Source of the DNA: Candidatus Moraniibacteriota bacterium
GTDB taxonomy: Bacteria; Patescibacteriota; Minisyncoccia; Moranbacterales; UBA1568
Assembly: GCA_016699425.1 (NCBI GenBank)
Contig: CP064975.1
Coordinates: forward strand, 718,098-782,097
Direction: 5' to 3'
DNA length: 64,000 nt
Shown: piece by piece, positions 1-64,000 of the stretch
How positions within the stretch are numbered: position 1 is the stretch's first letter
How the letters are laid out: each line of letters starts with the position of its first letter
Translations under genes and position numbers: made by a program
Notes under the pieces: model-generated
The model's database searches: none
Seen by the model: only the letters and a program-made list of their open reading frames with translations
What the model was told of the DNA's origin: nothing

Positions 1-1310
1 GCCTGATGGAGGATCTTGAAGGACTGGTGGACTTCACGTTCGCGCACTTTGTACCGGGCAAAGACATCCCCCGTCGTTTCTGTCGGGATAGAGAAGTACA
101 CTGTGTCATAGGCCGCATAAGGAAAATCTACTCGGGCATCCCGTTCGATCCCGACCGCCCGTGCCCCGATACCGACGATCCCATGATCTTCACCGACTGT
201 GCGCTCCAGCCGTCCCGTGTCCTGCAGTCGATTCAGGAGGGAGAGGCTTTCGGCGACGGCCTCCATCACGGAGAGGAAATCATTTTCGAGATCGATGAGG
301 TCCGTCTTGAGGAGCGTGAGTTCACCATCCAGGATATCCGCGGTCAGGCCACCTGGCATGAGCCTGCCCCGGAGGAAACGACTGCTGGTGAGCCGCTCAT
401 TCCATGCCATCACTCGCTCGCGGAGACGCGTCCCCTGACTGCCACCAAAGGACAGCCCCGTATCGAGCATGATGAAGGCGAGATCATTGTAGTGATTGGC
501 CAGCCGTTCCAATTCGGCCAGGACCATACGCAGATACAGCGCACGCTTGGGTACTGTGACCGCAGCCAACGACTCAACCGCCTGGCAATAGGCAAGTGCA
601 TGGTGGAATGAACTGTCGCCGGAAATCCGTTCCGCGAGCGCCACCCGTTTCTCAGACGGCAATGCTTCAAATAACTTCTCTGTCCCCTTGTGGACATAGC
701 CGAGCCGTGGCTCGAGTCGGAGGATCTCTTCGCCGAGCACACTGAAGCGGAAATGCCCTGGCTCGATGATACCCGCATGCACGGGACCAACGGGGATTTC
801 ATACACCCCTTCCCCGGCGTACCGCTCGAACGTCGCCCACTCTTTTTCTTTCGGTTCGACGATACCCTGATCCCAATGGAAATCTTTCCGGAGTGGATAG
901 ATATCCTTCGGGAAATTCTCAGCATGGAGATTGATTCGCTCAGCCTGAGGATGTCCCTGTGGCATCAGGCCGAAGAACGTGAGGATCTCCCGCTCATACA
1001 TGGCGAATTCCTGATCTTCTGGCGTCAGTGATGGGAACGTTGAACGCTCCGGGCTCACCGAGAGAAAGGGCACGAGGAAACAGGCTTCCTTAGGAATACC
1101 AAAGACATAATAAATCCGGAAACCCCGGCCCTCCGCTCGCTCATCGGTCGCCGCCACCGTTTTCAGCGGGAGACCGTGAGTGTGCTTCAGTGTCCGAATG
1201 ACCCGCGCGAGATCGGTCGCCGCCACTTCAAACAGCACCCGGTCACCTTCGGCTGTCGGAGTGAAGCCACCTTGGCCAAAACGCAAGAGTAGTTGGATCG
1301 GATCAGTCAT
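1..1310 (-). CDS. Fused NuoC-NuoD-like [NiFe]-hydrogenase large-subunit homolog (HyfG/HycE-like). Partial: the C-terminus runs off the window edge. The L1 Ni-binding Cys motif is replaced (RISGDSSFHH instead of RxCGxCxxxH).
   Basis: Manual translation of the minus strand from the ATG at 1310 gives a continuous reading frame of more than 430 codons. The N-terminal part is NuoC-like (GFRIYYVFG). The large-subunit motifs follow: VYEIPVGPVHAGIIEPGHFRF...GYVHKGTEKL...ERISGDSSFHHALAY. The ORF track missed it because it is open at the window edge. The start lies 3 nt after the stop of the HyfF-like gene. Confidence 0.75.
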   Translation of the reverse strand, partial: MTDPIQLLLRFGQGGFTPTAEGDRVLFEVAATDLARVIRTLKHTHGLPLKTVAATDERAEGRGFRIYYVFGIPKEACFLVPFLSVSPERSTFPSLTPEDQEFAMYEREILTFFGLMPQGHPQAERINLHAENFPKDIYPLRKDFHWDQGIVEPKEKEWATFERYAGEGVYEIPVGPVHAGIIEPGHFRFSVLGEEILRLEPRLGYVHKGTEKLFEALPSEKRVALAERISGDSSFHHALAYCQAVESLAAVTVPKRALYLRMVLAELERLANHYNDLAFIMLDTGLSFGGSQGTRLRERVMAWNERLTSSRFLRGRLMPGGLTADILDGELTLLKTDLIDLENDFLSVMEAVAESLSLLNRLQDTGRLERTVGEDHGIVGIGARAVGIERDARVDFPYAAYDTVYFSIPTETTGDVFARYKVREREVHQSFKILHQ

Positions 1311-1315
1311 AGTGG

Positions 1316-2763
1316 TCAGAGTGAAAAATTCTGAGAAATCGACTGGAGCAAAGCGGGCAACGGCTCAGGCAATTGCCAACTCAGGACGAGCAAGAGAGCA
1401 AACATCAGTACAACCGGGAGCTGCGTAAGCCGATTGCTTTCACCGCGCTCAGTTCCTTCCAGAACCGGTCCATACACCAGTGCCGACAGAATGCGGAAGA
1501 AGCCAAAGAAAATAACACTCAGCGCCAGGAGCAATACTCCAACAAGCCAGGGAGAGAAAGAGATCCCCGCAGAGAGAATGAGCAATTTCGTCACGAAGAG
1601 TGCAAACGGCGGCAATCCGGCGAGCATAAGGATGCCCGCAAAGAAAAGTGGTCCCGTCAGGGGCAGCGCCTTGAAGAGGCCGCTCACATTCTTGAGTTTG
1701 GTCGAACTGAACCGGAGAAAAATATTTCCCGCCAAGAGAAACAACATCGACTTAGCGATAGCATGATAGAACATGTGCAAGAGCCCGGCCATGATCCCGA
1801 CACCACCTAGACCGAAACCGATCGTCATGAGCCCCATGTGTTCGATGCTCGAGTAGGCGAGGAGACGCTTGTAGTTTTCTGGACGAAGATGATGAAGGCG
1901 GCCAGCACAACTGAGAGTGTCCCGAAGAAAATAAGCAGGCCACTCGTGAAGTGAGTGTCCCCCAAGGCGAGATCGGTGATATGCTTCCAGCGAAGGACCG
2001 CAAACAACGCAACGTTGAGGAGTACGCCGGAAAGCAATGCCGAGATGGGCGACGGCGCCTTGCTATGAGCATCTGGAAGCCAGGCATGGAGCGGAGCGAG
2101 GCCCACCTTGGTCCCATAGCCGACGAGGATGAGGACAAAGGCGATCTTGGCGACGTCAGGCGTCATCGATCCAGCCGCGGCAGCCAGACTGGCCCAATCA
2201 GTCGCGCCCGAATGATCATCTGAGAGTGCAAGAAACAATAGCGTCCCGAGGAGACCAATGAGGAGGCCGAGAGAATTCAAGATGAGGTATTTCCACGCTG
2301 CCTCGGTCGCCGACGGTTTGTTGTAGAAACTGATGAGGAACGCCGTCGCCAATGTTGTCGCTTCGACTGCGGTCCAGGTGATAACCGGATGCACGGTCGA
2401 AACTGCGAGGTACATCGCAAAGAGGAAGATTTCGAGGAGGATGAAGAATTGGCGTACCCGACGCGGGCCGATGATGCCCTTTGTTACTTCCGCCCGCAGA
2501 TACCCGACGGAATAGAGACTGACAAAGAAACCAACGAGCGCGATGATGAGAATGAGGTAAACGGAAAGTCCATCCACCGCGAAGACGCCTGCACTTCGGA
2601 CAGTTTCTTCCGCAACCACGCGCGCGACGAGGCGGAACGCGAGTACGAGCTCGACCATCGCCGCCACGATGACACCCATTTCGATGAGTCGGGTCTTCTT
2701 GGCCGGCAAGAGGAAGAAGAGGGCGGCCGCGAGAACTGGAATGAGGACGAGAAAGATAATCAT
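1316..2763 (-). CDS. NuoN/HyfF-like proton-pumping antiporter subunit, interrupted by a -1 frameshift at an A4 tract (plus-strand T4 at 1874-1877).
   Basis: ORF 1825..2763 ends ...AAFIIFVQKTTSVSSPTRASNTWGS. ORF 1316..1837 continues in another frame as NYKRLLAYSSIEHMGLMTIGFG. Restoring one A yields VQKNYKRLLAYSSIEHMG, the canonical antiporter-subunit motif. The WLPDAHSKAPSPISALLSG motif is present. Confidence 0.8.
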
Positions 2764-2772
2764 ATGGACAGT

Positions 2773-3432
2773 TTAGTCTTCAATCAATCGGTTCATCTCA
2801 CGCGTGTCAAGCGATCCGAACTGGCGATGTACGAGACGCAGAAAAGCGTATGCGATGACCATCCAGACGAGGATATCAAAAACGATACCGAGTTCCAGTG
2901 CCAGTGTCTGCTTCACTCCGAGGAAGAGAGCAAAGAGAACGACACTGTTTTCAAGTGCCAAGACAGCGATGATCTGGGCAAGTGCCCCCTGGCGATTGAT
3001 GAGTAAGAAGATGGCGATGAACACCATCGCGATATTGAAGACGAACACATCCGGCGTCACCGAAGAGACCGTCCAGAGTGCAGCAAAGGACTGCGAGGCC
3101 GCAAAGACGATGAGGCCAAGCATGACAGCCAGCGTCGCCGGGGTTGAGAGATAGCTCGTACTCGCAACGAGGTGTCCAAAACGACGCAAGAGTCGCAAGA
3201 AGAAGTACGGTGCAACAATGACCTTGGCGATGAACGTTACCACCCCGACTATCACGAGTCCCAGCTCATCTCCGGCGATGCCAAGCACGATGATGATCGT
3301 CGCCACTGCCGCGGATTGCAACGCATAGAGGCGAAGGGTATAGGTGGTACTTTTCACGAGATGCAAAAGCACAACCGCGACGAAGGCCATGAGATCGAGC
3401 GAGAGCGTCAGTTGGAGAAAATCGGATTCCAT
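2773..3432 (-). CDS. HyfE-like small polytopic membrane subunit (NuoK/NuoJ-like) of the hydrogenase-4-type complex
   Basis: 219 aa, entirely hydrophobic helices. Its size and its position between the NuoH-like and NuoN-like genes match the hyfE slot of the hyf operon. Confidence 0.55.
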   Translation of the reverse strand: MESDFLQLTLSLDLMAFVAVVLLHLVKSTTYTLRLYALQSAAVATIIIVLGIAGDELGLVIVGVVTFIAKVIVAPYFFLRLLRRFGHLVASTSYLSTPATLAVMLGLIVFAASQSFAALWTVSSVTPDVFVFNIAMVFIAIFLLINRQGALAQIIAVLALENSVVLFALFLGVKQTLALELGIVFDILVWMVIAYAFLRLVHRQFGSLDTREMNRLIED

Positions 3433-3436
3433 AAGC

Positions 3437-4405
3437 CTAGGCAGTGAGAGAAACAGTCAGGACGACGGCGATCATACCGAGAACAAAAGAGGTGAAAAGG
3501 AGATCCGGAACACGGAAGATACGGTACTTCGACATGAGCGACTCCAGGAAAGCGATCGCGATCAGGAGTAGAAGTCCTTTCCCGATAAAAATGAGGGTCG
3601 GGACAAGGAGTGCAGAGAACGAAGTGTACTCGAGTGCCACCCCCCATGGGAAGAACACATTGGCACCCAATGCGATGAAGATAAGGAGCTTGTTGGCACT
3701 CGCCCATTCCATGAGCGCGAGGCGCTTGCCGGAGTATTCGAGGAGCATCGCCTCGTGGATCATAGTCAGTTCGAGATGGGTGGCTGGATTGTCGACAGGG
3801 AAGCGCGCGTTTTCGGCGAGGAGCGCGATCGCAAACGCGAGAAACGCGACAAAGAGCGGGAAGGCGGCTGTCACCGGTAGATTACTAAGCTGGGCCACCA
3901 TATCGAGGAGGTGTCCCGTCCCCGCGAGGAATGATGCCGGTAGCAGCGAAAAGATGAGCCCTGCCTCGGCAAGCGCCGCGACCATCATTTCCCGACTCGA
4001 ACCAAAGCCGCCGAAGCCACTGCCCGCATCCATCCCGGCGAGGGCGAGGAAAAATGTCATGAGCGCAAGGAGATATACGATCACGAGGAAGTCACCCGTC
4101 GCCGTCAGCGCCAATTCCGGCACGCCCGGCACAGCCGGAGCGACAGCCGTCACGAGGGGCACGGTCGCCCCGAGCAAGAGCGTAATCGCAAAGATGAGGT
4201 ACGGAGCGAAACGAGTAATCCAAGACGCATCTGCCGAAATCACTTCATCCTTGGCAAAGAGTTTGCGGAAATCGCGATACGGCTGGAAAATATCTGCCCC
4301 CGTCCGCCCTTGCAAGCGGGCTTTCACGCGTCGGATGATGCCGATACACAAAGGCGCCAGGATCGGGACCGCGAGGATTTGGAGAATAAAGAAGAGAAGA
4401 GTCAT
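3437..4405 (-). CDS. NuoH/HycD/HyfC-like membrane subunit
   Basis: The N-terminus MTLLFFILQILAVPILAPLCIGIIRRVKARLQGRTGADIFQPYRDFRKLF matches the HycD/NuoH family. About 323 aa. I chose the internal Met start to avoid overlap with the upstream gene. Confidence 0.8.
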   Translation of the reverse strand: MTLLFFILQILAVPILAPLCIGIIRRVKARLQGRTGADIFQPYRDFRKLFAKDEVISADASWITRFAPYLIFAITLLLGATVPLVTAVAPAVPGVPELALTATGDFLVIVYLLALMTFFLALAGMDAGSGFGGFGSSREMMVAALAEAGLIFSLLPASFLAGTGHLLDMVAQLSNLPVTAAFPLFVAFLAFAIALLAENARFPVDNPATHLELTMIHEAMLLEYSGKRLALMEWASANKLLIFIALGANVFFPWGVALEYTSFSALLVPTLIFIGKGLLLLIAIAFLESLMSKYRIFRVPDLLFTSFVLGMIAVVLTVSLTA

Positions 4406-4415
4406 ACACGTGTGA

Positions 4416-6473
4416 TCAGGAGTGAGTCGCCCACAACAGCACACCGAGGAAAGTGAGGGCAAAGTACAGGATATACACATTCACATTGCCGGTCTGGACG
4501 AGGCGAATCCGGTCCGCGAGGAAATGAAGTGCCGCATTCACGGGCCGATAGAGCCGCTCACGATACACATCGCGAAGCCCCGTCTCGATGGAAACCGACT
4601 TGAAGAAATAGCGCGTCTGATCGTCATGATATTCGATGGTTGACTGCTTCGTCGGTTGGAGGATGCCCCGAAATATCGTGACGAGTGAGCGCGAAAAACT
4701 CGTCGCCGTGATTTCGTTTCGGCCAGAGAGTGGGAATCCGCAGTCCCAGGTCGAACCGATGACGACACACCGCCCCCGAGTCGCGAGACGGACTGCGACC
4801 GTGATCGCTACGAGGATCACTATGAGGAGAATTGCAACGGTCGCGAGCGGGAGCACATCCGCAAATGCATGTCGCGAAGCCACGATCTCGAGGAAAGGGA
4901 AACCGAGCGTCGCCGGGTTGGTGAGACCGATACTCGCGACGATACCAGTCAGTCCGGCGAGGACCGGAGATGAAGCGAGGCCGAGCACTAGCGAGAGGAG
5001 TGCGAGGACACCCATCGGCACCACCATGATCCAGGAGACTTCCTTCGCCGCCTTTGCCTCCGCCGAGCGTGGTCGAGCCAAGAACGTCGTACCAAAGACC
5101 TTCACAAAACACGCGACCGCTAATCCACTGGTGAAGACGAGGCTCGTGAGAGCGATGAGGAAGGCGATCTTCACGGCGAGCGGCGACCCGATCACACCAG
5201 CAAACAGAACTTGAAACGTGAGCCACTCACTGACGAACCCATTGAAGGGTGGGAGCGCCGCGATCGCCAGCGACCCCACCAGAAAAAAAGTGGCGGTGTA
5301 TGGCATCACCCGCAAGAGTCCACCATAGGCTTCCAGGTTACGCGTTCCCGCCCTGCTGACGACTGATCCGGCTCCGAGGAACAGGAGCGACTTGAAAACT
5401 GCATGATTGAGCAGGTGATACAATGCCGCCGCGAGCGCAAACAGCGCTACCCGCTCCTGCCCCAATGCAAAAAGCGTCAACCCCGCACCGAAAGCAATCG
5501 TGATGATACCGACATTCTCCACAGTGCTGTAGGCCAAGAGGCGCTTCAGATCACGCTCGGCATTTGCATACAGGATACCGAGCAAGGCCGAGACGGATCC
5601 GATGATGAGGAAGGTGACCCCCCACTCGACACGGGCCCCCTGGAAGAAATCAAAGAAGAATCGGAACAGCATGAAGAGAGCTGTCTTCACCATGATGCCA
5701 GACATGAGAGCTGAGACATGGGATGGAGCGGCCGGATGCGCCTCGGGGAGCCAGATATGGAGTGGGATGAGCCCTGCTTTGGTCGCAAATCCGATGAGTG
5801 CGAACCCGAGGATGAATGCTTCGCCAGTCGGCGAGAGCGTCCCGAAGGCTTCACGCCAGGTATCGAAAGAAAATGATCCGGTTGCCTGATAGGCGAGGAG
5901 ACAGGCGAGGATGATGAAAGCTGTCCCGAAATGCGTCATGAGGAAATACACGAATCCGGCGCGGACATTTTCGGCTTTCTCATGTTCGAAAACAACGAGG
6001 AAGTATGATGCAAGTGACATCAGCTCCCACACCAAGAGGAAGAACAGTGCCTGGTTCGCAATCGGGATAAGCAAGAGACTACCAACGAAAAGATTGTAGA
6101 AAAAACCAAAAGACCCCAATCGACCACTGCCAATGAAATGTCGGAGATAACCATAGCCATACACCGATGCCAAGAGCGCGACGAGTGAGGCGAGGGCGAG
6201 GAAATAAGCCCCCATCCCATCGATACGAAAGGAAAGTTCCAGGAGCGGGAACGGCCCCGAGTATAGCCAGGCTACTCCCCGACCCCGATACAGTACGGGA
6301 AACGCCATCCCGAGACCGACGACCGATCCCAACGCAGCCATGGCATGCGCCGCCGCATTCGCCACTCGCCCGCCATCATTGATCCGTGCCCCAGCCAACA
6401 GCGAAGCGACCGCTCCGACGAGGAACAGTCCGATAAGGAGAAACAAAGCATCTTCTGAGAGAAAGAATTCCAT
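4416..6473 (-). CDS. NuoL/HycC/HyfB-like antiporter-type membrane subunit (685 aa)
   Basis: Carries HIWLPEAHPAAPSHVSALMSG and KRLLAYSTVENVG, the conserved Mrp/NuoL-family motifs. About 16 transmembrane segments. Confidence 0.85.
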   Translation of the reverse strand: MEFFLSEDALFLLIGLFLVGAVASLLAGARINDGGRVANAAAHAMAALGSVVGLGMAFPVLYRGRGVAWLYSGPFPLLELSFRIDGMGAYFLALASLVALLASVYGYGYLRHFIGSGRLGSFGFFYNLFVGSLLLIPIANQALFFLLVWELMSLASYFLVVFEHEKAENVRAGFVYFLMTHFGTAFIILACLLAYQATGSFSFDTWREAFGTLSPTGEAFILGFALIGFATKAGLIPLHIWLPEAHPAAPSHVSALMSGIMVKTALFMLFRFFFDFFQGARVEWGVTFLIIGSVSALLGILYANAERDLKRLLAYSTVENVGIITIAFGAGLTLFALGQERVALFALAAALYHLLNHAVFKSLLFLGAGSVVSRAGTRNLEAYGGLLRVMPYTATFFLVGSLAIAALPPFNGFVSEWLTFQVLFAGVIGSPLAVKIAFLIALTSLVFTSGLAVACFVKVFGTTFLARPRSAEAKAAKEVSWIMVVPMGVLALLSLVLGLASSPVLAGLTGIVASIGLTNPATLGFPFLEIVASRHAFADVLPLATVAILLIVILVAITVAVRLATRGRCVVIGSTWDCGFPLSGRNEITATSFSRSLVTIFRGILQPTKQSTIEYHDDQTRYFFKSVSIETGLRDVYRERLYRPVNAALHFLADRIRLVQTGNVNVYILYFALTFLGVLLWATHS

Positions 6474-6478
6474 AGGCG

Positions 6479-7015
6479 CTAGGCAGGTGTCGAACGGTTT
6501 TGATCAATCGTGTCCAGAATTTTCAACAATGCCTTCAGTATTTGCTTTGGAGACGGTGGGTCACCAGGGATCATGAAATCCACCGGGACGATATCCTCCA
6601 CCCGATCATAGACCGCGTACGAGCCACGATAGATGCCCCCATCGATCGCTCCGTCCCCGACTGCGACGACCCATTTCGGTGTCGGCATCGCGGCATAACT
6701 GTGGCGGAGACCATCGGCCATATTGCGGCTGACTGGCCCCGTCACAAAGAGCATGTCCGCATGCCGCGGCGAGGCGACGAAACGGACACCGAAGCGCTCG
6801 ACATCATAATACGCATTGGTGAGCGCTGTCAGTTCCTGTTCCTCGGCATTGCTCGATCCAGCCGACACGACCCGGATCGCGAGTGAGCCGCCGAATGTCC
6901 CCCGCACCCGCTGCCTGAGTGCTTCGCCCAATTCCTCGGCTTCACCCCCTCGGATGTCGCCCTCGCTGAGAGCCATGAGCGGCGTCGTAAAGATTTTCTT
7001 CAGCATGCGGTACAT
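6479..7015 (-). CDS. NuoB/HycG-like hydrogenase small-subunit homolog with all four [4Fe-4S] ligand cysteines substituted
   Basis: Aligns motif-by-motif with NuoB: SAGSS for LSCCY, VGDGAIDGG for MGACANSGG, IPGDPPSP for IPGCPPRP. The backbone (RHADMLFVTGPV...MPTPKWVVAVG) is conserved. Confidence 0.8.
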   Translation of the reverse strand: MYRMLKKIFTTPLMALSEGDIRGGEAEELGEALRQRVRGTFGGSLAIRVVSAGSSNAEEQELTALTNAYYDVERFGVRFVASPRHADMLFVTGPVSRNMADGLRHSYAAMPTPKWVVAVGDGAIDGGIYRGSYAVYDRVEDIVPVDFMIPGDPPSPKQILKALLKILDTIDQNRSTPA

Positions 7016-7098
7016 AACGGTCTCGACAATCGGGAAAAATCAAACATCCAACAAAAACTCCTTCCGGTATTTTCACCCGGCTATGATACCCCCTTCGG

Positions 7099-7743
7099 CT
7101 ACCTATTGTCCACTACGCTCGCAGGGACAACCCCGTTCGCCAGGCGTTCCTTCCGGTCCCGCCAGTATTCGAACGCTCCCGGCAATACTGACAAGAAAAT
7201 GATAAGGACGACAATCGGGAGGAGGTAGCGGTCGATATCCTCGATCAGACTGCCCAGATAATAGGCCAAGGTCGTCAGACCAACCGACCACAACAGCGCG
7301 CCTATAAGATTGAAAAAAGCGAATGTCCCATAGTGCATGCGAGCCACCCCGGCGACAATCGGCGCAAAGGTCCGGACAATCGGAACGAAACGCGCCAGGA
7401 CTATCGTCTTGCCGCCGTAGCGCTCATAAAACGCCTGTGCTTTCAGGATATGGGATTTCCGGAACAAGAGCGAATCCTCGCGCGAAAAAATCTTCGGCCC
7501 GACCAAAGCCCCGAACCAGTACCCGACCATGTTCCCCGTGAACGCCGCGACAAACAGAATAACCAGGAGAAGCGGGAGCGAGAAGAACCCCTGCGCCGCC
7601 AATACCCCCGCCACAAAGAGCAAACTATCCCCCGGGAAGAAGAACCCGAGGAAAAGGCCTGTCTCAGCGAAGACAATCGCGAAGAGACCAATATACCCGA
7701 TCGTCTTGATTGCCTCCACCATGTCGATACCGAAGAATTCCAT
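7099..7743 (-). CDS. dedA: DedA/VTT-family membrane protein
   Basis: FFPGDSLLFVAGVLAA...TIVLARFVPIVRTFAPIVAGV is the DedA signature. Four or more transmembrane segments. Confidence 0.8.
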   Translation of the reverse strand: MEFFGIDMVEAIKTIGYIGLFAIVFAETGLFLGFFFPGDSLLFVAGVLAAQGFFSLPLLLVILFVAAFTGNMVGYWFGALVGPKIFSREDSLLFRKSHILKAQAFYERYGGKTIVLARFVPIVRTFAPIVAGVARMHYGTFAFFNLIGALLWSVGLTTLAYYLGSLIEDIDRYLLPIVVLIIFLSVLPGAFEYWRDRKERLANGVVPASVVDNR

Positions 7744-7760
7744 AGAGTATTGTCGTTTAG

Positions 7761-9851
7761 CTAAATCGAGTAGGCTTCGTCCTTCAGCTCATTATAGAGC
7801 ATATTCCCCACTTTGCGCGGAAGCATGGCATTTTCCAAGAGTTCGTCGAGCATCCGTTCTTCGGTCTTGAAGAGTGCATAGCGACCGAATGACTCGTTCA
7901 AATACGCGAGCTCCGTCCCAATTTTTGCTGCTACGGCGTCGCGCTTTTTTTCTGCATCCACCCGGAGTCCCTCATACAGTGCGATGACGGCCGTTGTCGA
8001 TGCCTCATCTCCGTAGAGCCCTGGAAAGCGTTCCGAGAGTGACTTGAGACGCCGGAGCACCTTGGCCAGCACCACTTCCTGGGCGCGATAGTAACGGTAT
8101 TCCTCGAGCATTTCCTGTTTGACTGGTTTGGGACGGAACTTCTTCCGCAGCCACATGACGAGTGTCTCGAACCAGTCCTGACGGAAGCGCTCCGCATGAT
8201 GCGATACTTGCTCCCTTCCCTCCTCAACTCGCGACGTCTGAATCGCGATCTTGTTCAAAATCTCCTTGTATTCCGATTCGGAAATCTCCTGATAGACGTA
8301 GAGCTCGCGGAGAAAGCGCTTTTCCATGCCGAGAGCATACATCTGCAGTGCTCGGTTCATGTCGCTCGGTGTCGCCGTAAAGAGCGACTGACAGGCCGCT
8401 ACCGACTTCTCGTAACGCTCCGTGTATTCTTGTTTGAGTCGGGCAAACACATCGCTCTTCACGTATCCTTTCTCATGGAAATCGGCGAGCTTCTCGAGCG
8501 CCTCCTGATAGACCAGGGCCGAGCACTCATGGTACTCCACGGTCTCGAGAGATGTCAGATCCGACAGTTTCATCTTCTTGATCATCGCTCCGATCGAGGT
8601 CGCTTTGATGAGGAGAGTGAAGTAGATGCAGCCAATCGTGATGGCCGCGATGAATTCCTTCACGGTAAAGTCATAATTCCAACCTGGAAGTATAAGTGTA
8701 TCGGGGATGAGAAGCACCATCGTGACCGCCAGCGCTCCGCGGAGACTCCCCCACGCGAGCAGATGCTGCCACGACATCGGAATCTGATCTTCTTTCTTCA
8801 GTCGATTCACCATAGCCACGACTGGATAAATGGACAGTCCTCGGCCAATCATCACCACCACAACCGTCATGAGCATCGGCACGATAAATTGATCAAAATG
8901 GATCGGAAGATCAGCAAAGAGTAGTCCCATCAGAATGAAAACGAGCGAGTTTGCCACGAAGGCGAAGTACCCCCAGAACTTCTCCATGTATTCCTCGACG
9001 CGCGGCGAAATCTTGAACCGACCATAGTTGCCGATGACCATCGACGCCATCACGGTCGCGATAATCGACGAAAATCTGATTTCTTGGCCGAAGAGGACGA
9101 GATGATGCGAAATGAGTTCGGAGAGTATGAAGGTGAGATGCGCCACGAGCATGGTGAGCGTGATTTCAACGTGCTCATTATCCTGCACTTTACCGATGAT
9201 CTTGGAAAATACGAACCCCATCAAGAGCCCGAAAATGCCACCACCAAGCACCATCGTCATAAACATGAATACACCCTCGAGTATGCTCCCGAGTCCCGAG
9301 AACCCGGCCATCGCTACATCAAGGACGATGAGAAAGAGAGCAAGCGAAGTACCATCATTGAACAAGCTCTCCCCCTCAAAGATGAGTGAGAGACGGCGCG
9401 GCACGCCGAATTCCTTGAACAATGCGAGCACCGCCACCGGATCCGTCGCCGAGATGAGCGCCCCGAAAACGAGCGTCGCCATGAACGGCACCGGGAAGCC
9501 GATGAACTTCAGTCCCCAGAAAAGCACGAACGCCACGAAAAAGGCAGAAACGACAAGACTCACAACTGACAGCCACGAGATCGATCGAACATTTTCGGCC
9601 ATCTCACGCATGTTCATGTTGTAGGCCGACTCAAAGATGAGCACCGGCAGAAAGACAAAGAAGAGGAGCTCGGGAGTCAGTTCAAAACTTTTGATGAAAT
9701 GAAAGAATGCAAAATGCGTGAGTGGCACCAGGATAGAGCCGACGATGACGAGCAGCACTGTATACGGCAATTTCAAGCGGCCGGCGACAAAATACGTGCC
9801 AATACAGATGAGCATGAGTACGGCGACCGCGAGCACGACTTCGAGTGACAT
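7761..9851 (-). CDS. nhaP: Na+(K+)/H+ antiporter of the NhaP/CPA1 type with a long cytoplasmic C-terminal domain
   Basis: 696 aa. The N-terminal 400 aa are polytopic with the CPA1 ATDPVAVLALF motif. The C-terminal roughly 300 aa are soluble. Confidence 0.8.
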   Translation of the reverse strand: MSLEVVLAVAVLMLICIGTYFVAGRLKLPYTVLLVIVGSILVPLTHFAFFHFIKSFELTPELLFFVFLPVLIFESAYNMNMREMAENVRSISWLSVVSLVVSAFFVAFVLFWGLKFIGFPVPFMATLVFGALISATDPVAVLALFKEFGVPRRLSLIFEGESLFNDGTSLALFLIVLDVAMAGFSGLGSILEGVFMFMTMVLGGGIFGLLMGFVFSKIIGKVQDNEHVEITLTMLVAHLTFILSELISHHLVLFGQEIRFSSIIATVMASMVIGNYGRFKISPRVEEYMEKFWGYFAFVANSLVFILMGLLFADLPIHFDQFIVPMLMTVVVVMIGRGLSIYPVVAMVNRLKKEDQIPMSWQHLLAWGSLRGALAVTMVLLIPDTLILPGWNYDFTVKEFIAAITIGCIYFTLLIKATSIGAMIKKMKLSDLTSLETVEYHECSALVYQEALEKLADFHEKGYVKSDVFARLKQEYTERYEKSVAACQSLFTATPSDMNRALQMYALGMEKRFLRELYVYQEISESEYKEILNKIAIQTSRVEEGREQVSHHAERFRQDWFETLVMWLRKKFRPKPVKQEMLEEYRYYRAQEVVLAKVLRRLKSLSERFPGLYGDEASTTAVIALYEGLRVDAEKKRDAVAAKIGTELAYLNESFGRYALFKTEERMLDELLENAMLPRKVGNMLYNELKDEAYSI

Positions 9852-9982
9852 AGGCGTTATTTATAGCAAACAAACAAAAGAGGCTCTTCTGAGCCATCGT
9901 TTCTATCGGCTCCATTCTACGCCCTCCCCTCCGTTTGGTCAAAGCAAAGACCGTAATCCTCAGTCACCGACACCATCACTAT

Positions 9983-10010
9983 TGATTCTTTGGCTACCCG
10001 ATGCTATGCT
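9983..10010 (+). promoter_or_regulatory. Candidate sigma70 promoter (TTGATT-16-TATGCT) for the downstream membrane-protein gene
   Basis: The hexamers lie about 65 nt upstream of the ATG at 10076, inside the divergent intergenic region. Confidence 0.35.
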
Positions 10011-10075
10011 AGTGCTTCGTCAAAATCATTTCCCTGACGAACCACACGTCCCTTTCAATTAGCCAGGAGAACAGC

Positions 10076-10504
10076 ATGAATGCATCGACATTCGCTTTAG
10101 CGGCTTTCATCGCCTTTGCCTACGTCGCATGGCCCAATCTCAGCAAGGCACTTGGCGTAAGCGGCGGACTCATCGCTTTCATCATGGTGGCTGGCGCACT
10201 TGTCGTGCTGATCATCACGTCTCATCAAGACCTAATGTCGATTGGAAAACTCACGACGAAGCAGGTACTCTGGATCACCTTTTTTGCAATCGCGAATGGC
10301 ATAGCTGTGTACCTCTATGCCGAGACGGCTGCCGACAAGCGTGTCTCCACGGCGATTTTCCTCACTATGATTTTTGTCCTGGAGGTCGCTTTTGCTCCAT
10401 TCATCGAATGGTATGTCACCGGGACGAAGCCTGACCTGATCCTAGCGTTCGGCTATGTACTCATACTGCCTGGCATGTGGATCATCGGCACAAGATCTGG
10501 CTAA
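10076..10504 (+). CDS. Hypothetical small polytopic membrane protein (4 TM)
   Basis: 142 aa of hydrophobic helices. No recognisable motif. Confidence 0.5.
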   Translation: MNASTFALAAFIAFAYVAWPNLSKALGVSGGLIAFIMVAGALVVLIITSHQDLMSIGKLTTKQVLWITFFAIANGIAVYLYAETAADKRVSTAIFLTMIFVLEVAFAPFIEWYVTGTKPDLILAFGYVLILPGMWIIGTRSG

Positions 10505-10583
10505 CTGCCATAAAGGAACTCAAAGAAAGGGACTGTATTCCAAATGGAATCAGTCCCTTTACAATTCCTCTTGAAGAGCGAGA

Positions 10584-10985
10584 TTATTTGAGGGTCACGG
10601 TCGCACCGGCTTCCTCGAGCTTCTTCTTCATCACTTCGGCATCGGCCTTGGCGACTTTCTCCTTGATCACCTTTGGAGCGGCGTCGACGAGATCCTTGGC
10701 TTCCTTGAGGCCCAAGCCGGTCACTTCACGGACCGCCTTGATGGCATTGATCTTCTGCTGACCCGCGGCGGTGAGCTCGACATCGAAATCTGTCTTTTCT
10801 TCGACTTCTTCAGTAGCGGCGGCTGGCGCGGCACCCATCATCATCGGGGCAGCGGCTGACACGCCGAACTTTTCCTCGAGCACGCTCACGAGCTCGGACA
10901 GGTCGAGCACGCTCATCTTTTCGATCTCAGCGACGAGCTTCTCGAACTTCTCCGGCACAACGACTTCCTTCTTTTCCTCTGACAT
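10584..10985 (-). CDS. rplL: 50S ribosomal protein L7/L12
   Basis: [24 protein letters not shown]...[11 protein letters not shown] is the canonical L12 C-terminal domain. Confidence 0.95.
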
Positions 10986-11015
10986 ATGCGTACTGATTAC
11001 GTGATTACAAATTGA

Positions 11016-11540
11016 TTAGGCACCCTTGGCATCCCGCACCGCACCGAGTACTCGGACCAACCCCGTGAGATTACCCGAGAGGGTCCGGACGAATCCAGCG
11101 ATCGGCGCTTGGAGTGTCCCGACAAGCTTTGCCCGGAGCTCATCCTTGGACGGCAATTTGGCTAGCGCCTTCACTGCTTCCACAGACAACGCCTCAGATC
11201 CGAGCGAGCCCCCGACAATTGAGAGCGTCGAGTCCTTGTGCGCTTTGATGAAATCGGCAATTGTTTTGGCGGCCGCAACTTCGTCCACAGAGAACGCGAC
11301 GCCGACCTGGCCGTCGAGAGCACGAGCGTCCACCTTCACACCGACCTCATCCAGCGCGCGATTGAGGAGGGTTTTCTTCAACACCTGCCAGCTCGAGCCC
11401 GTCTCGCGGAGACTCCGACGGAGTGTCGTGATATCCTTCACCGAAACGCCCTTGAAGTTGGCAAACACCAGTGCCTTCGAGCCCTTCGCTTTGGCTGCGA
11501 CACTGGCGATGAGCTCGGTCTTCTGTGATTTATTCTGCAT
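11016..11540 (-). CDS. rplJ: 50S ribosomal protein L10
   Basis: MQNKSQKTELIASVAAKAKGSKALVFANFKGVSVKDITTLRRSL, located immediately upstream of rplL. I chose the internal Met start. Confidence 0.9.
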   Translation of the reverse strand: MQNKSQKTELIASVAAKAKGSKALVFANFKGVSVKDITTLRRSLRETGSSWQVLKKTLLNRALDEVGVKVDARALDGQVGVAFSVDEVAAAKTIADFIKAHKDSTLSIVGGSLGSEALSVEAVKALAKLPSKDELRAKLVGTLQAPIAGFVRTLSGNLTGLVRVLGAVRDAKGA

Positions 11541-11946
11541 AGTGAGATAACCGACAACCAACAACGGACAACCAACAACTTTATTCAAACACAGAAATTA
11601 TTCCTCTGGTTTTCGGCTGTCGGCTATCGAGTAGTCGGTTGTGAAATTAACAAAAAATCTCCCTTTCCAGGAGACCGAAACAAGTAAAACCGCAAGGCTT
11701 CGAATCGTTCCTGCTAGGGATTTATCTACTCATTATTACTCTTGAGCAGTACCTTAGGTCTCTGGAAATATTCAGTTGTAGCACCATCGTAGCCTGAGAA
11801 ACGAGCCGCTGTCAACCCCGCACCATTCTCCACGACGACTTCGTCACTCCAGAGAAACCACCTAACTATTCCGACTCCGCCCTCAGGCATCAGTATTTTG
11901 GCCTCGACAATCCCGAGAAGAATAGTGCGGGGTCAACTCCGATTAC

Positions 11947-12408
11947 TCAGACTTTCGGGGCCTCGGCTGGAGCGACTTCAGCAGGGGTCGTCGCCTCAGC
12001 GGGAGCGCTCGCCACGACTGGGGTAGCTTCGGTGGCCGCCTCTTCCACCTTCAAAGCTTCTTCTTCCTTTTTATCTACCTGAGCTTCGGCAGGCTTTTCC
12101 TCAGCCGGTTTCTCCTCGACTAGCGGCTCCTCCTTTTTTACCGGACGTGGCATACGCTTGGGCGTGATTTTCCCTTCGATGACACCCTCCTTCACGAGCA
12201 TATTGTGGACACGATCAGATGGCTGGGCGCCCTGGCCGATCCAATACAGGATGCGGTCCTTCTTGAAAATCGTCACCTTGGAGTGCGGGTCATGGCTCCC
12301 GAGCATCTCCACATGGCGATGGCCTGGGGCTTTGGTTTTCTCCTGAAGGACGACTCGGAATTGAGCCTGGTTTCTCTTGCCGAAGCGGTTGAGGCGGATG
12401 ACGAGCAT
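11947..12408 (-). CDS. rpsP: 30S ribosomal protein S16 with an Ala/Glu/Pro/Lys-rich C-terminal extension
   Basis: MLVIRLNRFGKRNQAQFRVVL is the S16 N-terminus. An AGGAAA Shine-Dalgarno sequence precedes the ATG. Confidence 0.9.
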   Translation of the reverse strand: MLVIRLNRFGKRNQAQFRVVLQEKTKAPGHRHVEMLGSHDPHSKVTIFKKDRILYWIGQGAQPSDRVHNMLVKEGVIEGKITPKRMPRPVKKEEPLVEEKPAEEKPAEAQVDKKEEEALKVEEAATEATPVVASAPAEATTPAEVAPAEAPKV

Positions 12409-12545
12409 AATTTCCTAAATAAGCGTAAAATCGACACCAATCCACCGAAAGGAGGATACGAAAGCCATTCTAGCCGGATTCTTCCTGGGTGTCAACTTAG
12501 GCTGGGACCTCAACTTTCCCTATCCTCAGCAGTCTGGTCGAACGA

Positions 12546-13232
12546 CTACGGATGTATCGCTTGCGTCCTCACAAAACCACCGTCTTCATTTACATAGTAG
12601 CGAAAATCTGAATCCCCTTGCGTGAAGGTCACATCGACGATCTCTGTCTCCGGATCCAAACAAGGTATTTTGAGAAATGATCTCTTCTCCCAAACTAATC
12701 GAGTGACGCCGACTGAACTCGCTTGCTCGGAGAAGGTATCCAGTCGAAAGGATAATTGGTGCAGGCCTTCACTCGTATCGGGACCGACTGGTATTCCTTC
12801 GGTCCATTCATTGCTATTCCCATGTACCCGCTGATCAGCCTTGTAGACCAATTGATTATCCCAGAACACCGACAATAGTCCACCGCTGCCTCCGAAGCGG
12901 TAATCAAATTGGATGATGAGGTTCTGTCCAACGGTGATACTCGCATCTTGCCCTCGACTTATCTGGACTGGATAGACGACCCAAACGGGTTTGTCTTTTT
13001 CTGCCTCCAACACAAAAGTCTTGTCGTTCTTGACCATGAAACTCCCGCTAGGGCTTTGAAAAGATGGCAGATTCAGATCAATATCAAATGGCTGCAGGTC
13101 TGAAGTCATACAAAAATGATTCAACTCCAAAGGTCCTTCTGAACCGCGAGAATTCAACACCGCTGCCCGTTTCTTAGTCTGGATAGTTTTGGGGTCCACC
13201 TGGAGTAACGTAGCGAGTGCCATTCGAGTCAT
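12546..13232 (-). CDS. Hypothetical Gly/Ser/Asp-rich, beta-type domain protein, probably extracytoplasmic. Its region has lower GC than the rest of the window.
   Basis: 228-aa ORF with no recognisable motif. GC is about 48%, against about 59% for the surroundings. Confidence 0.45.
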   Translation of the reverse strand: MTRMALATLLQVDPKTIQTKKRAAVLNSRGSEGPLELNHFCMTSDLQPFDIDLNLPSFQSPSGSFMVKNDKTFVLEAEKDKPVWVVYPVQISRGQDASITVGQNLIIQFDYRFGGSGGLLSVFWDNQLVYKADQRVHGNSNEWTEGIPVGPDTSEGLHQLSFRLDTFSEQASSVGVTRLVWEKRSFLKIPCLDPETEIVDVTFTQGDSDFRYYVNEDGGFVRTQAIHP

Positions 13233-13236
13233 ATCT

Positions 13237-13392
13237 ATAGCCTGATCAATGTTCTTTTTTCAGGTTCGATATTCGAAACAGTCGACTCTGGTACTGCCGA
13301 GTTCTGAATATACACCACGTATAAAGCAATGGCATTGAGAGCAACAACGGCTGCTATTACAATCCACATTTTCCGATTCATATTCGTCATTT
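13237..13392 (-). CDS. Small ORF encoding an N-terminal TM signal-anchor (MTNMNRKMWIVIAAVVALNAIALYVVYIQ...). It is possibly the 5' end of the 228-aa gene, split by a frameshift at an A6 tract.
   Basis: Manual translation of the minus strand gives a 51-codon ORF. It ends 4 nt into the next ORF, at plus-strand T6 13255-13260. Adding one A would fuse the two in frame (…SNIEPEKKNIDQAIDMTRMALAT…). Confidence 0.3.
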
Positions 13393-13411
13393 TATTTCCC
13401 CTTATACTGTA

Positions 13412-15790
13412 CTATTTCGTCTCCACTTTTCCACCCTCACCGACTTGGTCGAGCCGGATGGAGAGGAGCTTCGAGACGCCGTCTTTGGCCATAGTCACAC
13501 CATAGATGAGTCCGGCCTGCGCCATCGTCTCGCGGTTATGCGTGATGGCGATGAACTGGGTGTGTTCGGAGAGTTCCGCGAGCATTTTGGAGAAACGCCG
13601 AGAATTCGCTTCGTCGAGGGCCGCTTCGACTTCATCAAGAACAGCAAACGGCGGCGGATTGTGCGAGATGATCGCAAAGAGGAGTGCGAGGGACGTGAGC
13701 GAACGTTCGCCGCCTGAGAGCATAGACAAGTTGTGGATGCGTTTACCAGGTGGACACGCCGCGATCTCGATACCGACTTCATACGCCTCCGGAGTCGCTT
13801 CAGCATCGCCGAGCTCGTCTTCGTCCTCTGCCGCATCATCCGCCGATTTCCGCAGTTTCACCCGCACGATCTCCAGGCTCGCCTTGCCGCCACCAAAGAT
13901 GATCTTGAAGTATTCGGCAAACCGCTTGTCGATTTCCTTGAACGCGCCCTTGAACGCAGCATCGATCTTGTGATCCATTTCCTTGATGACTTCCTTCAGC
14001 GACTCGGCGGCCTTTTTCAAATCCTCAGATTCGGTCGAAAGAAAGGTGAAACGCTTTTCCGTTTCCTGGAATTCGTCAACAACCAGCGGGTCAATCGTGC
14101 CGACATGCTCCACTTCCACCTTCAGCCGGGCGACTTCACGTTCGAGCTTCTCGCGTTCGACCAACGTCCCGTCGTACTGGAGCGCTTCCGGCGCGAGCGA
14201 GAGCTCTTCGCGGATGAGCGCGGTCAGGTCTTCCTCGCGGACTTCGACCCGAGCGAGGCCGACCTTCAAATCGTTCAGCTCATCTTTCTTCCGCTGGAGG
14301 AGATGTTCTTTCTCACGGAACTCTTTTTCCGCCGCAAAATAGGCTTCCCGTTCGGCTTTCCCCGATTCCCGGACGGTAGCGAGTTCGGCGTTCTTTTCAG
14401 ACACGCGCTGTTCAAAGGATCGGGCTTGTTCATGCAACGTCGCAAGTTGCGACTCAATCTCGGCCAGACGCGCTGCCGTGGCTTCACGCTCCGTATCCGA
14501 GATGGCCATGACCTTCTTCATCTTCACACTCCCCTCGCCAGCCTGGGCGCGCAGATCAGCGATCCGCTGACGGACAACCGTCGCGAACTCGCGGATATCC
14601 TGCAGATCTTCAAGTTGCTCGATATGCGCTAATTTATCGATGAGTTCTGCCTGGAGTTTCGCTATTTCTTCGAGCCGAGCCTGGACGAATGGAAGATCGA
14701 CTGGGATGATTTCGATTTCTTCACGTTCCCGCTGCTTCTCCCTCTCCGCTTCTTGGCGACCCTCGAGGACGCTCGTCTCCCGGATTATCACATTGAGTTC
14801 TGCGCGCAGTTTCCCAAGTTCATTCTCGATGGCATCCTCGCGTTCATTCGTCTCCATGGCGGTCGCTGCCCGTTTCGATTGCGCCTCAAGTGTCACCGTC
14901 TCGTGTTCAAGAGCAGCAATCGCCTCCTCAATCGCTGTTCGTCGGACGATAAGACTGCCCCGCTCTTCGCTCTGGGTATGCCAGAGAAAACTGTAGAGGA
15001 GCTCCTGTTTCGCTCGGAGTTTCAAGGCGATGTCTTTGGCCTGAGACGCTTTTTCGGCTTGGCGGCGGAGATTCCGAAGGTGTGGTTCGATCTCGATGAC
15101 GAGTGAATCGACACGGACGAGGTTTTCGCGTGTGCTTTCAAGCTTCCGAAGGGCGCGCTCTTTCTCGATCTGATATGGCTTCACTCCGGCAGCGTCCTCG
15201 AAGATGGCACGACGCTCCAAAGGCGTCGCATTAAGCACAGCGTCGCTCATGCCTTGTGTGATTACGCAGTAGCTATCACGGCCGACCCCGGCCTTGGCCA
15301 AGAGGTCGACGACATCGAGGAGTCGAACGCGCGAACCATTGATCAGATATTCACCCTCGCCATCTCGGTGGACCTTGCGCGTGATCGCGACCTCCGAAAA
15401 CTCTATCGGGATACGTTTGTCGGTATTGTCAAAGTAGAGCGTGACTGACGCCGTCCCAAGCCGCGCTTTGCCCTCGGTCCCAGCAAAGATGACGTCTTCG
15501 GACTTCTTGCCACGCAAGTTCTTCGATGACTGCTCACCGATCGCCCAACGGATTGCATCGGCCACATTGGACTTGCCACTGCCATTGGGCCCGACGATCG
15601 CGGTGATGCCGCACCGGCCCACATCTCTTCGAGAAGTGTTTCCGGCAGGCTTTCCGCTATTATCTGAAGCGATATCCCTGCCCGACTCATTATGCGAAGC
15701 ATCATAGACGGGACAGTCAGGTAGAAAATCCAAAGCTGTCTTCGTGGCGAAAGACTTGAAACCGTTCAGTTCGAGTTTCTTGAGATACAC
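13412..15790 (-). CDS. smc: SMC-family chromosome-partition ATPase, short (792 aa) and hinge-less, with a roughly 38-aa insertion before Walker A
   Basis: N-terminus MYLKKLELNGFKSFATKT…ITAIVGPNGSGKSNVADAIRWAIGEQSSKNLRG. C-terminus LSGGERSLTSLALLFAIISHNPPPFAVLDEVEAALD. The coiled-coil middle has no Gly-rich hinge. Confidence 0.8.
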   Translation of the reverse strand: MYLKKLELNGFKSFATKTALDFLPDCPVYDASHNESGRDIASDNSGKPAGNTSRRDVGRCGITAIVGPNGSGKSNVADAIRWAIGEQSSKNLRGKKSEDVIFAGTEGKARLGTASVTLYFDNTDKRIPIEFSEVAITRKVHRDGEGEYLINGSRVRLLDVVDLLAKAGVGRDSYCVITQGMSDAVLNATPLERRAIFEDAAGVKPYQIEKERALRKLESTRENLVRVDSLVIEIEPHLRNLRRQAEKASQAKDIALKLRAKQELLYSFLWHTQSEERGSLIVRRTAIEEAIAALEHETVTLEAQSKRAATAMETNEREDAIENELGKLRAELNVIIRETSVLEGRQEAEREKQREREEIEIIPVDLPFVQARLEEIAKLQAELIDKLAHIEQLEDLQDIREFATVVRQRIADLRAQAGEGSVKMKKVMAISDTEREATAARLAEIESQLATLHEQARSFEQRVSEKNAELATVRESGKAEREAYFAAEKEFREKEHLLQRKKDELNDLKVGLARVEVREEDLTALIREELSLAPEALQYDGTLVEREKLEREVARLKVEVEHVGTIDPLVVDEFQETEKRFTFLSTESEDLKKAAESLKEVIKEMDHKIDAAFKGAFKEIDKRFAEYFKIIFGGGKASLEIVRVKLRKSADDAAEDEDELGDAEATPEAYEVGIEIAACPPGKRIHNLSMLSGGERSLTSLALLFAIISHNPPPFAVLDEVEAALDEANSRRFSKMLAELSEHTQFIAITHNRETMAQAGLIYGVTMAKDGVSKLLSIRLDQVGEGGKVETK

Positions 15791-15963
15791 GTCGGAAGAA
15801 TCAGGAATTATGATTCAAGAATAAAGCAAAAAAGAGCGTGGCTTCCCCTTATCCCACATTCTGACTTCTATATTCTACCCCCAGTATAGCTTCTCTCAAG
15901 ACAAAAAGAAAAAGAGTTCCCGGACCTTCACTATACGCTCACAACTCAACTCTACAGGCTAAA

Positions 15964-16656
15964 TTACCACCCCTTCTTAACCAGCCCTTCCTTGGCGGCA
16001 TTGCGTTGCGCCTCCTGTTTGGACAGTCCCTCGCCCTCGGCGATGAGTTCGTCGCCGATGAAGACCCCCGCGATGAAACGCCGGTCATGATCCGGACCGG
16101 ACTCGCGCAGTACCCGATACTGCGGCGTGACCCCCTGCTTCTCTTGAGCCAGCTCCTGAAAACGACTCTTCGGATCAGTATACAGTTTAGCATCGAGCAC
16201 TTCCTGTATCCGCGTCAGCACTTGCGCTTCGATGAAGGCTTGGGCCGCCGTATATCCCTGATCGAGATAGAGTGCCCCGATGACAGCCTCGACCACGTTG
16301 GCGACGAGGAACTGACGCGCTCGGCCAGTGTCTTTTGACTCGCCTCGACTCATGAGGAGGAATTGCTCGATCCCCAGATCATGACCGACCTTGGCGAGCA
16401 TATCACTATTGACCAGCGCCGCTCGGAGCGCCGTCAGTTCGCCCTCGGGACGCTCGGGAAAATCCGCGTACAGCCGCTCCGTCACGACGAGTTCCAGCAC
16501 CGCGTCACCGAGGAATTCCAGCCGCTCATTGTGCGGGACCGGATGACTCTTGTGCTCGTTCAGATACGAACGATGCGTCACAGCCTCTTGGAAGAGCGCC
16601 GCGTTGCCGATCTTGATGCCGAGTGTCTTGGCGATTTTCTGTGCGTCAAATGTCAT
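15964..16656 (-). CDS. rnc: Ribonuclease III
   Basis: ERLEFLGDAVLELVVTERLY is the RNase III signature. A C-terminal dsRBD is present. Confidence 0.9.
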   Translation of the reverse strand: MTFDAQKIAKTLGIKIGNAALFQEAVTHRSYLNEHKSHPVPHNERLEFLGDAVLELVVTERLYADFPERPEGELTALRAALVNSDMLAKVGHDLGIEQFLLMSRGESKDTGRARQFLVANVVEAVIGALYLDQGYTAAQAFIEAQVLTRIQEVLDAKLYTDPKSRFQELAQEKQGVTPQYRVLRESGPDHDRRFIAGVFIGDELIAEGEGLSKQEAQRNAAKEGLVKKGW

Positions 16657-16860
16657 AAAACTGGCTCGTCTAATCCCTGTAAAGAAAAGTACCTGTTCAG
16701 AACCTAAGAAGAAATCTCTCTTTTCTACTCCAAATCTGCTCTTTTGGCTGCAAAGCACTCAAGACTCGTCGGGTTACTCGCCGAGTAGCCTTTCTCATCT
16801 TTCGCACTTTTCGTTCAAAACATCAGTTTTTCGTTACGAAAAAGAGATTCATCTCAGGTT

Positions 16861-17400
16861 CTATTCGCCCTTCGCAGCTTTCATCTTCGACTTATCTTCT
16901 TCCCCACTATCCGCTGGCTCGGCCTGCAGTTCTTCGGCCCGCTTGGCCTTGTGCTTTTCACTCGTATCATCCTTCATCGGCTCCCCCATCTCACGGTAAA
17001 TCGTCCCGAGTACACCATTGACGAAGCGCGGCGTCGCATCACTCCCGAAACTTTTCCCCAGTTCGATCGCTTCATTGATCGCGACCTTGGGTGGCACTTC
17101 CTCATAATCCCCAAACATAAGTTCCGCGATGCCGAGCCGCAAGATATTGCGATCGACAACCGTCACCTGCTCGAGCGGCCACTCGGGTGCACATTTTTCG
17201 ATGAGCTGATCGATTGTCGAACGATTGTGCAGCACGCTCTCCATCAAACGGCGCGCGAAAGTGTACTCCTCGAGCCCAGGGGCGAATTCCTCCATGTTTT
17301 TGCGGAGGACGGCGAGCGCTTTTTCATCATGCTTCCCCTGAAAGTCCCATTCGAAGAGAGACTGCATGACGACCGAACGCTGAAGGTGTCTATTGGCCAT
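16861..17400 (-). CDS. nusB: Transcription antitermination factor NusB with an acidic/Lys-rich C-terminal tail
   Basis: RRLMESVLHNRSTIDQLIEKCAPEWPLEQVTVVDRNILRLGIAELMF is a NusB fold motif. Confidence 0.85.
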   Translation of the reverse strand: MANRHLQRSVVMQSLFEWDFQGKHDEKALAVLRKNMEEFAPGLEEYTFARRLMESVLHNRSTIDQLIEKCAPEWPLEQVTVVDRNILRLGIAELMFGDYEEVPPKVAINEAIELGKSFGSDATPRFVNGVLGTIYREMGEPMKDDTSEKHKAKRAEELQAEPADSGEEDKSKMKAAKGE

Positions 17401-17557
17401 GGCGGCAAGGAACTACTTGATTATGTTTAGGTTCAGTATAGCATTTCTCCCTCTGACGTACAGCAGGATCTCGATACTTGTACCTTTTGCCGCGCCAGTT
17501 GGCGGATTGAATATAATCTTCTGACTCAAGATTCCTCATTCGATATTCTCCATTCTA

Positions 17558-17581
17558 AAGCAAAAGACTGCCCTTAGGCAG
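17558..17581 (-). terminator. Rho-independent terminator after rpmF (CUGCC-UAAG-GGCAG followed by UCUUUUG). The stop codon sits in the loop.
   Basis: Inverted repeat ctgcc/ggcag at plus 17568-17581. A plus-strand A-run at 17562-17567 gives a U-tract on the minus strand. Confidence 0.55.
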
Positions 17582-17777
17582 CTTTTGCGGTTTTCATTTT
17601 TGGAGTGGTCTTCACAACCTCGCGTCCCTTGTAGTGGCCGCACTCTTTGCAAGCCCGATGTGGGAGGACTTCCGCCTGACACTTCGGACACTTCGCGGTA
17701 ACCACGGGAGTAAGTTCGAGGAATTTGCGCGCTCGGTCGCGGCGATGATGGGTATGTCGTTGCTTGGGGAGAGCCAT
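17574..17777 (-). CDS. rpmF: 50S ribosomal protein L32
   Basis: MALPKQRHTHHRRDRARKF…CPKCQAEVLPHRACKECGHY is L32 with its zinc ribbon. Confidence 0.85.
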   Translation of the reverse strand: MALPKQRHTHHRRDRARKFLELTPVVTAKCPKCQAEVLPHRACKECGHYKGREVVKTTPKMKTAKAA

Positions 17778-17861
17778 AGACGAACAGTTAGCGAGTCTAC
17801 CCTGAGCTCAGTCGAAGGGTAGGTCTGACGAGGAATTAGCGTTTAGGGGATAGCGTGTAAC

Positions 17862-17886
17862 GTATAGAAAAAGCCTCTGCAAGGCT
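17862..17886 (-). terminator. Rho-independent terminator after rnhB (AGCCU-UGCAG-AGGCU followed by UUUUU)
   Basis: Inverted repeat at plus 17872-17886, with plus-strand A5 at 17867-17871. Confidence 0.5.
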
Positions 17887-17897
17887 CTGCTAGAGTA

Positions 17898-18653
17898 TCA
17901 GATCGGTCGCTTCTTGGCAATACTGGGCCGTTTCTTGGGCTGGAGATCGCGGGAAAACCGCTGATTGACCGTCTCGGGATTGGCCAGCTGGACTGGACGG
18001 AAGCTTTTCCGGTGAATCGGGGTCGGCCCGTACTTTCGGAGGGCTTCCATGTGCTCCCGCGTCCCATAACCCTTGTGCCGGGCGAAGCCATACGCCGGAT
18101 ATTCGTGGTCAGCGAGGATGATGAGCCGGTCGCGCGTCACTTTGGCGATGATGGACGCGGCGGCAATCGACTTCACCAGTCCGTCGCCATCGACAATCGC
18201 TTCTTGTGCTAGGGAAGTATTTGGAATCTTCTGATTGCCATCTATCAATAAAACAAGTTTCTCTTCCCCCTTGATTCCTAACTCTTGATTCAAGATTCTC
18301 CGCAATTCAGATATTGCGGACCGCATCGCCAGGAACGTCGCCTGAAGGATATTCACTCGATCGATCGTCTCGGCAGAAATGATCCCCACCCCGATATGGA
18401 ATTGATCTCGTACAAAGAGATACGCCTGTTCGCGCTGTTTTTCACTAAGTTTCTTCGAATCCCGCACCAACTTCCATAGTTTCTCATTTTCTTCTTTCTC
18501 GAGATTCGAAATCCGAGATTCGAAATTTTTCAGCAAAACTGCTGCCGCCACGACCGGTCCAGCCAAGGGTCCCCGCCCGGCCTCATCGATCCCAATCGGG
18601 ATTAGGCCCTGTCCAGTAAGCCTCTTTTCATATTCAAAAGTCGGGAGTTGCAT
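17898..18653 (-). CDS. rnhB: Ribonuclease HII with a basic C-terminal tail
   Basis: GIDEAGRGPLAGPVVAAAV is the RNase HII active-site motif. Confidence 0.9.
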   Translation of the reverse strand: MQLPTFEYEKRLTGQGLIPIGIDEAGRGPLAGPVVAAAVLLKNFESRISNLEKEENEKLWKLVRDSKKLSEKQREQAYLFVRDQFHIGVGIISAETIDRVNILQATFLAMRSAISELRRILNQELGIKGEEKLVLLIDGNQKIPNTSLAQEAIVDGDGLVKSIAAASIIAKVTRDRLIILADHEYPAYGFARHKGYGTREHMEALRKYGPTPIHRKSFRPVQLANPETVNQRFSRDLQPKKRPSIAKKRPI

Positions 18654-18706
18654 ATATCAATGTCTCTATCGTAGCACCAAAAAATACCAGTTATAAGCCG
18701 TTTTAC

Positions 18707-19096
18707 GTGAGTATTGACACACTGCCGTCAATAAGTTATCGTATACTGTCCTTGAAATTCGAGGGCGAGTTCTTCCAACTGTCGGAGGTGGAAATGAAAA
18801 ATCCGTTTCGAAACCCGTTCTTTGTGATTCTCCTCATCATAGCAGCTGTCTTTACTAGCTTGCTCTGGGGCAGCCACTACGTCGTTCTTTTGTTTACCGA
18901 CTCAAGCGCTACCGCATGGCTGGTCATCCTAGGAGTCCTTCTGATCGTCCTGGTTCTCATACGGTTTCGCAGGACCAGACTCTTGACGCCACACGAGGCT
19001 CAGGACAGGTTACTGAAAATTCTGGAACCTCCAGACTTTCGTAACACTCACCCAAAGAGCACGAGCAACAAGCGTGAAGAACCACCCGGCCAATAA
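18707..19096 (+). CDS. Hypothetical small membrane protein (2 TM). The real start is possibly the internal MKNPF.
   Basis: The ORF has hydrophobic helices and is followed by a strong terminator. No recognisable motif. Confidence 0.4.
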   Translation: MSIDTLPSISYRILSLKFEGEFFQLSEVEMKNPFRNPFFVILLIIAAVFTSLLWGSHYVVLLFTDSSATAWLVILGVLLIVLVLIRFRRTRLLTPHEAQDRLLKILEPPDFRNTHPKSTSNKREEPPGQ

Positions 19097-19113
19097 ACCA
19101 CCAAGCCCCCGAG

Positions 19114-19150
19114 AGCTGCCCGACCAAAATCCGGCAGCTTCTTTCTTTCC
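19114..19150 (+). terminator. Rho-independent terminator (8-bp stem AGCUGCCG/CGGCAGCU followed by UCUUUCUUUCC)
   Basis: Inverted repeat at 19114-19139 followed by a T/C-rich run. It sits downstream of the 18707 ORF and upstream of dnaE. Confidence 0.55.
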
Positions 19151-19421
19151 TTCATAACTGATAGACTGAGATCAGTTAACTTCCCTGCGGAGTCCAGAGC
19201 GCGAGCCGGATATTTGAGGGAACTCTACCGCTATGATGGAACTCTTCCACAATCGTCGCTGCACCCATCAAGTTTGATTGGTGTTTTTATTTTCTGAAAT
19301 TTTCAATTTACAATTCTCAATTTTCAAACAATGACGCAATTTTTGGATTCTCCAATTGAACACTTGATCTATTTGGAAATTGATTGAAAATTAGAAATTG
19401 ATAATTGGAAATTGCATTCCT

Positions 19422-22400
19422 ATGTCCTTCACCCATCTCCACGTCCACTCACACTACACGCTCCTCACCGCGCTCCCGACACCGGATCAGCTCATTCATC
19501 GTGCAAAGGAGCTCGGGATGACATCGCTCGCGCTCACCGATACCTCGGCGCTCTATGCCGCCGTCGAATTTTACAGTCATGCGAAGGAACTCGGGATTAA
19601 GCCCATCCTCGGCGCCGAGATCTGGGTGTCCAAAGACCTCCACAGCAAGAACAACACCGCCGAAGACCGCCGCCGCAATCAACTCGTCCTCCTGGTGAAA
19701 AATGAGACAGGGTACAAGAACCTGATGAAAATCATCTCGATTGCGCAGCTCGAGGGCTTCTACTACAAGGCGCGGGCGGACAAGGACCTCCTCCGGCAGC
19801 ACCACGAAGGCCTCATCGCGCTCTCTGGGTCGCTCCAGGGCGAAGTGCCGGCCGAGACGATTTATGGCAATGTGGAACGCGCCAAGACAATCGCACTCGA
19901 GTATCAGGAGATCTTTGGCCCCGGCAATTTCTACCTGGAAATCCAACCGCACCTCGACTACGAAAACCAGATGGTCGCGAACCAAGGGCTGATCCAGATC
20001 GCGCGCGAGACCGGTATCCCACTCGTCGCGACGAACGATGTCCACTATATCCACCCCGAGGACGCCGAGACTCAGGACGTCCTCCTCGCCATCCGTGACA
20101 ACAAACGTGTGACCGACACTGAGCGCTTCAGCATGAAGGCGTTCGATCTCTCGTTCCGCAGTGAATCCGAGATGCGTGAACTCTTCCACGACATCCCCGA
20201 GGCCGTCGACAACACAGAAGTGATCGCCGCGCAGTGTGACTTCACACTGAAAATGGGCGAGAACCAGCTCCCCTCTTTCCCTCTGCCTGCCGGCACCAGC
20301 GCGGACGCCTACCTCCGTGAACTCTGCAAGGCTGGACTGACCAAACGCTATCCCGGCGAAACGATCACGCCAGAGCAAGAGGAACGTATGAACTATGAAT
20401 TGTCCGTCATCGAAAAGACTGGCTTCGCGTCTTACTTCCTCATCGTGGCTGACTTCGTGAACTGGGCCAAGGACAACGGCGTCGTCGTCGGTCCGGGCCG
20501 CGGTTCGGCCGCTGGTTCGTTCGTCGCCTACCTCACGGGTATCACCAACCTCGACCCGATCAAGTACAATCTCCTCTTTGAACGCTTCCTCAACCCGGAA
20601 CGCATCTCCATGCCGGACGTCGACATGGACTTCGCCGATACGCGTCGCGAGGACGTGCTCAACTACGTCCGACAGAAATATGGTGCTGATCATGTCGCCC
20701 AGATCATCACCTTTGGGACCATGGCCGCCCGCGGCAGTATCCGCGATGTCGGCCGGGCACTCGGCATCCCGCTTGAGCTCTGTGACCGAACCGCCAAGAT
20801 GATTCCGATGTTTACCTCGATCGAAGAAGCGCTCGAAGGTGTGCCGGAATTCCAAGCCCACTACAACGGCTCGGCGGAAGTGAAGCGACTGGTCGACGCC
20901 GCGAAAAAAATTGAAGGTCTGGCCCGTCACGCTTCGATGCATGCCTGCGGTGTCGTCATCACCAAAGACCCCGTCACTGAGTACACGCCGCTCCAACGCG
21001 TGGCCGGCGGTGTCGATGCCGTCGTCACCCAATACGCTGCTTCAACCAAAGCCAACGCCGTCGAAAAAATCGGCCTCCTGAAGATGGACTTTCTGGGACT
21101 CAAAAACCTGACTATCATCGAGAACACACTCAAGATCGCGAAGAAGATCGGCAAGGAAGTACCCGACATCGAAAAGCTCCTGCTCGATGATGCGGCCAGT
21201 TACAAAGTTTTGCAGGATGCACATACGACAGGCGTCTTCCAGCTCGAATCGACTGGCATGAAGCGTTATCTGAAGCAGCTGAAACCGACTGTCTTCGAAG
21301 ATATCATCGCGATGGTCGCCCTGTACCGCCCGGGTCCGATGGAGTATATCCCCGACTTCATCGCCGGCAAACACGGCACCCGTGAGGTGAAGTACCTGCA
21401 TCCCCTGCTCGAGCCGATCTTGAAGAACACCTACGGTGTTGCTGTCTACCAGGAACAACTCATGCAGATCGCGCGTGATCTCGCCGGTTTCACCCTCGGC
21501 GAAGCGGATGTATTGCGGAAAGCCGTCGGTAAAAAGATCAAAGAGCTCGTCGATGGCCAGCGGGTGAAGTTCGTCGAAGGCTGCGAGAAAACTGGCGTCG
21601 GTCGCGCGATCGGCGAAAAAGTCTTCGCCTTCATCGAACCATTCGCAGGCTATGGCTTCAACCGCTCCCACGCCGCTTGTTATGCGCTCATCGGGTATCA
21701 GACCGCGTACTTGAAGGCTCATTTCCCCGCCGAATTCATGGCTGCGCTCCTCACCAGCGACCAGGGCGATACCGACCGTATCGCCATCGAGGTCCGTGAG
21801 GCACGCGAAATCGGCATCGATGTCCTTCCACCAGATGTTAATGAGAGCTTTGACACCTTTGCTGTCATCAAGGGCGACGACAATCAGGAGCATATCCGCT
21901 TCGGATTGAATGCGATCAAAAATGTCGGCACCTTGGCGGCAGAGGAAATCGTCGCCGAACGCAAACGTGGTGGCAAGTACACCTCGCTCGAAAACTTCAT
22001 GGAGCGAGTCCAAACCAAAGATCTCAACAAGCGTACAATCGAAGCCCTCGCCAAAGTTGGCGCCTTTGATTCACTCTCGGAACGCCGAACCGTGCTCGAT
22101 AATCTCGACGCCATCCTCACTCATGGTCGCGAGCTCCGCACACTGAAAGCCACCCATGGTCAAAGTCTCTTCGGCGATATGCCGCTCCCAGAGATGAGAA
22201 TCCCCTTGAAAGAGACTATTCACTCAACGAAACGTGAACGACTCGCCTGGGAAAAAGAACTCCTCGGCCTCTACGTCACCGATCATCCGATGACTGAATA
22301 TGCTGAGTACCTGAAAAAAGCTGCTACCGAGATTGGCCGTCTCGAAAAAACACCGGACGGCAAGCGGGTCACGGTGGGCGGCGTCATCACGAGCGCCCGA

Positions 22401-22901
22401 AAATCGCTTTCAAAATCAGGTCAACCGCTCTACTTCGTCACCATTGAAGACATGACCGGCCGCATCGATATCCTCGTCTTTGGCAAGACAGCCGAACGCG
22501 TCGCAGGACTCTTGAACGAAGACGAGATCGTCATGATTGACCTGAAAGTCGCACGCAAAGACGGGTTGCTCCGGCTCGCCGCCGATGATGTGCGCCGCAT
22601 GGATATGGAGACGGTCGCTGGCTTTGACCGCGTGACGAAAACCCATGAGAAATACCAGCACGGCAAAGCAGCAGAACCACGGTTGCCCAAGGTCTGCCTC
22701 ACTATCCACTGCGCGGATACGGCCGACTCACGCCTCTTCGATGAGATCGGTAAAACGCTCCGTCATCTCCCACCTGGCCCGGTCGGCGTGACACTGCGGC
22801 TCCTCGGACAGACTATCGCCACTTCATTTTCCATCGAACGGACCGATGAGACTATCCAAATGCTCGCCGCTCTGCCCGGAGTGACCAAAGTTGAAGGGTG
22901 A
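19422..22901 (+). CDS. dnaE: DNA polymerase III alpha subunit
   Basis: The PHP domain begins MSFTHLHVHSHYTLLTALPTP. The protein is 1160 aa with polymerase palm/fingers motifs and an OB domain. Confidence 0.95.
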   Translation: MSFTHLHVHSHYTLLTALPTPDQLIHRAKELGMTSLALTDTSALYAAVEFYSHAKELGIKPILGAEIWVSKDLHSKNNTAEDRRRNQLVLLVKNETGYKNLMKIISIAQLEGFYYKARADKDLLRQHHEGLIALSGSLQGEVPAETIYGNVERAKTIALEYQEIFGPGNFYLEIQPHLDYENQMVANQGLIQIARETGIPLVATNDVHYIHPEDAETQDVLLAIRDNKRVTDTERFSMKAFDLSFRSESEMRELFHDIPEAVDNTEVIAAQCDFTLKMGENQLPSFPLPAGTSADAYLRELCKAGLTKRYPGETITPEQEERMNYELSVIEKTGFASYFLIVADFVNWAKDNGVVVGPGRGSAAGSFVAYLTGITNLDPIKYNLLFERFLNPERISMPDVDMDFADTRREDVLNYVRQKYGADHVAQIITFGTMAARGSIRDVGRALGIPLELCDRTAKMIPMFTSIEEALEGVPEFQAHYNGSAEVKRLVDAAKKIEGLARHASMHACGVVITKDPVTEYTPLQRVAGGVDAVVTQYAASTKANAVEKIGLLKMDFLGLKNLTIIENTLKIAKKIGKEVPDIEKLLLDDAASYKVLQDAHTTGVFQLESTGMKRYLKQLKPTVFEDIIAMVALYRPGPMEYIPDFIAGKHGTREVKYLHPLLEPILKNTYGVAVYQEQLMQIARDLAGFTLGEADVLRKAVGKKIKELVDGQRVKFVEGCEKTGVGRAIGEKVFAFIEPFAGYGFNRSHAACYALIGYQTAYLKAHFPAEFMAALLTSDQGDTDRIAIEVREAREIGIDVLPPDVNESFDTFAVIKGDDNQEHIRFGLNAIKNVGTLAAEEIVAERKRGGKYTSLENFMERVQTKDLNKRTIEALAKVGAFDSLSERRTVLDNLDAILTHGRELRTLKATHGQSLFGDMPLPEMRIPLKETIHSTKRERLAWEKELLGLYVTDHPMTEYAEYLKKAATEIGRLEKTPDGKRVTVGGVITSARKSLSKSGQPLYFVTIEDMTGRIDILVFGKTAERVAGLLNEDEIVMIDLKVARKDGLLRLAADDVRRMDMETVAGFDRVTKTHEKYQHGKAAEPRLPKVCLTIHCADTADSRLFDEIGKTLRHLPPGPVGVTLRLLGQTIATSFSIERTDETIQMLAALPGVTKVEG

Positions 22902-22948
22902 CCGCCAAGCCTTCCCGAAATCCAGTATCTAGGATATACTCATCGCTT

Positions 22949-23905
22949 ATGGAAAAACCACCCATCATCGTCATCGTCGGGCCGACTGCTTCCGGCAAGT
23001 CCGCCTTGGCCATCGCTCTCGCACGAGAGCTTGGTGGTGAGATCGTATCCGCTGACAGCCGCCAAGTCTATCGCGGTATGGATATCGGCACCGGCAAAGT
23101 GCCTCGCGACAAAGGAGCGAGGCATCCTGAGCGTGTCGAAGGATCTGGTAAGAATAATGCACTGCCCTTTTACTCTCAGGGCATTCCTCATCACCTGATC
23201 GACATCGCCAATCCGAAAATCGAATACAATGTGTCTCACTTCCTCGCTGATGCAACGAAAGCGATTGTCGACATCGAGGCGCGTGGCAAACGTGTAATCA
23301 TCTGCGGCGGCACGACCTTTTGGATCGAAGCGCTCATGTTGGGCTTGCCGATCCCCAAAGTTGTACCCGATCAAGTCTTCCGCGAGAAGTGGGGCAAGAA
23401 GGACGCTGGTGAACTCTATGGTTACCTGAAACGCCTCGACCCCGAGCGCGCGAAGACGATTGATAAGAAGAACAAGCTCCGACTCCTCCGGGCCATCGAG
23501 ATTGCCAAAGCCCTCGGCAAAGTCCCTCCTCTCTCACCTACCAGCTACCAGCTACAAGCTACCCGCTATATTGTCATCGGCCTCAATCCACCCGTCGAGG
23601 AATTGAACAAGAAGATCCGCGAACGCCTCATGGGGTGGATGAAAGCTGGCCTTGTCAACGAAGTAATAAAACTCAACCGCAGCGGCATCTCTTATGAGCG
23701 TTTGGAATCCTTTGGACTGGAATACCGCGCTGTCACGAGATACATCCAGAAGAAGATCACTGATGCCGAGCTCTATACCAATCTCCCCTACGACATCATC
23801 CACTATGCCAAACGCCAGCGCTCCTCGCTCCGCCGCCTCGAAAAGCAAGGTATCACGATCCATTGGATCGAAAACATACAACAGGCTATGAGTCTGGTGA
23901 AATGA
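22949..23905 (+). CDS. miaA: tRNA dimethylallyltransferase
   Basis: MEKPPIIVIVGPTASGKSALAIALARELGGEIVSADSRQVYRGMDIGTGK. An alternative GTG start at 22898 overlaps the dnaE stop (GTGA). Confidence 0.9.
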   Translation: MEKPPIIVIVGPTASGKSALAIALARELGGEIVSADSRQVYRGMDIGTGKVPRDKGARHPERVEGSGKNNALPFYSQGIPHHLIDIANPKIEYNVSHFLADATKAIVDIEARGKRVIICGGTTFWIEALMLGLPIPKVVPDQVFREKWGKKDAGELYGYLKRLDPERAKTIDKKNKLRLLRAIEIAKALGKVPPLSPTSYQLQATRYIVIGLNPPVEELNKKIRERLMGWMKAGLVNEVIKLNRSGISYERLESFGLEYRAVTRYIQKKITDAELYTNLPYDIIHYAKRQRSSLRRLEKQGITIHWIENIQQAMSLVK

Positions 23906-23958
23906 AAACGTGCCCTCAGCCGTTTGGCTTGGGCACGGTGGAACATCGATGACTACAG

Positions 23959-24318
23959 CTAACCATCCTCCCGGTTGCGATAGGCAATCACTTGATCACG
24001 ATAGGCTGGAAAGTCTGGGTCGTAGGCAATGCCACAACACCGGCAGGAACATGCCACCCGCTCGCGCATCGGATTCGATGCATCAAGCCTTACTTCCTCT
24101 GGTGAACAGGCGAGTACGAACTCAGAAATGTACTGAATTGAACCACCACAACCTTTATGCTCGCCGACGACCAACGTCACTTTTTCCGATTGCTGTCGCT
24201 CGCGGCGCTTGCGCTTTGCCTCGGCGGCAGCAAATTCCTCCTGCCACCGAGCAACGGCATCCGGCGAAACAGGTTCGGCGAGAAATTTCAGATCTACTTC
24301 CGTAGTATCCTCTGACAT
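23959..24318 (-). CDS. Hypothetical Cys-rich small protein (CGGS…ACS…CSCRCCG), possibly a Zn-binding domain
   Basis: Cysteine clustering in an ORF of about 120 aa. No recognisable motif. Confidence 0.35.
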   Translation of the reverse strand: MSEDTTEVDLKFLAEPVSPDAVARWQEEFAAAEAKRKRRERQQSEKVTLVVGEHKGCGGSIQYISEFVLACSPEEVRLDASNPMRERVACSCRCCGIAYDPDFPAYRDQVIAYRNREDG

Positions 24319-24397
24319 CCTGTTCTCCTCCTGATATGGGATGATTCCCAACCCAAACCTACACTCAAAGCCGGAATATTACAAGCCTAATCCGATC

Positions 24398-24994
24398 CTA
24401 TGTAAGTTGGTGAATATCCTCAACAAGTTCGGGAAATTCCTCCTGGAGAAAATGGCCTCTATCTTTGAAAATACGAACCATCGCATTCGGCAAGTCGAAC
24501 TGGTACGCCGCGAAATCCGAAAACGGAACGATCGGATCATCCTCACTCTGGTAAAGGTGAATGGAGACACCCGAGGTAGCAAGTCCTTTGAGTCCATCTT
24601 CGATCGCGAAATCAGTAAGTGAATACTCCTCACTGTCTTTATACGGCGATGCAACCAGAAAGAGCGCTTTTAATTTTTCAAACGCTCGCTCCTCAGAAAA
24701 ATATTTAGCAAGGAATACGCCGCCGAGCGAGTGTCCGACGAATATCGTTTCACCAGAAAGAAGCGGGAGAAGCTTCTCGAAAATGATCTTCCACTCGAGA
24801 TACTTTGCATTATCCAAACACGGCATACGAAGTGATAAGACTTCATATTCGTCGCCAAGGGCAGAGCCGAGTACTGACTTCCACCCTTTCCCCCTCAGGC
24901 GTTCCAAATCAATCGTACGACCACGAAGTGCTACGAGATACTCGTCATACGTATCAAACGTATGGGCGCCGCCAATGACTACTACTTGTTGCAT
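24398..24994 (-). CDS. Alpha/beta-fold serine hydrolase (YdeN/RBBP9-like)
   Basis: GHSLGG nucleophile elbow. The protein is about 198 aa and shows downstream Asp/His. Confidence 0.6.
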   Translation of the reverse strand: MQQVVVIGGAHTFDTYDEYLVALRGRTIDLERLRGKGWKSVLGSALGDEYEVLSLRMPCLDNAKYLEWKIIFEKLLPLLSGETIFVGHSLGGVFLAKYFSEERAFEKLKALFLVASPYKDSEEYSLTDFAIEDGLKGLATSGVSIHLYQSEDDPIVPFSDFAAYQFDLPNAMVRIFKDRGHFLQEEFPELVEDIHQLT

Positions 24995-24996
24995 AC

Positions 24997-26472
24997 TTAG
25001 ACCGCCAGTTTTTTCACCAGCAGCTCTTTCGCCACGCCTGGATTAGCTTTCCCTTTCGTTTCCTTCATCACCTGGCCGACCAGGTACTGGAGCGCATTCT
25101 GTTTGCCGGCTTTGTAGTCAGCGACTGACTGGACATTGTTCGCCAGGATAGTATCGACAATAGTTTCAAGTTCGCCCGCATCACTCATCTGCACGAGATT
25201 GAGCCGCTCAATGATATGCGATGGATCATTGTCCTCGCCCTGGTACATCTCGTACAGAACCGTCTGAGCAGCACTCGAGTTGATCACTCCATCAGCAACG
25301 ATGGTGATGAACTCGGCATAGTTTTCTGGCGTGATGACGAACTTCTCGATCGCCACCCCCGTTTCAGACAGATGTTTCCTGACTTCGGTGATGAAATAGT
25401 TGGCCCCGAGCTTCACTAGTTTGGACAGTTCGGCTTTCGTCTCGCCAGCGTCTTGCTTGGCACCGAACTCACTCACGACCGCCTCAAAATACGAGGCGAC
25501 CTCTTTGTCTTCGGTGATAATGTCTGCATCCGAGTCCGACAAGCCGAATTCCGTCATGAAACGAGTTCGTTTCGCATCTGGCAACTCCGGCAAAGACGCT
25601 CTCAACTGCTTGATGTACTCACCAGAAAAATCAAACGGCGGGATATCCGGCTCAGGGAAATACCGGTAGTCATGGGCTGATTCTTTCTTGCGCTGGGAGA
25701 CAGTTGCGTTCCGATTTTCGTCCCAACCGCGAGTTTCCTGCACGATCTTTTCGCCCCGCTCGAGTGCCTCCGTCTGGCGGACGATCTCATACTCGATCGC
25801 GCGTTCGACCGCCTTGAATGAATTGATATTCTTCACCTCGACTTTGGTCCCCGACAAGCGGTCTGCCCCGGCCTCATGCAGTGAGATGTTTACTTCGCAG
25901 CGCATCTGCCCCTTCTCCATGTCAGCATCCGAGACGTCGAGATAGCGGAGGATCTGTTGCAGTTTCTGACAAAACGCGCGGGCGTCTTTGGCCGTGCTGA
26001 AATCCGGCTCCGTCACGAGCTCCATGAGGGGCAGTCCGGCGCGATTGTAGTCGACGAGCGTATGGTCCGCTCCGGCCGGGTGCGTCAATTTTCCGGTATC
26101 TTCCTCCAAGTGGATGCGAGTGATATTGAACGGTTTGCCATCGATCTCCATCGTCCCCCGCCCGCAGAATGGCTCATCGAATTGTGAGATCTGATACCCC
26201 TTCGGCAGATCCGGATAGAAATAGTTCTTGCGGTCGAATTTCGAGTGGAAACTGAGTGCACAATTCAGCGCCAGGCCGACTCTCTGAACCGATCGGATTG
26301 CTTCCTGATTGGGCACCGGCAAGGCGCCCGGCTGCCCTGTGCAGACATGGCAGATGTGGACATTCGGTTCGGTCTCGAGCCCGAGGCCATTCGCGCAGCG
26401 GCAAAACATCTTGGAAGCAGTTTTCAGCTCCGCGTGGACTTCCATGCCGATAGTCGGTTCATATTGTGCCAT
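24997..26472 (-). CDS. gatB: Asp/Glu-tRNA amidotransferase subunit B
   Basis: MAQYEPTIGMEVHAELKTASKMFCRC…HICHVCTGQPGALP is GatB, with a C-terminal GatB/YqeY domain. Confidence 0.9.
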   Translation of the reverse strand: MAQYEPTIGMEVHAELKTASKMFCRCANGLGLETEPNVHICHVCTGQPGALPVPNQEAIRSVQRVGLALNCALSFHSKFDRKNYFYPDLPKGYQISQFDEPFCGRGTMEIDGKPFNITRIHLEEDTGKLTHPAGADHTLVDYNRAGLPLMELVTEPDFSTAKDARAFCQKLQQILRYLDVSDADMEKGQMRCEVNISLHEAGADRLSGTKVEVKNINSFKAVERAIEYEIVRQTEALERGEKIVQETRGWDENRNATVSQRKKESAHDYRYFPEPDIPPFDFSGEYIKQLRASLPELPDAKRTRFMTEFGLSDSDADIITEDKEVASYFEAVVSEFGAKQDAGETKAELSKLVKLGANYFITEVRKHLSETGVAIEKFVITPENYAEFITIVADGVINSSAAQTVLYEMYQGEDNDPSHIIERLNLVQMSDAGELETIVDTILANNVQSVADYKAGKQNALQYLVGQVMKETKGKANPGVAKELLVKKLAV

Positions 26473-26541
26473 AGTGTTACTCTGATTGCTTAGTGTACTC
26501 TGCGGCAGCCCAGGCGTCCAGCGGGCTCTGTGGCATAACAT

Positions 26542-26994
26542 TTATGCACTCGACTCCATCGTCTGCTCCGGTCTGCCATATTCGGGCAATATGCCCAATT
26601 CGTGGAAAAGTTTTGTGCTGGGCCGCGTGAAGAGATACGTTCCCAGATCGCCACGATCGATCCAGCGGATTTCAGTGATATCGTCAGCCGCCCGCGTTGT
26701 TTCGGAAACACACCGTGCCCAATATACCAAGAACACATAGTGTGTCATCACGCCATGCTTATTTGGCTCATAGTCTTCATCAAAGGAAACACGCCTGACC
26801 TCGGCAAGTTCAATCCCCGCTTCCTCTCTAATCTCTCGGCGTAAGGCCTCCTCGCAGCTCTCTTCACCCAACTTCACCCCGCCACCGAGCAAGTGCCAGG
26901 TATTCGGGTACGGGCCGATGTCCCGTGGCTTCTGGCCGAAGAGATACTTCCCGTCTTTCTCGACAATCGCCGTCACGATAACGCGAGACTCCAT
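26542..26994 (-). CDS. Nudix hydrolase
   Basis: Nudix box GGGVKLGEESCEEALRREIREEAGIE. Confidence 0.8.
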   Translation of the reverse strand: MESRVIVTAIVEKDGKYLFGQKPRDIGPYPNTWHLLGGGVKLGEESCEEALRREIREEAGIELAEVRRVSFDEDYEPNKHGVMTHYVFLVYWARCVSETTRAADDITEIRWIDRGDLGTYLFTRPSTKLFHELGILPEYGRPEQTMESSA

Positions 26995-27006
26995 AGCGAG
27001 TTGAAA

Positions 27007-27561
27007 TCAAGACTGTCCAATTCGACCGACCGCGCGATCCAAAGCGGCGTGCAATTCGGAAATCTCACCTTCATTCACAATCATGAAATCAGCCAGTGCG
27101 ATTGGCGTCCCCTGCGTAAGTCGATTAAGTTGCGCCCAGTCACGCTCTTCGGATTCTTGGAGTGTTAGTGGTCGCTCGGGTCGGGTGAGAAGCCGTTGAT
27201 GACGAATAGATGGCCGCGTGTGGATTGCGATGGTGAGAAAATCATCTTTAAAACGATCTTTGAACACTCGATATTCTGGCGCACTATAAAAACTTTCAAG
27301 GAGAATTACTTCTGCGTCGAGTAGGGCCTCAACTTTCTTTACTGCCTCGCGAGCATAATAATCATCACCGTGCAGGTTACGGAGATCCTCGCGCACCAAT
27401 CGCTCATTCGCCTGATTGCGTTCAAGTCCCCGTCGTTCCATCTCGTCAAAGGTCGGCTGAGCGAAATAAATCTTCGGCCACTGATACTTTGTCATCAGAT
27501 ATTCGATCGCTTCTGATTTCCCGCCTCCTGGCATTCCGAGCACCGCGACAATTTTCGGCAT
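27007..27561 (-). CDS. P-loop nucleoside/nucleotide kinase (putative (d)NMP kinase)
   Basis: Walker A VAVLGMPGGGKSEA. The protein is 184 aa and sits within a nucleotide-metabolism cluster. Confidence 0.5.
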   Translation of the reverse strand: MPKIVAVLGMPGGGKSEAIEYLMTKYQWPKIYFAQPTFDEMERRGLERNQANERLVREDLRNLHGDDYYAREAVKKVEALLDAEVILLESFYSAPEYRVFKDRFKDDFLTIAIHTRPSIRHQRLLTRPERPLTLQESEERDWAQLNRLTQGTPIALADFMIVNEGEISELHAALDRAVGRIGQS

Positions 27562-27570
27562 AGACGTTCG

Positions 27571-28080
27571 TTAATTCTTTTCCAATGTGAGGTACGTCAG
27601 ACGGTACCCAGATTCTTCAAAATCCTCCGATGTCACCACTGTTCCGAAGGATGCCGCATACTCCGGGAAAAAAGCGTCCCCGTCTATTATGGCGTGGACC
27701 ACCGTCAGATACAAGCGGTCAGCCTGGGACAAGGCTTCAGTATAGATCTGTCCGCCACCGCAGATGAACACCTCCTCGGTCTCGATGGCCCGCGCCCGCT
27801 CAAGTGCTTCAGCTAAGCTCCCGACAACGACACACCCCGGGATCTCGCGGCCTGTGTCGCGGGTGATGACGATATTGGTCCGACCCGGCAGTGGCCGCCC
27901 GATGGACTCGTAAGTCTTCCGCCCCATGATGATCACATGTCCGAGGGTGCGTTCCTTGAAACGGCGCCAGTCATCTTTCAAATGCCACGGGATCTTGCCA
28001 GCATTCCCGATGACTCGGTTTTCAGAGATTGCCGCGATGATGCTGAGACGTGGTGTAGGCATATCCTTCGAAAAGTCCAT
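27571..28080 (-). CDS. folA: Dihydrofolate reductase
   Basis: LSIIAAISENRVIGNAGKIPWHLKDDWRRFKERTLGHVIIMGRKTYESIG. Confidence 0.9.
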   Translation of the reverse strand: MDFSKDMPTPRLSIIAAISENRVIGNAGKIPWHLKDDWRRFKERTLGHVIIMGRKTYESIGRPLPGRTNIVITRDTGREIPGCVVVGSLAEALERARAIETEEVFICGGGQIYTEALSQADRLYLTVVHAIIDGDAFFPEYAASFGTVVTSEDFEESGYRLTYLTLEKN

Positions 28081-28523
28081 TACTTCTTCAACGCAACACT
28101 ATATCCTCTATTGATCGCTTTCTCTATATTCGGAAGAAGATTCCCAAGCGATCCTACATCATGTATGTTCGTCCACTGTGGACTCGTCTCCCCTGAACCC
28201 CTGAGATCCCCCACATAGTGAGTACAAAGGTATGCATCCATCGTGAAGTGCTTCACTCCCTCTTTCTGTTGAATACGCGCTTCATACTGACTGAGAAAGA
28301 TCATGTCTGTAGATGAGGCAGTAAGCCCAGTCTCTTCTTGTAATTCACGTACGCCGGCATCGATGTTCTTTTCTCCGACTTGAACCCTCCCAGCCGGAAG
28401 ACCAAATGTCCCTGTCACATGATGTGCGCCTGGTAAATGTTCTACCAAACAGACTAGCTCAGGGTTATCATTCTTAAAAACAACTACGGCTACTGTCGGA
28501 ATAATAGCCAATTCCTCGCTCAT
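28080..28523 (-). CDS. Nudix hydrolase (second copy)
   Basis: Nudix box GLPAGRVQVGEKNIDAGVRELQEETG. Confidence 0.8.
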   Translation of the reverse strand: MSEELAIIPTVAVVVFKNDNPELVCLVEHLPGAHHVTGTFGLPAGRVQVGEKNIDAGVRELQEETGLTASSTDMIFLSQYEARIQQKEGVKHFTMDAYLCTHYVGDLRGSGETSPQWTNIHDVGSLGNLLPNIEKAINRGYSVALKK

Positions 28524-29530
28524 AACTTATTTTGCTTTTCCTCTTCTTCCTGTTTTCCCTTCAGATACGCCTCCCAGTTCTTCGAGCGCAGCCCGCCCGC
28601 TACCTTGAGCTCGGCCTTGATCGCCGGATGTGGATCATAGCCCGAGAGGACAGCATGTTCCGGTCGGAAGTCATCGATGTCCTTCACACTCGGATCGATA
28701 GTGACGGTCGGGAAAGGCCGCGGCAGACGGCTAAGCTGCTCGCGTGCCTGATCCATGTGGTTCTCATAGACGTGCACATCACCCAACGTGTGGATGAATT
28801 CCCCTGGTTCGGTCCCAGTCGCCCGGGCCAAGACATGTGCGAGGAGCGCATAGCTCGCGATATTGAACGGCACACCGAGGAAGATGTCCGCACTCCGCTG
28901 ATAGAGGTGGAGTGAGAGCTTTCCGTTCTTGATATTGCACTGATACATATTGTGACAAATCGGGAAACGTGCCGCCTCGTCCGGCTTCGCCATCGCATAC
29001 AGGTACTCGGGATTCCAGGAATTGACGAGGGTGTTGTGCGCATCCGGGTCCTCGCGGAGTTCATTCACCAGCCAGCGGACCTGGTCCACGGTCCGGCCAT
29101 CTTTGGCGGGCCAGCGGCGCCACATTTCGCCATAGATATGCCGCAAATTACCATGCTTTTCGGCGAAGTCATCATCCGCCACGAGCTTGGCTATGAACTC
29201 TTCCTTTGTCATTTCCGGTTCAGTCCCGGCCGCCATCTTCTCTCGATAGATCTTGTACGGGTAATCATCCCAGATGTGTACATTGTTCTCGGCTAGGTAC
29301 CGCACATTGGATTGGCCCGAGAGGAACCAGTACAGCTCGTACAACAACCCCTTCCAATAGACTTTCTTGGTTGTCAAAAGCGGAAATCCCTCAGACAAAT
29401 CAAAACGAATCTGCCGGCCGAAAAGACTGTACGTTACTGCATCCGTTCCCTTGTCCTCCTGCCTGACGCCTTTGTCCAAGATTTCCTGCACCAGGTCGAG
29501 ATACTGATATTCCGGGTGTCTTTTTTCCAT
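28520..29530 (-). CDS. thyA: Thymidylate synthase ThyA, long form (336 aa) with a K/E-rich tail
   Basis: GFPLLTTKKVYWKGLLYELYWFLSG…PICHNMYQ…LYQRSADIFLGVPFNIASYALL. The catalytic Cys is present and the substrate-specificity Asn is retained. Confidence 0.9.
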   Translation of the reverse strand: MEKRHPEYQYLDLVQEILDKGVRQEDKGTDAVTYSLFGRQIRFDLSEGFPLLTTKKVYWKGLLYELYWFLSGQSNVRYLAENNVHIWDDYPYKIYREKMAAGTEPEMTKEEFIAKLVADDDFAEKHGNLRHIYGEMWRRWPAKDGRTVDQVRWLVNELREDPDAHNTLVNSWNPEYLYAMAKPDEAARFPICHNMYQCNIKNGKLSLHLYQRSADIFLGVPFNIASYALLAHVLARATGTEPGEFIHTLGDVHVYENHMDQAREQLSRLPRPFPTVTIDPSVKDIDDFRPEHAVLSGYDPHPAIKAELKVAGGLRSKNWEAYLKGKQEEEEKQNKL

Positions 29531-29539
29531 AGTTATTTC

Positions 29540-30126
29540 TTAGGACGAATGAGCTACTCCATACGCATGCCAATCTTTTTCCATGTTTCTAAAGAGCGGT
29601 TCCCCCATCTTCTTACTCACAGCCAATTGAAGCTTGTCGAACTTCTCTAATTTTCTCTGGATAGAACTCTCGTGTCCTTCCCTGAAGGCCCATTCAATGT
29701 ACAACATATATAGGCGTTTGTCTGAAGGGAACGCTAATACGTCTGCTTCCTTGATAATCTGCATTTCAATCCCCTCGTCCTCGAAGGCCACCAGTTTCTT
29801 CAATTTCTCAAGCCGAGGCCGAGATATATCCAACGTGCCTAAGAAAACCTCTGAAACGGGCAGATTAAAAGTCTCATGTTCGAGATGAAGCGTCTTTTCA
29901 TCTGCCTTGTAGGTTTTCCCAATATCATGAAGCAGTGCCCCGACCGCGACCAAGAGTTCATCGCAAGCTACGCTTTGCGCGATCGTATGTGCTATTGACT
30001 CGACATTACAGGAATGATCATACATCACTGTCCAATCGTGGAAGCTAAAATGAGGATTCTCAATGAACGCCTGTTTCACAAAGCCCTTCACTTCTTCAAC
30101 TATCTTTTCCTCATCACTTGAGAGCA
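29540..30126 (-). CDS. HD-domain phosphohydrolase (possibly a YfbR-like 5'-deoxynucleotidase)
   Basis: LHDIGK HD motif. The ATG at 30126 has a GAGG Shine-Dalgarno sequence. The longer TTG start at 30196 would overlap dcd. Confidence 0.65.
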
Positions 30127-30141
30127 TACCGGCGCCTCTGA

Positions 30142-30708
30142 TTATTTCTTTGACTTTTTTACGGTCCGCTTTTTCGCTACTTTGAAATTCTCCCAATTGT
30201 TCTTATTGAAGCGGCCAGTCTTGGCATAGTTCTGCTCGACCGGACTCGTCAGTCGGGAAAACACGAGCTGAGCGATCTCCATCCCCGGCCGAAGGATGAT
30301 CGGCATACGGTTGATATTGGAAAGTTCAAGTGTGATGTTGAGGAAGTGCCCGGGGTTGATGAGCCCAGCCGTATTGTGCACGACGAGACCGATCCGCGCC
30401 AGGCTCGACTTGCCCGAAATCTGGATGAGGAATTCGTCGCTCCCGACAAAGTCGCGCACCTTGCCGAGTACTGTCTCGCCCGGATAGAGACAAAATGGCT
30501 CGCCGTCTTTCACGTGGTGTTCTCTCGTCTTGGGAAAAATCTTCTTCACCGGATCGATGAGCAGCGTATTGTACACGTCCGTCACGATGAAATCATTGTC
30601 GAGGATCACATCATAGCTCGCCGGCGACAACCGGGCCGAATCGAATCCCTTGATGATGATACTCCCATCCTTCACAGCCTTCTTGATATCGACGTCAGAG
30701 AGAAACAT
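30142..30708 (-). CDS. dcd: dCTP deaminase (dUTPase fold) with a basic C-terminal tail
   Basis: MFLSDVDIKKAVKDGSIIIKGF…SPASYDVIL is the Dcd N-terminus. 188 aa. Confidence 0.85.
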   Translation of the reverse strand: MFLSDVDIKKAVKDGSIIIKGFDSARLSPASYDVILDNDFIVTDVYNTLLIDPVKKIFPKTREHHVKDGEPFCLYPGETVLGKVRDFVGSDEFLIQISGKSSLARIGLVVHNTAGLINPGHFLNITLELSNINRMPIILRPGMEIAQLVFSRLTSPVEQNYAKTGRFNKNNWENFKVAKKRTVKKSKK

Positions 30709-30743
30709 ACACGTTTCAGGGGTTAGAGATTAGGGTGTTCGGA

Positions 30744-31427
30744 CTATGAGAGAGTAAAGATCTTTTCTGTGCCGTAGTACTCCGGCCAGTGCTCATTGTA
30801 AAAGGCGAACATGCGCTCCAGACGATCCTGCGGCAATTCTTCGGCCCCGAGCTCGGACATGAGCGCCCGGATTCCGTCGCGCGCTGCTTCAGCTTCCGCC
30901 GGTGTCGCGACCATGCGTTCGAATTCTGCCAGATACCCATAGCCCGCATTGCGATCGAGACAGACGACTGTCCCATCCGCGAGCGTATATTCTTCACGGT
31001 CACGTGACCACTTTGCCTGATACGCAAAGCCTGCATCGAGCAGCACCTGATCGAGCGCGGTGATATCGAGCCCAGGGACTTCTTCCTCGAATTCGATCCG
31101 GAGGAGTCCGTTGGAGCTCGTCGTGTCATCGATCGACGCTTTCAAGACGAGGAGTGCCTTACCGTCATTGTACGTCCGCGTCCGAACGGAGTGCTGCTTC
31201 CCCTCGGTCAGGATGTGGCGCAATTTTTCCTGTTTCACCTGATCGAAATACCCCTTGAGGCTTTCAAACAACTTCTCCACATCACCTGGCAAGAAGTAGT
31301 GATTGAGCTGTGAACTCTGCCCTTTTAGCGTGGCCGCATACGGTGCCACACTGATTTTCTCTCGCAAGCGGTCAGCCACCGTCTGCTCACCGAGGAGCGA
31401 TTTCACTTCGACTTCGATTTGGTTCAT
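30744..31427 (-). CDS. CYTH-domain (triphosphate tunnel metalloenzyme) protein
   Basis: The N-terminal EVEVK (ExExK) motif and alternating beta-strand pattern are typical of the CYTH fold. Confidence 0.55.
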   Translation of the reverse strand: MNQIEVEVKSLLGEQTVADRLREKISVAPYAATLKGQSSQLNHYFLPGDVEKLFESLKGYFDQVKQEKLRHILTEGKQHSVRTRTYNDGKALLVLKASIDDTTSSNGLLRIEFEEEVPGLDITALDQVLLDAGFAYQAKWSRDREEYTLADGTVVCLDRNAGYGYLAEFERMVATPAEAEAARDGIRALMSELGAEELPQDRLERMFAFYNEHWPEYYGTEKIFTLS

Positions 31428-31555
31428 AGCATCCAGAAATGGCTGATTACTCCCCTAGTTTACGGCACAAAAAAGGCTCGGTCAAACTGCCCCACGCCCA
31501 AGAAAAAACCCCGCCCAGACGAGTCAGAGCGAGGCTTTTCGCGGTCTGATGATGG

Positions 31556-32245
31556 CTATTTCGTGATGCGCAGTCCGGGGCCCATGGTCGAGGAGAGCGT
31601 CATCGAGAGGATGAAACGACCCTTCAGTCCTTCCGGCTTCCCCTTCTGGATAGCATCGGTGAACATGGCGATGTTCTCCTCGAGGGCGGCCGCCGTGAAA
31701 GAGAGCTTGCCCACTACCTGGTGGATGTTGCCCGAGTCATCGTTCTTGTAGCTCGCCTTCTTCCCCTTCTGGAGCATTTCCACTGTCTCAGCGATTTTCT
31801 GTGTGACGGTCTCGTTCTTGGGGCTCGGCATCATGCCTTTCGGTCCGAGGATCTTGGCGACCGTCGCAAGTTTCGGCATCATCTCCGGTGTCGCCAGGAC
31901 GAGGTCAAAATGCGTCCCAGGATTCACCTTTCCCTCCTTGATTTGCGCGACGAGCTCTTCGCCTCCGGCGAGCGCCGCACCTGCGTCCTGGGCCTCTTTC
32001 AGTTTGGTACTGGTCACCACCGCGACTTTCTGCGTGCGGCCGGTGCCATGCGGCAAGACGACCGTCCCGCGCACGTTTTCATCGTTCTTCTTGGCCGAGA
32101 TGCCCAGCTTGAAATGCATCTCAACGCTCTCGTCGAACTTGGCTGTCTTGTGGGCCTGGAGGAACGCCACCGCCTCAGCGATGGTGAACACCTTTCCCTC
32201 TTCAATTTTCTCTGCCGCCGCTCGATATTTCTTCCCGTGTTGCAT
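31556..32245 (-). CDS. rplA: 50S ribosomal protein L1
   Basis: KKYRAAAEKIEEGKVFTIAEAVAFLQ…GTVVLPHGTGR. Confidence 0.9.
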   Translation of the reverse strand: MQHGKKYRAAAEKIEEGKVFTIAEAVAFLQAHKTAKFDESVEMHFKLGISAKKNDENVRGTVVLPHGTGRTQKVAVVTSTKLKEAQDAGAALAGGEELVAQIKEGKVNPGTHFDLVLATPEMMPKLATVAKILGPKGMMPSPKNETVTQKIAETVEMLQKGKKASYKNDDSGNIHQVVGKLSFTAAALEENIAMFTDAIQKGKPEGLKGRFILSMTLSSTMGPGLRITK

Positions 32246-32403
32246 ATGTTTGGTAGTGGTCTACGAATTACCTCAATCTGAGACTATTCTCCCACCTGAT
32301 TATGTAATTACAATTGAATAATGAATTATGAATCTAGAATAAAGAAAGGTCCGATCTTTTAAACCCATGATTCATACTTCCTGATTCTTCATTCCATTCA
32401 GAA

Positions 32404-32829
32404 TTACCCCTCAATCTTTATCCCCATCGAGCGAGCGGTGCCCTTGATGATCTGGATCGCCGCATCGACGTCGTTGGCGTTCAGGTCGGGAAGCTTCTTT
32501 TCGGCGATTTCACGGACCTGGGCCTCGGTGACGGATCCGGCCTTATCCTTCAGCGGGTTTGCGGCCGCCTTCTCGATTTTCGCTGCCTTCTTCAAGAGGT
32601 CCGAAGCCGGCGGCGTCTTCATCACGAATGTAAAGCTGCGGTCCTCGAAGATGGTGATCTCCACCGGGATGATGTCGCCCATCATCGGACGAGTCGCCTC
32701 ATTGTACTTACTGCAGAAATCCTGGATGTTGAGCCCGTGCGGCCCCAAGGCCGTGCCGACTGGCGGCGCCGGAGTGGCTTTGCCGGCTGGGATCTGGAGC
32801 TTCACGATCGCTTTGATTGCCTTTGCCAT
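32404..32829 (-). CDS. rplK: 50S ribosomal protein L11
   Basis: [35 protein letters not shown]. Confidence 0.95.
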
Positions 32830-32992
32830 AGTTGTCGTCGAGTCTGCGAGACGCTACAACTATGAGCATCCCGCATCCTTTTCTTAATAATAACCCCGTC
32901 ATTCATCAGCCTGAGCCGCAGGCGTTTCCGAGAAGCTCACTTCCTGGAGAGACCATTCGGTGACGGAAAAGGTGCGGGGAGCCATTCGGTGA

Positions 32993-33538
32993 CTAATCTT
33001 TTTTTATCTGCAGGAAGTCGAGTTCCACCGGCGTTTCGCGACCAAAGATGGACACGAGTACCTTCACCTTGCCCTTCTCATCGTCCACTTCCTGGATCTT
33101 GCCTTCGAAGTTCTTGAACGGGCCGTCGATGATGCGGACGGATTCACCGATCTTCACATCGATCTTGTACTTCGGTTCGGCCACGCCCATGCGCTTCTTC
33201 AGCCCTTCGATTTCGGCCGGGTCGATCGGGGTCGGGGTGGTACCGAGACCGATGAAACCGGTCACATTCGGGGTGTTGCGCACCACGTACCAGCTGGCGT
33301 CGGTCACCACCATATCCACCAGGACATAGCCCGGATAGATGCGCTCCTCGACGACGACGCGCTTGCCAGCCTTGATCTTGATCTTCTTCTCCTTGGGCAC
33401 TAGGACGTCGAAGATAAGGCTCTGCATGTCCATCGACTCGATACGCTGTTTCAGGTTACGCGACACATTGTCCTCGTACCCCGAGTAGGTGTGGAGCACG
33501 TACCAGGCGCGCCCATGATGCTGACTTTGCTTTGCCAT
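32993..33538 (-). CDS. nusG: Transcription termination/antitermination factor NusG
   Basis: WYVLHTYSGYEDNVSRNL (NGN domain) and a C-terminal KOW domain (GESVRIIDGPFKNFEGKI). Confidence 0.9.
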   Translation of the reverse strand: MAKQSQHHGRAWYVLHTYSGYEDNVSRNLKQRIESMDMQSLIFDVLVPKEKKIKIKAGKRVVVEERIYPGYVLVDMVVTDASWYVVRNTPNVTGFIGLGTTPTPIDPAEIEGLKKRMGVAEPKYKIDVKIGESVRIIDGPFKNFEGKIQEVDDEKGKVKVLVSIFGRETPVELDFLQIKKD

Positions 33539-33562
33539 ATGGTTCGAGTGATTTTCGAGTGA

Positions 33563-33751
33563 TTATTGGGTCAAGAGAAACCGTTCGACGAGATAGCTGA
33601 AGAGCGTGTCGAGCGCCCCGAGGAAAACAGCGACGGCGAAACTGATGACGACTACCAGGATGGTGTAGCGGACCAGCTCCTTCTGGGTCGGCCAGTTCAC
33701 CTTCATGAGTTCGCCCTTGGCTTCCGAGAAGAACCGTATGATCGTATTCAT
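33563..33751 (-). CDS. secE: Preprotein translocase subunit SecE
   Basis: 62 aa with a single TM helix, immediately upstream of nusG. Confidence 0.8.
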   Translation of the reverse strand: MNTIIRFFSEAKGELMKVNWPTQKELVRYTILVVVISFAVAVFLGALDTLFSYLVERFLLTQ

Positions 33752-33777
33752 GGCTTTTAAATGCCTTTTTCTGGTCT

Positions 33778-33797
33778 AAAAAAAGCCCCAAGGGCTT
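33778..33797 (-). terminator. Weak terminator-like hairpin (AAGCCC-UUG-GGGCUU followed by U7) just upstream of secE
   Basis: 4 GC + 2 AU stem at plus 33783-33797, preceded on the plus strand by A7. Confidence 0.25.
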
Positions 33798-33882
33798 GTG
33801 CCTGAACTATAGAGGAAAACTGGGGGGCTGTCAATTCTAGAACGTACGGGAAAATCCCCTACCCAAATACCACTCTCTATCC

Positions 33883-33911
33883 TTGACAAAAACAATAAAA
33901 AAGGCTATTAT
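33883..33911 (+). promoter_or_regulatory. Near-consensus sigma70 promoter TTGACA-17-TATTAT
   Basis: Exact -35 consensus at 33883-33888, a 17-nt spacer, and TATTAT at 33906-33911. It lies about 24 nt upstream of the 33935 ORF. Confidence 0.5.
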
Positions 33912-33934
33912 GCTCCGTTAACTAAGCCCCACTC

Positions 33935-34135
33935 ATGGCCCCTGCTGTCCAAATCATCGCTTCAGCTTTTCTCTTCTCCATCGGTCTCATCGGGCCCGAG
34001 AGTGTGTTCGCGACAACCGAGCCGAGTTTCACGTTCTCTATTCTCTCGCTGACCGCCCTCGTCCTCGGCACCCTCATCTTCGTCAGCTTCATCGTGAGCC
34101 GCATCGCGACCTGGATCATCAACCGACAAGCCTAA
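33935..34135 (+). CDS. Small hydrophobic protein (66 aa, 2 TM), translationally coupled to the downstream glycosyltransferase
   Basis: The ORF is hydrophobic. The strong promoter lies immediately upstream and the stop is 5 nt before the GT2 ATG. The opposing minus-strand ORF looks like noise. Confidence 0.4.
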   Translation: MAPAVQIIASAFLFSIGLIGPESVFATTEPSFTFSILSLTALVLGTLIFVSFIVSRIATWIINRQA

Positions 34136-34140
34136 CGCTC

Positions 34141-35409
34141 ATGGCTACTGCCTACGGAGAACTCACCGCCGGACTCATCGTCATCCTCGGACTGCTGAAT
34201 GTCTTCCGCATGGCGTTTTTCATGATCGGGTCGGATGTCTACACCGTGAAGCGCGCGCTCCGGAACCGCCGGAAGAAACGCATCACGTTCGGCCTCCCGA
34301 CGATCTCGGTCGTCATCCCCGCCCACAACGAGGAGAACACCATCATCCGCACGATTGAGTCTGTCCTGAACGCCAAATACCCGAGCGAACTCCTCGAGAT
34401 CGTCGTCATGGACGATGGCTCCACCGATCTCACCTACCAGATGGTCGAGCGCTACCGTCTCCTCGTCGATGGTCACTTCAAACTGGTCCGCCAGGAAAAC
34501 GCCGGCAAGGCCCACGCACTGAACAACGGCATGCGCCATCACGCTACCGGCGAACTCATGATGTGTCTCGACGCCGACTCATCGCTCGACCCGGGCGCGC
34601 TCATCAATGCGGCGCGCTATTTCGTCGACCCGCGAGTCGTCGCGCTCTCGGCCAATGTCAAAATCCGCCCGAGCGGCACGCTCTTCAATCTGATCCAGGT
34701 CTTCGAGTACCTCGTCTGCTATCAGATGAAACGTGCGCAGACCGTCTTCAATATCGAGTACATCATCGGCGGCATCGGCTCGACCTTCCGCCGCTCAGCC
34801 TTGATCGAAGTCGGCTTCTACGACACCGACACCATCACCGAGGACATCGACCTCACCATGAAGCTCCTCCGTCTCGGCGGCAAGGACCACCGCGTCATCT
34901 ATGGTTCGGATGTCATCGCCTATACCGAGTCCGTCCTCGACCTGGCCGGCCTCATCCGCCAGCGCTTCCGCTGGAAGTACGGCCGTGCCCAGACCTTCAT
35001 CAAAAACCACCGCCTCTTTTTCGCGACCGAGCGCAAGCACTCGCGCGTCCTCACCTGGTTCTACCTCCCCTACGCGCTTTTCTCCGACCTCGCGTTCTTC
35101 TTCGAGCCGTTCATGGTGTCGTATATCCTCTACATCGTCGTGGCCTACGGCGACTGGGTCACGCTCGCGTCGGCATTCGTCGTCGTCGGCGGCTACCTAT
35201 CGCTCAACATCCTCGCCGAAGACACGATTCCCGTCCGACAGAAATTCGCCCTCGCGCTCGTCGCGCCGTTCATGTATTTCTTCTTCTACCTCCTCAGCTA
35301 TGTGGAGTACCTCGCGCTCATCAAGACCTATATGAAGTTCTGGGAGATCCCCGCGAGCATCCGCGCCAAGCAATGCGGCTGGACCCATGTCGAACGCGCC
35401 AAGGCCTAA
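34141..35409 (+). CDS. Membrane-embedded processive family-2 glycosyltransferase (PgaC/IcaA/cellulose-synthase-like)
   Basis: SVVIPAHNEE…VMDDGS, the DAD motif in MCLDADS, and QRFRWKYG (QxxRW). One N-terminal and four C-terminal TM helices. Confidence 0.85.
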   Translation: MATAYGELTAGLIVILGLLNVFRMAFFMIGSDVYTVKRALRNRRKKRITFGLPTISVVIPAHNEENTIIRTIESVLNAKYPSELLEIVVMDDGSTDLTYQMVERYRLLVDGHFKLVRQENAGKAHALNNGMRHHATGELMMCLDADSSLDPGALINAARYFVDPRVVALSANVKIRPSGTLFNLIQVFEYLVCYQMKRAQTVFNIEYIIGGIGSTFRRSALIEVGFYDTDTITEDIDLTMKLLRLGGKDHRVIYGSDVIAYTESVLDLAGLIRQRFRWKYGRAQTFIKNHRLFFATERKHSRVLTWFYLPYALFSDLAFFFEPFMVSYILYIVVAYGDWVTLASAFVVVGGYLSLNILAEDTIPVRQKFALALVAPFMYFFFYLLSYVEYLALIKTYMKFWEIPASIRAKQCGWTHVERAKA

Positions 35410-35423
35410 GACAATTTGAATAA

Positions 35424-35467
35424 AGAAAAAGCCCGGTCGACAAGGATGTGTCGAACCGGGTTTTTGC
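35424..35467. terminator. Bidirectional rho-independent terminator (about 11-bp stem with one bulge, A-run upstream and T-run downstream)
   Basis: cccggtcgaca…tgtcgaaccggg is flanked by aaagaaaaag and ttttt. It lies between the convergent GT2 gene and the 35487 ORF. Confidence 0.6.
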
Positions 35468-35486
35468 ACCCCGCAAGGCGGAGTGC

Positions 35487-36023
35487 TCAGGCGGCCAGGC
35501 CGAGTTCGGCCATGGTCACGATGCGCGCGGGCGTCTCGGCGAGTTTCGCCCATTCCTGTCGGGAGAGCACCCGCTCGCGCTGCGGGGCCTGGTCTCGGCC
35601 GACGAAGTCGCAGAAGAGCGGCAGAAAGAACGTGCCGATGACTTCCTGGCTGACATACCCCATGTAGGGCACATCGCCGCGGCGGAACTTGCCCCAGTGC
35701 TCGGCGATCTCGCGCTCCCCCGACAGCATGTTGCGCGGGATAAGGAAGTCCTTGGTGAACTTGCCACGGATGCGCCGCTGCGTCCGGGCGAGGCGGTTGA
35801 TCTCGTCACGGATGACGGCGAGCTCGCGCTCGGCATGCGGGATGTCCTCGGGCTGGAGCGTCACGAGGAGCTCGGCGCGGCAGAGACCGACCATGCGGAG
35901 CATGCCCTCACGCGACCAGACCGGCCAGGACACGTCCTCGGGACCGGTGATGAAGTGGTAGTGGTCATCAGCCACGCAGTGATGGAGCCGGAAATATTTC
36001 TGGGATTCGTAAGGAACACGCAT
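35487..36023 (-). CDS. Hypothetical protein (about 178 aa)
   Basis: The minus-strand ORF has protein-like composition. The overlapping plus-strand ORF is Gly/Arg-rich, typical of an antisense artefact. Confidence 0.45.
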   Translation of the reverse strand: MRVPYESQKYFRLHHCVADDHYHFITGPEDVSWPVWSREGMLRMVGLCRAELLVTLQPEDIPHAERELAVIRDEINRLARTQRRIRGKFTKDFLIPRNMLSGEREIAEHWGKFRRGDVPYMGYVSQEVIGTFFLPLFCDFVGRDQAPQRERVLSRQEWAKLAETPARIVTMAELGLAA

Positions 36024-36121
36024 GAATTGCCTCCTTGGCAAACGGAATTTGGTGTCAAAAAAATAGCGCGATAGGTGCTATTTGTCAACTCAAAATAAGC
36101 TTGGCAGTCCGTTATTTTTAG

Positions 36122-36640
36122 TTACCTTACCTCTTCATCAAGAAATCTTTTCAAAAAATATATTCCCTTCTTGGTAAAGCTGTATTTATTATTTTCAGAT
36201 TTTTCTATAAGGTTGTTTGCTACAAAAAATGAGACTGCGTCCGCTGGAATGTGTCTACTATCAAATGCCCAGCCGCCATTAATATAGCTACTAATGCCCT
36301 TGACATTACTCCTAAATATGCCCTTTTTTGAAATAGCATCATACTCATCGGAAAAGTCCGGCTCCAAAGCAGCGAGTATGGGTTCAGGAACACCAAGCTT
36401 AGAATCTCTAGTTTCTATTTCTTTGATAATACTTTTCAGAGATTCAATTTCCCGATCTTTCATTTCTACAGCGTTAAGAACTTTTTCTTCGTTAAGTAAG
36501 AGTTCCTTTCTTAGCTGGTTTGACTCCTCAATCGAAAGCAACCTCTTCCCCGTGATAACCTGCTTTTTATTATGCCTCCAAGTATCAAATTTTAAAGTAA
36601 CCCAATAAACACCATTAGTAACAAAGGGCATCAGCAGCAC
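36122..36640 (-). CDS. Hypothetical protein with an N-terminal TM and a coiled coil, encoded in an AT-rich (about 35% GC) island. GTG start.
   Basis: 172-aa ORF rich in Lys/Glu/Ile/Asn codons. Its composition is sharply different from the flanking DNA. Confidence 0.45.
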   Translation of the reverse strand: MLLMPFVTNGVYWVTLKFDTWRHNKKQVITGKRLLSIEESNQLRKELLLNEEKVLNAVEMKDREIESLKSIIKEIETRDSKLGVPEPILAALEPDFSDEYDAISKKGIFRSNVKGISSYINGGWAFDSRHIPADAVSFFVANNLIEKSENNKYSFTKKGIYFLKRFLDEEVR

Positions 36641-36724
36641 AATTACAGCGGTTGAAGTAACTGGATAGAGAATTAAGAAATTCCATGTATTCGTATCGAG
36701 TGAAGATATATAGTCTATTTTTTC

Positions 36725-37300
36725 ATTTCAACCACTGTGCACTGGAAGTGCACAGATTGGGATTAGATTGGAAATCTAGGAACTCGTCTCCTCGACCCGG
36801 AAACTATCTTCGGTCTCTTTCGATTCAAAATGGTGTTCGATATATTCCTTAATCATATCTTTGGTGACATTGCCGGCACTGACGACAAAGTAGCCTCTCG
36901 CCCACAGGTGCTGCCCCCAGTACTGTTTCTTGAGTGAAGGGTATTCCATCTGGAGTTGTCGGGATGTCTTGCCTTTCAGGTATTTGACCAGGGTGCTCGG
37001 AGCGGTCGAGGGGTCGACTGAGACGAGAATGTGGACATGATCAGGAGCAACCGCACCAGAGATGATCTCGACATTCTCTTCGATACAGATGCGCCGGATG
37101 AGGTCTCTGGCTCTTTGTCCAATCTCACCCTTCAGGACCTTGTAGCGGTACTTGGTAATCCAGGCGATGTGGAGTTGGATACTGAAGACGGAGTGGGAAG
37201 ACTTTCGATATTCAGTGGTCATACTTTCAGTATATCGTACTGGAAGTTATCGCCTGAAGGCGAGGGAACTCACCCCCCCCCAAAGTGGGACCTTAGACCC
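36725..37300 (-). mobile_element. Minimal IS200-like insertion sequence: tnpA only, with candidate subterminal hairpins
   Basis: Perfect palindrome ctgtgcac-tggaa-gtgcacag at 36733-36753 downstream of tnpA. Hairpin cgcc-tgaa-ggcg at about 37248-37259 upstream. No tnpB. Boundaries are approximate. Confidence 0.45.
36776..37222 (-). CDS. tnpA: IS200/IS605-family Y1 (HUH) transposase TnpA
   Basis: HIAWITKYRYKVLKGE…APDHVHILVSVDPS…HLWARGYFVVSAG. The HuH motif and catalytic Tyr are present. Confidence 0.85.
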   Translation of the reverse strand: MTTEYRKSSHSVFSIQLHIAWITKYRYKVLKGEIGQRARDLIRRICIEENVEIISGAVAPDHVHILVSVDPSTAPSTLVKYLKGKTSRQLQMEYPSLKKQYWGQHLWARGYFVVSAGNVTKDMIKEYIEHHFESKETEDSFRVEETSS

Positions 37301-37553
37301 AAACCATCGGAATCAACTAAAAATGTCACATATGGTATCTTCCAATTCCACACTAACCAGCTAACAATAAAGGCTCCATAAAAAGGACTATCCACTCTTT
37401 CATAGAGGATACCAGCTACAGATTTTCTTAACTCGGAAAGCATAGGCCACGCTTCAGAAAATATTTCAATATGTCCTAAGTGTAGTCAAATTCCGACTTG
37501 GTTTCAAAAAAAATGTCAATGGTAAGCTCCACCTAGATAGAAGAGCATCCTCT

Positions 37554-38474
37554 CTAAAGCTTCTGGAATTCTTTCAGTATCTCCTTGCGGAGCCAAGGGC
37601 GGTCAGATGAAGCATAGTCCCCTTCGAATTTCACACCCAGTCCCCGCTCGAACACACTCTTTAGCTCGGCGTTTTCACAGTAGAAATGATTCCGTCGTTC
37701 GGACAGGCTCGGGACACTCATGATCCAGTGCGGGTGACCAAAACTCTCGAGTGCTCGCTTCACCTGTTCGCTCTCCTTTTTCAGGAATGCTTCCCACGCC
37801 CAGAGTTCGAGCTGCCCGATCGTAAAGGGAAACGGCACCGCTGGTATCCGGAAGACTTTCGTATCGTCGATGATTGCTTGGACGACATCGCCCGTGACAG
37901 CCGCCTCCTGCTCGGCGAAATAGTCAGCGATCCAGTTGTCTGGCAGTCCCCCACGCTTCCACAGGGTGGCAAACGCGCGCCGGTCCCGCTCGTCCGTGAT
38001 GATCGCACCAAAGTTCAGCGTGTTCGAGAGAATCGCCACCGCGAGGAGCCGCGCCGAGAGCTCGCTAATATCATCGGCCTTGCCGCGTTTCTCATACTCC
38101 TCCCAAACGAGCGTGGCGCAGGCGCCGATCGGTTCGATATGCGAGTGCTCGCCGAGTTTCTCCTGCCAGTGCGTTTCGAATCCCGGGTGATGATCGTACA
38201 CCTCTGCGATAGTGCCCGCCGTTGCCGCATGGGCGATGTACTGCGGCTCGGACACATCCATGACTACGAACTCGGCCTCGGTCGTACTCGGCAAAGTCCG
38301 ATACTCGAGTCCCCACGCGCGGATGGTACGAGTAACGCTATTGTTCAGCGCACCAGGGAAATACGCCTCGGCTGTCCGACCCTCGAGCCGGAGGAGTTCG
38401 GTGTACGCGATCACACATGCGACCGCATCGATATCCGCAAACGCCTGCCCCGTCGTGACGATCGTGTGTTTCAT
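37554..38474 (-). CDS. DHH-family phosphoesterase (NrnA/PpaC-like)
   Basis: DIDAVACVIAY (DxD) and EVYDHHPG (DHH) motifs. 306 aa. Confidence 0.65.
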   Translation of the reverse strand: MKHTIVTTGQAFADIDAVACVIAYTELLRLEGRTAEAYFPGALNNSVTRTIRAWGLEYRTLPSTTEAEFVVMDVSEPQYIAHAATAGTIAEVYDHHPGFETHWQEKLGEHSHIEPIGACATLVWEEYEKRGKADDISELSARLLAVAILSNTLNFGAIITDERDRRAFATLWKRGGLPDNWIADYFAEQEAAVTGDVVQAIIDDTKVFRIPAVPFPFTIGQLELWAWEAFLKKESEQVKRALESFGHPHWIMSVPSLSERRNHFYCENAELKSVFERGLGVKFEGDYASSDRPWLRKEILKEFQKL

Positions 38475-39367
38475 GCCGCTATCGGTTGTTTCTTGAAATC
38501 CCAGGCGCTCACGACCGACGCGAGGAAGATGATCACACCACCGACGAGCTCGGTCACGCTGAGCGCTTCGCCGTAGAGGAGGATGCCGAGGATCGCCGCA
38601 AGGAAAAGCTCGAGTGAGAGGATGACCGTGCCGATATTCACGTCGAAATTCTGGAAGCCGTAGAGGAGGAGGTAGTTCAGGAGGAGCTGCAACACCGAAA
38701 ACGAAACGAGCGCGATGATTGCCTTCAGGCTCAATGCATGAACAGCGGTCTCATGTGACCAGAGGATGAGCACGGACGAACAGAGGGTGATGACGAGGAA
38801 CTGAATGATGGTGACCGTCGTCTTGTCCGCCCCGGTCAGGCCCTTCCGTATCCCATTGCCGATCCCCTCACTCGCACCAGACAATATCGCTGCCAATGTG
38901 CCGAAACCAAGTCCGAGTGCGATGTCGGCGGACATGAATAGATATAGTCCGAAGAACGCGAGAATGAGTGCGATGATCTTCTGGAGACCAAGCTTTTCCT
39001 TGAAGACTGCTGTGCCGATGACGAGTGAGACAAAGATGCTCGCCGCGTAGAGCAGGAAAATTGTCGAAGCGATCTTTATCTCGATAATGGCTATGGTGAA
39101 GAAGACGATGATGGATGTCGATATGATGCCGAGGAGCACCGCCCGCAGGATCTGACTCTTCGAGAGCAGCTTGATCTTCCCAAAAACGAGACCGAGGGTG
39201 AGGAGGAAAACAAACGCGAGCCCCATCCGAGCAGCGACCTGCGCATAGGTACCGAACATCTCCGACAGAATGCGGACGAGCGGACCGAACGAAGCGTAAA
39301 CCGCCGAACACGTAAAAAGGGCAGCCACGCCCTTGTATCGTTTGAAATTGAGACTACTTTCAATCAT
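38471..39367 (-). CDS. EamA/DMT-superfamily transporter (10 TM)
   Basis: Two repeated 5-TM EamA-like halves. Confidence 0.75.
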   Translation of the reverse strand: MIESSLNFKRYKGVAALFTCSAVYASFGPLVRILSEMFGTYAQVAARMGLAFVFLLTLGLVFGKIKLLSKSQILRAVLLGIISTSIIVFFTIAIIEIKIASTIFLLYAASIFVSLVIGTAVFKEKLGLQKIIALILAFFGLYLFMSADIALGLGFGTLAAILSGASEGIGNGIRKGLTGADKTTVTIIQFLVITLCSSVLILWSHETAVHALSLKAIIALVSFSVLQLLLNYLLLYGFQNFDVNIGTVILSLELFLAAILGILLYGEALSVTELVGGVIIFLASVVSAWDFKKQPIAA

Positions 39368-39393
39368 AAACAGGGAGTCGAGTTATGTCGGCC

Positions 39394-39930
39394 TCAGGAA
39401 AACAGCTCGAGCTCGATGAGGAGGCCTTTGTATTTTTCGAGGTAGTCCTTGGCTTGTTCGCGGTCGAGAGTGAAGGCGGGTTCGTTCACGATGCGGTTGC
39501 GGATGGCATGGGCCTCGGACAGGCCCTGATAGCTCTGGAGCTGGCCAGGGTGCATATTTGCCAAGCGCTCGGACATGTTTTCGCCATCAAAGCCGGACTC
39601 TTTCAGGAGACTATCAGCAAAGTGATCGGCTTCCAGGATGGCGACTTTGTAGTGTGACGGATTGTCGCTCTCCAGGCGACGCTCGACTGAGGCCCACTTG
39701 CCTGCGGCTTCATTCTTCCGGATGAGCGGACGAGTCGTGCCATAAATCTGCATCTTCAGGTTACCGGTCACGCCCCGCATGAGGACGAGCAAGACAACAT
39801 CCGCGATCATGACCAGCGAATAGACGATGAGGAAAACCTTCAGTACCGTGAACAGGGCCGACTGAGTGATGATATTCCAAATAGCCGGCGCCATGCCGAG
39901 GACACCGAGAGCGTCGAATTCAGTATTCAT
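39394..39930 (-). CDS. Hypothetical membrane-anchored protein (N-terminal TM helices plus a soluble domain)
   Basis: 178-aa ORF with no recognisable motif. The opposing plus-strand ORF looks like antisense noise. Confidence 0.45.
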   Translation of the reverse strand: MNTEFDALGVLGMAPAIWNIITQSALFTVLKVFLIVYSLVMIADVVLLVLMRGVTGNLKMQIYGTTRPLIRKNEAAGKWASVERRLESDNPSHYKVAILEADHFADSLLKESGFDGENMSERLANMHPGQLQSYQGLSEAHAIRNRIVNEPAFTLDREQAKDYLEKYKGLLIELELFS

Positions 39931-40072
39931 ATGGCTTGCCCCGTTACAAGCTTACGGAAATAAAGCGAAAAGGCGCGATCGAAAACTCACTTCTTGTAGT
40001 ATAACCCAAAAACATCGAAACAAAGCTTATAACGGGGTGAATATTATAGCCGGATTTCGGATCTTTCCTCTG

Positions 40073-41533
40073 CTACAGACTCACCTGCTTGCCCGCCTGT
40101 TCGTATGCGTGGGCGAGATCGAGGACAGTCTGTTCTTCGAACCACTCTCCCATGAGCTGTCCGCCGAGTGGGAGCGCTACACCGTCTTCGACTGCCGTCC
40201 CGATGGGAAATGAGATGGCCGGGACGCCGACCAAGTTGGCCGTGACCGTATAGATGTCAGAGAAATACATCGTGAGCGGATCATCCGTCTTGGCCCCGAG
40301 TTTGAAGGCTGGCTCTGGCGCGGTTGGACAAAACACGGCATCGACGGTCGCAAAGGCATCTCGGAAATCCTTGCGGAGAAGCGAGCGGACGGCCTGGGCT
40401 TTCTTGTAGTAGGCGTCATAGTAGCCGGCTGAGAGCGCATAGGTACCGAGCATGATGCGGCGCTTCACCTCGGGGCCAAGGCCGATCTTGCGGGTGTCGA
40501 GATAGGTCTCGAGCAAGGTTGAGGTCTTTTCGAGCGAGTCCTCGGCATCATTCACCGACAGGCCATAGCGAATGCCGTCGAAGCGGGCCAGGTTGGAGCT
40601 AGTCTCGGACGGTTGGATGATATAGTACACCGGCAGCGCAAAACGGCTGTGCGGGAGAGACAACGGCACGATCTCGCAACCGAGCGAGCGAAAGGTCTCG
40701 ATCGCCTGTTCACTCGCGGCCTTCACCCGAGGGTCAGGGATATCAGTGAAATACTCATGCGGAATACCGATCCGTTTCCCTCGCACATCCGGGTTGAGCT
40801 TGGTTTCGAAAGCCTCCTCTGGTCGATCCGCCGCGGTCGCATCGAGCGGGTCAGGACCGACGAGACGTGAGAGGACGATGGCGATATCCTCGACGGTCTT
40901 ACCGAACGGACCGATCTGATCGAGACTCGATGCCATCGCGATGAGGCCCGAGCGTGAGACGCGGCCATAGGTCGGCTTCAATCCATACACGCCACAGAAC
41001 GCGGCTGGCTGGCGGATAGAGCCACCCGTGTCCGAACCAAGCGCATAGACCGCCATATCGGCAGCGACGGCGACGGCTGACCCACCCGAGCTGCCACCCG
41101 GGACCCGCGTCGGATCGAGCGGATGTCGCGTCGGACCATAGCCACTGTTTTCGGTCGAGGCCCCCATGGCGAATTCATCCAGATTCGTCTTGCCGAGGAT
41201 GACTGCGTGAGCGGCGCGCAGCTTCTTCACAGCAGTCGCATCATAGGTCGCAATGTAGTTGTCGAGGATTTTCGATCCCGCCGTCGTCCGCTCCCCCACC
41301 ATCACCATGTTGTCCTTCACGGCACCAGGGATGCCCGCCAGGAGGCCGATCGTCTCGCCGCGTTTCACTGCCTGATCCACCGCCTCGGCTTCGCGCAGCG
41401 CCTCGGCTTCGCGCAGCGTGAGGAAGGCATGAAGAGTCGCATCGCGTTCCTGGATACGCGCAAAATACTCGGCGGTCAATTCTGTCGCCTTCTTTTCACC
41501 GCTTTGAATTCGATCGTGCAGTTCGCGAATCAT
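40073..41533 (-). CDS. gatA: Glutamyl-tRNA(Gln) amidotransferase subunit A
   Basis: Amidase signature GGSSGGSAVAVAA and Ser-cisSer-Lys triad context. Confidence 0.9.
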   Translation of the reverse strand: MIRELHDRIQSGEKKATELTAEYFARIQERDATLHAFLTLREAEALREAEAVDQAVKRGETIGLLAGIPGAVKDNMVMVGERTTAGSKILDNYIATYDATAVKKLRAAHAVILGKTNLDEFAMGASTENSGYGPTRHPLDPTRVPGGSSGGSAVAVAADMAVYALGSDTGGSIRQPAAFCGVYGLKPTYGRVSRSGLIAMASSLDQIGPFGKTVEDIAIVLSRLVGPDPLDATAADRPEEAFETKLNPDVRGKRIGIPHEYFTDIPDPRVKAASEQAIETFRSLGCEIVPLSLPHSRFALPVYYIIQPSETSSNLARFDGIRYGLSVNDAEDSLEKTSTLLETYLDTRKIGLGPEVKRRIMLGTYALSAGYYDAYYKKAQAVRSLLRKDFRDAFATVDAVFCPTAPEPAFKLGAKTDDPLTMYFSDIYTVTANLVGVPAISFPIGTAVEDGVALPLGGQLMGEWFEEQTVLDLAHAYEQAGKQVSL

Positions 41534-41645
41534 ATGTGACTAATTTACCACTCACCACTAACAACCAACAACAGAAATACTAAGTGCTCCTTCATAATCT
41601 TTACCATGCTGTATCTTTCGTAGTCTGTCGTTGGTTGTCGGTTAT

Positions 41646-41927
41646 TCAGAACACCGATTTCACTTTGAAATAACTGTCCTTCTTGTCGGGGGCATTCTCC
41701 AAGATACGCGGCGCTTCTCCAGATAGCGAAGCGATATCTTCCGCTGAGCGGTCGGATTCAGGCGCCATGGACGTTTCGGTCGGCGCACCGGAAATATCTG
41801 CCTCCTTCAGCTCTCCGAACCAGTCGAGGACGGCGGAGAGGTCCCTCTGGAAATGCGACACTTCCTCGTCGGTCAGCCCGACACGGGCGAGGGTCGCAAT
41901 TTTTTTCACTTCGTCAGTTGAGAGCAT
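41646..41927 (-). CDS. gatC: Glutamyl-tRNA(Gln) amidotransferase subunit C
   Basis: MLSTDEVKKIATLARVGLTDEEVSHFQRDLSAVLDWF. Confidence 0.85.
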   Translation of the reverse strand: MLSTDEVKKIATLARVGLTDEEVSHFQRDLSAVLDWFGELKEADISGAPTETSMAPESDRSAEDIASLSGEAPRILENAPDKKDSYFKVKSVF

Positions 41928-41959
41928 AGCTGAAATGCAGTGACTAGTTACTAGTTTAC

Positions 41960-44647
<2,688 letters not shown>

Positions 44648-44657
<10 letters not shown>

Positions 44658-45247
44658 TTATCGAGAAAGAGTTCTGTGTAGACGCACTGATTTCCGAGTG
44701 TACACCACGCCACTGCTCCCGAACCATTCAGATTCGAGCCTGGATCCTGCCACGAGACAAAGCTCTGCACCCGCGCCGAATCAGCACTACCTGATTGGTC
44801 GATCTTCAGCACTCGGAAGAAGCGGCTCGCTGTGATCCCCGCCCCATGCTGGTACAGACCATTGCCATTCATCCTCAGCGCGAACGATGGGCTAGAACAA
44901 TTGAATGTAGTATCGCCAAAACTGGCTGTGCAACGCTCATTCGCCGCAGTTGGGAAATAGCGGAAAGGATCGCAGTTGCCCGATGTTGAAGTCGAACAGT
45001 TATCACCTGTGGTCCAATTTTTGGTCCGATAGGCGATATTGTTGTCACGGATATTGCGCACGATTTCCGCTCCTTCCTGGGCCAGCCCGGATGCGATGAT
45101 GACGTTCCGCGTATCAAATGACTGCCGATGCGAGGCCGAGAAGAGACTCATGACTGTCACCATACCCACCGTAAGGACGAAACCAGACAACAACACCTCG
45201 GCGATAGTGAAGCCCTTGATCGGGGATGTCAGCGGCGTTCTGTGCAT
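44648..45247 (-). CDS. Minor (pseudo)pilin
   Basis: KGFTIAEVLLSGFVLTVGMV prepilin motif. Cys-rich globular domain. Confidence 0.7.
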
Positions 45248-45256
45248 ATGTGTTTG

Positions 45257-45754
45257 CTAGGGGCAAGTGCTATTCGAGCCATTTTCCGAGATCTGTCCGG
45301 CCGCAGAGAGACAGACATACACCGTCGAACCATCCTTTGTAAGGGCGATGCTCGCCGGAGCGGGCGTCAATACGCCGCGTGGCACTGAGAAACTGGCGGT
45401 CAGGTTTGATCCGAAGACAACACCCCGCGTCAAGCTGTAGTTCGACAGGGAATCATTCGATCCGCAGCCGCTGCCATACGTATGACGCAGTGAATAATTG
45501 CTGCTACCGCTCGTCACCTGGACACTGTAGGAGCAGTTGTTTTCGCCGATGCTCGCACTCCGCCCAGACAGAGCATAGTTCTGCGCCTCACGGAGTACCG
45601 CCGCGACCTCGCGTGAGGACCGGTCCAAGTCCCGCGCTGTACGAGCACCCGCGAGCGAAACAAGCACCATCGCGCTCAAAATACCAATGATTGCAATGAC
45701 GATGAGTACTTCGATCAACGTGAAGCCCCGTCTCCTATTTTTTGTTTCTTGCAT
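45257..45754 (-). CDS. Type IV pilin-like protein
   Basis: [20 protein letters not shown] prepilin motif. Confidence 0.7.
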   Translation of the reverse strand: MQETKNRRRGFTLIEVLIVIAIIGILSAMVLVSLAGARTARDLDRSSREVAAVLREAQNYALSGRSASIGENNCSYSVQVTSGSSNYSLRHTYGSGCGSNDSLSNYSLTRGVVFGSNLTASFSVPRGVLTPAPASIALTKDGSTVYVCLSAAGQISENGSNSTCP

Positions 45755-45769
45755 GCCCTCATTGTACCG

Positions 45770-46573
45770 CTAAATGGGCGAAAAGAGGAACAGACTCAGC
45801 CACCACGGATCCACAGCCTGAACGAAGAGTGTCAACAGTGTCCCGGCCACGAGAAACGGAGCAAACGGGATTTGGCTCTTCATCCCCCGCTTCCCGAGCC
45901 AGAGGAGTGTGATACCGATGACGCTGCCGATGGAGAATGAGAGCGTGAACAGGATGAGCAGGGCCGGCAATCCGATCGCCGCCCCAGCGATGCCAGCGAG
46001 CCAAACATCGCCCATCCCCATCCATGTCTCATGAGAGAAATAGACGAGCGCATAAAAAATGAGGGCCGCAATGCCTCCGCCCCAGAGCATGTCCCGCCAG
46101 GGCGCCGCCGCGTCAAACCAATTTCCCGGTGCCAGAGCAGTCGCCGTCAGAGCATAAGTCGCTGCCGCGATGACTCCGACAAGGAGGAGCACGAGGGGGA
46201 TCTCCATATTGCGCGCATCATAGAGCGCGATCACGATAAAGAGCGAAACGAGGATCAGCCACCAAGCCGTGAACACCAGATCAGCCATGGTCCCTGTCCC
46301 AATGGCCAGCGTCCCAAAAAGAGCGAAGAGAACACCGGTCGCGAATTCAACTGTTGGATACTGCCAGGAAATCGGGAAGTGGCACTCTCGACAACGGCGA
46401 CCGAGGAGGAAGAAAGAGAGGACCGGGATATTGTCATACCAACGGATGAGCTTGCCGCATGACGGACACTGCGACCGGCCACTGAGTGTCTTTTCGGACT
46501 CCAGCCGCAGGACGACGACATTCAGGAAACTCCCGATGATGAGACCGAGGAGGAAGAAAAAGAGGATGAGCAT
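45770..46573 (-). CDS. pilD: Prepilin peptidase (A24 family) with an N-terminal Zn-binding CxxC…CxxC
   Basis: LIIGSFLNVVVLRL…CPSCGKLIRWYDNIPVLS…RCRECHFPI. The DxxD catalytic region is in the membrane core. Confidence 0.85.
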   Translation of the reverse strand: MLILFFFLLGLIIGSFLNVVVLRLESEKTLSGRSQCPSCGKLIRWYDNIPVLSFFLLGRRCRECHFPISWQYPTVEFATGVLFALFGTLAIGTGTMADLVFTAWWLILVSLFIVIALYDARNMEIPLVLLLVGVIAAATYALTATALAPGNWFDAAAPWRDMLWGGGIAALIFYALVYFSHETWMGMGDVWLAGIAGAAIGLPALLILFTLSFSIGSVIGITLLWLGKRGMKSQIPFAPFLVAGTLLTLFVQAVDPWWLSLFLFSPI

Positions 46574-46689
46574 ACTCCAAACCAGGGGGTGTCCACACAC
46601 TTCCCGGAGACAATTAAACTTAACTCAGGCTGAAACGCACGAGCTCTTTCAAAAGCGACAACAACGCCTGTTGCTCCGGCGAGAGGATT

Positions 46690-46980
46690 TCAGCGTGCAG
46701 CATAGCGGGAGAAGTACAATCGGAAGTAATTCGCTATCTCTGGACGGTAATTGCTCCTGGGTTTCTCCTGCTGATCGGAAAAAACTTTCGCTGTTGCATC
46801 GAGACCGATGAGAGCAAAGAGATCCTGGACATCCTGCCAGGTCCCATAGTTGAGCGTATGCTCGACAATGGAAGATGCTGAGAGCTGTTCCAAATTCCTC
46901 ACGTGCCAGACGAGGTGGGGACGAGCCTGAATAAACTGATTGAGGGCTATGTTGTCGCTCATATTTTCCGGTAAAAACAC
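46690..46980 (-). CDS. Hypothetical 96-aa protein between the pilin cluster and pilD
   Basis: ORF only. No recognisable motif. Confidence 0.3.
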   Translation of the reverse strand: MFLPENMSDNIALNQFIQARPHLVWHVRNLEQLSASSIVEHTLNYGTWQDVQDLFALIGLDATAKVFSDQQEKPRSNYRPEIANYFRLYFSRYAAR

Positions 46981-47063
46981 CCGATTATTACCCTTATCTT
47001 AGCACAAAAAGGCCTTTATTTCAATGGAAATATGCAACAAGTATACCAAAATCCCACACATAT

Positions 47064-47090
47064 CCACAAAAAAGAGGCCGCTCGGGCCTC
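47064..47090 (-). terminator. Strong rho-independent terminator after the third pilin gene (GAGGCC-CGAGC-GGCCUC followed by U6-7)
   Basis: Inverted repeat at plus 47074-47090, preceded on the plus strand by A7. Confidence 0.65.
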
Positions 47091-47118
47091 TAGCTGTCGT
47101 CACACTCGCTGCTACGGG

Positions 47119-47544
47119 CTAGACGCAGCCCGGGGCCGTCCCGACAAAACCCGTGATACCTGTTTCTTGCATCGTCGCCGTACAGGTGCCAGTCAAGTTG
47201 GCCGCTGGGACATCGATTTGAAATGTACCCGCACCAGCCTGGCCACATGACGGAGTAGTTACTTCGGCGATACCCGCCACATCGATGACATCTTCAGAGA
47301 TATCACCAAACGTCGCTCCCCCATCCGCGTAATCACCCATAGAATCGCTATCACAGGCCGAGATCGCCTGCGTCTGCATGCTATGCGCGACGGCCTTGAA
47401 TTTTGCCATCTTCGCCTTCTCCCGAGCGCTCGACAACGAGACGAGCACGATCGAGGCGAGAATGCCGATGATCGCGATGACGATGAGGAGTTCAATCAAG
47501 GTGAAACCGGTTCGGCGGATACCTCGTAAGGAAAGTTTCTTCAC
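47119..47544 (-). CDS. pilA: Type IV major pilin (PilA-like), copy 3 (diverged)
   Basis: [36 protein letters not shown]-terminal disulfide pair. Confidence 0.8.
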
Positions 47545-47585
47545 GATGCTTTTAGTGACAATTTAGCAATATTCTCAGCTCAATT

Positions 47586-47613
47586 GATTCATCAAGGATG
47601 CCCTTGATGAATC
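47586..47613 (-). promoter_or_regulatory. Perfect 12-bp stem-loop (GAUUCAUCAAGG-AUGC-CCUUGAUGAAUC) without a U-tract, between pilin genes 2 and 3
   Basis: Exact inverted repeat at 47586-47597 and 47602-47613. Confidence 0.5.
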
Positions 47614-47629
47614 ATTCAACCGAGAAGGC

Positions 47630-48055
47630 CTAGCAACCTAATGGGAAGGTCACGCCTGTATCCGTGAGGATAGTGGTATCTGCAGTCTCACATGCTGTTG
47701 CTGCCGCAGAACTCCCAAGTTCTATCGAGGACGTTGTCAACGAGAAGGTCCCAGCTCCATTTACCCCGCAGCTATCAGCTGCACCGAAAGCCAACGGGTC
47801 CATCTTGAGCTGGCTCGTCGGTAGTGTTACTTCGCCAGCCGCTAAGTCACCGTCTGCATCTGAATCACACACCAGAATCGCAGATGCTTGGACCGAATGC
47901 ACCTGAGCCTTGTAGGCGGCGATGTTCGCCTTTTCACGGGCGCCCGAGAGCGAGACGAGGACGATCGAGGCGAGAATGCCGATGATCGCGATGACGATGA
48001 GGAGTTCGATCAAGGTGAAACCTCTTTTCTGTGCCTGCTTCAATATTGCGTGCAT
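47630..48055 (-). CDS. pilA: Type IV major pilin (PilA-like), copy 2
   Basis: [42 protein letters not shown]. About 88% identical to copy 1. Confidence 0.8.
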   Translation of the reverse strand: MHAILKQAQKRGFTLIELLIVIAIIGILASIVLVSLSGAREKANIAAYKAQVHSVQASAILVCDSDADGDLAAGEVTLPTSQLKMDPLAFGAADSCGVNGAGTFSLTTSSIELGSSAAATACETADTTILTDTGVTFPLGC

Positions 48056-48104
48056 ATCTGTTTATTATTTTTAGCTCACTTTACTTAATTTTTAGAGCTT
48101 CGGC

Positions 48105-48128
48105 ATCTGCCGAAACCATTCGGCAGAT
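48105..48128 (-). promoter_or_regulatory. Perfect 10-bp stem-loop (AUCUGCCGAA-ACCA-UUCGGCAGAU) without a U-tract, between pilin genes 1 and 2
   Basis: Exact inverted repeat at 48105-48114 and 48119-48128. Confidence 0.5.
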
Positions 48129-48144
48129 AGAAAACCCTAAACAC

Positions 48145-48567
48145 TTAGCAACCTAATGGGAAGGTCACGCCTGTATCCGTGAGGATCGTGGTATCTGCAA
48201 CCTCACATGCTGTTGCTGCCGCAGAACTCCCAAGTTCTATCGAGGATGTTCTCAATGAGAAGGTCCCGGCTCCGTTTACCCCACAGTTATCAGCTGTGGC
48301 GTAATTTAATGGGTCCATCTTGAGATTAGCTGCCGGCGGTAGTGTTACTTCGCCAGCCGCTAAGTTACCGTCTGCATCTGAATCACACACCAGAATCGCG
48401 GATGACTGGACCGAGTGAACCTGAGCCTTGTAAGCGGCGATATTCGCCTTCTCCCGTGCTCCCGAGAGCGAGACGAGGACGATCGAGGCGAGAATGCCGA
48501 TGATCGCGATGACGATGAGGAGTTCGATCAAGGTGAAACCTTTGTATGTTTTATTCATAATTCTCAC
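48145..48567 (-). CDS. pilA: Type IV major pilin (PilA-like), copy 1. A strong AAGGAGG Shine-Dalgarno sequence lies upstream.
   Basis: [42 protein letters not shown]. Confidence 0.8.
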   Translation of the reverse strand: MRIMNKTYKGFTLIELLIVIAIIGILASIVLVSLSGAREKANIAAYKAQVHSVQSSAILVCDSDADGNLAAGEVTLPPAANLKMDPLNYATADNCGVNGAGTFSLRTSSIELGSSAAATACEVADTTILTDTGVTFPLGC

Positions 48568-48758
48568 CTCCTTTCCTATTTGTTTTTATTTTCGTACATC
48601 TGTAGTATATCGTATCCTTCACACCCTGGCTAGAAATGTGTCAACCCCACGGAAAGTGACCAGTGCCAAGAAACCAGTGACCTGAGACTCTACATCCCAT
48701 CGTAACAAAATTTCTAAAGATTTCTTTTGTCACATGTCATCTGTTTCTGGTTGCTCGC

Positions 48759-49976
48759 CTACATCTGCCCAGCGATATTGTAAATCGGCATGAGCACACC
48801 AACAGTCAGAATACCGACACCGATACCGAGAAAGACGATGAGGATCGGTTCGATGAGGGACGTGAGGTTGCGTGTCATCACCTCGACCTCTTGATCATAG
48901 AACTTGCCGATGCCCTCGAGTACATGGGACATGGTACCGGTCTCCTCACCGATTTTCACCATCTGAGCGACAATCGGCGGGATCTCGGCTGGGAAATGCC
49001 GGAACACCCCGCTCATCGCTCCACCTGTCTTCACTTCCTCGGCGGCTTTCAACATGATCTGAGCGTAGACTGTGTTGCCGATAACATCACTCGTAATCAT
49101 GAGCGCCCGGACAACTGGGATACCGCCCGCCATGAGCGCGGCGAGGTTGTCCGCCAGGCGGGTAATATAGACATTTTTGGCCAAAGTCTTGAAAACGGGG
49201 AGATGGAGCACGATGATGTCCCATTCTCGCTTGCCACTTTCCGAACGGAAATAATAGTAGACCGTCACTGCGACTGCAATGAGTGCGATGAGCACCGCCC
49301 ACCAGTACGCATTCATGAAGTCACCGAGATTGATGAGGACCGTCGTATACCATGGCACGGGGACATTCAAATCCTTGATAAGCAAAGTGATTTTTGGCAG
49401 GATAAACGTCACGACAATGAAGGCGATCACTCCAGCCACCGCCAACACAAACGCCGGGTAGAAAAGCGCCCCCCGGACCTTCGACGTCAGATGGTAATTC
49501 TTCTCGATGTTATCAGCGACAAATTCGATCGAGCGCTGGAGATTGCCCGAGACCTCTCCCGACCGGATGAGATTGATCGTCATCGCATCAAAGACCGTCG
49601 GGTGCTTCTCAAGAGATTCGGAAAATGACATACCGTCTTCGATATCATCCTCCATTTCATGCAACACAGCGCGGAGAAAGTGGTTTTCCGACTGTTCACT
49701 GATCGTCTTGAGCGATGTCACTACCGGCACATGTGCCTCGATCAAGGTCGCCAGCTGCCGGAAAATAACCATCAATTCCTTCTGGGAAGCGCCTTCCCAG
49801 AGCTTTTGGACCCCTCGCACAATACCGCCAAACCCGCCCCGCTCATCCGAGACGACCTGCAACGGGATGAGGCTATTCTTCTGGAGGATCTCGATCGCCG
49901 CCTCGCGCGAAATCGCCTCGACGAGCCCCTCCTTCAGGTCGCCGGTCTCTGTTTTGGCTTTGAAATTGAATTTCAT
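48759..49976 (-). CDS. pilC: Type IV pilus inner-membrane platform protein PilC (GspF family)
   Basis: Two GspF repeats and three TM helices. 405 aa. Confidence 0.9.
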   Translation of the reverse strand: MKFNFKAKTETGDLKEGLVEAISREAAIEILQKNSLIPLQVVSDERGGFGGIVRGVQKLWEGASQKELMVIFRQLATLIEAHVPVVTSLKTISEQSENHFLRAVLHEMEDDIEDGMSFSESLEKHPTVFDAMTINLIRSGEVSGNLQRSIEFVADNIEKNYHLTSKVRGALFYPAFVLAVAGVIAFIVVTFILPKITLLIKDLNVPVPWYTTVLINLGDFMNAYWWAVLIALIAVAVTVYYYFRSESGKREWDIIVLHLPVFKTLAKNVYITRLADNLAALMAGGIPVVRALMITSDVIGNTVYAQIMLKAAEEVKTGGAMSGVFRHFPAEIPPIVAQMVKIGEETGTMSHVLEGIGKFYDQEVEVMTRNLTSLIEPILIVFLGIGVGILTVGVLMPIYNIAGQM

Positions 49977-50033
49977 AGGCGTGTGCTCGGCTTCTCTGTC
50001 TCGCCAGCGGAGTCACCCCCGCTTCGTACATAC

Positions 50034-51185
50034 TTAATTATCTTCCTTCCGGACGAGCATCGTGAAATAATCCTTGTTCTTGGCATAAGCGGTGGCGTCA
50101 TCGATCGCGACGATACCTCGACGCACGAGATCAGCGAGCGACCGATCGAGTGACACCATCCCCTCCTTCATACTGGTTTCGATGACGGAGTCGAGCTGGT
50201 GGACCTTATTCTCTCGGATGAGGTTTTCCACGGCATGGTTCTTGAACATGATCTCAATCGCTGGCACCCGACCACCCGAGAGCTGCGGCAAGAGGCGCTG
50301 CGAGACAACCCCGAGGAGCACATTGGCCAGCTGGAGCCGGATCTGGTTCTGCTGATGCGCTGGGAAGACATCGATAACGCGGTCGATCGTCTGAGGAGCG
50401 TCATTGGTATGGAGCGTCGCAAAGATGAGGTGACCGGTTTCAGCCGCGGTCATAGCTGTCGAGATCGTGTCGAGATCGCGCAGTTCGCCGAGGAGCACGA
50501 CATTTACGTCCTCGCGCAAGACCGCCCGAAGTGCCGAGGAAAAACTCTTGGCATCCCGGCCCACTTCGCGCTGATTGATGATGCAGCGGTCCTGTTCATA
50601 CACAAATTCGATCGGGTCTTCGATCGTGACGATATGCTTCTCCTGAGTGTGATTGATATGGTCGATGAGCGCGGCCAAGGTCGTCGACTTGCCATGGCCG
50701 ACGGGACCAGTCATAAGGACGAGCCCCTGACTGACATTGGTGAAGTTATACAGTGACGTCGGCACATTGAGTTCCTCGAGTGCGCGGATCTTGTTCATCA
50801 CGAAGCGCATCGCGATCGAGACGTAGCCTTTCTGATAGAAAATGTTAACGCGAAAGCGCGCCCGGTCCTCGAAATTGTAGGAGAGGTCGGTCTGACCGTC
50901 TTCTGTAAGTTCCGCCTTCTTATCCTCAGTCAGGATGATCTCGGCGAGCGCCTTGGTATCCGCCGGCGTGAGGATTTTCTCTTTGGTCAGCTGATGAAGC
51001 TTGCCGTTGATGCGGAGCGTCGGAAAACGGCCGATGACAAAATGGACATCCGAGGCGCCCTGCTGTCCCACAATCGCAAGGATATTTTTCAGCCGCGCTT
51101 CGATATCCAGCTGTTCCATAGACATGCTTCCTGTTTGTTTTTTCCTTACCCTTAGTAGTCTAACATCTTTTTTCGCTTTCCCCAC
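50034..51185 (-). CDS. pilT: Type IV pilus retraction ATPase PilT-like
   Basis: LMTGPVGHGKSTTLAALIDHIN Walker A. Asp box, His box and AIRNLIRE-like motif (AVENLIRENK). Confidence 0.85.
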   Translation of the reverse strand: MGKAKKDVRLLRVRKKQTGSMSMEQLDIEARLKNILAIVGQQGASDVHFVIGRFPTLRINGKLHQLTKEKILTPADTKALAEIILTEDKKAELTEDGQTDLSYNFEDRARFRVNIFYQKGYVSIAMRFVMNKIRALEELNVPTSLYNFTNVSQGLVLMTGPVGHGKSTTLAALIDHINHTQEKHIVTIEDPIEFVYEQDRCIINQREVGRDAKSFSSALRAVLREDVNVVLLGELRDLDTISTAMTAAETGHLIFATLHTNDAPQTIDRVIDVFPAHQQNQIRLQLANVLLGVVSQRLLPQLSGGRVPAIEIMFKNHAVENLIRENKVHQLDSVIETSMKEGMVSLDRSLADLVRRGIVAIDDATAYAKNKDYFTMLVRKEDN

Positions 51186-51245
51186 TCCCTCTCCTCATGA
51201 GTACGGGACGCCCAATCGCACATCGCCCTGCTGCGATCCCTCTGA

Positions 51246-52925
51246 CTATTCTTCATCGACGAGTGTTCCTTCTGTTACGCGTTCCACTTCAGCAATCGTC
51301 GTGATACCTTTCAAAACTTTCAAGAGACCATCGATCTTCATCATAAGCATGTGCTGATGCACCGCCTCTTTTTTCAATTCATTCTCGTTCGCCGTCTTGT
51401 CCGTGATGATGATCTTTGCCTCATCCGTCACCTCAAAGACTTCATAAATAGCGATCCGGCCCTTGTACCCGGTCTGACCACAGACATCACAACCCTTGCC
51501 TTGGTACACCTTCAGCGGGGCCTGAGGATCCAGATCATAGGCTTGAAGTTCCGTCAGCGGAATTGCCGTCCGTGCGGCCTCCATCCGTTTCTGCATACCG
51601 GGCGTCAGTTTGACTTCCCCCTTGCAGCTCTCACAAATCCGCCGGACGAGCCGCTGTGCCGCCAGCGCCTGAATCGACGAAGCGAGGAGGAACGGCTCTG
51701 CTCCCATATCGATGAGGCGCGGCAAGGCCTTGATCGCGTCATTTGTGTGGAGCGTGGACAATACGAGGTGGCCAGTCAAGGCCGCATGGATCGCAAGCTC
51801 ACCGGTTTCCTCATCGCGAATCTCGCCGACCATGATGACATTTGGATCCTGCCGAAGGATGGAGCGTAGACCATCCGCGAAGGAGTAGCCGATTTCCGGT
51901 CGGATCTGGCTCTGATTGATACCTTCCATGAAATACTCGACTGGGTCCTCGAGCGTGATGATATTGCGCTCTTCCTGATTCAGGATCTGGAGAAATGCAT
52001 ACAAAGTCGTCGACTTACCAGAACCCGTCGGTCCAGTGATGAGGATGATACCATACGGCTCCTTGATTTTCCGTGTGAGTACCTCCCGATTCCGTCCCCA
52101 CAAGCCCAGCTTGTCGAGATCAGCCATGTTATTACTCTTGTCGAGGATTCGCATGACGACCTTTTCTCCGTCGATAACCGGCAACGTCGAGACGCGGAGA
52201 TCGATGGTTTTGTCTTCGGCCACCACCCGGAATCGGCCGTCTTGTGGCTTACGCTTCTCGTCGATTTTCAGATTGGCGAGGATTTTGATCCGCGAGAGCA
52301 CGGCCCGACCGACATCATTCGGAAAAACAAGTGTCGCCTTGAGCAGTCCGTCGACCCGAAACCGGACACGATAGTTCCCATCAACTGGTTCGATGTGGAT
52401 ATCGCTCGCGCGCCCTTCCATCGCATGTTTCACGATCACATCGACGAGCTTGGCGATCGGTGCGTCTTGGAACATCTCCGGCAAAGCATTGGCACCCGTT
52501 GCATCCTCCTGGATCTGAATCGCCGAATCTTTCTCCTTTTTCAGTGATACGATGGCTTCTTCGAGTGCCCGGTCTGTCCCCGCATAGGCCTGCATGAGAT
52601 CCTCGAACGTCGCTTGCGTCACGAGCGAGACCTCGATCTCGAGCCGTTCTTTCTCTGCGATGAAACGCAGCGCATTGAGTGCATCGAAATCCTGCGGGTT
52701 GACCATCGCGACCGAAATCACCCCGTTCTGACGATTAAAGACCGCCATCTGGTATTTCCGCGCGGTGTCCTCAGGGAGGATCGAGAGAATTGTCCGATCA
52801 ATAGTCGCCGGAGCCGCTTCCAAGAGTGGCACACCGAGACGCACGGCAACCGCGTGAATATCGGTCCCGGAAGTCAATCCTGTACCCGACGCGACGCCAG
52901 ACGCTTTGGTAGTCTCCGGAGGCAT
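51246..52925 (-). CDS. pilB: Type IV pilus assembly ATPase PilB (GspE family) with a tetracysteine Zn motif
   Basis: ILITGPTGSGKSTTLYAFL Walker A. CESCKGEV…CDVCGQTGYKGR. N-terminal GSPII_E_N-like domain. Confidence 0.9.
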   Translation of the reverse strand: MPPETTKASGVASGTGLTSGTDIHAVAVRLGVPLLEAAPATIDRTILSILPEDTARKYQMAVFNRQNGVISVAMVNPQDFDALNALRFIAEKERLEIEVSLVTQATFEDLMQAYAGTDRALEEAIVSLKKEKDSAIQIQEDATGANALPEMFQDAPIAKLVDVIVKHAMEGRASDIHIEPVDGNYRVRFRVDGLLKATLVFPNDVGRAVLSRIKILANLKIDEKRKPQDGRFRVVAEDKTIDLRVSTLPVIDGEKVVMRILDKSNNMADLDKLGLWGRNREVLTRKIKEPYGIILITGPTGSGKSTTLYAFLQILNQEERNIITLEDPVEYFMEGINQSQIRPEIGYSFADGLRSILRQDPNVIMVGEIRDEETGELAIHAALTGHLVLSTLHTNDAIKALPRLIDMGAEPFLLASSIQALAAQRLVRRICESCKGEVKLTPGMQKRMEAARTAIPLTELQAYDLDPQAPLKVYQGKGCDVCGQTGYKGRIAIYEVFEVTDEAKIIITDKTANENELKKEAVHQHMLMMKIDGLLKVLKGITTIAEVERVTEGTLVDEE

Positions 52926-52934
52926 GAGGGTTCG

Positions 52935-53726
52935 CTACTCAAACGGATTCGGTCGGCCGCTCGTCCCACTGTCAAGCAGTGGCAGCGGACTCGTGACGAA
53001 AGTAAGCGCGTGTTCGGCGGTCTCAAAGTCCACAGCCGATGATTGAAAAATCGGATCTACCAGCGGGTCGCTCGCCTGTTGTGCACCGACGTACGGGAAA
53101 TTCGCTTCAAATGTCCCAATCAGAAAGTTCTCTTGAATCCCCCGAGTAATCTCTTCTTCCGTCTGACCTGCATCACGTTCACGCTGGGTGATCGCGAACT
53201 CAGCCGTTTCATGCAGCCGATCAGCGTGATGGATCCGATTGAAGAAATCCTTAATGTTTGGATAGGCACCAAGCACCGCCACCGCTGCTGTGTAACCCTG
53301 AGGCAGTGCGAGTGCGGCAGTCTCGGCATATACTGTCGCCTGCTCGGGAGTCATGCCGCTGTTGATCGCCTCATTATAGGCCTCATCAGTCGGGTGGGTA
53401 ACCTGGTTCTTCGTGATCTTGACACCGGTCACGATGAGACCGGACTGCTGCGCGAGAAAATTGAACATATCAACGACTCGTTCCTCATCGAGCGCTCTCG
53501 GATAGTACCGATCGACGAACGACACCGCTTCGTCCCGACTCGCAAGTGCTTGACCAAGTGCCTGGATATTTCCAGAAACAGCGTCTACTTTTGCGAGCTC
53601 GGCCTCAGTCGCCACGATCTCATCTCGCTTGGCGAAGATATCACTCGCATCCGGCTTGATGTAACCGATTACGAGTATCACGTCCAAGATAACAAACACT
53701 GGAAGGAGGAGAATTTTCAGGCTCAT
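52935..53726 (-). CDS. pilO: PilO-like inner-membrane pilus alignment protein (N-terminal TM plus coiled coil plus periplasmic domain)
   Basis: Its position between pilN and pilB, an N-terminal TM and a coiled coil. Assigned by context and topology. Confidence 0.5.
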   Translation of the reverse strand: MSLKILLLPVFVILDVILVIGYIKPDASDIFAKRDEIVATEAELAKVDAVSGNIQALGQALASRDEAVSFVDRYYPRALDEERVVDMFNFLAQQSGLIVTGVKITKNQVTHPTDEAYNEAINSGMTPEQATVYAETAALALPQGYTAAVAVLGAYPNIKDFFNRIHHADRLHETAEFAITQRERDAGQTEEEITRGIQENFLIGTFEANFPYVGAQQASDPLVDPIFQSSAVDFETAEHALTFVTSPLPLLDSGTSGRPNPFE

Positions 53727-53737
53727 AGAGTGGTGAA

Positions 53738-54289
53738 TTAAAAGGCGGCTGAGGAAGGGGCTGAGGTGAGTGGCAACAGGAGCTCGAATTCAATCTCTCC
53801 GGTATCGTTATACTTCACGCTCTCGACATGGACAGCTGTGACTCCCTTCGCCTTCTTGTAGGCGAGCATCTGTTGTGCCAGATATTTCAGATTGGTTGTC
53901 ACTCCCTGAACGCCGAGCTCAGCCTCAGCTTGATGTCGGGCATATTCTGTCAGACGGATCGTCGGGAGCGTCATCTGCTCTAGCTCTCCCAGCACGTCGA
54001 GTGGATCGGGGTTCTGTGGAAGATTCGTCCCGATCGCTGTCATGCGGACATGGAAATCCGTCACGACATCGGCATTCGCCCCCTTCAACTTTGCGGTCTT
54101 TTGCTTTGACTCTGCTTGAAGTACAGACAACTCCCCACCGAGCGTGCCGAGATACCAATGGAGCCCGCCGTACAGACCCAGGACAGCGAGAAAAATCACA
54201 ACATTAATGAGAAAGCCTCGATCGAAAAAACTGCCCCGAGCGAGAGCCTGCTTTTCCTTGATAGACTGAGAGAGATTGATGCCAGCCAT
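53738..54289 (-). CDS. pilN: PilN-like protein
   Basis: MAGINLSQ N-terminus followed by a single TM, immediately downstream of pilM. Confidence 0.6.
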   Translation of the reverse strand: MAGINLSQSIKEKQALARGSFFDRGFLINVVIFLAVLGLYGGLHWYLGTLGGELSVLQAESKQKTAKLKGANADVVTDFHVRMTAIGTNLPQNPDPLDVLGELEQMTLPTIRLTEYARHQAEAELGVQGVTTNLKYLAQQMLAYKKAKGVTAVHVESVKYNDTGEIEFELLLPLTSAPSSAAF

Positions 54290-54312
54290 GGATATTGTGT
54301 ATGTATGTGTTT

Positions 54313-55389
54313 TTATTTTTTCTTGAGTATTCGATTCGCTCCCTGAAGCGCGAGCCCAAGCGCCACCGAAAACGATGTCCCCATTCGGTTGATGGCTCCC
54401 TCAAGCTCCGGCGCATAAGTGACCCGCTTCCACGGGTTACCAATCGTGACTGGTAGATTGAGCAGCCCGCTATAATACGCCGTGAGACCAGTGAGGCCAG
54501 CTGTCCCACCTGAAAGAATTATACCATCAATCGGGCGATCCGGATGTTTCAGCCGGTGCATAGAGATAATCCGTTCCATCTCCGAACCGATAGCCTCGAG
54601 CGCCGGGAAGATAAGTTTCGTCCCCGGAGTGTTCAAATAATCTTTACTACTCTTCTTGAGTGCTTCGGCTCGATCCTCGGCGATATTGAGTCCCTCGGTC
54701 AGGGTACGTGTCACATCTCGTCCACCGACATCGAGGTTGCGACTGACCTTCACCAGACCATTCTCAACGAGCACGAGGTTGGTCGCTCGTGATCCGATAT
54801 CCGCGACGAGATACACGCCCTGGTCACCATCGACGACGGAACGTACCATGGAAAAAGTCTCGAGCTCAAGAAGCTGCATATCGAAACCAACCGACTTGAT
54901 ATAACTCTCGTACCGTTCGACTTCTTTATTTCGAGCTGCGACGAGGAGTACTTCCACCCGATTCCTACTCTGGTCACCTTGGTTCGCGCCGGGGACAGGA
55001 ATTTCTCCGACGATTTCCCACGACAGTGCCACGTCCTCCAGGGGCGACGGGATGTATTTGTGTGCCTCGAATTGAATCGCTTCCTGCAACTCCTTCTCAC
55101 TCATTTTTGGAAACTCGACAAGCGCCACGAGACCAATGAAGGCTGGCATGGCGATATAGACCTGCTTCGTCCCAGGCTGAAGCCGGTCGAGCAGGGTGCG
55201 AAGATAGGTCGTCACCCGGGCATCATAGTTCCCCTGAGTATTCCCCGTTTCTTTCTCAATCGTCGAGAGATTTATTTCAGCGTAATTCTTCAGATGCACT
55301 TCCCCTCCCTCGACACTCAGCTCTACTGCTTTGATCGAAGACGTACCGAAATCGATACCGAGAAATGTGGGCTTGTTGAATCCGAACAT
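54313..55389 (-). CDS. pilM: Type IV pilus assembly ATPase-like actin-fold protein PilM
   Basis: LGIDFGTSSIKAVEL actin-like phosphate-1 motif. 358 aa. Confidence 0.85.
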   Translation of the reverse strand: MFGFNKPTFLGIDFGTSSIKAVELSVEGGEVHLKNYAEINLSTIEKETGNTQGNYDARVTTYLRTLLDRLQPGTKQVYIAMPAFIGLVALVEFPKMSEKELQEAIQFEAHKYIPSPLEDVALSWEIVGEIPVPGANQGDQSRNRVEVLLVAARNKEVERYESYIKSVGFDMQLLELETFSMVRSVVDGDQGVYLVADIGSRATNLVLVENGLVKVSRNLDVGGRDVTRTLTEGLNIAEDRAEALKKSSKDYLNTPGTKLIFPALEAIGSEMERIISMHRLKHPDRPIDGIILSGGTAGLTGLTAYYSGLLNLPVTIGNPWKRVTYAPELEGAINRMGTSFSVALGLALQGANRILKKK

Positions 55390-55744
55390 GTGTTTTTATT
55401 TCATTGCTACTATAGCACAACCTTGTTTTTTTTCAGAAGGATACATCGTTCCTGTAATGGAGAAACTTCAAGTCCAAGACTTACTTGTGCTACACTACCC
55501 AAAAACCCACCTCTCAAAAAAATGCCCCGCTCCCTTCTCATCTTCCTCGCTCTCTTCATTCTGGCTACCACGACCCTTCCCTCGTCCCCACCACGTCTCT
55601 CCACGCAGGCCTCATTCCTTGTGGCCTCTCCACCCCAGATCCCGATATCCTCGCTAGTACGGATCCTACTCAAGGCACATCCGTTGCACCCTCTGCCACC
55701 TGTTAGTTGGCTTAAGTCGCATCGTCGTCTTCCTCCGAAACATC

Positions 55745-57299
55745 ATGGCCGCAGTCGCGGTCGCCGTCTTGGTCGCGATGGCCATCATCTACCTCACCTC
55801 AGGGGGGAATGAAGGTCGCATGACCTTTGCCAAAGGAGGCATGTTCGCGGCTTTGATTGGACTCGGTGTCGTCCTCTTAGCCTGGGTCACGGTCAACTTC
55901 ATCTTGACGCTTCCCATCATCAATACTACAACCGGTCTCATCCGTACCGGTTGGGATACGGTGAGCTGTAGTACCACATCCCTCTCGACGGGAGCGGTGG
56001 CTACAACCACCCCCACCCCTAGTACGGGCGGAGGTGGAGCGAGTGGCACGGGTGGAGGCCTGGGAGGTGGAGGTGATCTCGTCACCTTGCCCAGAGATAC
56101 ATCCGGCGCGGTCATTGTTGCTCCCATCGCTTCGCCAGCGAGCCTTGGTGTGACGGCTCCGTCTGCTTCGAGTGCAATCCTCTCATGGGGAGCAGTGCCT
56201 GGAGCGACCGGGTATGAGGTGGAACGCTGTACGGGACTGACCTGTACCGTCTTTACCTCCCCTGGGTACGTCCAATACCACGAGTTTTACCGACACCACC
56301 CTCACTCCCGGTACCAGCTATTCCTACCATGTCCGTGCGATCACCTCAGCTGGAGTCTCAACCTGGTCGAATGTGGTGGGAGTGACGACGGTTGCAATCC
56401 CGAGTACAAATCCTGGGACACCGAGCACGCCAGGTATTCCGGGAACGCCGGGCAATCCTGGAAATCCGGGCAATCCAGGGACACCGGGCACCCCAGGAAT
56501 TGCCTGTGCCGCCCCCGGTTCGCCTCAATATTTACTGGACAAGAACTGGGTGAGTAATCGGATCAATCCGGATGGGACACCGATTCGGACAGAAGTATGG
56601 TTTGCCGGTAGCGCGGCCAATGACAACCTCTCGATGAATTTGCGGATTACCTGTCAAATGAGCGCTCTCGGACATGGCAACGACCTCGCTCCCGAAGTCG
56701 GTGTTCTGATTCGCAATGCGACGGCTTCAAGCTTTGATATCATTCCCAACTATTCCCAAACACTGACCAATAATCGTGGGTATACCTGCAATGTCCGGAC
56801 CGTCACCGAAACCGCCACCTATACCCCATTGTCTGATACCACGATACGACTGTTCGGGCTGGATTTCACCGGGACATGCATGGGAAGTAGTACTCCGACA
56901 CCGAGCCCGACACCGACTGGGACGACCATTCGGTTGACTCTCCCACAAACAAACAGCTCCTACAGCATCCTGTCACCCATCTATAGCAGCTGGAGCATCA
57001 CGGGTGCTCCGGAAAATTCACAGGTGATCTTGGTCAATACCCTGATCACTCCTTATGCAACTGTCACTGATGGCACCTATGGGAGTAATCGATTGATACA
57101 GTTGTCGCCAGGGGACAGTACTGGTTCGCATCAATGGCTTGTCGGTCCGACATATTGGAATATCCCCGGGGTGTTTGAGATGACAGCGTATGTGAGGCAA
57201 TGCAACTCAGGTGGATGTGACCGAGCTAATGTTTTTGGAGCTCCCGGACAAGGCATTGATTACGCACAATCAGCCACCGTACGCTACATAGTCCATTGA
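55745..57299 (+). CDS. Membrane-anchored surface protein with a Gly-rich linker, an FN3 domain, a collagen-like (Gly-X-Y)x9 repeat and a C-terminal beta-rich domain. Interrupted by a 1-nt frameshift at 56259-56266.
   Basis: ORF 55745..56557 carries the N-terminal TM helices and ILSWGAVPGATGYEVERCTGLTCTVFTSPG. The FN3 domain continues in the next frame (GTSNTTSFTDTTLTPGTSYSYHVRAITSAGVSTWSN) as ORF 56373..57299, followed by PGTPSTPGIPGTPGNPGNPGNPGTPGTPG. Confidence 0.55.
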
Positions 57300-57463
57300 C
57301 CCATTTCCCCTTGTTATTTCGAAGTCCGTACCGACGCTTCACTCTCTATATAATCGAGATATTACATGCCGGCATTACCGAGTTCGCTCGGCTATTCGTA
57401 TTCGATAAGGGTACCAGACGTGATTTACACTGGACCAACGCTAGAGCTTGGCTCAAGTTCACA

Positions 57464-57492
57464 TTGACAGTCCCCTCCCAACACCGTAGAAT
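57464..57492 (+). promoter_or_regulatory. Consensus sigma70 promoter TTGACA-17-TAGAAT upstream of clpC
   Basis: Hexamers at 57464-57469 and 57487-57492. The ATG is at 57504. Confidence 0.5.
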
Positions 57493-57503
57493 ATGCCTAC
57501 TCT

Positions 57504-60002
57504 ATGCTCACTCCAGCCTTTGGCGAAAAGCTCTCGTTTCATGCGCGGCACGCTCTGAAAGAGGCGCGTGACATGGCTCGGTATACCCGGACCACCGAGA
57601 TCGAACCGCGCCACCTCCTCCTCGCCCTTTCCCTCGAAGCGGGCAGCCTCGGCAGCATCCTCCTCGAAAATATCGGTTTCAAGAAAGACGCTGTCGGAAA
57701 GCTGTGTCTGAAGAAAGCACCCGCGAAGAAACACCTTGGTGGGTCAGAGTATTCGCCCGTCCTCTCCCCTGTCGCCCAGTCGATCGTGAAGCGTGCTTAT
57801 GTCCTCGCCAAAGAGCATGGCTATCCATACGTCGGGACTGAGCATTTGGTCGCGGCCCTCCTCGAATCCGAAGACCCATCACTCCTCGCCATCATTGAGA
57901 CACTTGAGGTCAGTGAAGAAAAAGTTCGCACGGCGCTCGACACCCATCTGCGGTTTGAGCACTTTCCCGAACTGGCTCGGATGTTTGATTTCCCCGATCT
58001 CCCACTGATCCGGGGCGAGATGCGAGAACGCGAAGGTGCCAATGGTGCCTCCTTCCTCGAACAGCACGCGGTCGAACTGACAGAGACCGCCGGGAGCGAG
58101 ACCCGCTTCGTCGGCCGAGAGCGCGAATTGGACCGACTCACTCATATCCTTGGCCGCAAAGAAAAGAACAATGCGATCCTCGTCGGTGACCCGGGTGTCG
58201 GCAAGACCGCACTCGTCACTGCCTTGGCGCTCCGCATGAAAGAGGGTCAGGCCGGCCCGGTACTGTCGGGGAAACGCATCTACTCTCTCGACCTCGCCTC
58301 CCTCGTCGCTGGGACAAGTTTCCGGGGTGAATTTGAGAATCGGGTGAAAGAGCTCATCCACGAAGTACGCCAACGCCCCGACGTCATCCTCTTCATCGAT
58401 GAGATTCATACACTCATCGGCACCGGCAATACTCAGGGCGGTTTGGATGCGGCCAATATCCTGAAGCCGGCCCTCGCGCGCGGTGAAATCCAAGTCATCG
58501 GCGCGACGACTTATTCTGAATTCAAGCGGCACTTTGAGAAAGACGCCGCGCTCGAACGCCGCTTCCAGCCGCTCCAACTCCCCGAACCGACGCCCGAGGA
58601 GACGCTCCAGATTCTCGAGCAAGCCCAAAGCGCCTATGAAGCTTTCCACGCCCTCGTGATCGATGCGGCCGCCCTGCGTTCGGCTGTTGATCTCTCGGTC
58701 CGCTATATCCCTGATCGCTTCCTCCCAGACAAAGCACTCGACCTCATCGATGAAGCCGCCTCGCTCGTCCGACACCGGAAAGCGGGTCCCAGCAAAAGTA
58801 ACTTCTCCACTCTCCTCGCCCTCGAACGTGAACTCGGTGAAGCCGAACATGAGAAAGAACACCTCATCGCTGAAGGCGCCTACGACGAGGCGGAGGCTTT
58901 GAAGCGATCCATCACCCTCATCCAGAAACGACTCCAGGACGTGACTGAGCATGCCTCGGCCGCCGAACCAAAATCAAAGCGTGCTATCGTCAAACACGCC
59001 GATATCCTGGAAATCGTCTCTCGAGCCACTGGCATCCCCTTCGCCCGGCTGTCTGAAGACACGCCCGCCGCTCGACTCGAGCGGGTAAAGTCAGCCCTGG
59101 GGACGAAAGTTATCGGTCAGGAGACTGCCAAAGAGAAAGTCCTCACGACTCTCGCACGTTCCATCTCGGGCGTGAATGACCCGAACCGCCCGCTTGGCTC
59201 TTTCCTCCTGCTCGGTCCGACCGGCGTCGGTAAGACGCATCTGGCCAAAGTCCTGGCTCTGGAATTCTTCGGCGATGAGAAGGCACTTATCCGCCTCGAT
59301 ATGAGTGAATTCATGGAGCGCCACTCGGTCGCCCAAATTATCGGCGCGCCGGCGGGGTATGTCGGCTATGGTGACGGGGGGAAACTCACCGAAGCGATCC
59401 GTCGTCGCCCCTACGCCGTCGTCCTCTTTGATGAGATCGAGAAGGCACACCCAGATGTCTTCAATATCCTCCTTCAAATCCTCGATGAAGGGGTGCTCAC
59501 AGATGCCGAGGGCCGCCGCGTTTCCTTCAAGAATACTCTCATCATCCTCACCTCAAATATCGGCACTGCGAGCTTCACCCAATCCGCCAAGGTTGGCTTC
59601 GCTGAGGCCGTCCCGGGGCGGGTCTTGCGCGCCGAATTCGAAGCGATCAAACGCGAAGTCCTCGAGGAGCTGAAGAAAGAGATGCGCCCTGAACTCCTTG
59701 GCCGTCTCGATCAGGTGATCGTCTTCAATGCCCTCGACCAACAGGCGATCGAACGCATCGCCACACTCGAGCTCGACCAACTGAAGGCCCGACTCGCAAA
59801 GCAAGGCATCATCCTCACCATCCCGACCGCGATCACTCGCTGGATTGCTGAAAAAAGCTTCGCCCCCGAGCAAGGTGCTCGGCTCATAAGGAAGAATGTC
59901 CAAGAATATGTCGAATCTGTCCTCGCCGAGCGGATGCTCGGGAAGCGACTCCCCAAACGACTCGCCCTCTCAATCCAACGCGGCACGGTCCTCGCTCGCT
60001 AA
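57504..60002 (+). CDS. clpC: ClpC-type AAA+ chaperone/unfoldase (two AAA modules, Clp-N repeats, short middle domain)
   Basis: Clp_N repeats. ILVGDPGVGKTALV (NBD1) and LLLGPTGVGKTHLAKVLA (NBD2). 832 aa. Confidence 0.85.
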   Translation: MLTPAFGEKLSFHARHALKEARDMARYTRTTEIEPRHLLLALSLEAGSLGSILLENIGFKKDAVGKLCLKKAPAKKHLGGSEYSPVLSPVAQSIVKRAYVLAKEHGYPYVGTEHLVAALLESEDPSLLAIIETLEVSEEKVRTALDTHLRFEHFPELARMFDFPDLPLIRGEMREREGANGASFLEQHAVELTETAGSETRFVGRERELDRLTHILGRKEKNNAILVGDPGVGKTALVTALALRMKEGQAGPVLSGKRIYSLDLASLVAGTSFRGEFENRVKELIHEVRQRPDVILFIDEIHTLIGTGNTQGGLDAANILKPALARGEIQVIGATTYSEFKRHFEKDAALERRFQPLQLPEPTPEETLQILEQAQSAYEAFHALVIDAAALRSAVDLSVRYIPDRFLPDKALDLIDEAASLVRHRKAGPSKSNFSTLLALERELGEAEHEKEHLIAEGAYDEAEALKRSITLIQKRLQDVTEHASAAEPKSKRAIVKHADILEIVSRATGIPFARLSEDTPAARLERVKSALGTKVIGQETAKEKVLTTLARSISGVNDPNRPLGSFLLLGPTGVGKTHLAKVLALEFFGDEKALIRLDMSEFMERHSVAQIIGAPAGYVGYGDGGKLTEAIRRRPYAVVLFDEIEKAHPDVFNILLQILDEGVLTDAEGRRVSFKNTLIILTSNIGTASFTQSAKVGFAEAVPGRVLRAEFEAIKREVLEELKKEMRPELLGRLDQVIVFNALDQQAIERIATLELDQLKARLAKQGIILTIPTAITRWIAEKSFAPEQGARLIRKNVQEYVESVLAERMLGKRLPKRLALSIQRGTVLAR

Positions 60003-60027
60003 GTGGTTCACCCTCAGCCGGCAATGG

Positions 60028-60717
60028 GTGGTTGATTTACTTTTTCCACTCCACTGCTTCGGCTGCGAAAGCGAAGGCACACTTGCCTGCCCGGTCTGCC
60101 TCAGTTCCATCCCAGAACGCGAGTTTCAAGAGTGTCCGGTCTGCCGCAAACCGTATCAGAAAAATGGCGCCACTTGCCGCGGCTGCCGACCACGGACCGC
60201 CCTAGATGGCCTCTTCATCGCCCGATCGTATCGCCATCGTCTCCTCCAAAAGCTCGTCTTCGCTCTGAAGTACCGCTTCATCGATTCGGCGGCCGATCCG
60301 CTCGCCATACTTCTCGCTGAAAGTATCGTTCATCACCCGTTTCCTCTCCCCGATCTCGTCATCCCCGTCCCGCTCCATGCCAGACGACTGCGTTTTCGCG
60401 GTTTCAATCAAGCTGAGGTGCTCGCGGACAGACTCATGGCCCAGCTCCTCCCCGGAACGCCCGTCCCCATGCGGTCCGATCTCCTCCAACGCATCCGCTT
60501 CACCAAGCCACAGATGAAAACCGACTCGAAACCGGAACGCTTGGCCAACTTAACGAACGCCTTCGCCATCCAACTCGAAACCGCCGGACCTGTCGTCGGG
60601 AAATACATCTGGCTCATCGATGATGTCGCGACCACTGCGACCACACTCGACGAATGCGCCCGCGCCCTAAAGGCTGCCGGAGCGAAAACCGTCTGGGGTG
60701 TCGTCATCGCCCGATAA
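60028..60717 (+). CDS. comFC: ComF family protein (ComFC; N-terminal Zn-finger plus phosphoribosyltransferase domain)
   Basis: LFPLHCFGCE…CPVCLS…CPVCRK…CRGC and YIWLIDDVATTATTLDECARAL (PRTase motif). Start assigned to the in-frame GTG just after the clpC stop. The track ORF begins earlier, overlapping clpC. Confidence 0.7.
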   Translation: MVDLLFPLHCFGCESEGTLACPVCLSSIPEREFQECPVCRKPYQKNGATCRGCRPRTALDGLFIARSYRHRLLQKLVFALKYRFIDSAADPLAILLAESIVHHPFPLPDLVIPVPLHARRLRFRGFNQAEVLADRLMAQLLPGTPVPMRSDLLQRIRFTKPQMKTDSKPERLANLTNAFAIQLETAGPVVGKYIWLIDDVATTATTLDECARALKAAGAKTVWGVVIAR

Positions 60718-60764
60718 GCCTCTCCAGGGCCGTGCTCGGCTGAGAGCTGTTACAATAGAGTGGT

Positions 60765-61499
60765 ATGACGTTCCTTTCACCAATCGGTACCGTGCTTCTC
60801 ATCGTGACGATCGGCTACGGCGTTTTCGTGTATCTTCGCGTCCATCGTCTCGTTGCGCGAAGTGCGATACTTGTCGAAGGAGCTGTTCCCTTTGAACGAC
60901 AATTGAGTCCGGCGGCCCCGAAAGTGCTTTTTGCAGGAGACTCAACCGGCGTCGGAGTCGGTGCGCTCGATCCTGCTCTCTCCGTCGCCGGCCGCTATGC
61001 CGCCGACTTCCCCAATTGGACAGTAACCAATGTTTCCGTTTCCGGGAGCCTGACTGCTGACCTCATTCCTATCCTTCGAAGCCTTCCCGATCATCACTTT
61101 CAGCGCATCATCATCCAAATCGGTGGCAATGACATCGTCCGTTTCTCTCTGCTTGCGCAGCTAGGCCAGGACATCGAAACCGTGCTCCGAGAAGCCCATC
61201 GCATCTCAGACCGTGTCGCAGGAGAAGTCTTCCTCCTCACTGCGGGCAATGTGGGTAATGCGCCGATTTTCCCCCGGCCATTCACCTCGATCTGGACGCG
61301 CCGGACGCTCGCTGTCCGTGCCATCTTCATGGCCGCCGCCGAGAAAACCGGCACTACGTATATCGACCTCTTCATCGAACGTCCCGAGAGCGATCCCTTT
61401 GCACTCTTACCCTATCGCTATCATGCGACCGACCTCTTCCATCCGAGTGCGGCTGGGTATGGCCTCTGGTACACCCAACTGAGGCAGGCCGTCGAATAA
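60765..61499 (+). CDS. SGNH/GDSL-family hydrolase with an N-terminal TM anchor
   Basis: VLFAGDSTGVGVG (block I GDS) and QIGGNDI (block II). Confidence 0.7.
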   Translation: MTFLSPIGTVLLIVTIGYGVFVYLRVHRLVARSAILVEGAVPFERQLSPAAPKVLFAGDSTGVGVGALDPALSVAGRYAADFPNWTVTNVSVSGSLTADLIPILRSLPDHHFQRIIIQIGGNDIVRFSLLAQLGQDIETVLREAHRISDRVAGEVFLLTAGNVGNAPIFPRPFTSIWTRRTLAVRAIFMAAAEKTGTTYIDLFIERPESDPFALLPYRYHATDLFHPSAAGYGLWYTQLRQAVE

Positions 61500-61515
61500 T
61501 AAATCGGTCTATTCT

Positions 61516-63075
61516 CTACTGCTGTGCTTGCGGAAGCTGAATCGGTCGAGCACCGGGCGCACTTGCCACGAGACGACCGATGAGATATTCGACGGGCGCA
61601 TAATCATCCGTCATCTTCGGAAAACGCGCCAAATGGAGCGGGGTTGTATCAATCCGCTTCGCCCCGAGTGAACGAAGGAGGGGATCGGCATGCTCTGTGA
61701 AAACCACGGATTGGAAATCAATCGACTGCGGACTATTGTAGCCCAGGAAAACGATGTTCTGTGCCTCGGTCGGGTGCGCTGGTTCCGTCAGGAAGAAGTA
61801 ACTATTAGGGAAGACTTCTTGGAATGTGCGCATCTCAGAAAGAAGGAGCGATGTGGTTCCGTCAGACGAGAGCTCGCCGATGAAATTTCCAAGGAACAAA
61901 CCGTCTGTGCTCAGCTTCTCTTTGGCGGCTAAAAAAAATTCCGCCGTCGCGAGATGGGGCAGGAGAAAAAGCGAGTAGTAGACATCGCTATAGATGAGGT
62001 CATACGTCCGGGACGTATCGTGGAGAAACCGTCGGCCATCGGCGATGTGATTTGTGAGACGGCTATCGGCTGTCAGCCCAAAATATCGCTGTGCAATCGG
62101 CAAAAGTGCCGGGTCGATCTCGGCCACATCCACCTGGATATTGGGAATATCATTTAATAGCTTCTTGGGGATATTGTATGCGCCGCCACCGATGATGAGG
62201 GCCTGGCGGACATCGGGATGTAGAACTCGATACAAGGCGGTATATTTCGCAATCTCCAAAACGAACTCATCGCTGTCGAGAAACATCGCTCCCGAAGGGG
62301 CGTGGTCCTGGAGGAAGAATCTCGTTGGCTGATCGTCGTATAAACCATCAACCACATCGACCCGCTGATACTGCGTATCCTGGCTATAGACAGCCAACCC
62401 AACAGGTTCCACTGGTGCCGACACCACTCCGCCGATGCAGGCCATCACTGTCCCGACGATGATCGCCTTGCGTACTCCGGCGGCAAGAAACAAGCTGAGC
62501 CCCAGTATGAGCAGTAGTCCCGCGATACCCATCAATATCGCGCTCACCCCGAAATGGGGGATGAGAAAAAATCCGGTTCCGAGACTGCCGACAATGCTCC
62601 CGGCCGTAGACCAGAAGAAAATCGATCCCGACACTGCCCCGATCCCCTGCTGAGGAAAACTTCGGCTTTGAAGCGTGATAGCGAACGGCGAAAGCAGACC
62701 AAGGAGGCAAGCCGGCAAGAAAAAGAGCGCAAGCGAAGCAATGAGCGGACCGCTGACGACATCGAGTGTATAGGCCGCCGATGGGAGAACGAGCACCACG
62801 AGCCAATAGACGACATAGATACAGAGGCCGCTCGCTGCGATGATCGCCGCAAACAGCCGCTCGCTCGGATACCGGTCCGAGAGTCGGCCGCCGGCCGCAT
62901 AGCCGACACTCAGAGCAGCGAGGATAACACTGATAACACTCGAGAAAGTAAAGATGGTGTTCCCAAAATAGGGCGATAGGATGCGCGTCGCGACAACTTC
63001 CACTACGAGCACCGCACCGCCCGTGAAAAAAACGGCGAGCGGCAACTGGTACTGTTTCAGAACGGACAAGAACAT
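61516..63075 (-). CDS. speE: Membrane-bound polyamine aminopropyltransferase (spermidine-synthase fold fused to an N-terminal polytopic domain)
   Basis: About 200-aa N-terminal multi-TM region. C-terminal domain with ALIIGGGAYNIPKKLL…VDVAEIDP, a spermidine synthase-like fold. Confidence 0.7.
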   Translation of the reverse strand: MFLSVLKQYQLPLAVFFTGGAVLVVEVVATRILSPYFGNTIFTFSSVISVILAALSVGYAAGGRLSDRYPSERLFAAIIAASGLCIYVVYWLVVLVLPSAAYTLDVVSGPLIASLALFFLPACLLGLLSPFAITLQSRSFPQQGIGAVSGSIFFWSTAGSIVGSLGTGFFLIPHFGVSAILMGIAGLLLILGLSLFLAAGVRKAIIVGTVMACIGGVVSAPVEPVGLAVYSQDTQYQRVDVVDGLYDDQPTRFFLQDHAPSGAMFLDSDEFVLEIAKYTALYRVLHPDVRQALIIGGGAYNIPKKLLNDIPNIQVDVAEIDPALLPIAQRYFGLTADSRLTNHIADGRRFLHDTSRTYDLIYSDVYYSLFLLPHLATAEFFLAAKEKLSTDGLFLGNFIGELSSDGTTSLLLSEMRTFQEVFPNSYFFLTEPAHPTEAQNIVFLGYNSPQSIDFQSVVFTEHADPLLRSLGAKRIDTTPLHLARFPKMTDDYAPVEYLIGRLVASAPGARPIQLPQAQQ

Positions 63076-63190
63076 ACACTTTCAGGATTTATTATCAGCC
63101 AACGAGAAGGAATGATACTACACTGAAACAACTCCAGAAAGGGAGGGTCGGGCAGTTTCCAGCGATGCGTTCTGGATCAGATTTGCGAAG

Positions 63191-63439
63191 CTATCGTTTC
63201 CAGCGCGGGGCGAAACGAATCATCCAAGCAAAAAACTTCGCTTTGAACTTGTTCATCCCATGGCCGACCATGTTCTCATACGCGACTCGCTGAAACTCCT
63301 TCAGGTCTTCCCCTTCATAACAAAGCTTGCCATTCTTGAAACAATAGCTGCAGTACCGGCTATCTTCGCGCTGCCCCGGGTCCTTATCGAATGGCATCAG
63401 ACAACTTTCACACTGTGTACCGGGCTTTGTGATTGACAT
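63191..63439 (-). CDS. Small zinc-ribbon protein
   Basis: CESC…17 aa…CSYC plus additional Cys/His residues. 82 aa. Confidence 0.4.
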   Translation of the reverse strand: MSITKPGTQCESCLMPFDKDPGQREDSRYCSYCFKNGKLCYEGEDLKEFQRVAYENMVGHGMNKFKAKFFAWMIRFAPRWKR

Positions 63440-63486
63440 ATGTTTATGAGATATTATGCGAATGATTGAGAAATCCCCTTGATATT

Positions 63487-63951
63487 CTAACGCCCAAACT
63501 TCGTCGCCCGCAACTCTTCACCAGTCCGCTCGACCTCAACCCAGGCCTGCTGATCAGCTGGCCCGTACGGGATGATATACTGTACCCGATATGCAACAAC
63601 TGTCCCCGTCCCTGTAGTCGTCAGACCGACGGCATAATACTTCTCAGAATCGGAGAGATGCTGCTTGAGTACTTCCGATGCAGTCGCAACGAGCCGCTTC
63701 TTGAAATCCAGGTTTTCAAGAGTATCCGCGAGAAAGAGTCCCTGATAGTCGCCTTTCGCAATCTTTTCATTCAGCGAGGGGTATGGTCTGAGGGCTGCCA
63801 GAAACATCTTGTATGGCCCAATCTCGAGGACATTTCCTGAACCCGCCTTATTGCTCCAGGCTTCCGGCGGCATGAGTATACCCGAATTACCCCCATGAAT
63901 CCGCATCTCATGCTGCTCGACCGTTCCGGCAAACTCCGTTTCTACCAGCAC
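63487..63951 (-). CDS. Hypothetical protein. The 5' end may extend beyond the window.
   Basis: 154-aa ORF reaching close to the window end. No recognisable motif. Confidence 0.35.
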   Translation of the reverse strand: MLVETEFAGTVEQHEMRIHGGNSGILMPPEAWSNKAGSGNVLEIGPYKMFLAALRPYPSLNEKIAKGDYQGLFLADTLENLDFKKRLVATASEVLKQHLSDSEKYYAVGLTTTGTGTVVAYRVQYIIPYGPADQQAWVEVERTGEELRATKFGR

Positions 63952-64000
63952 GGTCGCCCATCCCGCATTACCACAATTGACATTCTTGGGACAACGTCCG

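What the first reader, a model, noticed from the sequence alone, without database searches (positions are those of the whole stretch)
1..7015. Hydrogenase-4/complex-I-like operon in which every checked metal-ligand cysteine is gone: a candidate cofactor-less (Ehr-type) ion-translocating module
Six co-directional genes, small-subunit homolog to HyfB-like to HyfC-like to HyfE-like to HyfF-like to a NuoC-NuoD-fusion large subunit, reproduce the hyf/hyc gene order. The sequence lacks all redox-cofactor ligands I could check. The small subunit replaces all four N2 [4Fe-4S] cysteines (SAGSS for LSCCY, VGDGAIDGG for GACANSGG, IPGDPPSP for IPGCPPRP). The large subunit has RISGDSSFHH where [NiFe] hydrogenases have RxCGxCxxxH. 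I verified this codon by codon at 600-629. Such a complex cannot be a hydrogenase and cannot hold an N2 cluster. It is more plausibly a stripped-down, Mrp/Ehr-like cation-translocating machine. A DedA protein and an NhaP Na+/H+ antiporter sit immediately upstream on the same strand, which points to an ion-homeostasis neighbourhood. Group-4-hydrogenase relatives lacking Ni ligands are known. Loss of the small-subunit cluster as well is at least uncommon, and in a reduced genome it raises the question of what drives or uses the complex.
Basis: partly seen in the sequence, partly recalled or inferred. Interest (0 to 1): 0.8.

Follow-up and report, generated by a model that had tools for sequence, protein, structure and literature searches.

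The report
Cofactor-free hydrogenase-like ion-translocating membrane complex
A six-gene operon of an ultra-small (CPR, Moranbacteria) bacterium encodes a relative of hydrogenase-4 and respiratory complex I that has lost every metal-binding site yet is strongly conserved. In related bacteria it often sits inside or next to the ATP synthase operon, so it most likely moves ions across the membrane without any redox chemistry.

Summary
On the minus strand, 7015..1 encodes small subunit, HyfB-, HyfC-, HyfE- and HyfF-like proteins and a NuoC-NuoD large subunit. All four [NiFe] cysteines and all four proximal [4Fe-4S] cysteines are replaced, and the small subunit has no cysteine at all. There is no HycF/NuoI ferredoxin subunit and no quinone His/Tyr.

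It belongs to the CPR-specific Ehr clade, whose large-subunit Cys loss was reported by Jaffe et al. 2020. I found no report of three further features:
- Loss of the small-subunit cluster is clade-wide: 83 loci, against 73 non-CPR relatives that keep all four Cys.
- The peripheral subunits stay as constrained as in FeS-bearing relatives (dN/dS 0.03-0.18), and all proton-channel and coupling-loop residues are invariant.
- In 10 of 46 distinct lineages the operon lies directly behind, or inside, the F1Fo ATP synthase operon. In Moranbacteria it follows DedA, and in some also NhaP.

Best reading: a redox-independent, Mrp-like ion translocator in the same ion circuit as the ATPase. The mechanism is inferred, not shown.

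The HyfF-like gene carries a one-base A5-to-A4 homopolymer frameshift that a 98-99% identical relative lacks. This is probably an assembly error.

Rating: new variant of a known kind.

The parts
6479..7015 (-). Small subunit (NuoB/HycG/MbhJ homolog), 178 aa with zero cysteines. The four cluster-ligand positions are S55, E58, G122 and D152.
   Evidence: Pfam Oxidored_q6 at 2e-23 and NCBIfam NuoB. Alignments to MbhJ and NuoB. AF2 model with pLDDT 75, and Foldseek top hits are NuoB/PSST/MbhJ chains.
4416..6473 (-). HyfB-like antiporter-type subunit, 685 aa. It carries the full charged set E150, K232, K263, H353, H357, K361 and E416.
   Evidence: NCBIfam PRK06521 at 1.3e-190. Residue mapping to E. 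coli NuoL/M/N shows these positions invariant in 13 CPR-type sequences and near-invariant in 50 other sequences.
3437..4405 (-). HyfC/NuoH-like subunit, 322 aa (the listed ORF runs up to 4480). E-channel and TM5-6 loop residues are conserved: E172, D230, E237, E243, E248 and R320, in the numbering of the 347-aa ORF.
   Evidence: Pfam NADHdh at 2e-39. Mapping to E. coli NuoH E157, D213, E220, E228 and R293. Start position inferred from relatives.
2773..3432 (-). HyfE-like small membrane subunit, 219 aa, with invariant K70 and E161.
   Evidence: NCBIfam PRK11492 'hydrogenase 4 membrane subunit' at 5e-12. Conservation shown.
1316..2763 (-). HyfF-like antiporter-type subunit, 482 aa once repaired. 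Here it is split into ORFs 2763..1825 and 1837..1316. Conserved residues are E134, K219, H330, H334, K338 and K393.
   Evidence: NCBIfam hydrogenase 4 subunit F matches on both halves. Residue mapping. Intact 482-487 aa genes in all relatives.
1875..1878 (-). A4 homopolymer where a 98-99% identical relative (L170) has A5. This one-base loss is the frameshift that splits the HyfF-like gene.
   Evidence: It is the only frame change in about 20 kb of syntenic sequence.
1..1310 (-). Large subunit, a NuoC-NuoD fusion (HycE/HyfG homolog). Residues 1-436 of 528 are in the window (in frame from base 3). L1 equivalent is RISGDSSFHH. The C-terminal L2 equivalent NLSYSGNDL lies beyond the window.
   Evidence: Pfam Complex1_30kDa plus Complex1_49kDa. 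HycE alignment. Full-length P0001.
600..629 (-). Codons for RISGDSSFHH, the former RxCGxCxxxH NiFe-ligand motif. The complex I quinone Tyr position is G231.
7099..7743 (-). DedA/VTT-domain membrane protein, 83 nt upstream of the small subunit. This neighbour is conserved within Moranbacteria.
   Evidence: Same position in L001, L088, L090, L091 and L092.
7761..9851 (-). CPA1 (NhaP-type) Na+/H+ exchanger with a long C-terminal domain, 17 nt upstream of DedA.
   Evidence: Pfam Na_H_Exchanger at 1.9e-53 and TIGR00831 at 2.8e-76. Conserved in L001, L090 and L092.
7083..7112 (-). Sigma-70-like promoter match (TGGACA-18-TATCAT) between DedA and the small subunit. No terminator-like site lies in this gap.
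   Evidence: This is a consensus match only.

Best explanation
The operon encodes the CPR-type variant of an Ehr (energy-converting-hydrogenase-related) complex.

Composition (shown). The membrane arm has two Mrp/NuoL-type antiporter subunits (HyfB- and HyfF-like), a NuoH-like subunit and a HyfE-like subunit. It is capped by a NuoB-like protein and a NuoC-NuoD fusion. No ligands remain for Ni-Fe, for the proximal [4Fe-4S] cluster or for quinone, and there is no ferredoxin-type subunit. Redox chemistry therefore cannot drive it.

Function (inferred). It works as a redox-independent cation/proton translocator, that is, an Mrp-like secondary antiporter or converter of ion gradients. It operates in the same ion circuit as the F1Fo ATPase, which in these fermentative cells, lacking a respiratory chain, probably runs backwards to build a proton gradient. 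Its role would be pH/Na+ homeostasis or interconversion of gradients.

Role of the cap (inferred). The cofactor-less cap is kept because it closes and gates the NuoH-type E-channel. The carboxylates and serines that replaced the cysteines, together with the invariant coupling loops, suggest that it still switches conformation in response to protonation or ion binding rather than electron arrival.
For: Cofactor ligands are absent.
- Shown by alignments to MbhJ, NuoB and HycE.
- The small subunit has zero Cys. 108 of its 120 nearest 90%-identity clusters also have zero Cys, and 112 of 120 share the SEGD pattern.
- No HyfH/NuoI/HyfA homolog is found in Cys-less operons. The three weak hits in those loci belong to another operon or lie on the opposite strand.
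- The quinone His and Tyr positions are I182 and G231.

The machine is maintained.
- dN/dS is 0.03-0.09 against L001 and 0.06-0.18 against the 98-99% identical L170 (the latter for four of six genes; HyfE is identical).
- The small subunit is the most conserved subunit of the clade: 0.63 mean identity against 0.55 for HyfB. The ratio is about the same as in FeS-bearing relatives.

The ion pathways are intact.
- The TM5 Glu, TM7 Lys, TM8 Lys, His/His/Lys and TM12 Glu or Lys of the antiporter subunits are conserved (the HyfF-like subunit has N250 at the TM8 Lys position). So are the NuoH E-channel residues.
- The HAGIIEPGHFRF loop of the large subunit is invariant.

Genomic context.
- In 9 of 49 Cys-less loci with at least 2 kb of upstream sequence, atp genes lie within 3 kb upstream. 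In five of these the atpC stop is 10-133 nt before the small-subunit start.
- In a Saccharibacteria MAG the six genes sit between atpG and atpD with gaps of 6 and 25 nt.
- 10 of 46 distinct lineages are atp-linked. ATP synthase is the top recurrent neighbour family. None of the CCCC-type loci is linked.
- In Moranbacteria, including this window, DedA lies directly upstream, and in some also a CPA1 Na+/H+ exchanger.

The biology fits. The literature states that Patescibacteria keep an F-type ATP synthase without a respiratory chain and may run it in reverse to drive antiporters or pH homeostasis (PMC11665869; PMC10633639).
Against: - No experiment exists on any member. Ion specificity, direction and stoichiometry are unknown.
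- True Mrp antiporters work without any NuoB/NuoD/NuoH-type cap. The strong constraint on the cap and its coupling loops may therefore mean that it does more than gate, for example binds a ligand or supplies energy.
- ATP synthase linkage is seen in only about a fifth of lineages and not in this window. The NhaP/DedA neighbourhood is lineage-specific.
- Most clade members keep one cysteine plus three aspartates (DCDD or TCDD) at the old cluster site, so binding of some metal is not excluded.
- In this window the HyfF-like gene is frameshifted.
Confidence: 0.52

Rival explanations
1. The cap has acquired a new non-redox energy input or ligand-driven function. Examples are binding or turnover of a small molecule in the former NiFe/quinone pocket, or direct physical coupling to the ATP synthase. 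The complex would then be a primary pump or a ligand-gated transporter rather than a simple secondary antiporter.
For: - The cap is as constrained as in cofactor-bearing relatives, and the small subunit is the most conserved subunit.
- The replacement residues are themselves conserved: SGD[ST]S and SYSGND in the large subunit, and Asp-rich DCDD/TCDD/SEGD patterns plus invariant D121 and E59 in the small subunit.
- The coupling loops (HAGIIEPGHFRF and the NuoH TM5-6 loop) are invariant.
- The operon is embedded within atp operons.
Against: - No nucleotide-binding or other catalytic domain was detected in any subunit.
- The SGD/SYSGND motifs are shared with FeS-bearing Ehr complexes, so they are not an innovation that accompanied cofactor loss.
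- No additional conserved partner gene lies in the operon.
Confidence: 0.17
2. It regulates or buffers the proton-motive force for the ATP synthase. It would be a gated proton (or ion) leak or sensor, or an assembly or stability partner of F1Fo, rather than a transporter for cation homeostasis.
For: Tight co-operonic arrangement with atpA/G/D/C in several lineages. Carboxylate-rich replacements at the old cluster site could sense pH. This is inference.
Against: About 80% of lineages show no atp linkage. Two full antiporter-type subunits with complete Lys/Glu chains are more machinery than a leak or sensor needs.
Confidence: 0.1
3. It is still a redox enzyme. It would use unconventional ligands (Asp, Glu, Ser or His, or the single retained Cys) for a metal centre, or receive electrons from a partner encoded elsewhere.
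For: Most clade members show one Cys plus three Asp at the four cluster positions, and Asp can ligate Fe-S clusters in some proteins (own knowledge). Other Ehr complexes are assumed to be redox-driven (PMC6349859).
Against: - This window's lineage has S/E/G/D at the four positions and no cysteine at all. 108 of 120 nearest clusters have zero Cys.
- There is no ferredoxin-like subunit to relay electrons.
- There are no NiFe or quinone ligands.
- No redox neighbour is conserved.
Confidence: 0.07
4. It is a decaying relic: a non-functional remnant of an ancestral hydrogenase-like complex in a reduced genome.
For: All cofactors are lost. The HyfF-like gene is frameshifted in this window.
Against: - Purifying selection acts on all six genes.
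- Hundreds of intact homologous operons span many CPR lineages at 50-80% identity.
- The frameshift is a single A5-to-A4 homopolymer change that is absent from a 98-99% identical relative and from all others.
Confidence: 0.03

Closest known systems
[quoted passage not shown] Geobacter sulfurreducens EhrA-S and the Nitrospira, Rokubacteria and Margulisbacteria Ehr; and the monophyletic CPR Ehr clade of Jaffe et al. 2020
   Same: The large subunit is related to group 4 (4f-like) hydrogenases but lacks the L1/L2 cysteines, with the same SGD[ST]..H and SYSGND replacement motifs. The same HyfB/C/E/F-type membrane subunits are present.
   Different: All 73 non-CPR relatives sampled keep the four small-subunit cysteines. 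Many fuse or add a HycF/NuoI-type 2x[4Fe-4S] module, and most place the small subunit last. The CPR-type clade has lost the cluster ligands, has no ferredoxin module, places the small subunit first, and is recurrently linked to atp genes.
E. coli hydrogenase-4 (HyfABCDEFGHI) and formate hydrogenlyase (Hyc, PDB 7Z0S)
   Same: The best sequence matches for every subunit are HyfB, HyfC, HyfE, HyfF, the HycE/HyfG-type NuoC-NuoD fusion and HycG/HyfI. The B-C-(D)-E-F-G order is preserved.
   Different: No NiFe site, no Fe-S cluster, no HyfA, HyfD, HyfH or HyfJ, and no formate dehydrogenase partner. The small subunit gene has moved to the front.
Mrp (Mnh/Pha) multisubunit cation/proton antiporters
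   Same: A redox-independent membrane machine built around two NuoL/M/N-type antiporter subunits with the canonical Glu/Lys chain. This is the proposed mode of action.
   Different: Mrp has no NuoH-, NuoB- or NuoD-type subunits and has MrpB/E/F/G, none of which is detected here. Membership is therefore not claimed, only functional analogy.
Respiratory complex I / NDH-1 Q-module and P-module; MBH and MBS of Pyrococcus (PDB 6CFW, 6U8Y)
   Same: Homologous NuoB, NuoC, NuoD, NuoH and antiporter-like subunits. The E-channel and loop residues are conserved.
   Different: No N2-type cluster, no quinone His/Tyr, no NuoI/MbhN, and no NuoA/J/K set or Mrp-type sodium module.

Membership tests
Group 4 membrane-bound [NiFe] hydrogenase (Hyf/Hyc/Mbh/Ech) | Large-subunit L1 (RxCGxCxxxH) and L2 (DPCxxCxxR/H) cysteine pairs that bind Ni-Fe | tested here: not met
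   RISGDSSFHH and NLSYSGNDL. C->S, C->S, C->S, C->G against HycE.
Group 4 membrane-bound [NiFe] hydrogenase (Hyf/Hyc/Mbh/Ech) | Small subunit with four Cys binding the proximal [4Fe-4S] cluster | tested here: not met
   S55, E58, G122 and D152. No Cys anywhere in the protein.
Group 4 membrane-bound [NiFe] hydrogenase (Hyf/Hyc/Mbh/Ech) | HycF/HyfH/MbhN/NuoI-type 2x[4Fe-4S] subunit in the complex | tested here: not met
   The window's own genes carry no 4Fe-4S/ferredoxin family, and the syntenic relatives end the operon after the large subunit. phmmer with E. coli HyfH, NuoI and HyfA found no operon-encoded homolog in 83 Cys-less loci.
[quoted passage not shown] | Large subunit homologous to group 4 hydrogenases but lacking the NiFe-binding residues (definition as quoted in PMC6349859 and PMC10284858) | tested here: met
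[quoted passage not shown] | Encoded together with NuoB-like, NuoH-like and Mrp/NuoL-type antiporter-like subunits | tested here: met
[quoted passage not shown] | Presumed redox-driven, with a cluster-bearing small subunit, as in all non-CPR members sampled | tested here: not met
   73 of 73 non-CPR-type small subunits are CCCC. This clade has at most 1 of 4 Cys.
CPR-specific Ehr clade (Jaffe et al. 2020) | Monophyletic group of CPR large subunits within Ehr that lack the metal-binding Cys | tested here: met
   P0001 is annotated Candidatus Moraniibacteriota, and the top 120 hits that carry a name are almost all CPR (one is labelled Undibacterium sp.). The Cys-less clade is monophyletic in an NJ tree with bootstrap 74/100. 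This is a rough distance tree, not ML.
Respiratory complex I (NDH-1) | N2 cluster cysteines in NuoB, and quinone-binding His (beta1-beta2 loop) and Tyr in NuoD | tested here: not met
   No Cys in the small subunit. I182 and G231 occupy the His and Tyr positions.
Respiratory complex I (NDH-1) | NuoA, NuoJ, NuoK and NuoI subunits | tested here: not met
   No phmmer hits with E. coli NuoA/J/K, and no operon-encoded NuoI homolog in the Cys-less loci. Only a HyfE-like subunit is present.
Mrp cation/proton antiporter | MrpA/MrpD-type subunits with a conserved Glu/Lys proton pathway | tested here: met
   E150, K232, K263, H353, H357, K361 and E416 in HyfB-like. E134, K219, H330, H334, K338 and K393 in HyfF-like.
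Mrp cation/proton antiporter | MrpB, C, E, F and G subunits and absence of a peripheral arm | tested here: not met
   No Mrp-specific Pfam families. NuoB/C/D/H homologs are present.
Mrp cation/proton antiporter | Measured Na+(K+)/H+ antiport activity | not testable with these tools
   Needs proteoliposome or complementation assays.

The most novel reading that the evidence does not exclude
This is a natural 'redox-dead' complex-I-type machine. A cluster of carboxylates (Asp/Glu) has replaced the N2-type Fe-S cluster, and the former NiFe/quinone pocket is lined by conserved Ser/Asp/His. All conformational coupling elements are kept. The cap would then act as a protonation- or cation-driven switch that powers or gates ion translocation. 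Together with the co-operonic F1Fo ATPase, it would form the core chemiosmotic circuit of CPR bacteria, which lack respiratory chains. That would bear on the open question of why these organisms keep an ATP synthase.
Probability: 0.2. Interest if true: 0.85.

Novelty: new variant of a known kind. Interest (0 to 1): 0.66.

Why it matters
The complex I superfamily couples a redox event in the NuoB/NuoD pocket to ion pumping tens of angstroms away, and how it does so is still debated. Here evolution has removed every redox cofactor from the pocket. It has nonetheless kept the pocket proteins, their coupling loops and the ion channels under the same constraint as before. This gives a natural system for separating the conformational and ion-transfer machinery from electron transfer.

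It also bears on CPR/Patescibacteria physiology. These bacteria lack respiratory chains yet almost always keep an F-type ATP synthase, and its role is an open question (PMC11665869). A conserved ion-translocating complex that is repeatedly built into the atp operon is a concrete, testable candidate partner.

Practically, these genes are annotated as 'NADH-quinone oxidoreductase subunit B/C' or 'Ni,Fe-hydrogenase III'. Such labels would mislead metabolic reconstructions into inferring respiration or H2 metabolism.

Tried and rejected
- Exact-sequence contig look-ups for the window's small subunit and for P0001 found nothing. The contig beyond position 1 could therefore not be fetched. The C-terminus came from the P0001 protein record, and the downstream context from relatives L001-L003 and L170.
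- AlphaFold2 of the large subunit with an 8-sequence alignment gave a poor model (pLDDT 58) and was not used. No multimer or cavity analysis was possible.
- Pseudogene/relic reading: rejected on dN/dS and on the homopolymer nature of the single frameshift.
- Misalignment of cysteines: rejected because the small subunit has no Cys at all. The large subunit's two Cys (C77, C242) lie outside the motifs, and the C242 position also carries Cys in the consensus of the true hydrogenases.
- NhaP/DedA as a general functional partner: this holds only for Moranbacteria. DedA recurs in 5 lineages and NhaP in 3 loci.
- Other recurrent neighbours (histidine kinase, UvrD-type helicase, ABC ATPase) are generic families.
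- Rfam and tRNA scans of the window found nothing.
- Literature searches for a prior description of small-subunit cluster loss or atp linkage in CPR Ehr found none. Marreiros et al. 2013 and Coppi 2005 are not in the held library, so prior mention there cannot be excluded.

Full report
**1. What is in the sequence**

All features lie on the minus strand. Reading 5' to 3' on that strand, the genes are:
- a CPA1/NhaP-type Na+/H+ exchanger (9851..7761);
- a DedA/VTT protein (7743..7099);
- a NuoB/HycG-type small subunit (7015..6479, 178 aa);
- a HyfB-like subunit (6473..4416, 685 aa);
- a NuoH/HyfC-like subunit (most likely 4405..3437);
- a HyfE-like subunit (3432..2773);
- a HyfF-like subunit (2763..1316);
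- a NuoC-NuoD fusion large subunit (1310..3), cut off by the window edge.

Intergenic gaps are 4-10 nt within the operon, 83 nt between DedA and the small subunit, and 17 nt between NhaP and DedA. Pfam and NCBIfam confirm every assignment. A promoter-like match lies in the DedA-small gap, with no terminator-like site there (consensus match only).

**2. The cysteine losses are real**

In HMMER alignments to solved structures, the MbhJ/HycG ligand positions map to S55, E58, G122 and D152. The 178-aa small subunit has no cysteine anywhere. HycE 'RVCGICGFAH' aligns to 'RISGDSSFHH', encoded at 629..600.

The part of the large subunit beyond the window was recovered from a 100%-identical 528-aa database protein. 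This is P0001, annotated 'MAG: Candidatus Moraniibacteriota', from a contig of 1,217,328 bp. Its C-terminus 'NLSYSGNDL' aligns to HycE 'DPCYSCTD', so all four NiFe ligands are gone.

The complex I quinone ligands are also absent. The His of the beta1-beta2 loop corresponds to I182, and the Tyr to G231.

The operon has no HycF/HyfH/NuoI-type ferredoxin subunit, and no HyfA or HyfD. In relatives the operon ends after the large subunit, with an opposite-strand gene following. By sequence, the complex has no site for any known redox cofactor.

**3. The HyfF-like gene is frameshifted in this window**

It is split into two ORFs, 2763..1825 and 1837..1316. Relative to five relatives there is exactly one indel in the gene. 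It is also the only frame change in about 20 kb of syntenic sequence.

A contig that is 98-100% identical over the first five genes (L170) reads 'CAGAAAAACTAC'. The window reads 'CAGAAAACTAC', with the A4 run at 1875-1878. Restoring one A gives an intact 482-aa protein containing the family motif KRLLAYSSIEHMG. This is a homopolymer length error of the assembly or a very recent slip. It is not gene decay.

**4. What family it is**

A scan of GTDB species genomes with the large subunit returned relatives from many phyla, classified.
- Large subunits with 'R[IV]SGD[ST]..H ... SYSGND' instead of the CxxC pairs are widespread. They occur in Nitrospirota, Rokubacteria, Acidobacteriota, Verrucomicrobiota, Bacillota, Thaumarchaeota and Methanoperedens. 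These are Ehr complexes as defined in the literature.
- Six Bacillota loci are true hydrogenases with the cysteines intact.
- Every one of these non-CPR relatives keeps the four small-subunit cysteines.
- Only one clade lacks them. It has the gene order small-B-C-E-F-large and at least about 42% large-subunit identity to the window (48% or more for all but L082).

A metagenome scan with the Cys-less small subunit added 80 loci. Over both sets, 83 small subunits have at most 1 of the 4 Cys. The patterns are DCDD 28, TCDD 19, SEGD 9, DCDN 7 and others. 73 are CCCC.

Among the 120 nearest 90%-identity clusters of the window's small subunit, 112 share its SEGD pattern and 108 have no cysteine. Among the 150 nearest 50%-identity representatives, about 25 lack at least three ligands.

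The Cys-less clade is monophyletic in a distance tree of large subunits, with bootstrap 74/100. Named members are Moran-, Davies-, Falkow-, Magasanik-, Wildermuth-, Uhr- and Howlettbacteria, Saccharibacteria and Paceibacterota. A few MAGs are labelled Firestonebacteria, Endomicrobiales, Fibrobacteria, Thermoleophilia and Bdellovibrionales, and I did not verify their binning.

Jaffe et al. 2020 already described a monophyletic CPR clade within Ehr whose large subunits lack the metal-binding cysteines. They concluded that it 'likely cannot interact with H2'. Their analysis covers only the L1/L2 motifs of the large subunit. I found no paper describing loss of the small-subunit cluster, the absence of a ferredoxin subunit, or the genomic linkage described below. 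Two subscription papers, Marreiros 2013 and Coppi 2005, could not be read.

**5. It is a maintained machine, not a remnant**

dN/dS is 0.03-0.09 for all genes measurable against L001, where dS is saturated near 2. It is 0.06-0.18 against the near-identical L170, where HyfE is identical and gives no ratio.

Within the Cys-less clade the small subunit is the most conserved subunit, with mean pairwise identity 0.63. The values for the others are HyfB 0.55, large subunit 0.57, and HyfE 0.46 as the lowest. The ratios to HyfB (1.14 and 1.03) are practically those of the FeS-bearing relatives (1.20 and 1.03). Losing the cofactors did not relax selection on the peripheral cap.

Functional residues are conserved, as mapped to E. 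coli Nuo and Hyf proteins:
- HyfB-like keeps E150, K232, K263, H353, H357, K361 and E416. These correspond to NuoM E144, K234, K265 and E407, and NuoL H334, H338 and K342.
- HyfF-like keeps E134, K219, H330, H334, K338 and K393, but has N250 at the TM8 Lys position.
- The NuoH-like subunit keeps E172, D230, E237, E243, E248 and R320. These correspond to NuoH E157, D213, E220, D223, E228 and R293, and include the TM5-6 loop.
- HyfE-like keeps K70 and E161.
- The large-subunit loop HAGIIEPGHFRF is invariant across CPR-type, FeS-bearing Ehr and true hydrogenases.

An AF2 model of the small subunit (pLDDT 75) matches NuoB/PSST/MbhJ chains. Its least confident stretch is residues 55-69, the former ligand loop.

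**6. Genomic context points to the ion circuit**

Neighbours of the 83 Cys-less loci were clustered. The only specific recurrent families are F1Fo ATP synthase subunits (alpha/beta in 11 loci, epsilon in 10, gamma in 9) and DedA (4). The rest are generic families.
- In a Saccharibacteria MAG (L012) the six genes lie between atpG and atpD, with gaps of 6 and 25 nt, followed by atpC.
- In L111, L113, L120, L130 and L131 the small subunit starts 10-133 nt after the atpC stop.
- L005, L070, L095, L101, L109 and L133 have atp genes directly upstream. L007 and L135 have them in other orientations.
- Counting lineages distinct at 80% small-subunit identity, 10 of 46 with usable upstream sequence are atp-linked. 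These span 58-86% mutual identity.
- None of the CCCC-type loci is atp-linked.
- By my rough estimate, a 7-kb operon landing within 3 kb of the atp operon in a 1-Mb genome is expected in under 1% of cases.

The c-subunits of the linked atp operons read '...AFAEAVAIYALV'. They lack the Gln/Ser/Thr signature of Na+-binding rings, which suggests H+ coupling. This rests on motif knowledge and is an inference.

In the Moranbacteria subclade, including this window, the operon instead follows DedA, and in some also a CPA1 exchanger. No atp genes lie in the 64-kb window.

**7. Interpretation**

Shown by the data:
- There are no ligands for Ni-Fe, Fe-S or quinone, and no electron-relay subunit.
- The ion-pathway residues are intact.
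- Purifying selection acts on all six subunits.
- There is clade-specific linkage to the ATP synthase.

Inferred from the data:
- The complex is a redox-independent ion translocator of the Mrp type.
- It works in the circuit fed by an ATPase that runs in reverse in these fermentative, respiration-less cells. The literature raises exactly this possibility for Patescibacteria without naming a partner.
- The cap is retained as a lid or gate of the NuoH-type channel.

The cap is under equal constraint, its coupling loops are invariant, and its substitutions are non-random and acidic. Together these leave room for a more interesting reading in which the cap is a protonation- or ligand-driven switch. 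Ion specificity and direction cannot be decided in silico.

**8. Verdict**

The family, and its large-subunit Cys loss in CPR, are already known. The complete loss of cofactor sites with undiminished constraint, and the embedding in atp operons, appear undescribed. I rate it a new variant of a known kind, with interest about 0.66.

Noticed in passing
window 1875-1878 (minus strand A4 run): A one-base homopolymer contraction (A5 in the 98-99% identical L170, A4 here) splits the HyfF-like gene into two ORFs. It is the only frame change in about 20 kb of syntenic sequence. It is either an assembly error or a very recent mutation.
   Followed up: yes
window ~1-1550 versus 1550-7300, compared with L170: Nucleotide identity to contig L170 is 96-100% from the DedA end through HyfF. 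It then drops abruptly to about 76% across the whole large-subunit gene. Either the large subunit was exchanged by recombination between Moranbacteria strains, or L170 is a chimeric metagenome contig.
   Followed up: partly
L104 3399-17996 (metagenome contig Ga0209417_1000050): A Cys-less small-first operon (TCDD small subunit at 10001) sits between the large-subunit gene (8478-9989) and the 254-aa, 14-Cys small-subunit gene (17232-17996) of what looks like a second, FeS-bearing operon. L011 and L141 also carry a second hyfB/hyfC set next to the Cys-less operon. Some organisms therefore encode two paralogous complexes side by side.
   Followed up: no
L004, L008, L010, L011, L015 (genome contigs): Cys-less CPR-type operons occur in MAGs labelled Bdellovibrionales, Firestonebacteria, Thermoleophilia, Fibrobacteria and Endomicrobiales. 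This could be horizontal transfer out of CPR or mis-binned contigs.
   Followed up: no
L028 and L053 (Rokubacteria, FeS-bearing, small-first operons): A DedA gene lies next to the small subunit here too, but on the opposite strand. This hints that the DedA association may predate the CPR clade, or it may be coincidence.
   Followed up: no
window 4406-4480: The longest ORF for the HyfC-like gene starts 75 nt upstream of the start used by all relatives and overlaps the end of HyfB. The Cys-rich 25-aa extension (MCISCTLPSLSSVCCCGRLTPDHTC) is probably not translated.
   Followed up: partly
window 34001-38000: GC content jumps to 0.61 at 34-36 kb, where there is a family-2 glycosyltransferase and an ORF with no Pfam match. 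It falls to 0.45 at 36-38 kb. The window average is about 0.54, so this may be a foreign cell-envelope island. The other window genes checked are housekeeping (DnaE, LigA, ClpB, SMC, GatA/B, a type IV pilus ATPase) plus one ORF with a spermidine-synthase-like domain.
   Followed up: no
database annotations of P0001, P0013, P0273, P0288 and others: Members of this cofactor-less family are annotated as 'NADH-quinone oxidoreductase subunit B/C/F' or 'Ni,Fe-hydrogenase III large/small subunit'. These names imply redox functions that the sequences cannot support.
   Followed up: yes

What the first reader, a model, noticed from the sequence alone, without database searches (positions are those of the whole stretch)
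55745..57299. Surface protein with an FN3 domain and a collagen-like Gly-X-Y repeat, divergently placed from pilM and interrupted at a C4/G3 tract
After an N-terminal double-TM anchor and a Gly-rich linker comes a textbook FN3 motif (SWGAVPGATGYEVER). It is broken mid-domain by a 1-nt frameshift at 56259-56266 (ccccTggg) and resumes in the next frame (GTSNTTSFTDTTLTPGTSYSYHVRAITSAGVSTWSN). Then come nine Gly-X-Y triplets (GTPSTPGIPGTPGNPGNPGNPGTPGTPG), encoded by a 9-nt tandem DNA repeat at 56411-56503, and then a roughly 260-aa Ser/Thr-rich beta domain. The repeat length could vary by slippage. The gene shares the promoter region with the pilus operon and may encode a pilus-associated adhesin or spacer. 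This is the third homopolymer frameshift in the window.
Basis: partly seen in the sequence, partly recalled or inferred. Interest (0 to 1): 0.6.

Follow-up and report, generated by a model that had tools for sequence, protein, structure and literature searches.

The report
Broken pilin-anchored FN3 surface protein gene
This is one gene for a cell-surface protein of a tiny Moranbacteria (CPR) bacterium, a VirB2-like membrane hairpin carrying an FN3 domain and two Ig-like domains; the deposited sequence breaks it with three single-base indels, which are most likely consensus errors of a low-coverage Nanopore genome and not biology.

Summary
An FN3 domain is split by one extra base at the C4 tract (56259-56262) and continues in the next frame. 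It starts at 55522, not 55745, and has two more 1-nt indels upstream (about 55577/78 and 55682/83).

Three single-base edits restore a 592-aa ORF: signal peptide, Pfam T4SS_pilin (VirB2-like two-helix hairpin), Gly linker, FN3, Pro/Thr/Gly linker, and two beta-sandwich domains. Intact relatives read TVFTSLGTSNTT across the break.

The "collagen-like" stretch falls below Pfam's threshold and is not conserved in orthologs, so it is a linker. The gene carries its own promoter. Its place beside pilM is seen in four lineages only. The closest relatives have nothing in that slot and carry the gene's promoter and 5' end (where their contigs stop) after comF.

The window comes from CP064975, a circular MAG assembled from about 18x Nanopore and about 10x Illumina reads. 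All three indels lie in the part shared at 95-100% identity with other alleles. I rate consensus artefact at about 0.6, a recent true pseudogene at about 0.33, and phase variation or programmed frameshifting at about 0.03. Interest is modest. The family (a VirB2-like anchor with swappable ectodomains) is mildly novel.

The parts
55459..57463 (+). A 2,005-bp segment holding the whole gene. It is present in the window, but only about 11 nt occupy this position in the closest relatives (L011-L016, about 92.5% nt identity on both flanks).
   Evidence: blastn of the window against L011, L013 and L015. The flanks align up to 55458 and again from 57464, which correspond to adjacent positions 3378 and 3366 in L011.
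55488..55496 (+). The gene's own extended -10 promoter element, TGCTACACT. It travels with the gene.
   Evidence: The block GTGCTACACTACCCAAAAAC...ATGCCCCGCTCC is conserved downstream of comF in L011, L012, L014 and L016. A TGCTACACT element also lies upstream of the L003 ortholog. That it acts as a promoter is inferred.
55522..55577 (+). True start codon and most of the signal peptide (MPRSLLIFLALFILATTTL), in frame 1. Cleavage is predicted after SLHA (residue 29), which lies in the next frame segment.
   Evidence: Identical to the N-terminus of the intact relative P0003. A29 is invariant in the family alignment.
55577..55578 (+). Indel 1: one base is missing (window ACGACCCT-TCCCTCG, relatives ACGACCCTCTCCCTCG).
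   Evidence: blastn alignment with L001. L012, L014 and L016 also read ...CCACCCTCTCCCTCG.
55578..55682 (+). Mature N-terminal exoplasmic segment (SLVPTTSLHAGLIPCGLSTPDPDILASTDPTQGTS), readable only in frame 3. It includes a variable loop 5 residues longer than in relatives.
   Evidence: tblastn with P0003 residues 20-43 gives 100% identity at 55578-55649 in frame 3. Alignment A2.
55674..55690 (+). Indel 2: one base is missing somewhere in GGCACATCCGTTGCACC. The most economical repair is CC to CCC after 55682, which gives ...QGTSRCTLCH.
   Evidence: The frame change sits between the tblastn HSPs ending at 55649 (frame 3) and starting at 55682 (frame 2). The repair gives an open 592-aa frame. 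The exact base is inferred.
55715..55903 (+). T4SS_pilin (VirB2-like) domain: two hydrophobic helices joined by the loop TSGGNEGRMTFAKGG.
   Evidence: Pfam PF18895, 30.7 bits against a cutoff of 26.6, residues 66-128 of the repaired protein. AlphaFold2 predicts a helical hairpin at residues 49-93 and 98-130 with pLDDT about 80. The match begins upstream of the ATG at 55745.
56132..56378 (+). Fibronectin type III domain, split by indel 3.
   Evidence: Pfam PF00041, 36.2 bits, profile positions 2-81 of 84, on the repaired protein. Only profile positions 45-81 match in the native downstream frame.
56259..56262 (+). Indel 3: one extra base in CCCC, next to two T-to-C differences (window ACCTCCCCTGGG, relatives ACTTCTCTGGG).
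   Evidence: blastn with L001 and L002. P0003 and P0004 read TVFTSLGTSNTT across the site.
56411..56500 (+). Pro/Thr/Gly-rich interdomain linker with Gly-X-Pro periodicity. It is not a collagen helix.
   Evidence: TRF finds imperfect repeats of period 9 and 18. Collagen HMM score is 17.6 against a cutoff of 27.2. Ortholog linkers are non-GXY and of different lengths.
56511..56876 (+). D1: a beta-sandwich domain with 4 Cys and no Pfam family. It is shared with P0001, P0002, P0005 (about 83% identity) and P0021.
   Evidence: AlphaFold2 pLDDT of about 72-94 per 10-residue block over residues 1-126 of the C-terminal model. Representative search. No Pfam hit.
56877..56909 (+). TPTPSPTPTG linker between D1 and D2.
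   Evidence: pLDDT below 50 at residues 127-137. TRF period-6 repeat at 56895-56917.
56910..57299 (+). D2: an Ig-like beta-sandwich with a conserved C-x(2-4)-GC motif, followed by the stop codon. This module is widespread in secreted proteins that also carry PG_binding_1 or subtilase domains.
   Evidence: More than 30 distant homologs in the representative search. Alignment A1. Sub-threshold Big_7 hits in homologs. pLDDT is mostly above 80. Foldseek against the PDB gives only generic Ig-like or CBM hits.

Best explanation
Window 55522-57299 (+) is a single gene. The source is CP064975, a circular Moranbacterales MAG, where the gene is annotated as two hypothetical proteins, IPJ68_03950 and IPJ68_03955.

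The intended product is a surface protein of about 592 aa with these parts in order:
- a Sec signal peptide, with cleavage predicted after SLHA at residue 29;
- a Cys-containing exoplasmic segment;
- a VirB2-like T4SS_pilin two-helix membrane hairpin, with both ends outside the cell;
- a Gly-rich linker;
- one FN3 domain;
- a Pro/Thr/Gly linker;
- two Ig-like beta-sandwich domains (D1, D2).

Inferred mechanism: the hairpin anchors the protein in the membrane, or conceivably in a VirB2-type filament. The FN3 domain and linkers act as a stalk. D1 and D2 are the exposed binding end of an adhesin-type protein of a probably host-dependent CPR bacterium.

As written, the gene cannot be translated through. 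Three single-base indels (-1 at about 55577/78, -1 at about 55682/83, +1 at 56259-62) put it in three frames. These are most likely residual consensus errors of a low-coverage Nanopore R9 assembly that had only one Illumina polishing round. They lie in the stretch that co-occurring alleles or paralogs share at 95-100% identity. They are not a regulatory or phase-variable frameshift.

Sub-confidences: gene identity and architecture about 0.9; indels are an artefact about 0.6.
For: **Architecture**
- Pfam on the repaired protein gives T4SS_pilin at 30.7 bits (cutoff 26.6) and fn3 at 36.2 bits spanning the break.
- P0003 aligns to the window in frames 1, 3, 2 and 3 at 99-100% identity.
- Intact homologs have the same domain order: P0002, P0021, and L022 at 692 aa.
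- AlphaFold2 predicts a helical hairpin and two beta domains with mean pLDDT 82.
- Four Cys are invariant, and all lie on the predicted outer side.

**Source**
- Exact-sequence look-up places the ORFs on a 1,217,328-bp NCBI MAG contig.
- Singleton et al. 2021, Supplementary Data 3, lists CP064975 as 1 contig, 1,217,328 bp, circular, Moranbacterales, with Illumina coverage 9.8x, Nanopore coverage 18.4x and CheckM strain heterogeneity 100.
- Methods were CANU, Racon, two rounds of medaka 0.6.5, then one Racon round with Illumina reads.

**Artefact pattern**
- All lesions are 1-nt indels in C/T-rich runs. After repair there is no stop codon in 592 codons.
- dN/dS of the repaired frame against intact relatives is 0.23.
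- All three indels fall inside 55487-56386. That stretch is 95-100% identical to other alleles (L001, L002), and the unique D1-D2 part has none.
- Each indel sits at or next to a point where alleles differ.
- Eight short-read contigs from relatives (L002, L010-L012, L014, L016, L042, L063) stop inside this gene, which suggests microdiversity or paralogy.
- Another 1-nt homopolymer deletion (A4 where A5 is needed) breaks a HyfF/NuoN-like gene elsewhere in the window.
Against: - Three of the four or more coding indels I found in 64 kb sit within 700 bp of one gene. Long housekeeping genes are intact: DnaE 1169 aa, SMC 801 aa, LigA 728 aa, ClpC 832 aa, PilB 559 aa. Errors would therefore have to be strongly localised.
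- The locus is demonstrably dispensable and decays for real in relatives. The gene is absent from this slot in L011-L016. It is pilin-only in L036 and L037. D2 is eroded by a TAA stop plus a frameshift in two separately deposited assemblies of one species, L003 and L039.
- Indel 3 comes with two adjacent substitutions, so it is not a simple homopolymer miscall.
- No reads could be inspected.
- The adhesin function and the membrane topology are inferred. Foldseek gave only generic hits.
Confidence: 0.57

Rival explanations
1. Genuine, recent pseudogene. The three indels are real mutations in this strain, and the surface-protein gene is being lost from a variable slot between pilM and clpC.
For: - The slot varies among relatives. 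It is empty in L011-L016, holds a short pilin-only gene in L036 and L037, and holds the full gene in L003/L039.
- L003 and L039, two separately deposited assemblies that are 98.7% identical, share a TAA stop and a frameshift that erode domain D2. Decay in this family is therefore real.
- The indels cluster in one gene while the neighbouring 12-kb pilus operon and clpC show no frameshift.
- Indel 3 is accompanied by substitutions.
Against: - There is no nonsense codon in the 592 repaired codons. This is unexpected if enough neutral time had passed for three indels.
- dN/dS is 0.23, and 280 nt are 100% identical to an intact homolog right up to indel 3.
- The indels are confined to the part shared with other alleles. 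That pattern fits a mis-polishing model better than random decay.
- The source assembly is low-coverage Nanopore R9.
Confidence: 0.33
2. Regulated frameshifting. Either phase variation by slipped-strand mispairing at the C4/G3 tract, or programmed ribosomal frameshifting, switches expression of the adhesin.
For: The break at 56259 lies in a short C run in a surface-protein gene. Contingency loci are often found in such genes.
Against: - The tract is only C4. Relatives have no tract there (TCTCTG) and read straight through.
- Three separate breaks would be needed (-1, -1, +1), and none has a slippery X XXY YYZ motif or a stop-codon-dependent +1 motif.
- No break is conserved in any homolog.
Confidence: 0.03
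3. Two independent genes, as annotated in GenBank: a 270-aa membrane protein (55745-56557) and a 249-aa secreted beta-domain protein (56550-57299).
For: - NCBI annotation calls them as separate hypothetical proteins.
- D1-like and D2-like domains do occur without FN3 in other proteins, for example P0023 at 147 aa and P0040 at 168 aa.
Against: - The 270-aa ORF lacks the first third of its T4SS_pilin domain and any signal peptide. It carries about 95 aa of out-of-frame sequence. Its fn3 half is below detection.
- The 249-aa ORF begins inside D1, with no signal peptide and no Shine-Dalgarno-like motif that I could see.
- Every ortholog fuses these parts in one frame.
Confidence: 0.02

Closest known systems
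VirB2-like pilins of Patescibacteria (Pfam PF18895 T4SS_pilin; Quinonero-Coronel et al. 2025, PMC12102498; essential pilin array in Southlakia epibionticum, Wang et al. 2023, PMC10633639)
   Same: - The HMM match is above the gathering threshold.
- A signal peptide is followed by two hydrophobic helices predicted as a hairpin.
- The lineage is CPR.
- The family is highly variable between paralogs and strains.
- Short 152-157-aa pilin-only members exist. Two of them (L036, L037) lie in the same pilM-clpC slot.
   Different: - This member carries a C-terminal ectodomain of about 450 aa (FN3, D1, D2), where typical members are about 100-150 aa.
- By inspection of ORF translations, the 64-kb window has no virB4 or other T4SS gene. 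The neighbours are type IV pilus genes and clpC.
- Polymerisation into a pilus is untested, and a bulky C-terminal fusion may not allow it.
- I found no discussion of such fusions in the papers I read.
Modular bacterial surface adhesins with FN3 or Ig-like stalk domains (general class, from established knowledge)
   Same: - The protein is secreted.
- It has low-complexity Pro/Thr/Gly linkers.
- It has a tandem FN3 and beta-sandwich ectodomain.
- The distal domains vary among strains.
   Different: - The anchor is a VirB2-like helical hairpin at the N-terminus. There is no LPXTG/sortase signal, lipobox or C-terminal TM segment.
- No ligand or binding activity is known.
- Fold matches are generic only: a porphyran-binding CBM, GH3 FnIII-like domains, RbmA and the HPI S-layer protein.
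Bacterial collagen-like proteins (Scl1/Scl2, BclA; Pfam PF01391)
   Same: A short run of Gly-X-Pro triplets encoded by a 9-nt periodic DNA repeat.
   Different: - There are only 8 uninterrupted triplets.
- The HMM score is below the gathering threshold (17.6 against 27.2).
- Orthologs replace the run with non-GXY PT-rich linkers.
- No trimerisation domain was identified.
Polymorphic surface or toxin loci with a conserved N-terminal module and swapped C-terminal cassettes (pilE/pilS, CdiA-CT, Rhs). This is an analogy only.
   Same: - The 5' 870 nt are 95-100% identical between alleles whose 3' parts cannot be aligned (window against L001 and L002).
- P0001, P0002 and P0006 share a near-identical N-terminus but have different ectodomains.
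- The gene and its promoter occupy different genomic positions in related genomes.
   Different: - No silent cassettes, recombinase or repeats were found at the segment borders.
- Whether the variants are paralogs or strain alleles is unknown.
- Only 64 kb of the genome was available.

Membership tests
T4SS_pilin / VirB2-like pilin (PF18895) | Profile-HMM match above Pfam's gathering score | tested here: met
   30.7 bits against a cutoff of 26.6 on the repaired protein, profile positions 10-71 of 71. The native 270-aa ORF reaches only 25.4 bits.
T4SS_pilin / VirB2-like pilin (PF18895) | Cleavable signal peptide followed by two hydrophobic helices forming a hairpin | tested here: met
   The hydrophobic N-terminus MPRSLLIFLALFILATTTL with invariant A29. 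AlphaFold2 helices at 49-93 and 98-130 with pLDDT about 80. This is prediction only.
T4SS_pilin / VirB2-like pilin (PF18895) | Fold similarity to solved VirB2/TraA pilins | tested here: inconclusive
   Foldseek against the PDB gives no hit with E<=0.001. An HMM search against PDB sequences gives nothing. A short helical hairpin is a poor query.
T4SS_pilin / VirB2-like pilin (PF18895) | Small stand-alone protein (about 100-150 aa) | tested here: not met
   The repaired protein is 592 aa. Short 152-157-aa relatives do exist, including in the same slot (L036, L037).
T4SS_pilin / VirB2-like pilin (PF18895) | Encoded near virB4 or other T4SS genes | tested here: not met
   I saw no VirB4/VirB6/VirD4-like ORF when inspecting the translated ORFs of the 64-kb window. 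The rest of the genome was not available.
T4SS_pilin / VirB2-like pilin (PF18895) | Polymerises into an extracellular pilus | not testable with these tools
   Needs microscopy or biochemistry.
Fibronectin type III domain (PF00041) | Full-length profile match above the gathering score | tested here: met
   36.2 bits against a cutoff of 25, profile positions 2-81 of 84, spanning the repaired break.
Collagen triple-helix repeat (PF01391) / bacterial collagen-like protein | Profile match above the gathering score and a long uninterrupted (Gly-X-Y)n | tested here: not met
   17.6 bits against a cutoff of 27.2. There are 8 uninterrupted triplets.
Collagen triple-helix repeat (PF01391) / bacterial collagen-like protein | Gly-X-Y register conserved in orthologs | tested here: not met
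   P0002 has NPGTPPDNPGTPSTPGTPPDNPG..., P0003/P0004 have PANPGSTPGTG, and L022 has PGTPGNGGGNPGLPSNT.
Phase-variable contingency locus (homopolymer slippage) | Long homopolymer (usually 7 nt or more) at the switch site, present in relatives | tested here: not met
   The tract is C4 only. Relatives read TCTCTG at the site.
Programmed ribosomal frameshift | Frameshift site conserved in orthologs, with a slippery or stop-dependent motif | tested here: not met
   Every homolog whose sequence across these sites I examined is in a single frame there. No slippery heptamer at the three sites.
Type IV pilus pilin or pilus-associated component | Class III prepilin signal (G|FTLIE) or conserved linkage to T4P genes | tested here: not met
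   The protein has no GFTLIE motif, whereas the window's true pilins have [11 protein letters not shown]. Adjacency to pilM is seen in four lineages only. The other members whose flanks I examined lie next to ftsK, bipA, leuS or comF.

The most novel reading that the evidence does not exclude
The conserved N-terminal module (promoter, signal peptide, VirB2-like hairpin and FN3) may serve as a portable recombination handle. On it, Moranbacteria would swap, lose or extend ectodomain cassettes (none, FN3+D1, FN3+D1+D2, 2xFN3 plus other domains). That would give a polymorphic host-attachment protein, possibly displayed on a VirB2-type filament. The broken copy in the window would then be one state of a rapidly turning-over locus, not noise.
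Probability: 0.2. Interest if true: 0.6.

Novelty: new variant of a known kind. Interest (0 to 1): 0.3.

Why it matters
For annotation, two "hypothetical proteins" (IPJ68_03950 and IPJ68_03955) should be merged into one frameshifted gene for a T4SS_pilin/FN3 surface protein. The case also shows how low-coverage Nanopore MAGs can mimic pseudogenes or phase variation in microdiverse surface-protein genes.

Biologically, VirB2-like pilins are a recently recognised feature of Patescibacteria, and they are essential in the one system tested. A subfamily that uses this hairpin as the anchor for large, swappable FN3/Ig ectodomains would be a candidate host-attachment determinant in a lineage with no cultured members that I know of. 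That part remains inference.

Tried and rejected
- **Exact-protein look-ups.** PilM, ClpC and the 249-aa ORF (P0020) were not found in the contig index. The source was identified through cluster membership instead.
- **Exact DNA pattern search.** A pattern spanning the C3/C4 site found no match in JGI metagenomes, so no independent copy of the window allele could be found to test the indel.
- **Protein-guided scans.**
  - The metagenome scan found only more distant relatives.
  - The genome scan did not return the window's own genome.
- **Foldseek against the PDB.**
  - The C-terminal model gave only generic Ig-like or CBM matches.
  - The N-terminal hairpin gave nothing.
  - The afdb50 library was unavailable.
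- **Family and sequence searches.**
  - NCBIfam gave only a spurious FN3-region hit to CbhB.
  - Pfam gave nothing for D1 or D2.
  - The PDB sequence search gave nothing.
- **Segment borders.** I saw no repeats at the borders of the 2-kb segment in the junction sequences.
- **First repair attempt.** My first repair used a single deletion for the upstream region. It was wrong, and P0003 showed that two separate breaks are needed.
Full report
**1. Observation**

The region was read directly and translated in three frames. The ORF from ATG 55745 encodes two hydrophobic helices, a Gly-rich stretch and then SWGAVPGATGYEVERCTGLTCTVFTSPGY, after which it degenerates. The +1 frame continues LGTSNTTSFTDTTLTPGTSYSYHVRAITSAGVSTWSN and stays open to 57299.

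The tract ccccTggg is at 56259-56266. Removing one C gives a full fn3 match (PF00041, 36.2 bits, profile positions 2-81 of 84). The downstream native ORF carries only profile positions 45-81, and the 270-aa ORF gives no fn3 hit. One FN3 domain is therefore truly split by one base.

The Gly-X-Y run (56411-56500) and its imperfect 9/18-nt DNA periodicity are real. pilM is divergent, with its start at 55389.

**2. The gene is longer and more broken than reported**

The Pfam T4SS_pilin match begins upstream of ATG 55745. A protein search found intact relatives. P0003 (ENA) is nearly identical and starts MPRSLLIFLALFILATTTLSLVPTTSLHAGLIPCGLSTPDPDI...RCTLCHLLVG.

tblastn of P0003 against the window gives four collinear pieces in frames 1, 3, 2 and 3: 55522-, 55578-55649, 55682-56266 and 56262-56558. 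DNA alignment places the lesions:
- A base is missing at 55577/78 (window ACGACCCT-TCCCTCG).
- A net -1 lies inside a variable loop near 55682.
- An extra base lies at 56259-62 (window TTTACCTCCCCTGGG, relatives TTTA-CTTCTCTGGG).

Three single-base edits give an uninterrupted 592-aa ORF.

**3. Architecture**

The repaired protein has these parts:
- A signal peptide. A29 is invariant in the family, and cleavage after SLHA is inferred.
- A Cys-bearing exoplasmic segment.
- A T4SS_pilin domain (30.7 bits against a cutoff of 26.6).
- A Gly linker.
- An FN3 domain.
- A Pro/Thr/Gly linker.
- D1, then a TPTPSPTPTG linker, then D2.

AlphaFold2 predicts a helical hairpin for the N-terminal module, with pLDDT about 80 over the helices. 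For the C-terminus it predicts two beta-sandwich domains with mean pLDDT 82.

Four Cys are invariant (C34, C56, C59, C150), and all lie on the predicted outer side. This fits an N-out/C-out hairpin.

D1 and D2 have no Pfam family. D2 recurs in more than 30 secreted proteins that also carry PG_binding_1 or subtilase domains, and homologs give weak Big_7 signals. Foldseek returns only generic Ig-like or CBM folds.

**4. What it is not**

*Collagen.* The HMM score is below threshold (17.6 against 27.2). There are only 8 uninterrupted triplets. Orthologs carry non-GXY PT-rich linkers of other lengths. The 9-nt units differ at 2-3 positions, which makes them poor substrates for slippage.

*Phase variation or programmed frameshifting.* The tract is only C4 and is absent in relatives. 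Three unrelated breaks would be needed, none has a slippery motif, and homologs read straight through.

*Type IV pilus component.* The protein has no prepilin signal, unlike the window's real pilins.

**5. Genomic context**

L003/L039 (pilM <-> gene -> clpC) and L010 (gene -> clpC -> comF -> GDSL) are syntenic with the window. L036 and L037 have a short 152-154-aa pilin-only gene in the same slot.

The closest relatives (L011-L016, about 92.5% nt identity over the pilus operon and clpC) have only about 11 nt where the window has 55459-57463. In those relatives the same promoter block and 5' end (GTGCTACACTACCCAAAAAC...ATGCCCCGCTCC) lie downstream of comF. Four contigs stop within the first 100-200 nt of the gene.

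Other family members lie beside ftsK, between a PPIase gene and bipA, or beside leuS. The gene therefore has its own portable promoter, and its link to pilM is specific to a few lineages.

The gene is mosaic. Against L001 it is 97-100% identical from 55487 to 56386, apart from the variable loop at about 55607-55726 (77-82%), and then cannot be aligned. Against L002 it is 83-90% identical to 55975, 100% identical over 55976-56215, and about 60% identical after 56396. P0001, P0002 and P0006 share a near-identical N-terminus but have different ectodomains.

**6. Artefact or pseudogene?**

*Source.* The fragments are QQR78209.1 and QQR78210.1 on a 1,217,328-bp MAG contig. Supplementary Data 3 of Singleton et al. 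2021 lists CP064975 with exactly that length. It is circular, assigned to Moranbacterales f__UBA1568, with Illumina coverage 9.8x, Nanopore coverage 18.4x and strain heterogeneity 100. The methods were CANU, Racon, two rounds of medaka 0.6.5, then one Racon round with Illumina reads.

*For artefact:*
- All lesions are 1-nt indels in C/T-rich runs.
- There is no stop codon in the 592 repaired codons.
- dN/dS is 0.23.
- All three lesions fall in the stretch shared with other alleles, at or next to points where alleles differ. None falls in the unique D1-D2 kilobase.
- Short-read assemblies of relatives break in this gene.
- A separate A4-for-A5 deletion breaks a HyfF-like gene in the window.

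*For a true pseudogene:*
- The errors would have to be highly localised, because long housekeeping genes are intact.
- The slot is dispensable.
- D2 is eroded by a TAA stop plus a frameshift in two separately deposited assemblies, L003 and L039.
- Indel 3 has adjacent substitutions.

I put artefact at about 0.6 and true pseudogene at about 0.33. Only the reads can decide.

**7. Comparison and novelty**

The closest known family is the VirB2-like pilins of Patescibacteria (PF18895). They are widespread, often occur in variable arrays near virB4, and are essential in Southlakia (PMC12102498, PMC10633639, PMC12857230).

This member meets the HMM and hairpin criteria. It is four times the usual size, has a C-terminal ectodomain, and has no T4SS gene nearby. 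So it may use the hairpin only as an anchor. I found no discussion of such fusions in the papers I read.

Verdict: an ordinary broken gene in a draft-quality closed MAG. It belongs to a mildly novel variant family, a VirB2-like anchor with swappable FN3/Ig ectodomains.

Noticed in passing
window ~1860-1880 (- strand), ORFs 1316-2062 and 1825-2772: A HyfF/NuoN-like membrane subunit of a hydrogenase-4/complex-I-like gene cluster is split by a 1-nt deletion. CAGAAAACTAC has A4 where A5 is needed to read ...IFVQKNYKRLLAYSSIEHMG. The rest of the cluster (window 1 to about 7039) looks intact.
   Followed up: partly
L003 4120-4510 and L039 7290-7670: In the orthologous gene of a related species, the second C-terminal domain (D2) is cut off by an in-frame TAA after GTCMGSSAP and then shifted into another frame. 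Two separately deposited assemblies that are 98.7% identical share this structure. This is genuine domain erosion in the family.
   Followed up: yes
L011, L012, L014, L016 (locus starts); L002, L010 (starts); L042, L063 (ends): Eight short-read contigs from several datasets end inside the conserved 5' module of this gene family. This points to population microdiversity or multiple paralogs that break de Bruijn assemblies.
   Followed up: partly
L011 13-112 (reverse strand), also L012, L014, L016: In the closest relatives, the same promoter and start of the gene lie directly downstream of comF and not between pilM and clpC. The cassette has therefore moved, or been lost and regained, within the same neighbourhood.
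   Followed up: partly
L001 1-55 and 1069-1102: The ENA contig carrying the intact allele P0003 has Nextera adapter sequence at its 5' end (TCGTCGGCAGCGTCAGATGTGTATAAGAGACAG). Its 3' end appears to run into adapter as well, because the predicted protein ends in the non-homologous tail LSLIHISEPTRPY.
   Followed up: no
window 57464-57504: The clpC promoter is near-consensus (TTGACA, 17-nt spacer, TAGAAT). Its -10 element ends 11 nt before the ATG, so the mRNA is leaderless or nearly so. pilM and the FN3 gene also lack Shine-Dalgarno motifs that I could see.
   Followed up: no
window 33900-37250: A compositional island. It has a high-GC3 glycosyltransferase and a neighbouring gene (GC 0.61), then a low-GC ORF (36122-36727, GC about 0.36), then an IS200/Y1-type transposase (36776-37246).
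   Followed up: no
window 47119-48585 (- strand): Three tandem type IV pilin paralogs with [11 protein letters not shown] prepilin signals. Two of them (47630-48061 and 48145-48585) are nearly identical in their variable C-terminal halves.
   Followed up: no
L037, L038, L040, L041, L043, L044, L048, L052-L054, L058: Several third-party (TPA) MAGs that carry this Moranbacteria-type gene family are titled "uncultured Bdellovibrionales bacterium". L037 at least also has a syntenic pilM/clpC. The taxonomic label is probably wrong.
   Followed up: no
window 56910-57296; P0025-P0054: D2 defines a domain of about 120 aa with no Pfam model. Its motifs are I.L..P..G..Y.IG..IPI.W...NAP.NSQV ... PG.Y...A.v..C.P.GC. 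It recurs in dozens of secreted proteins alongside PG_binding_1, subtilase and Ig-like repeats.
   Followed up: partly
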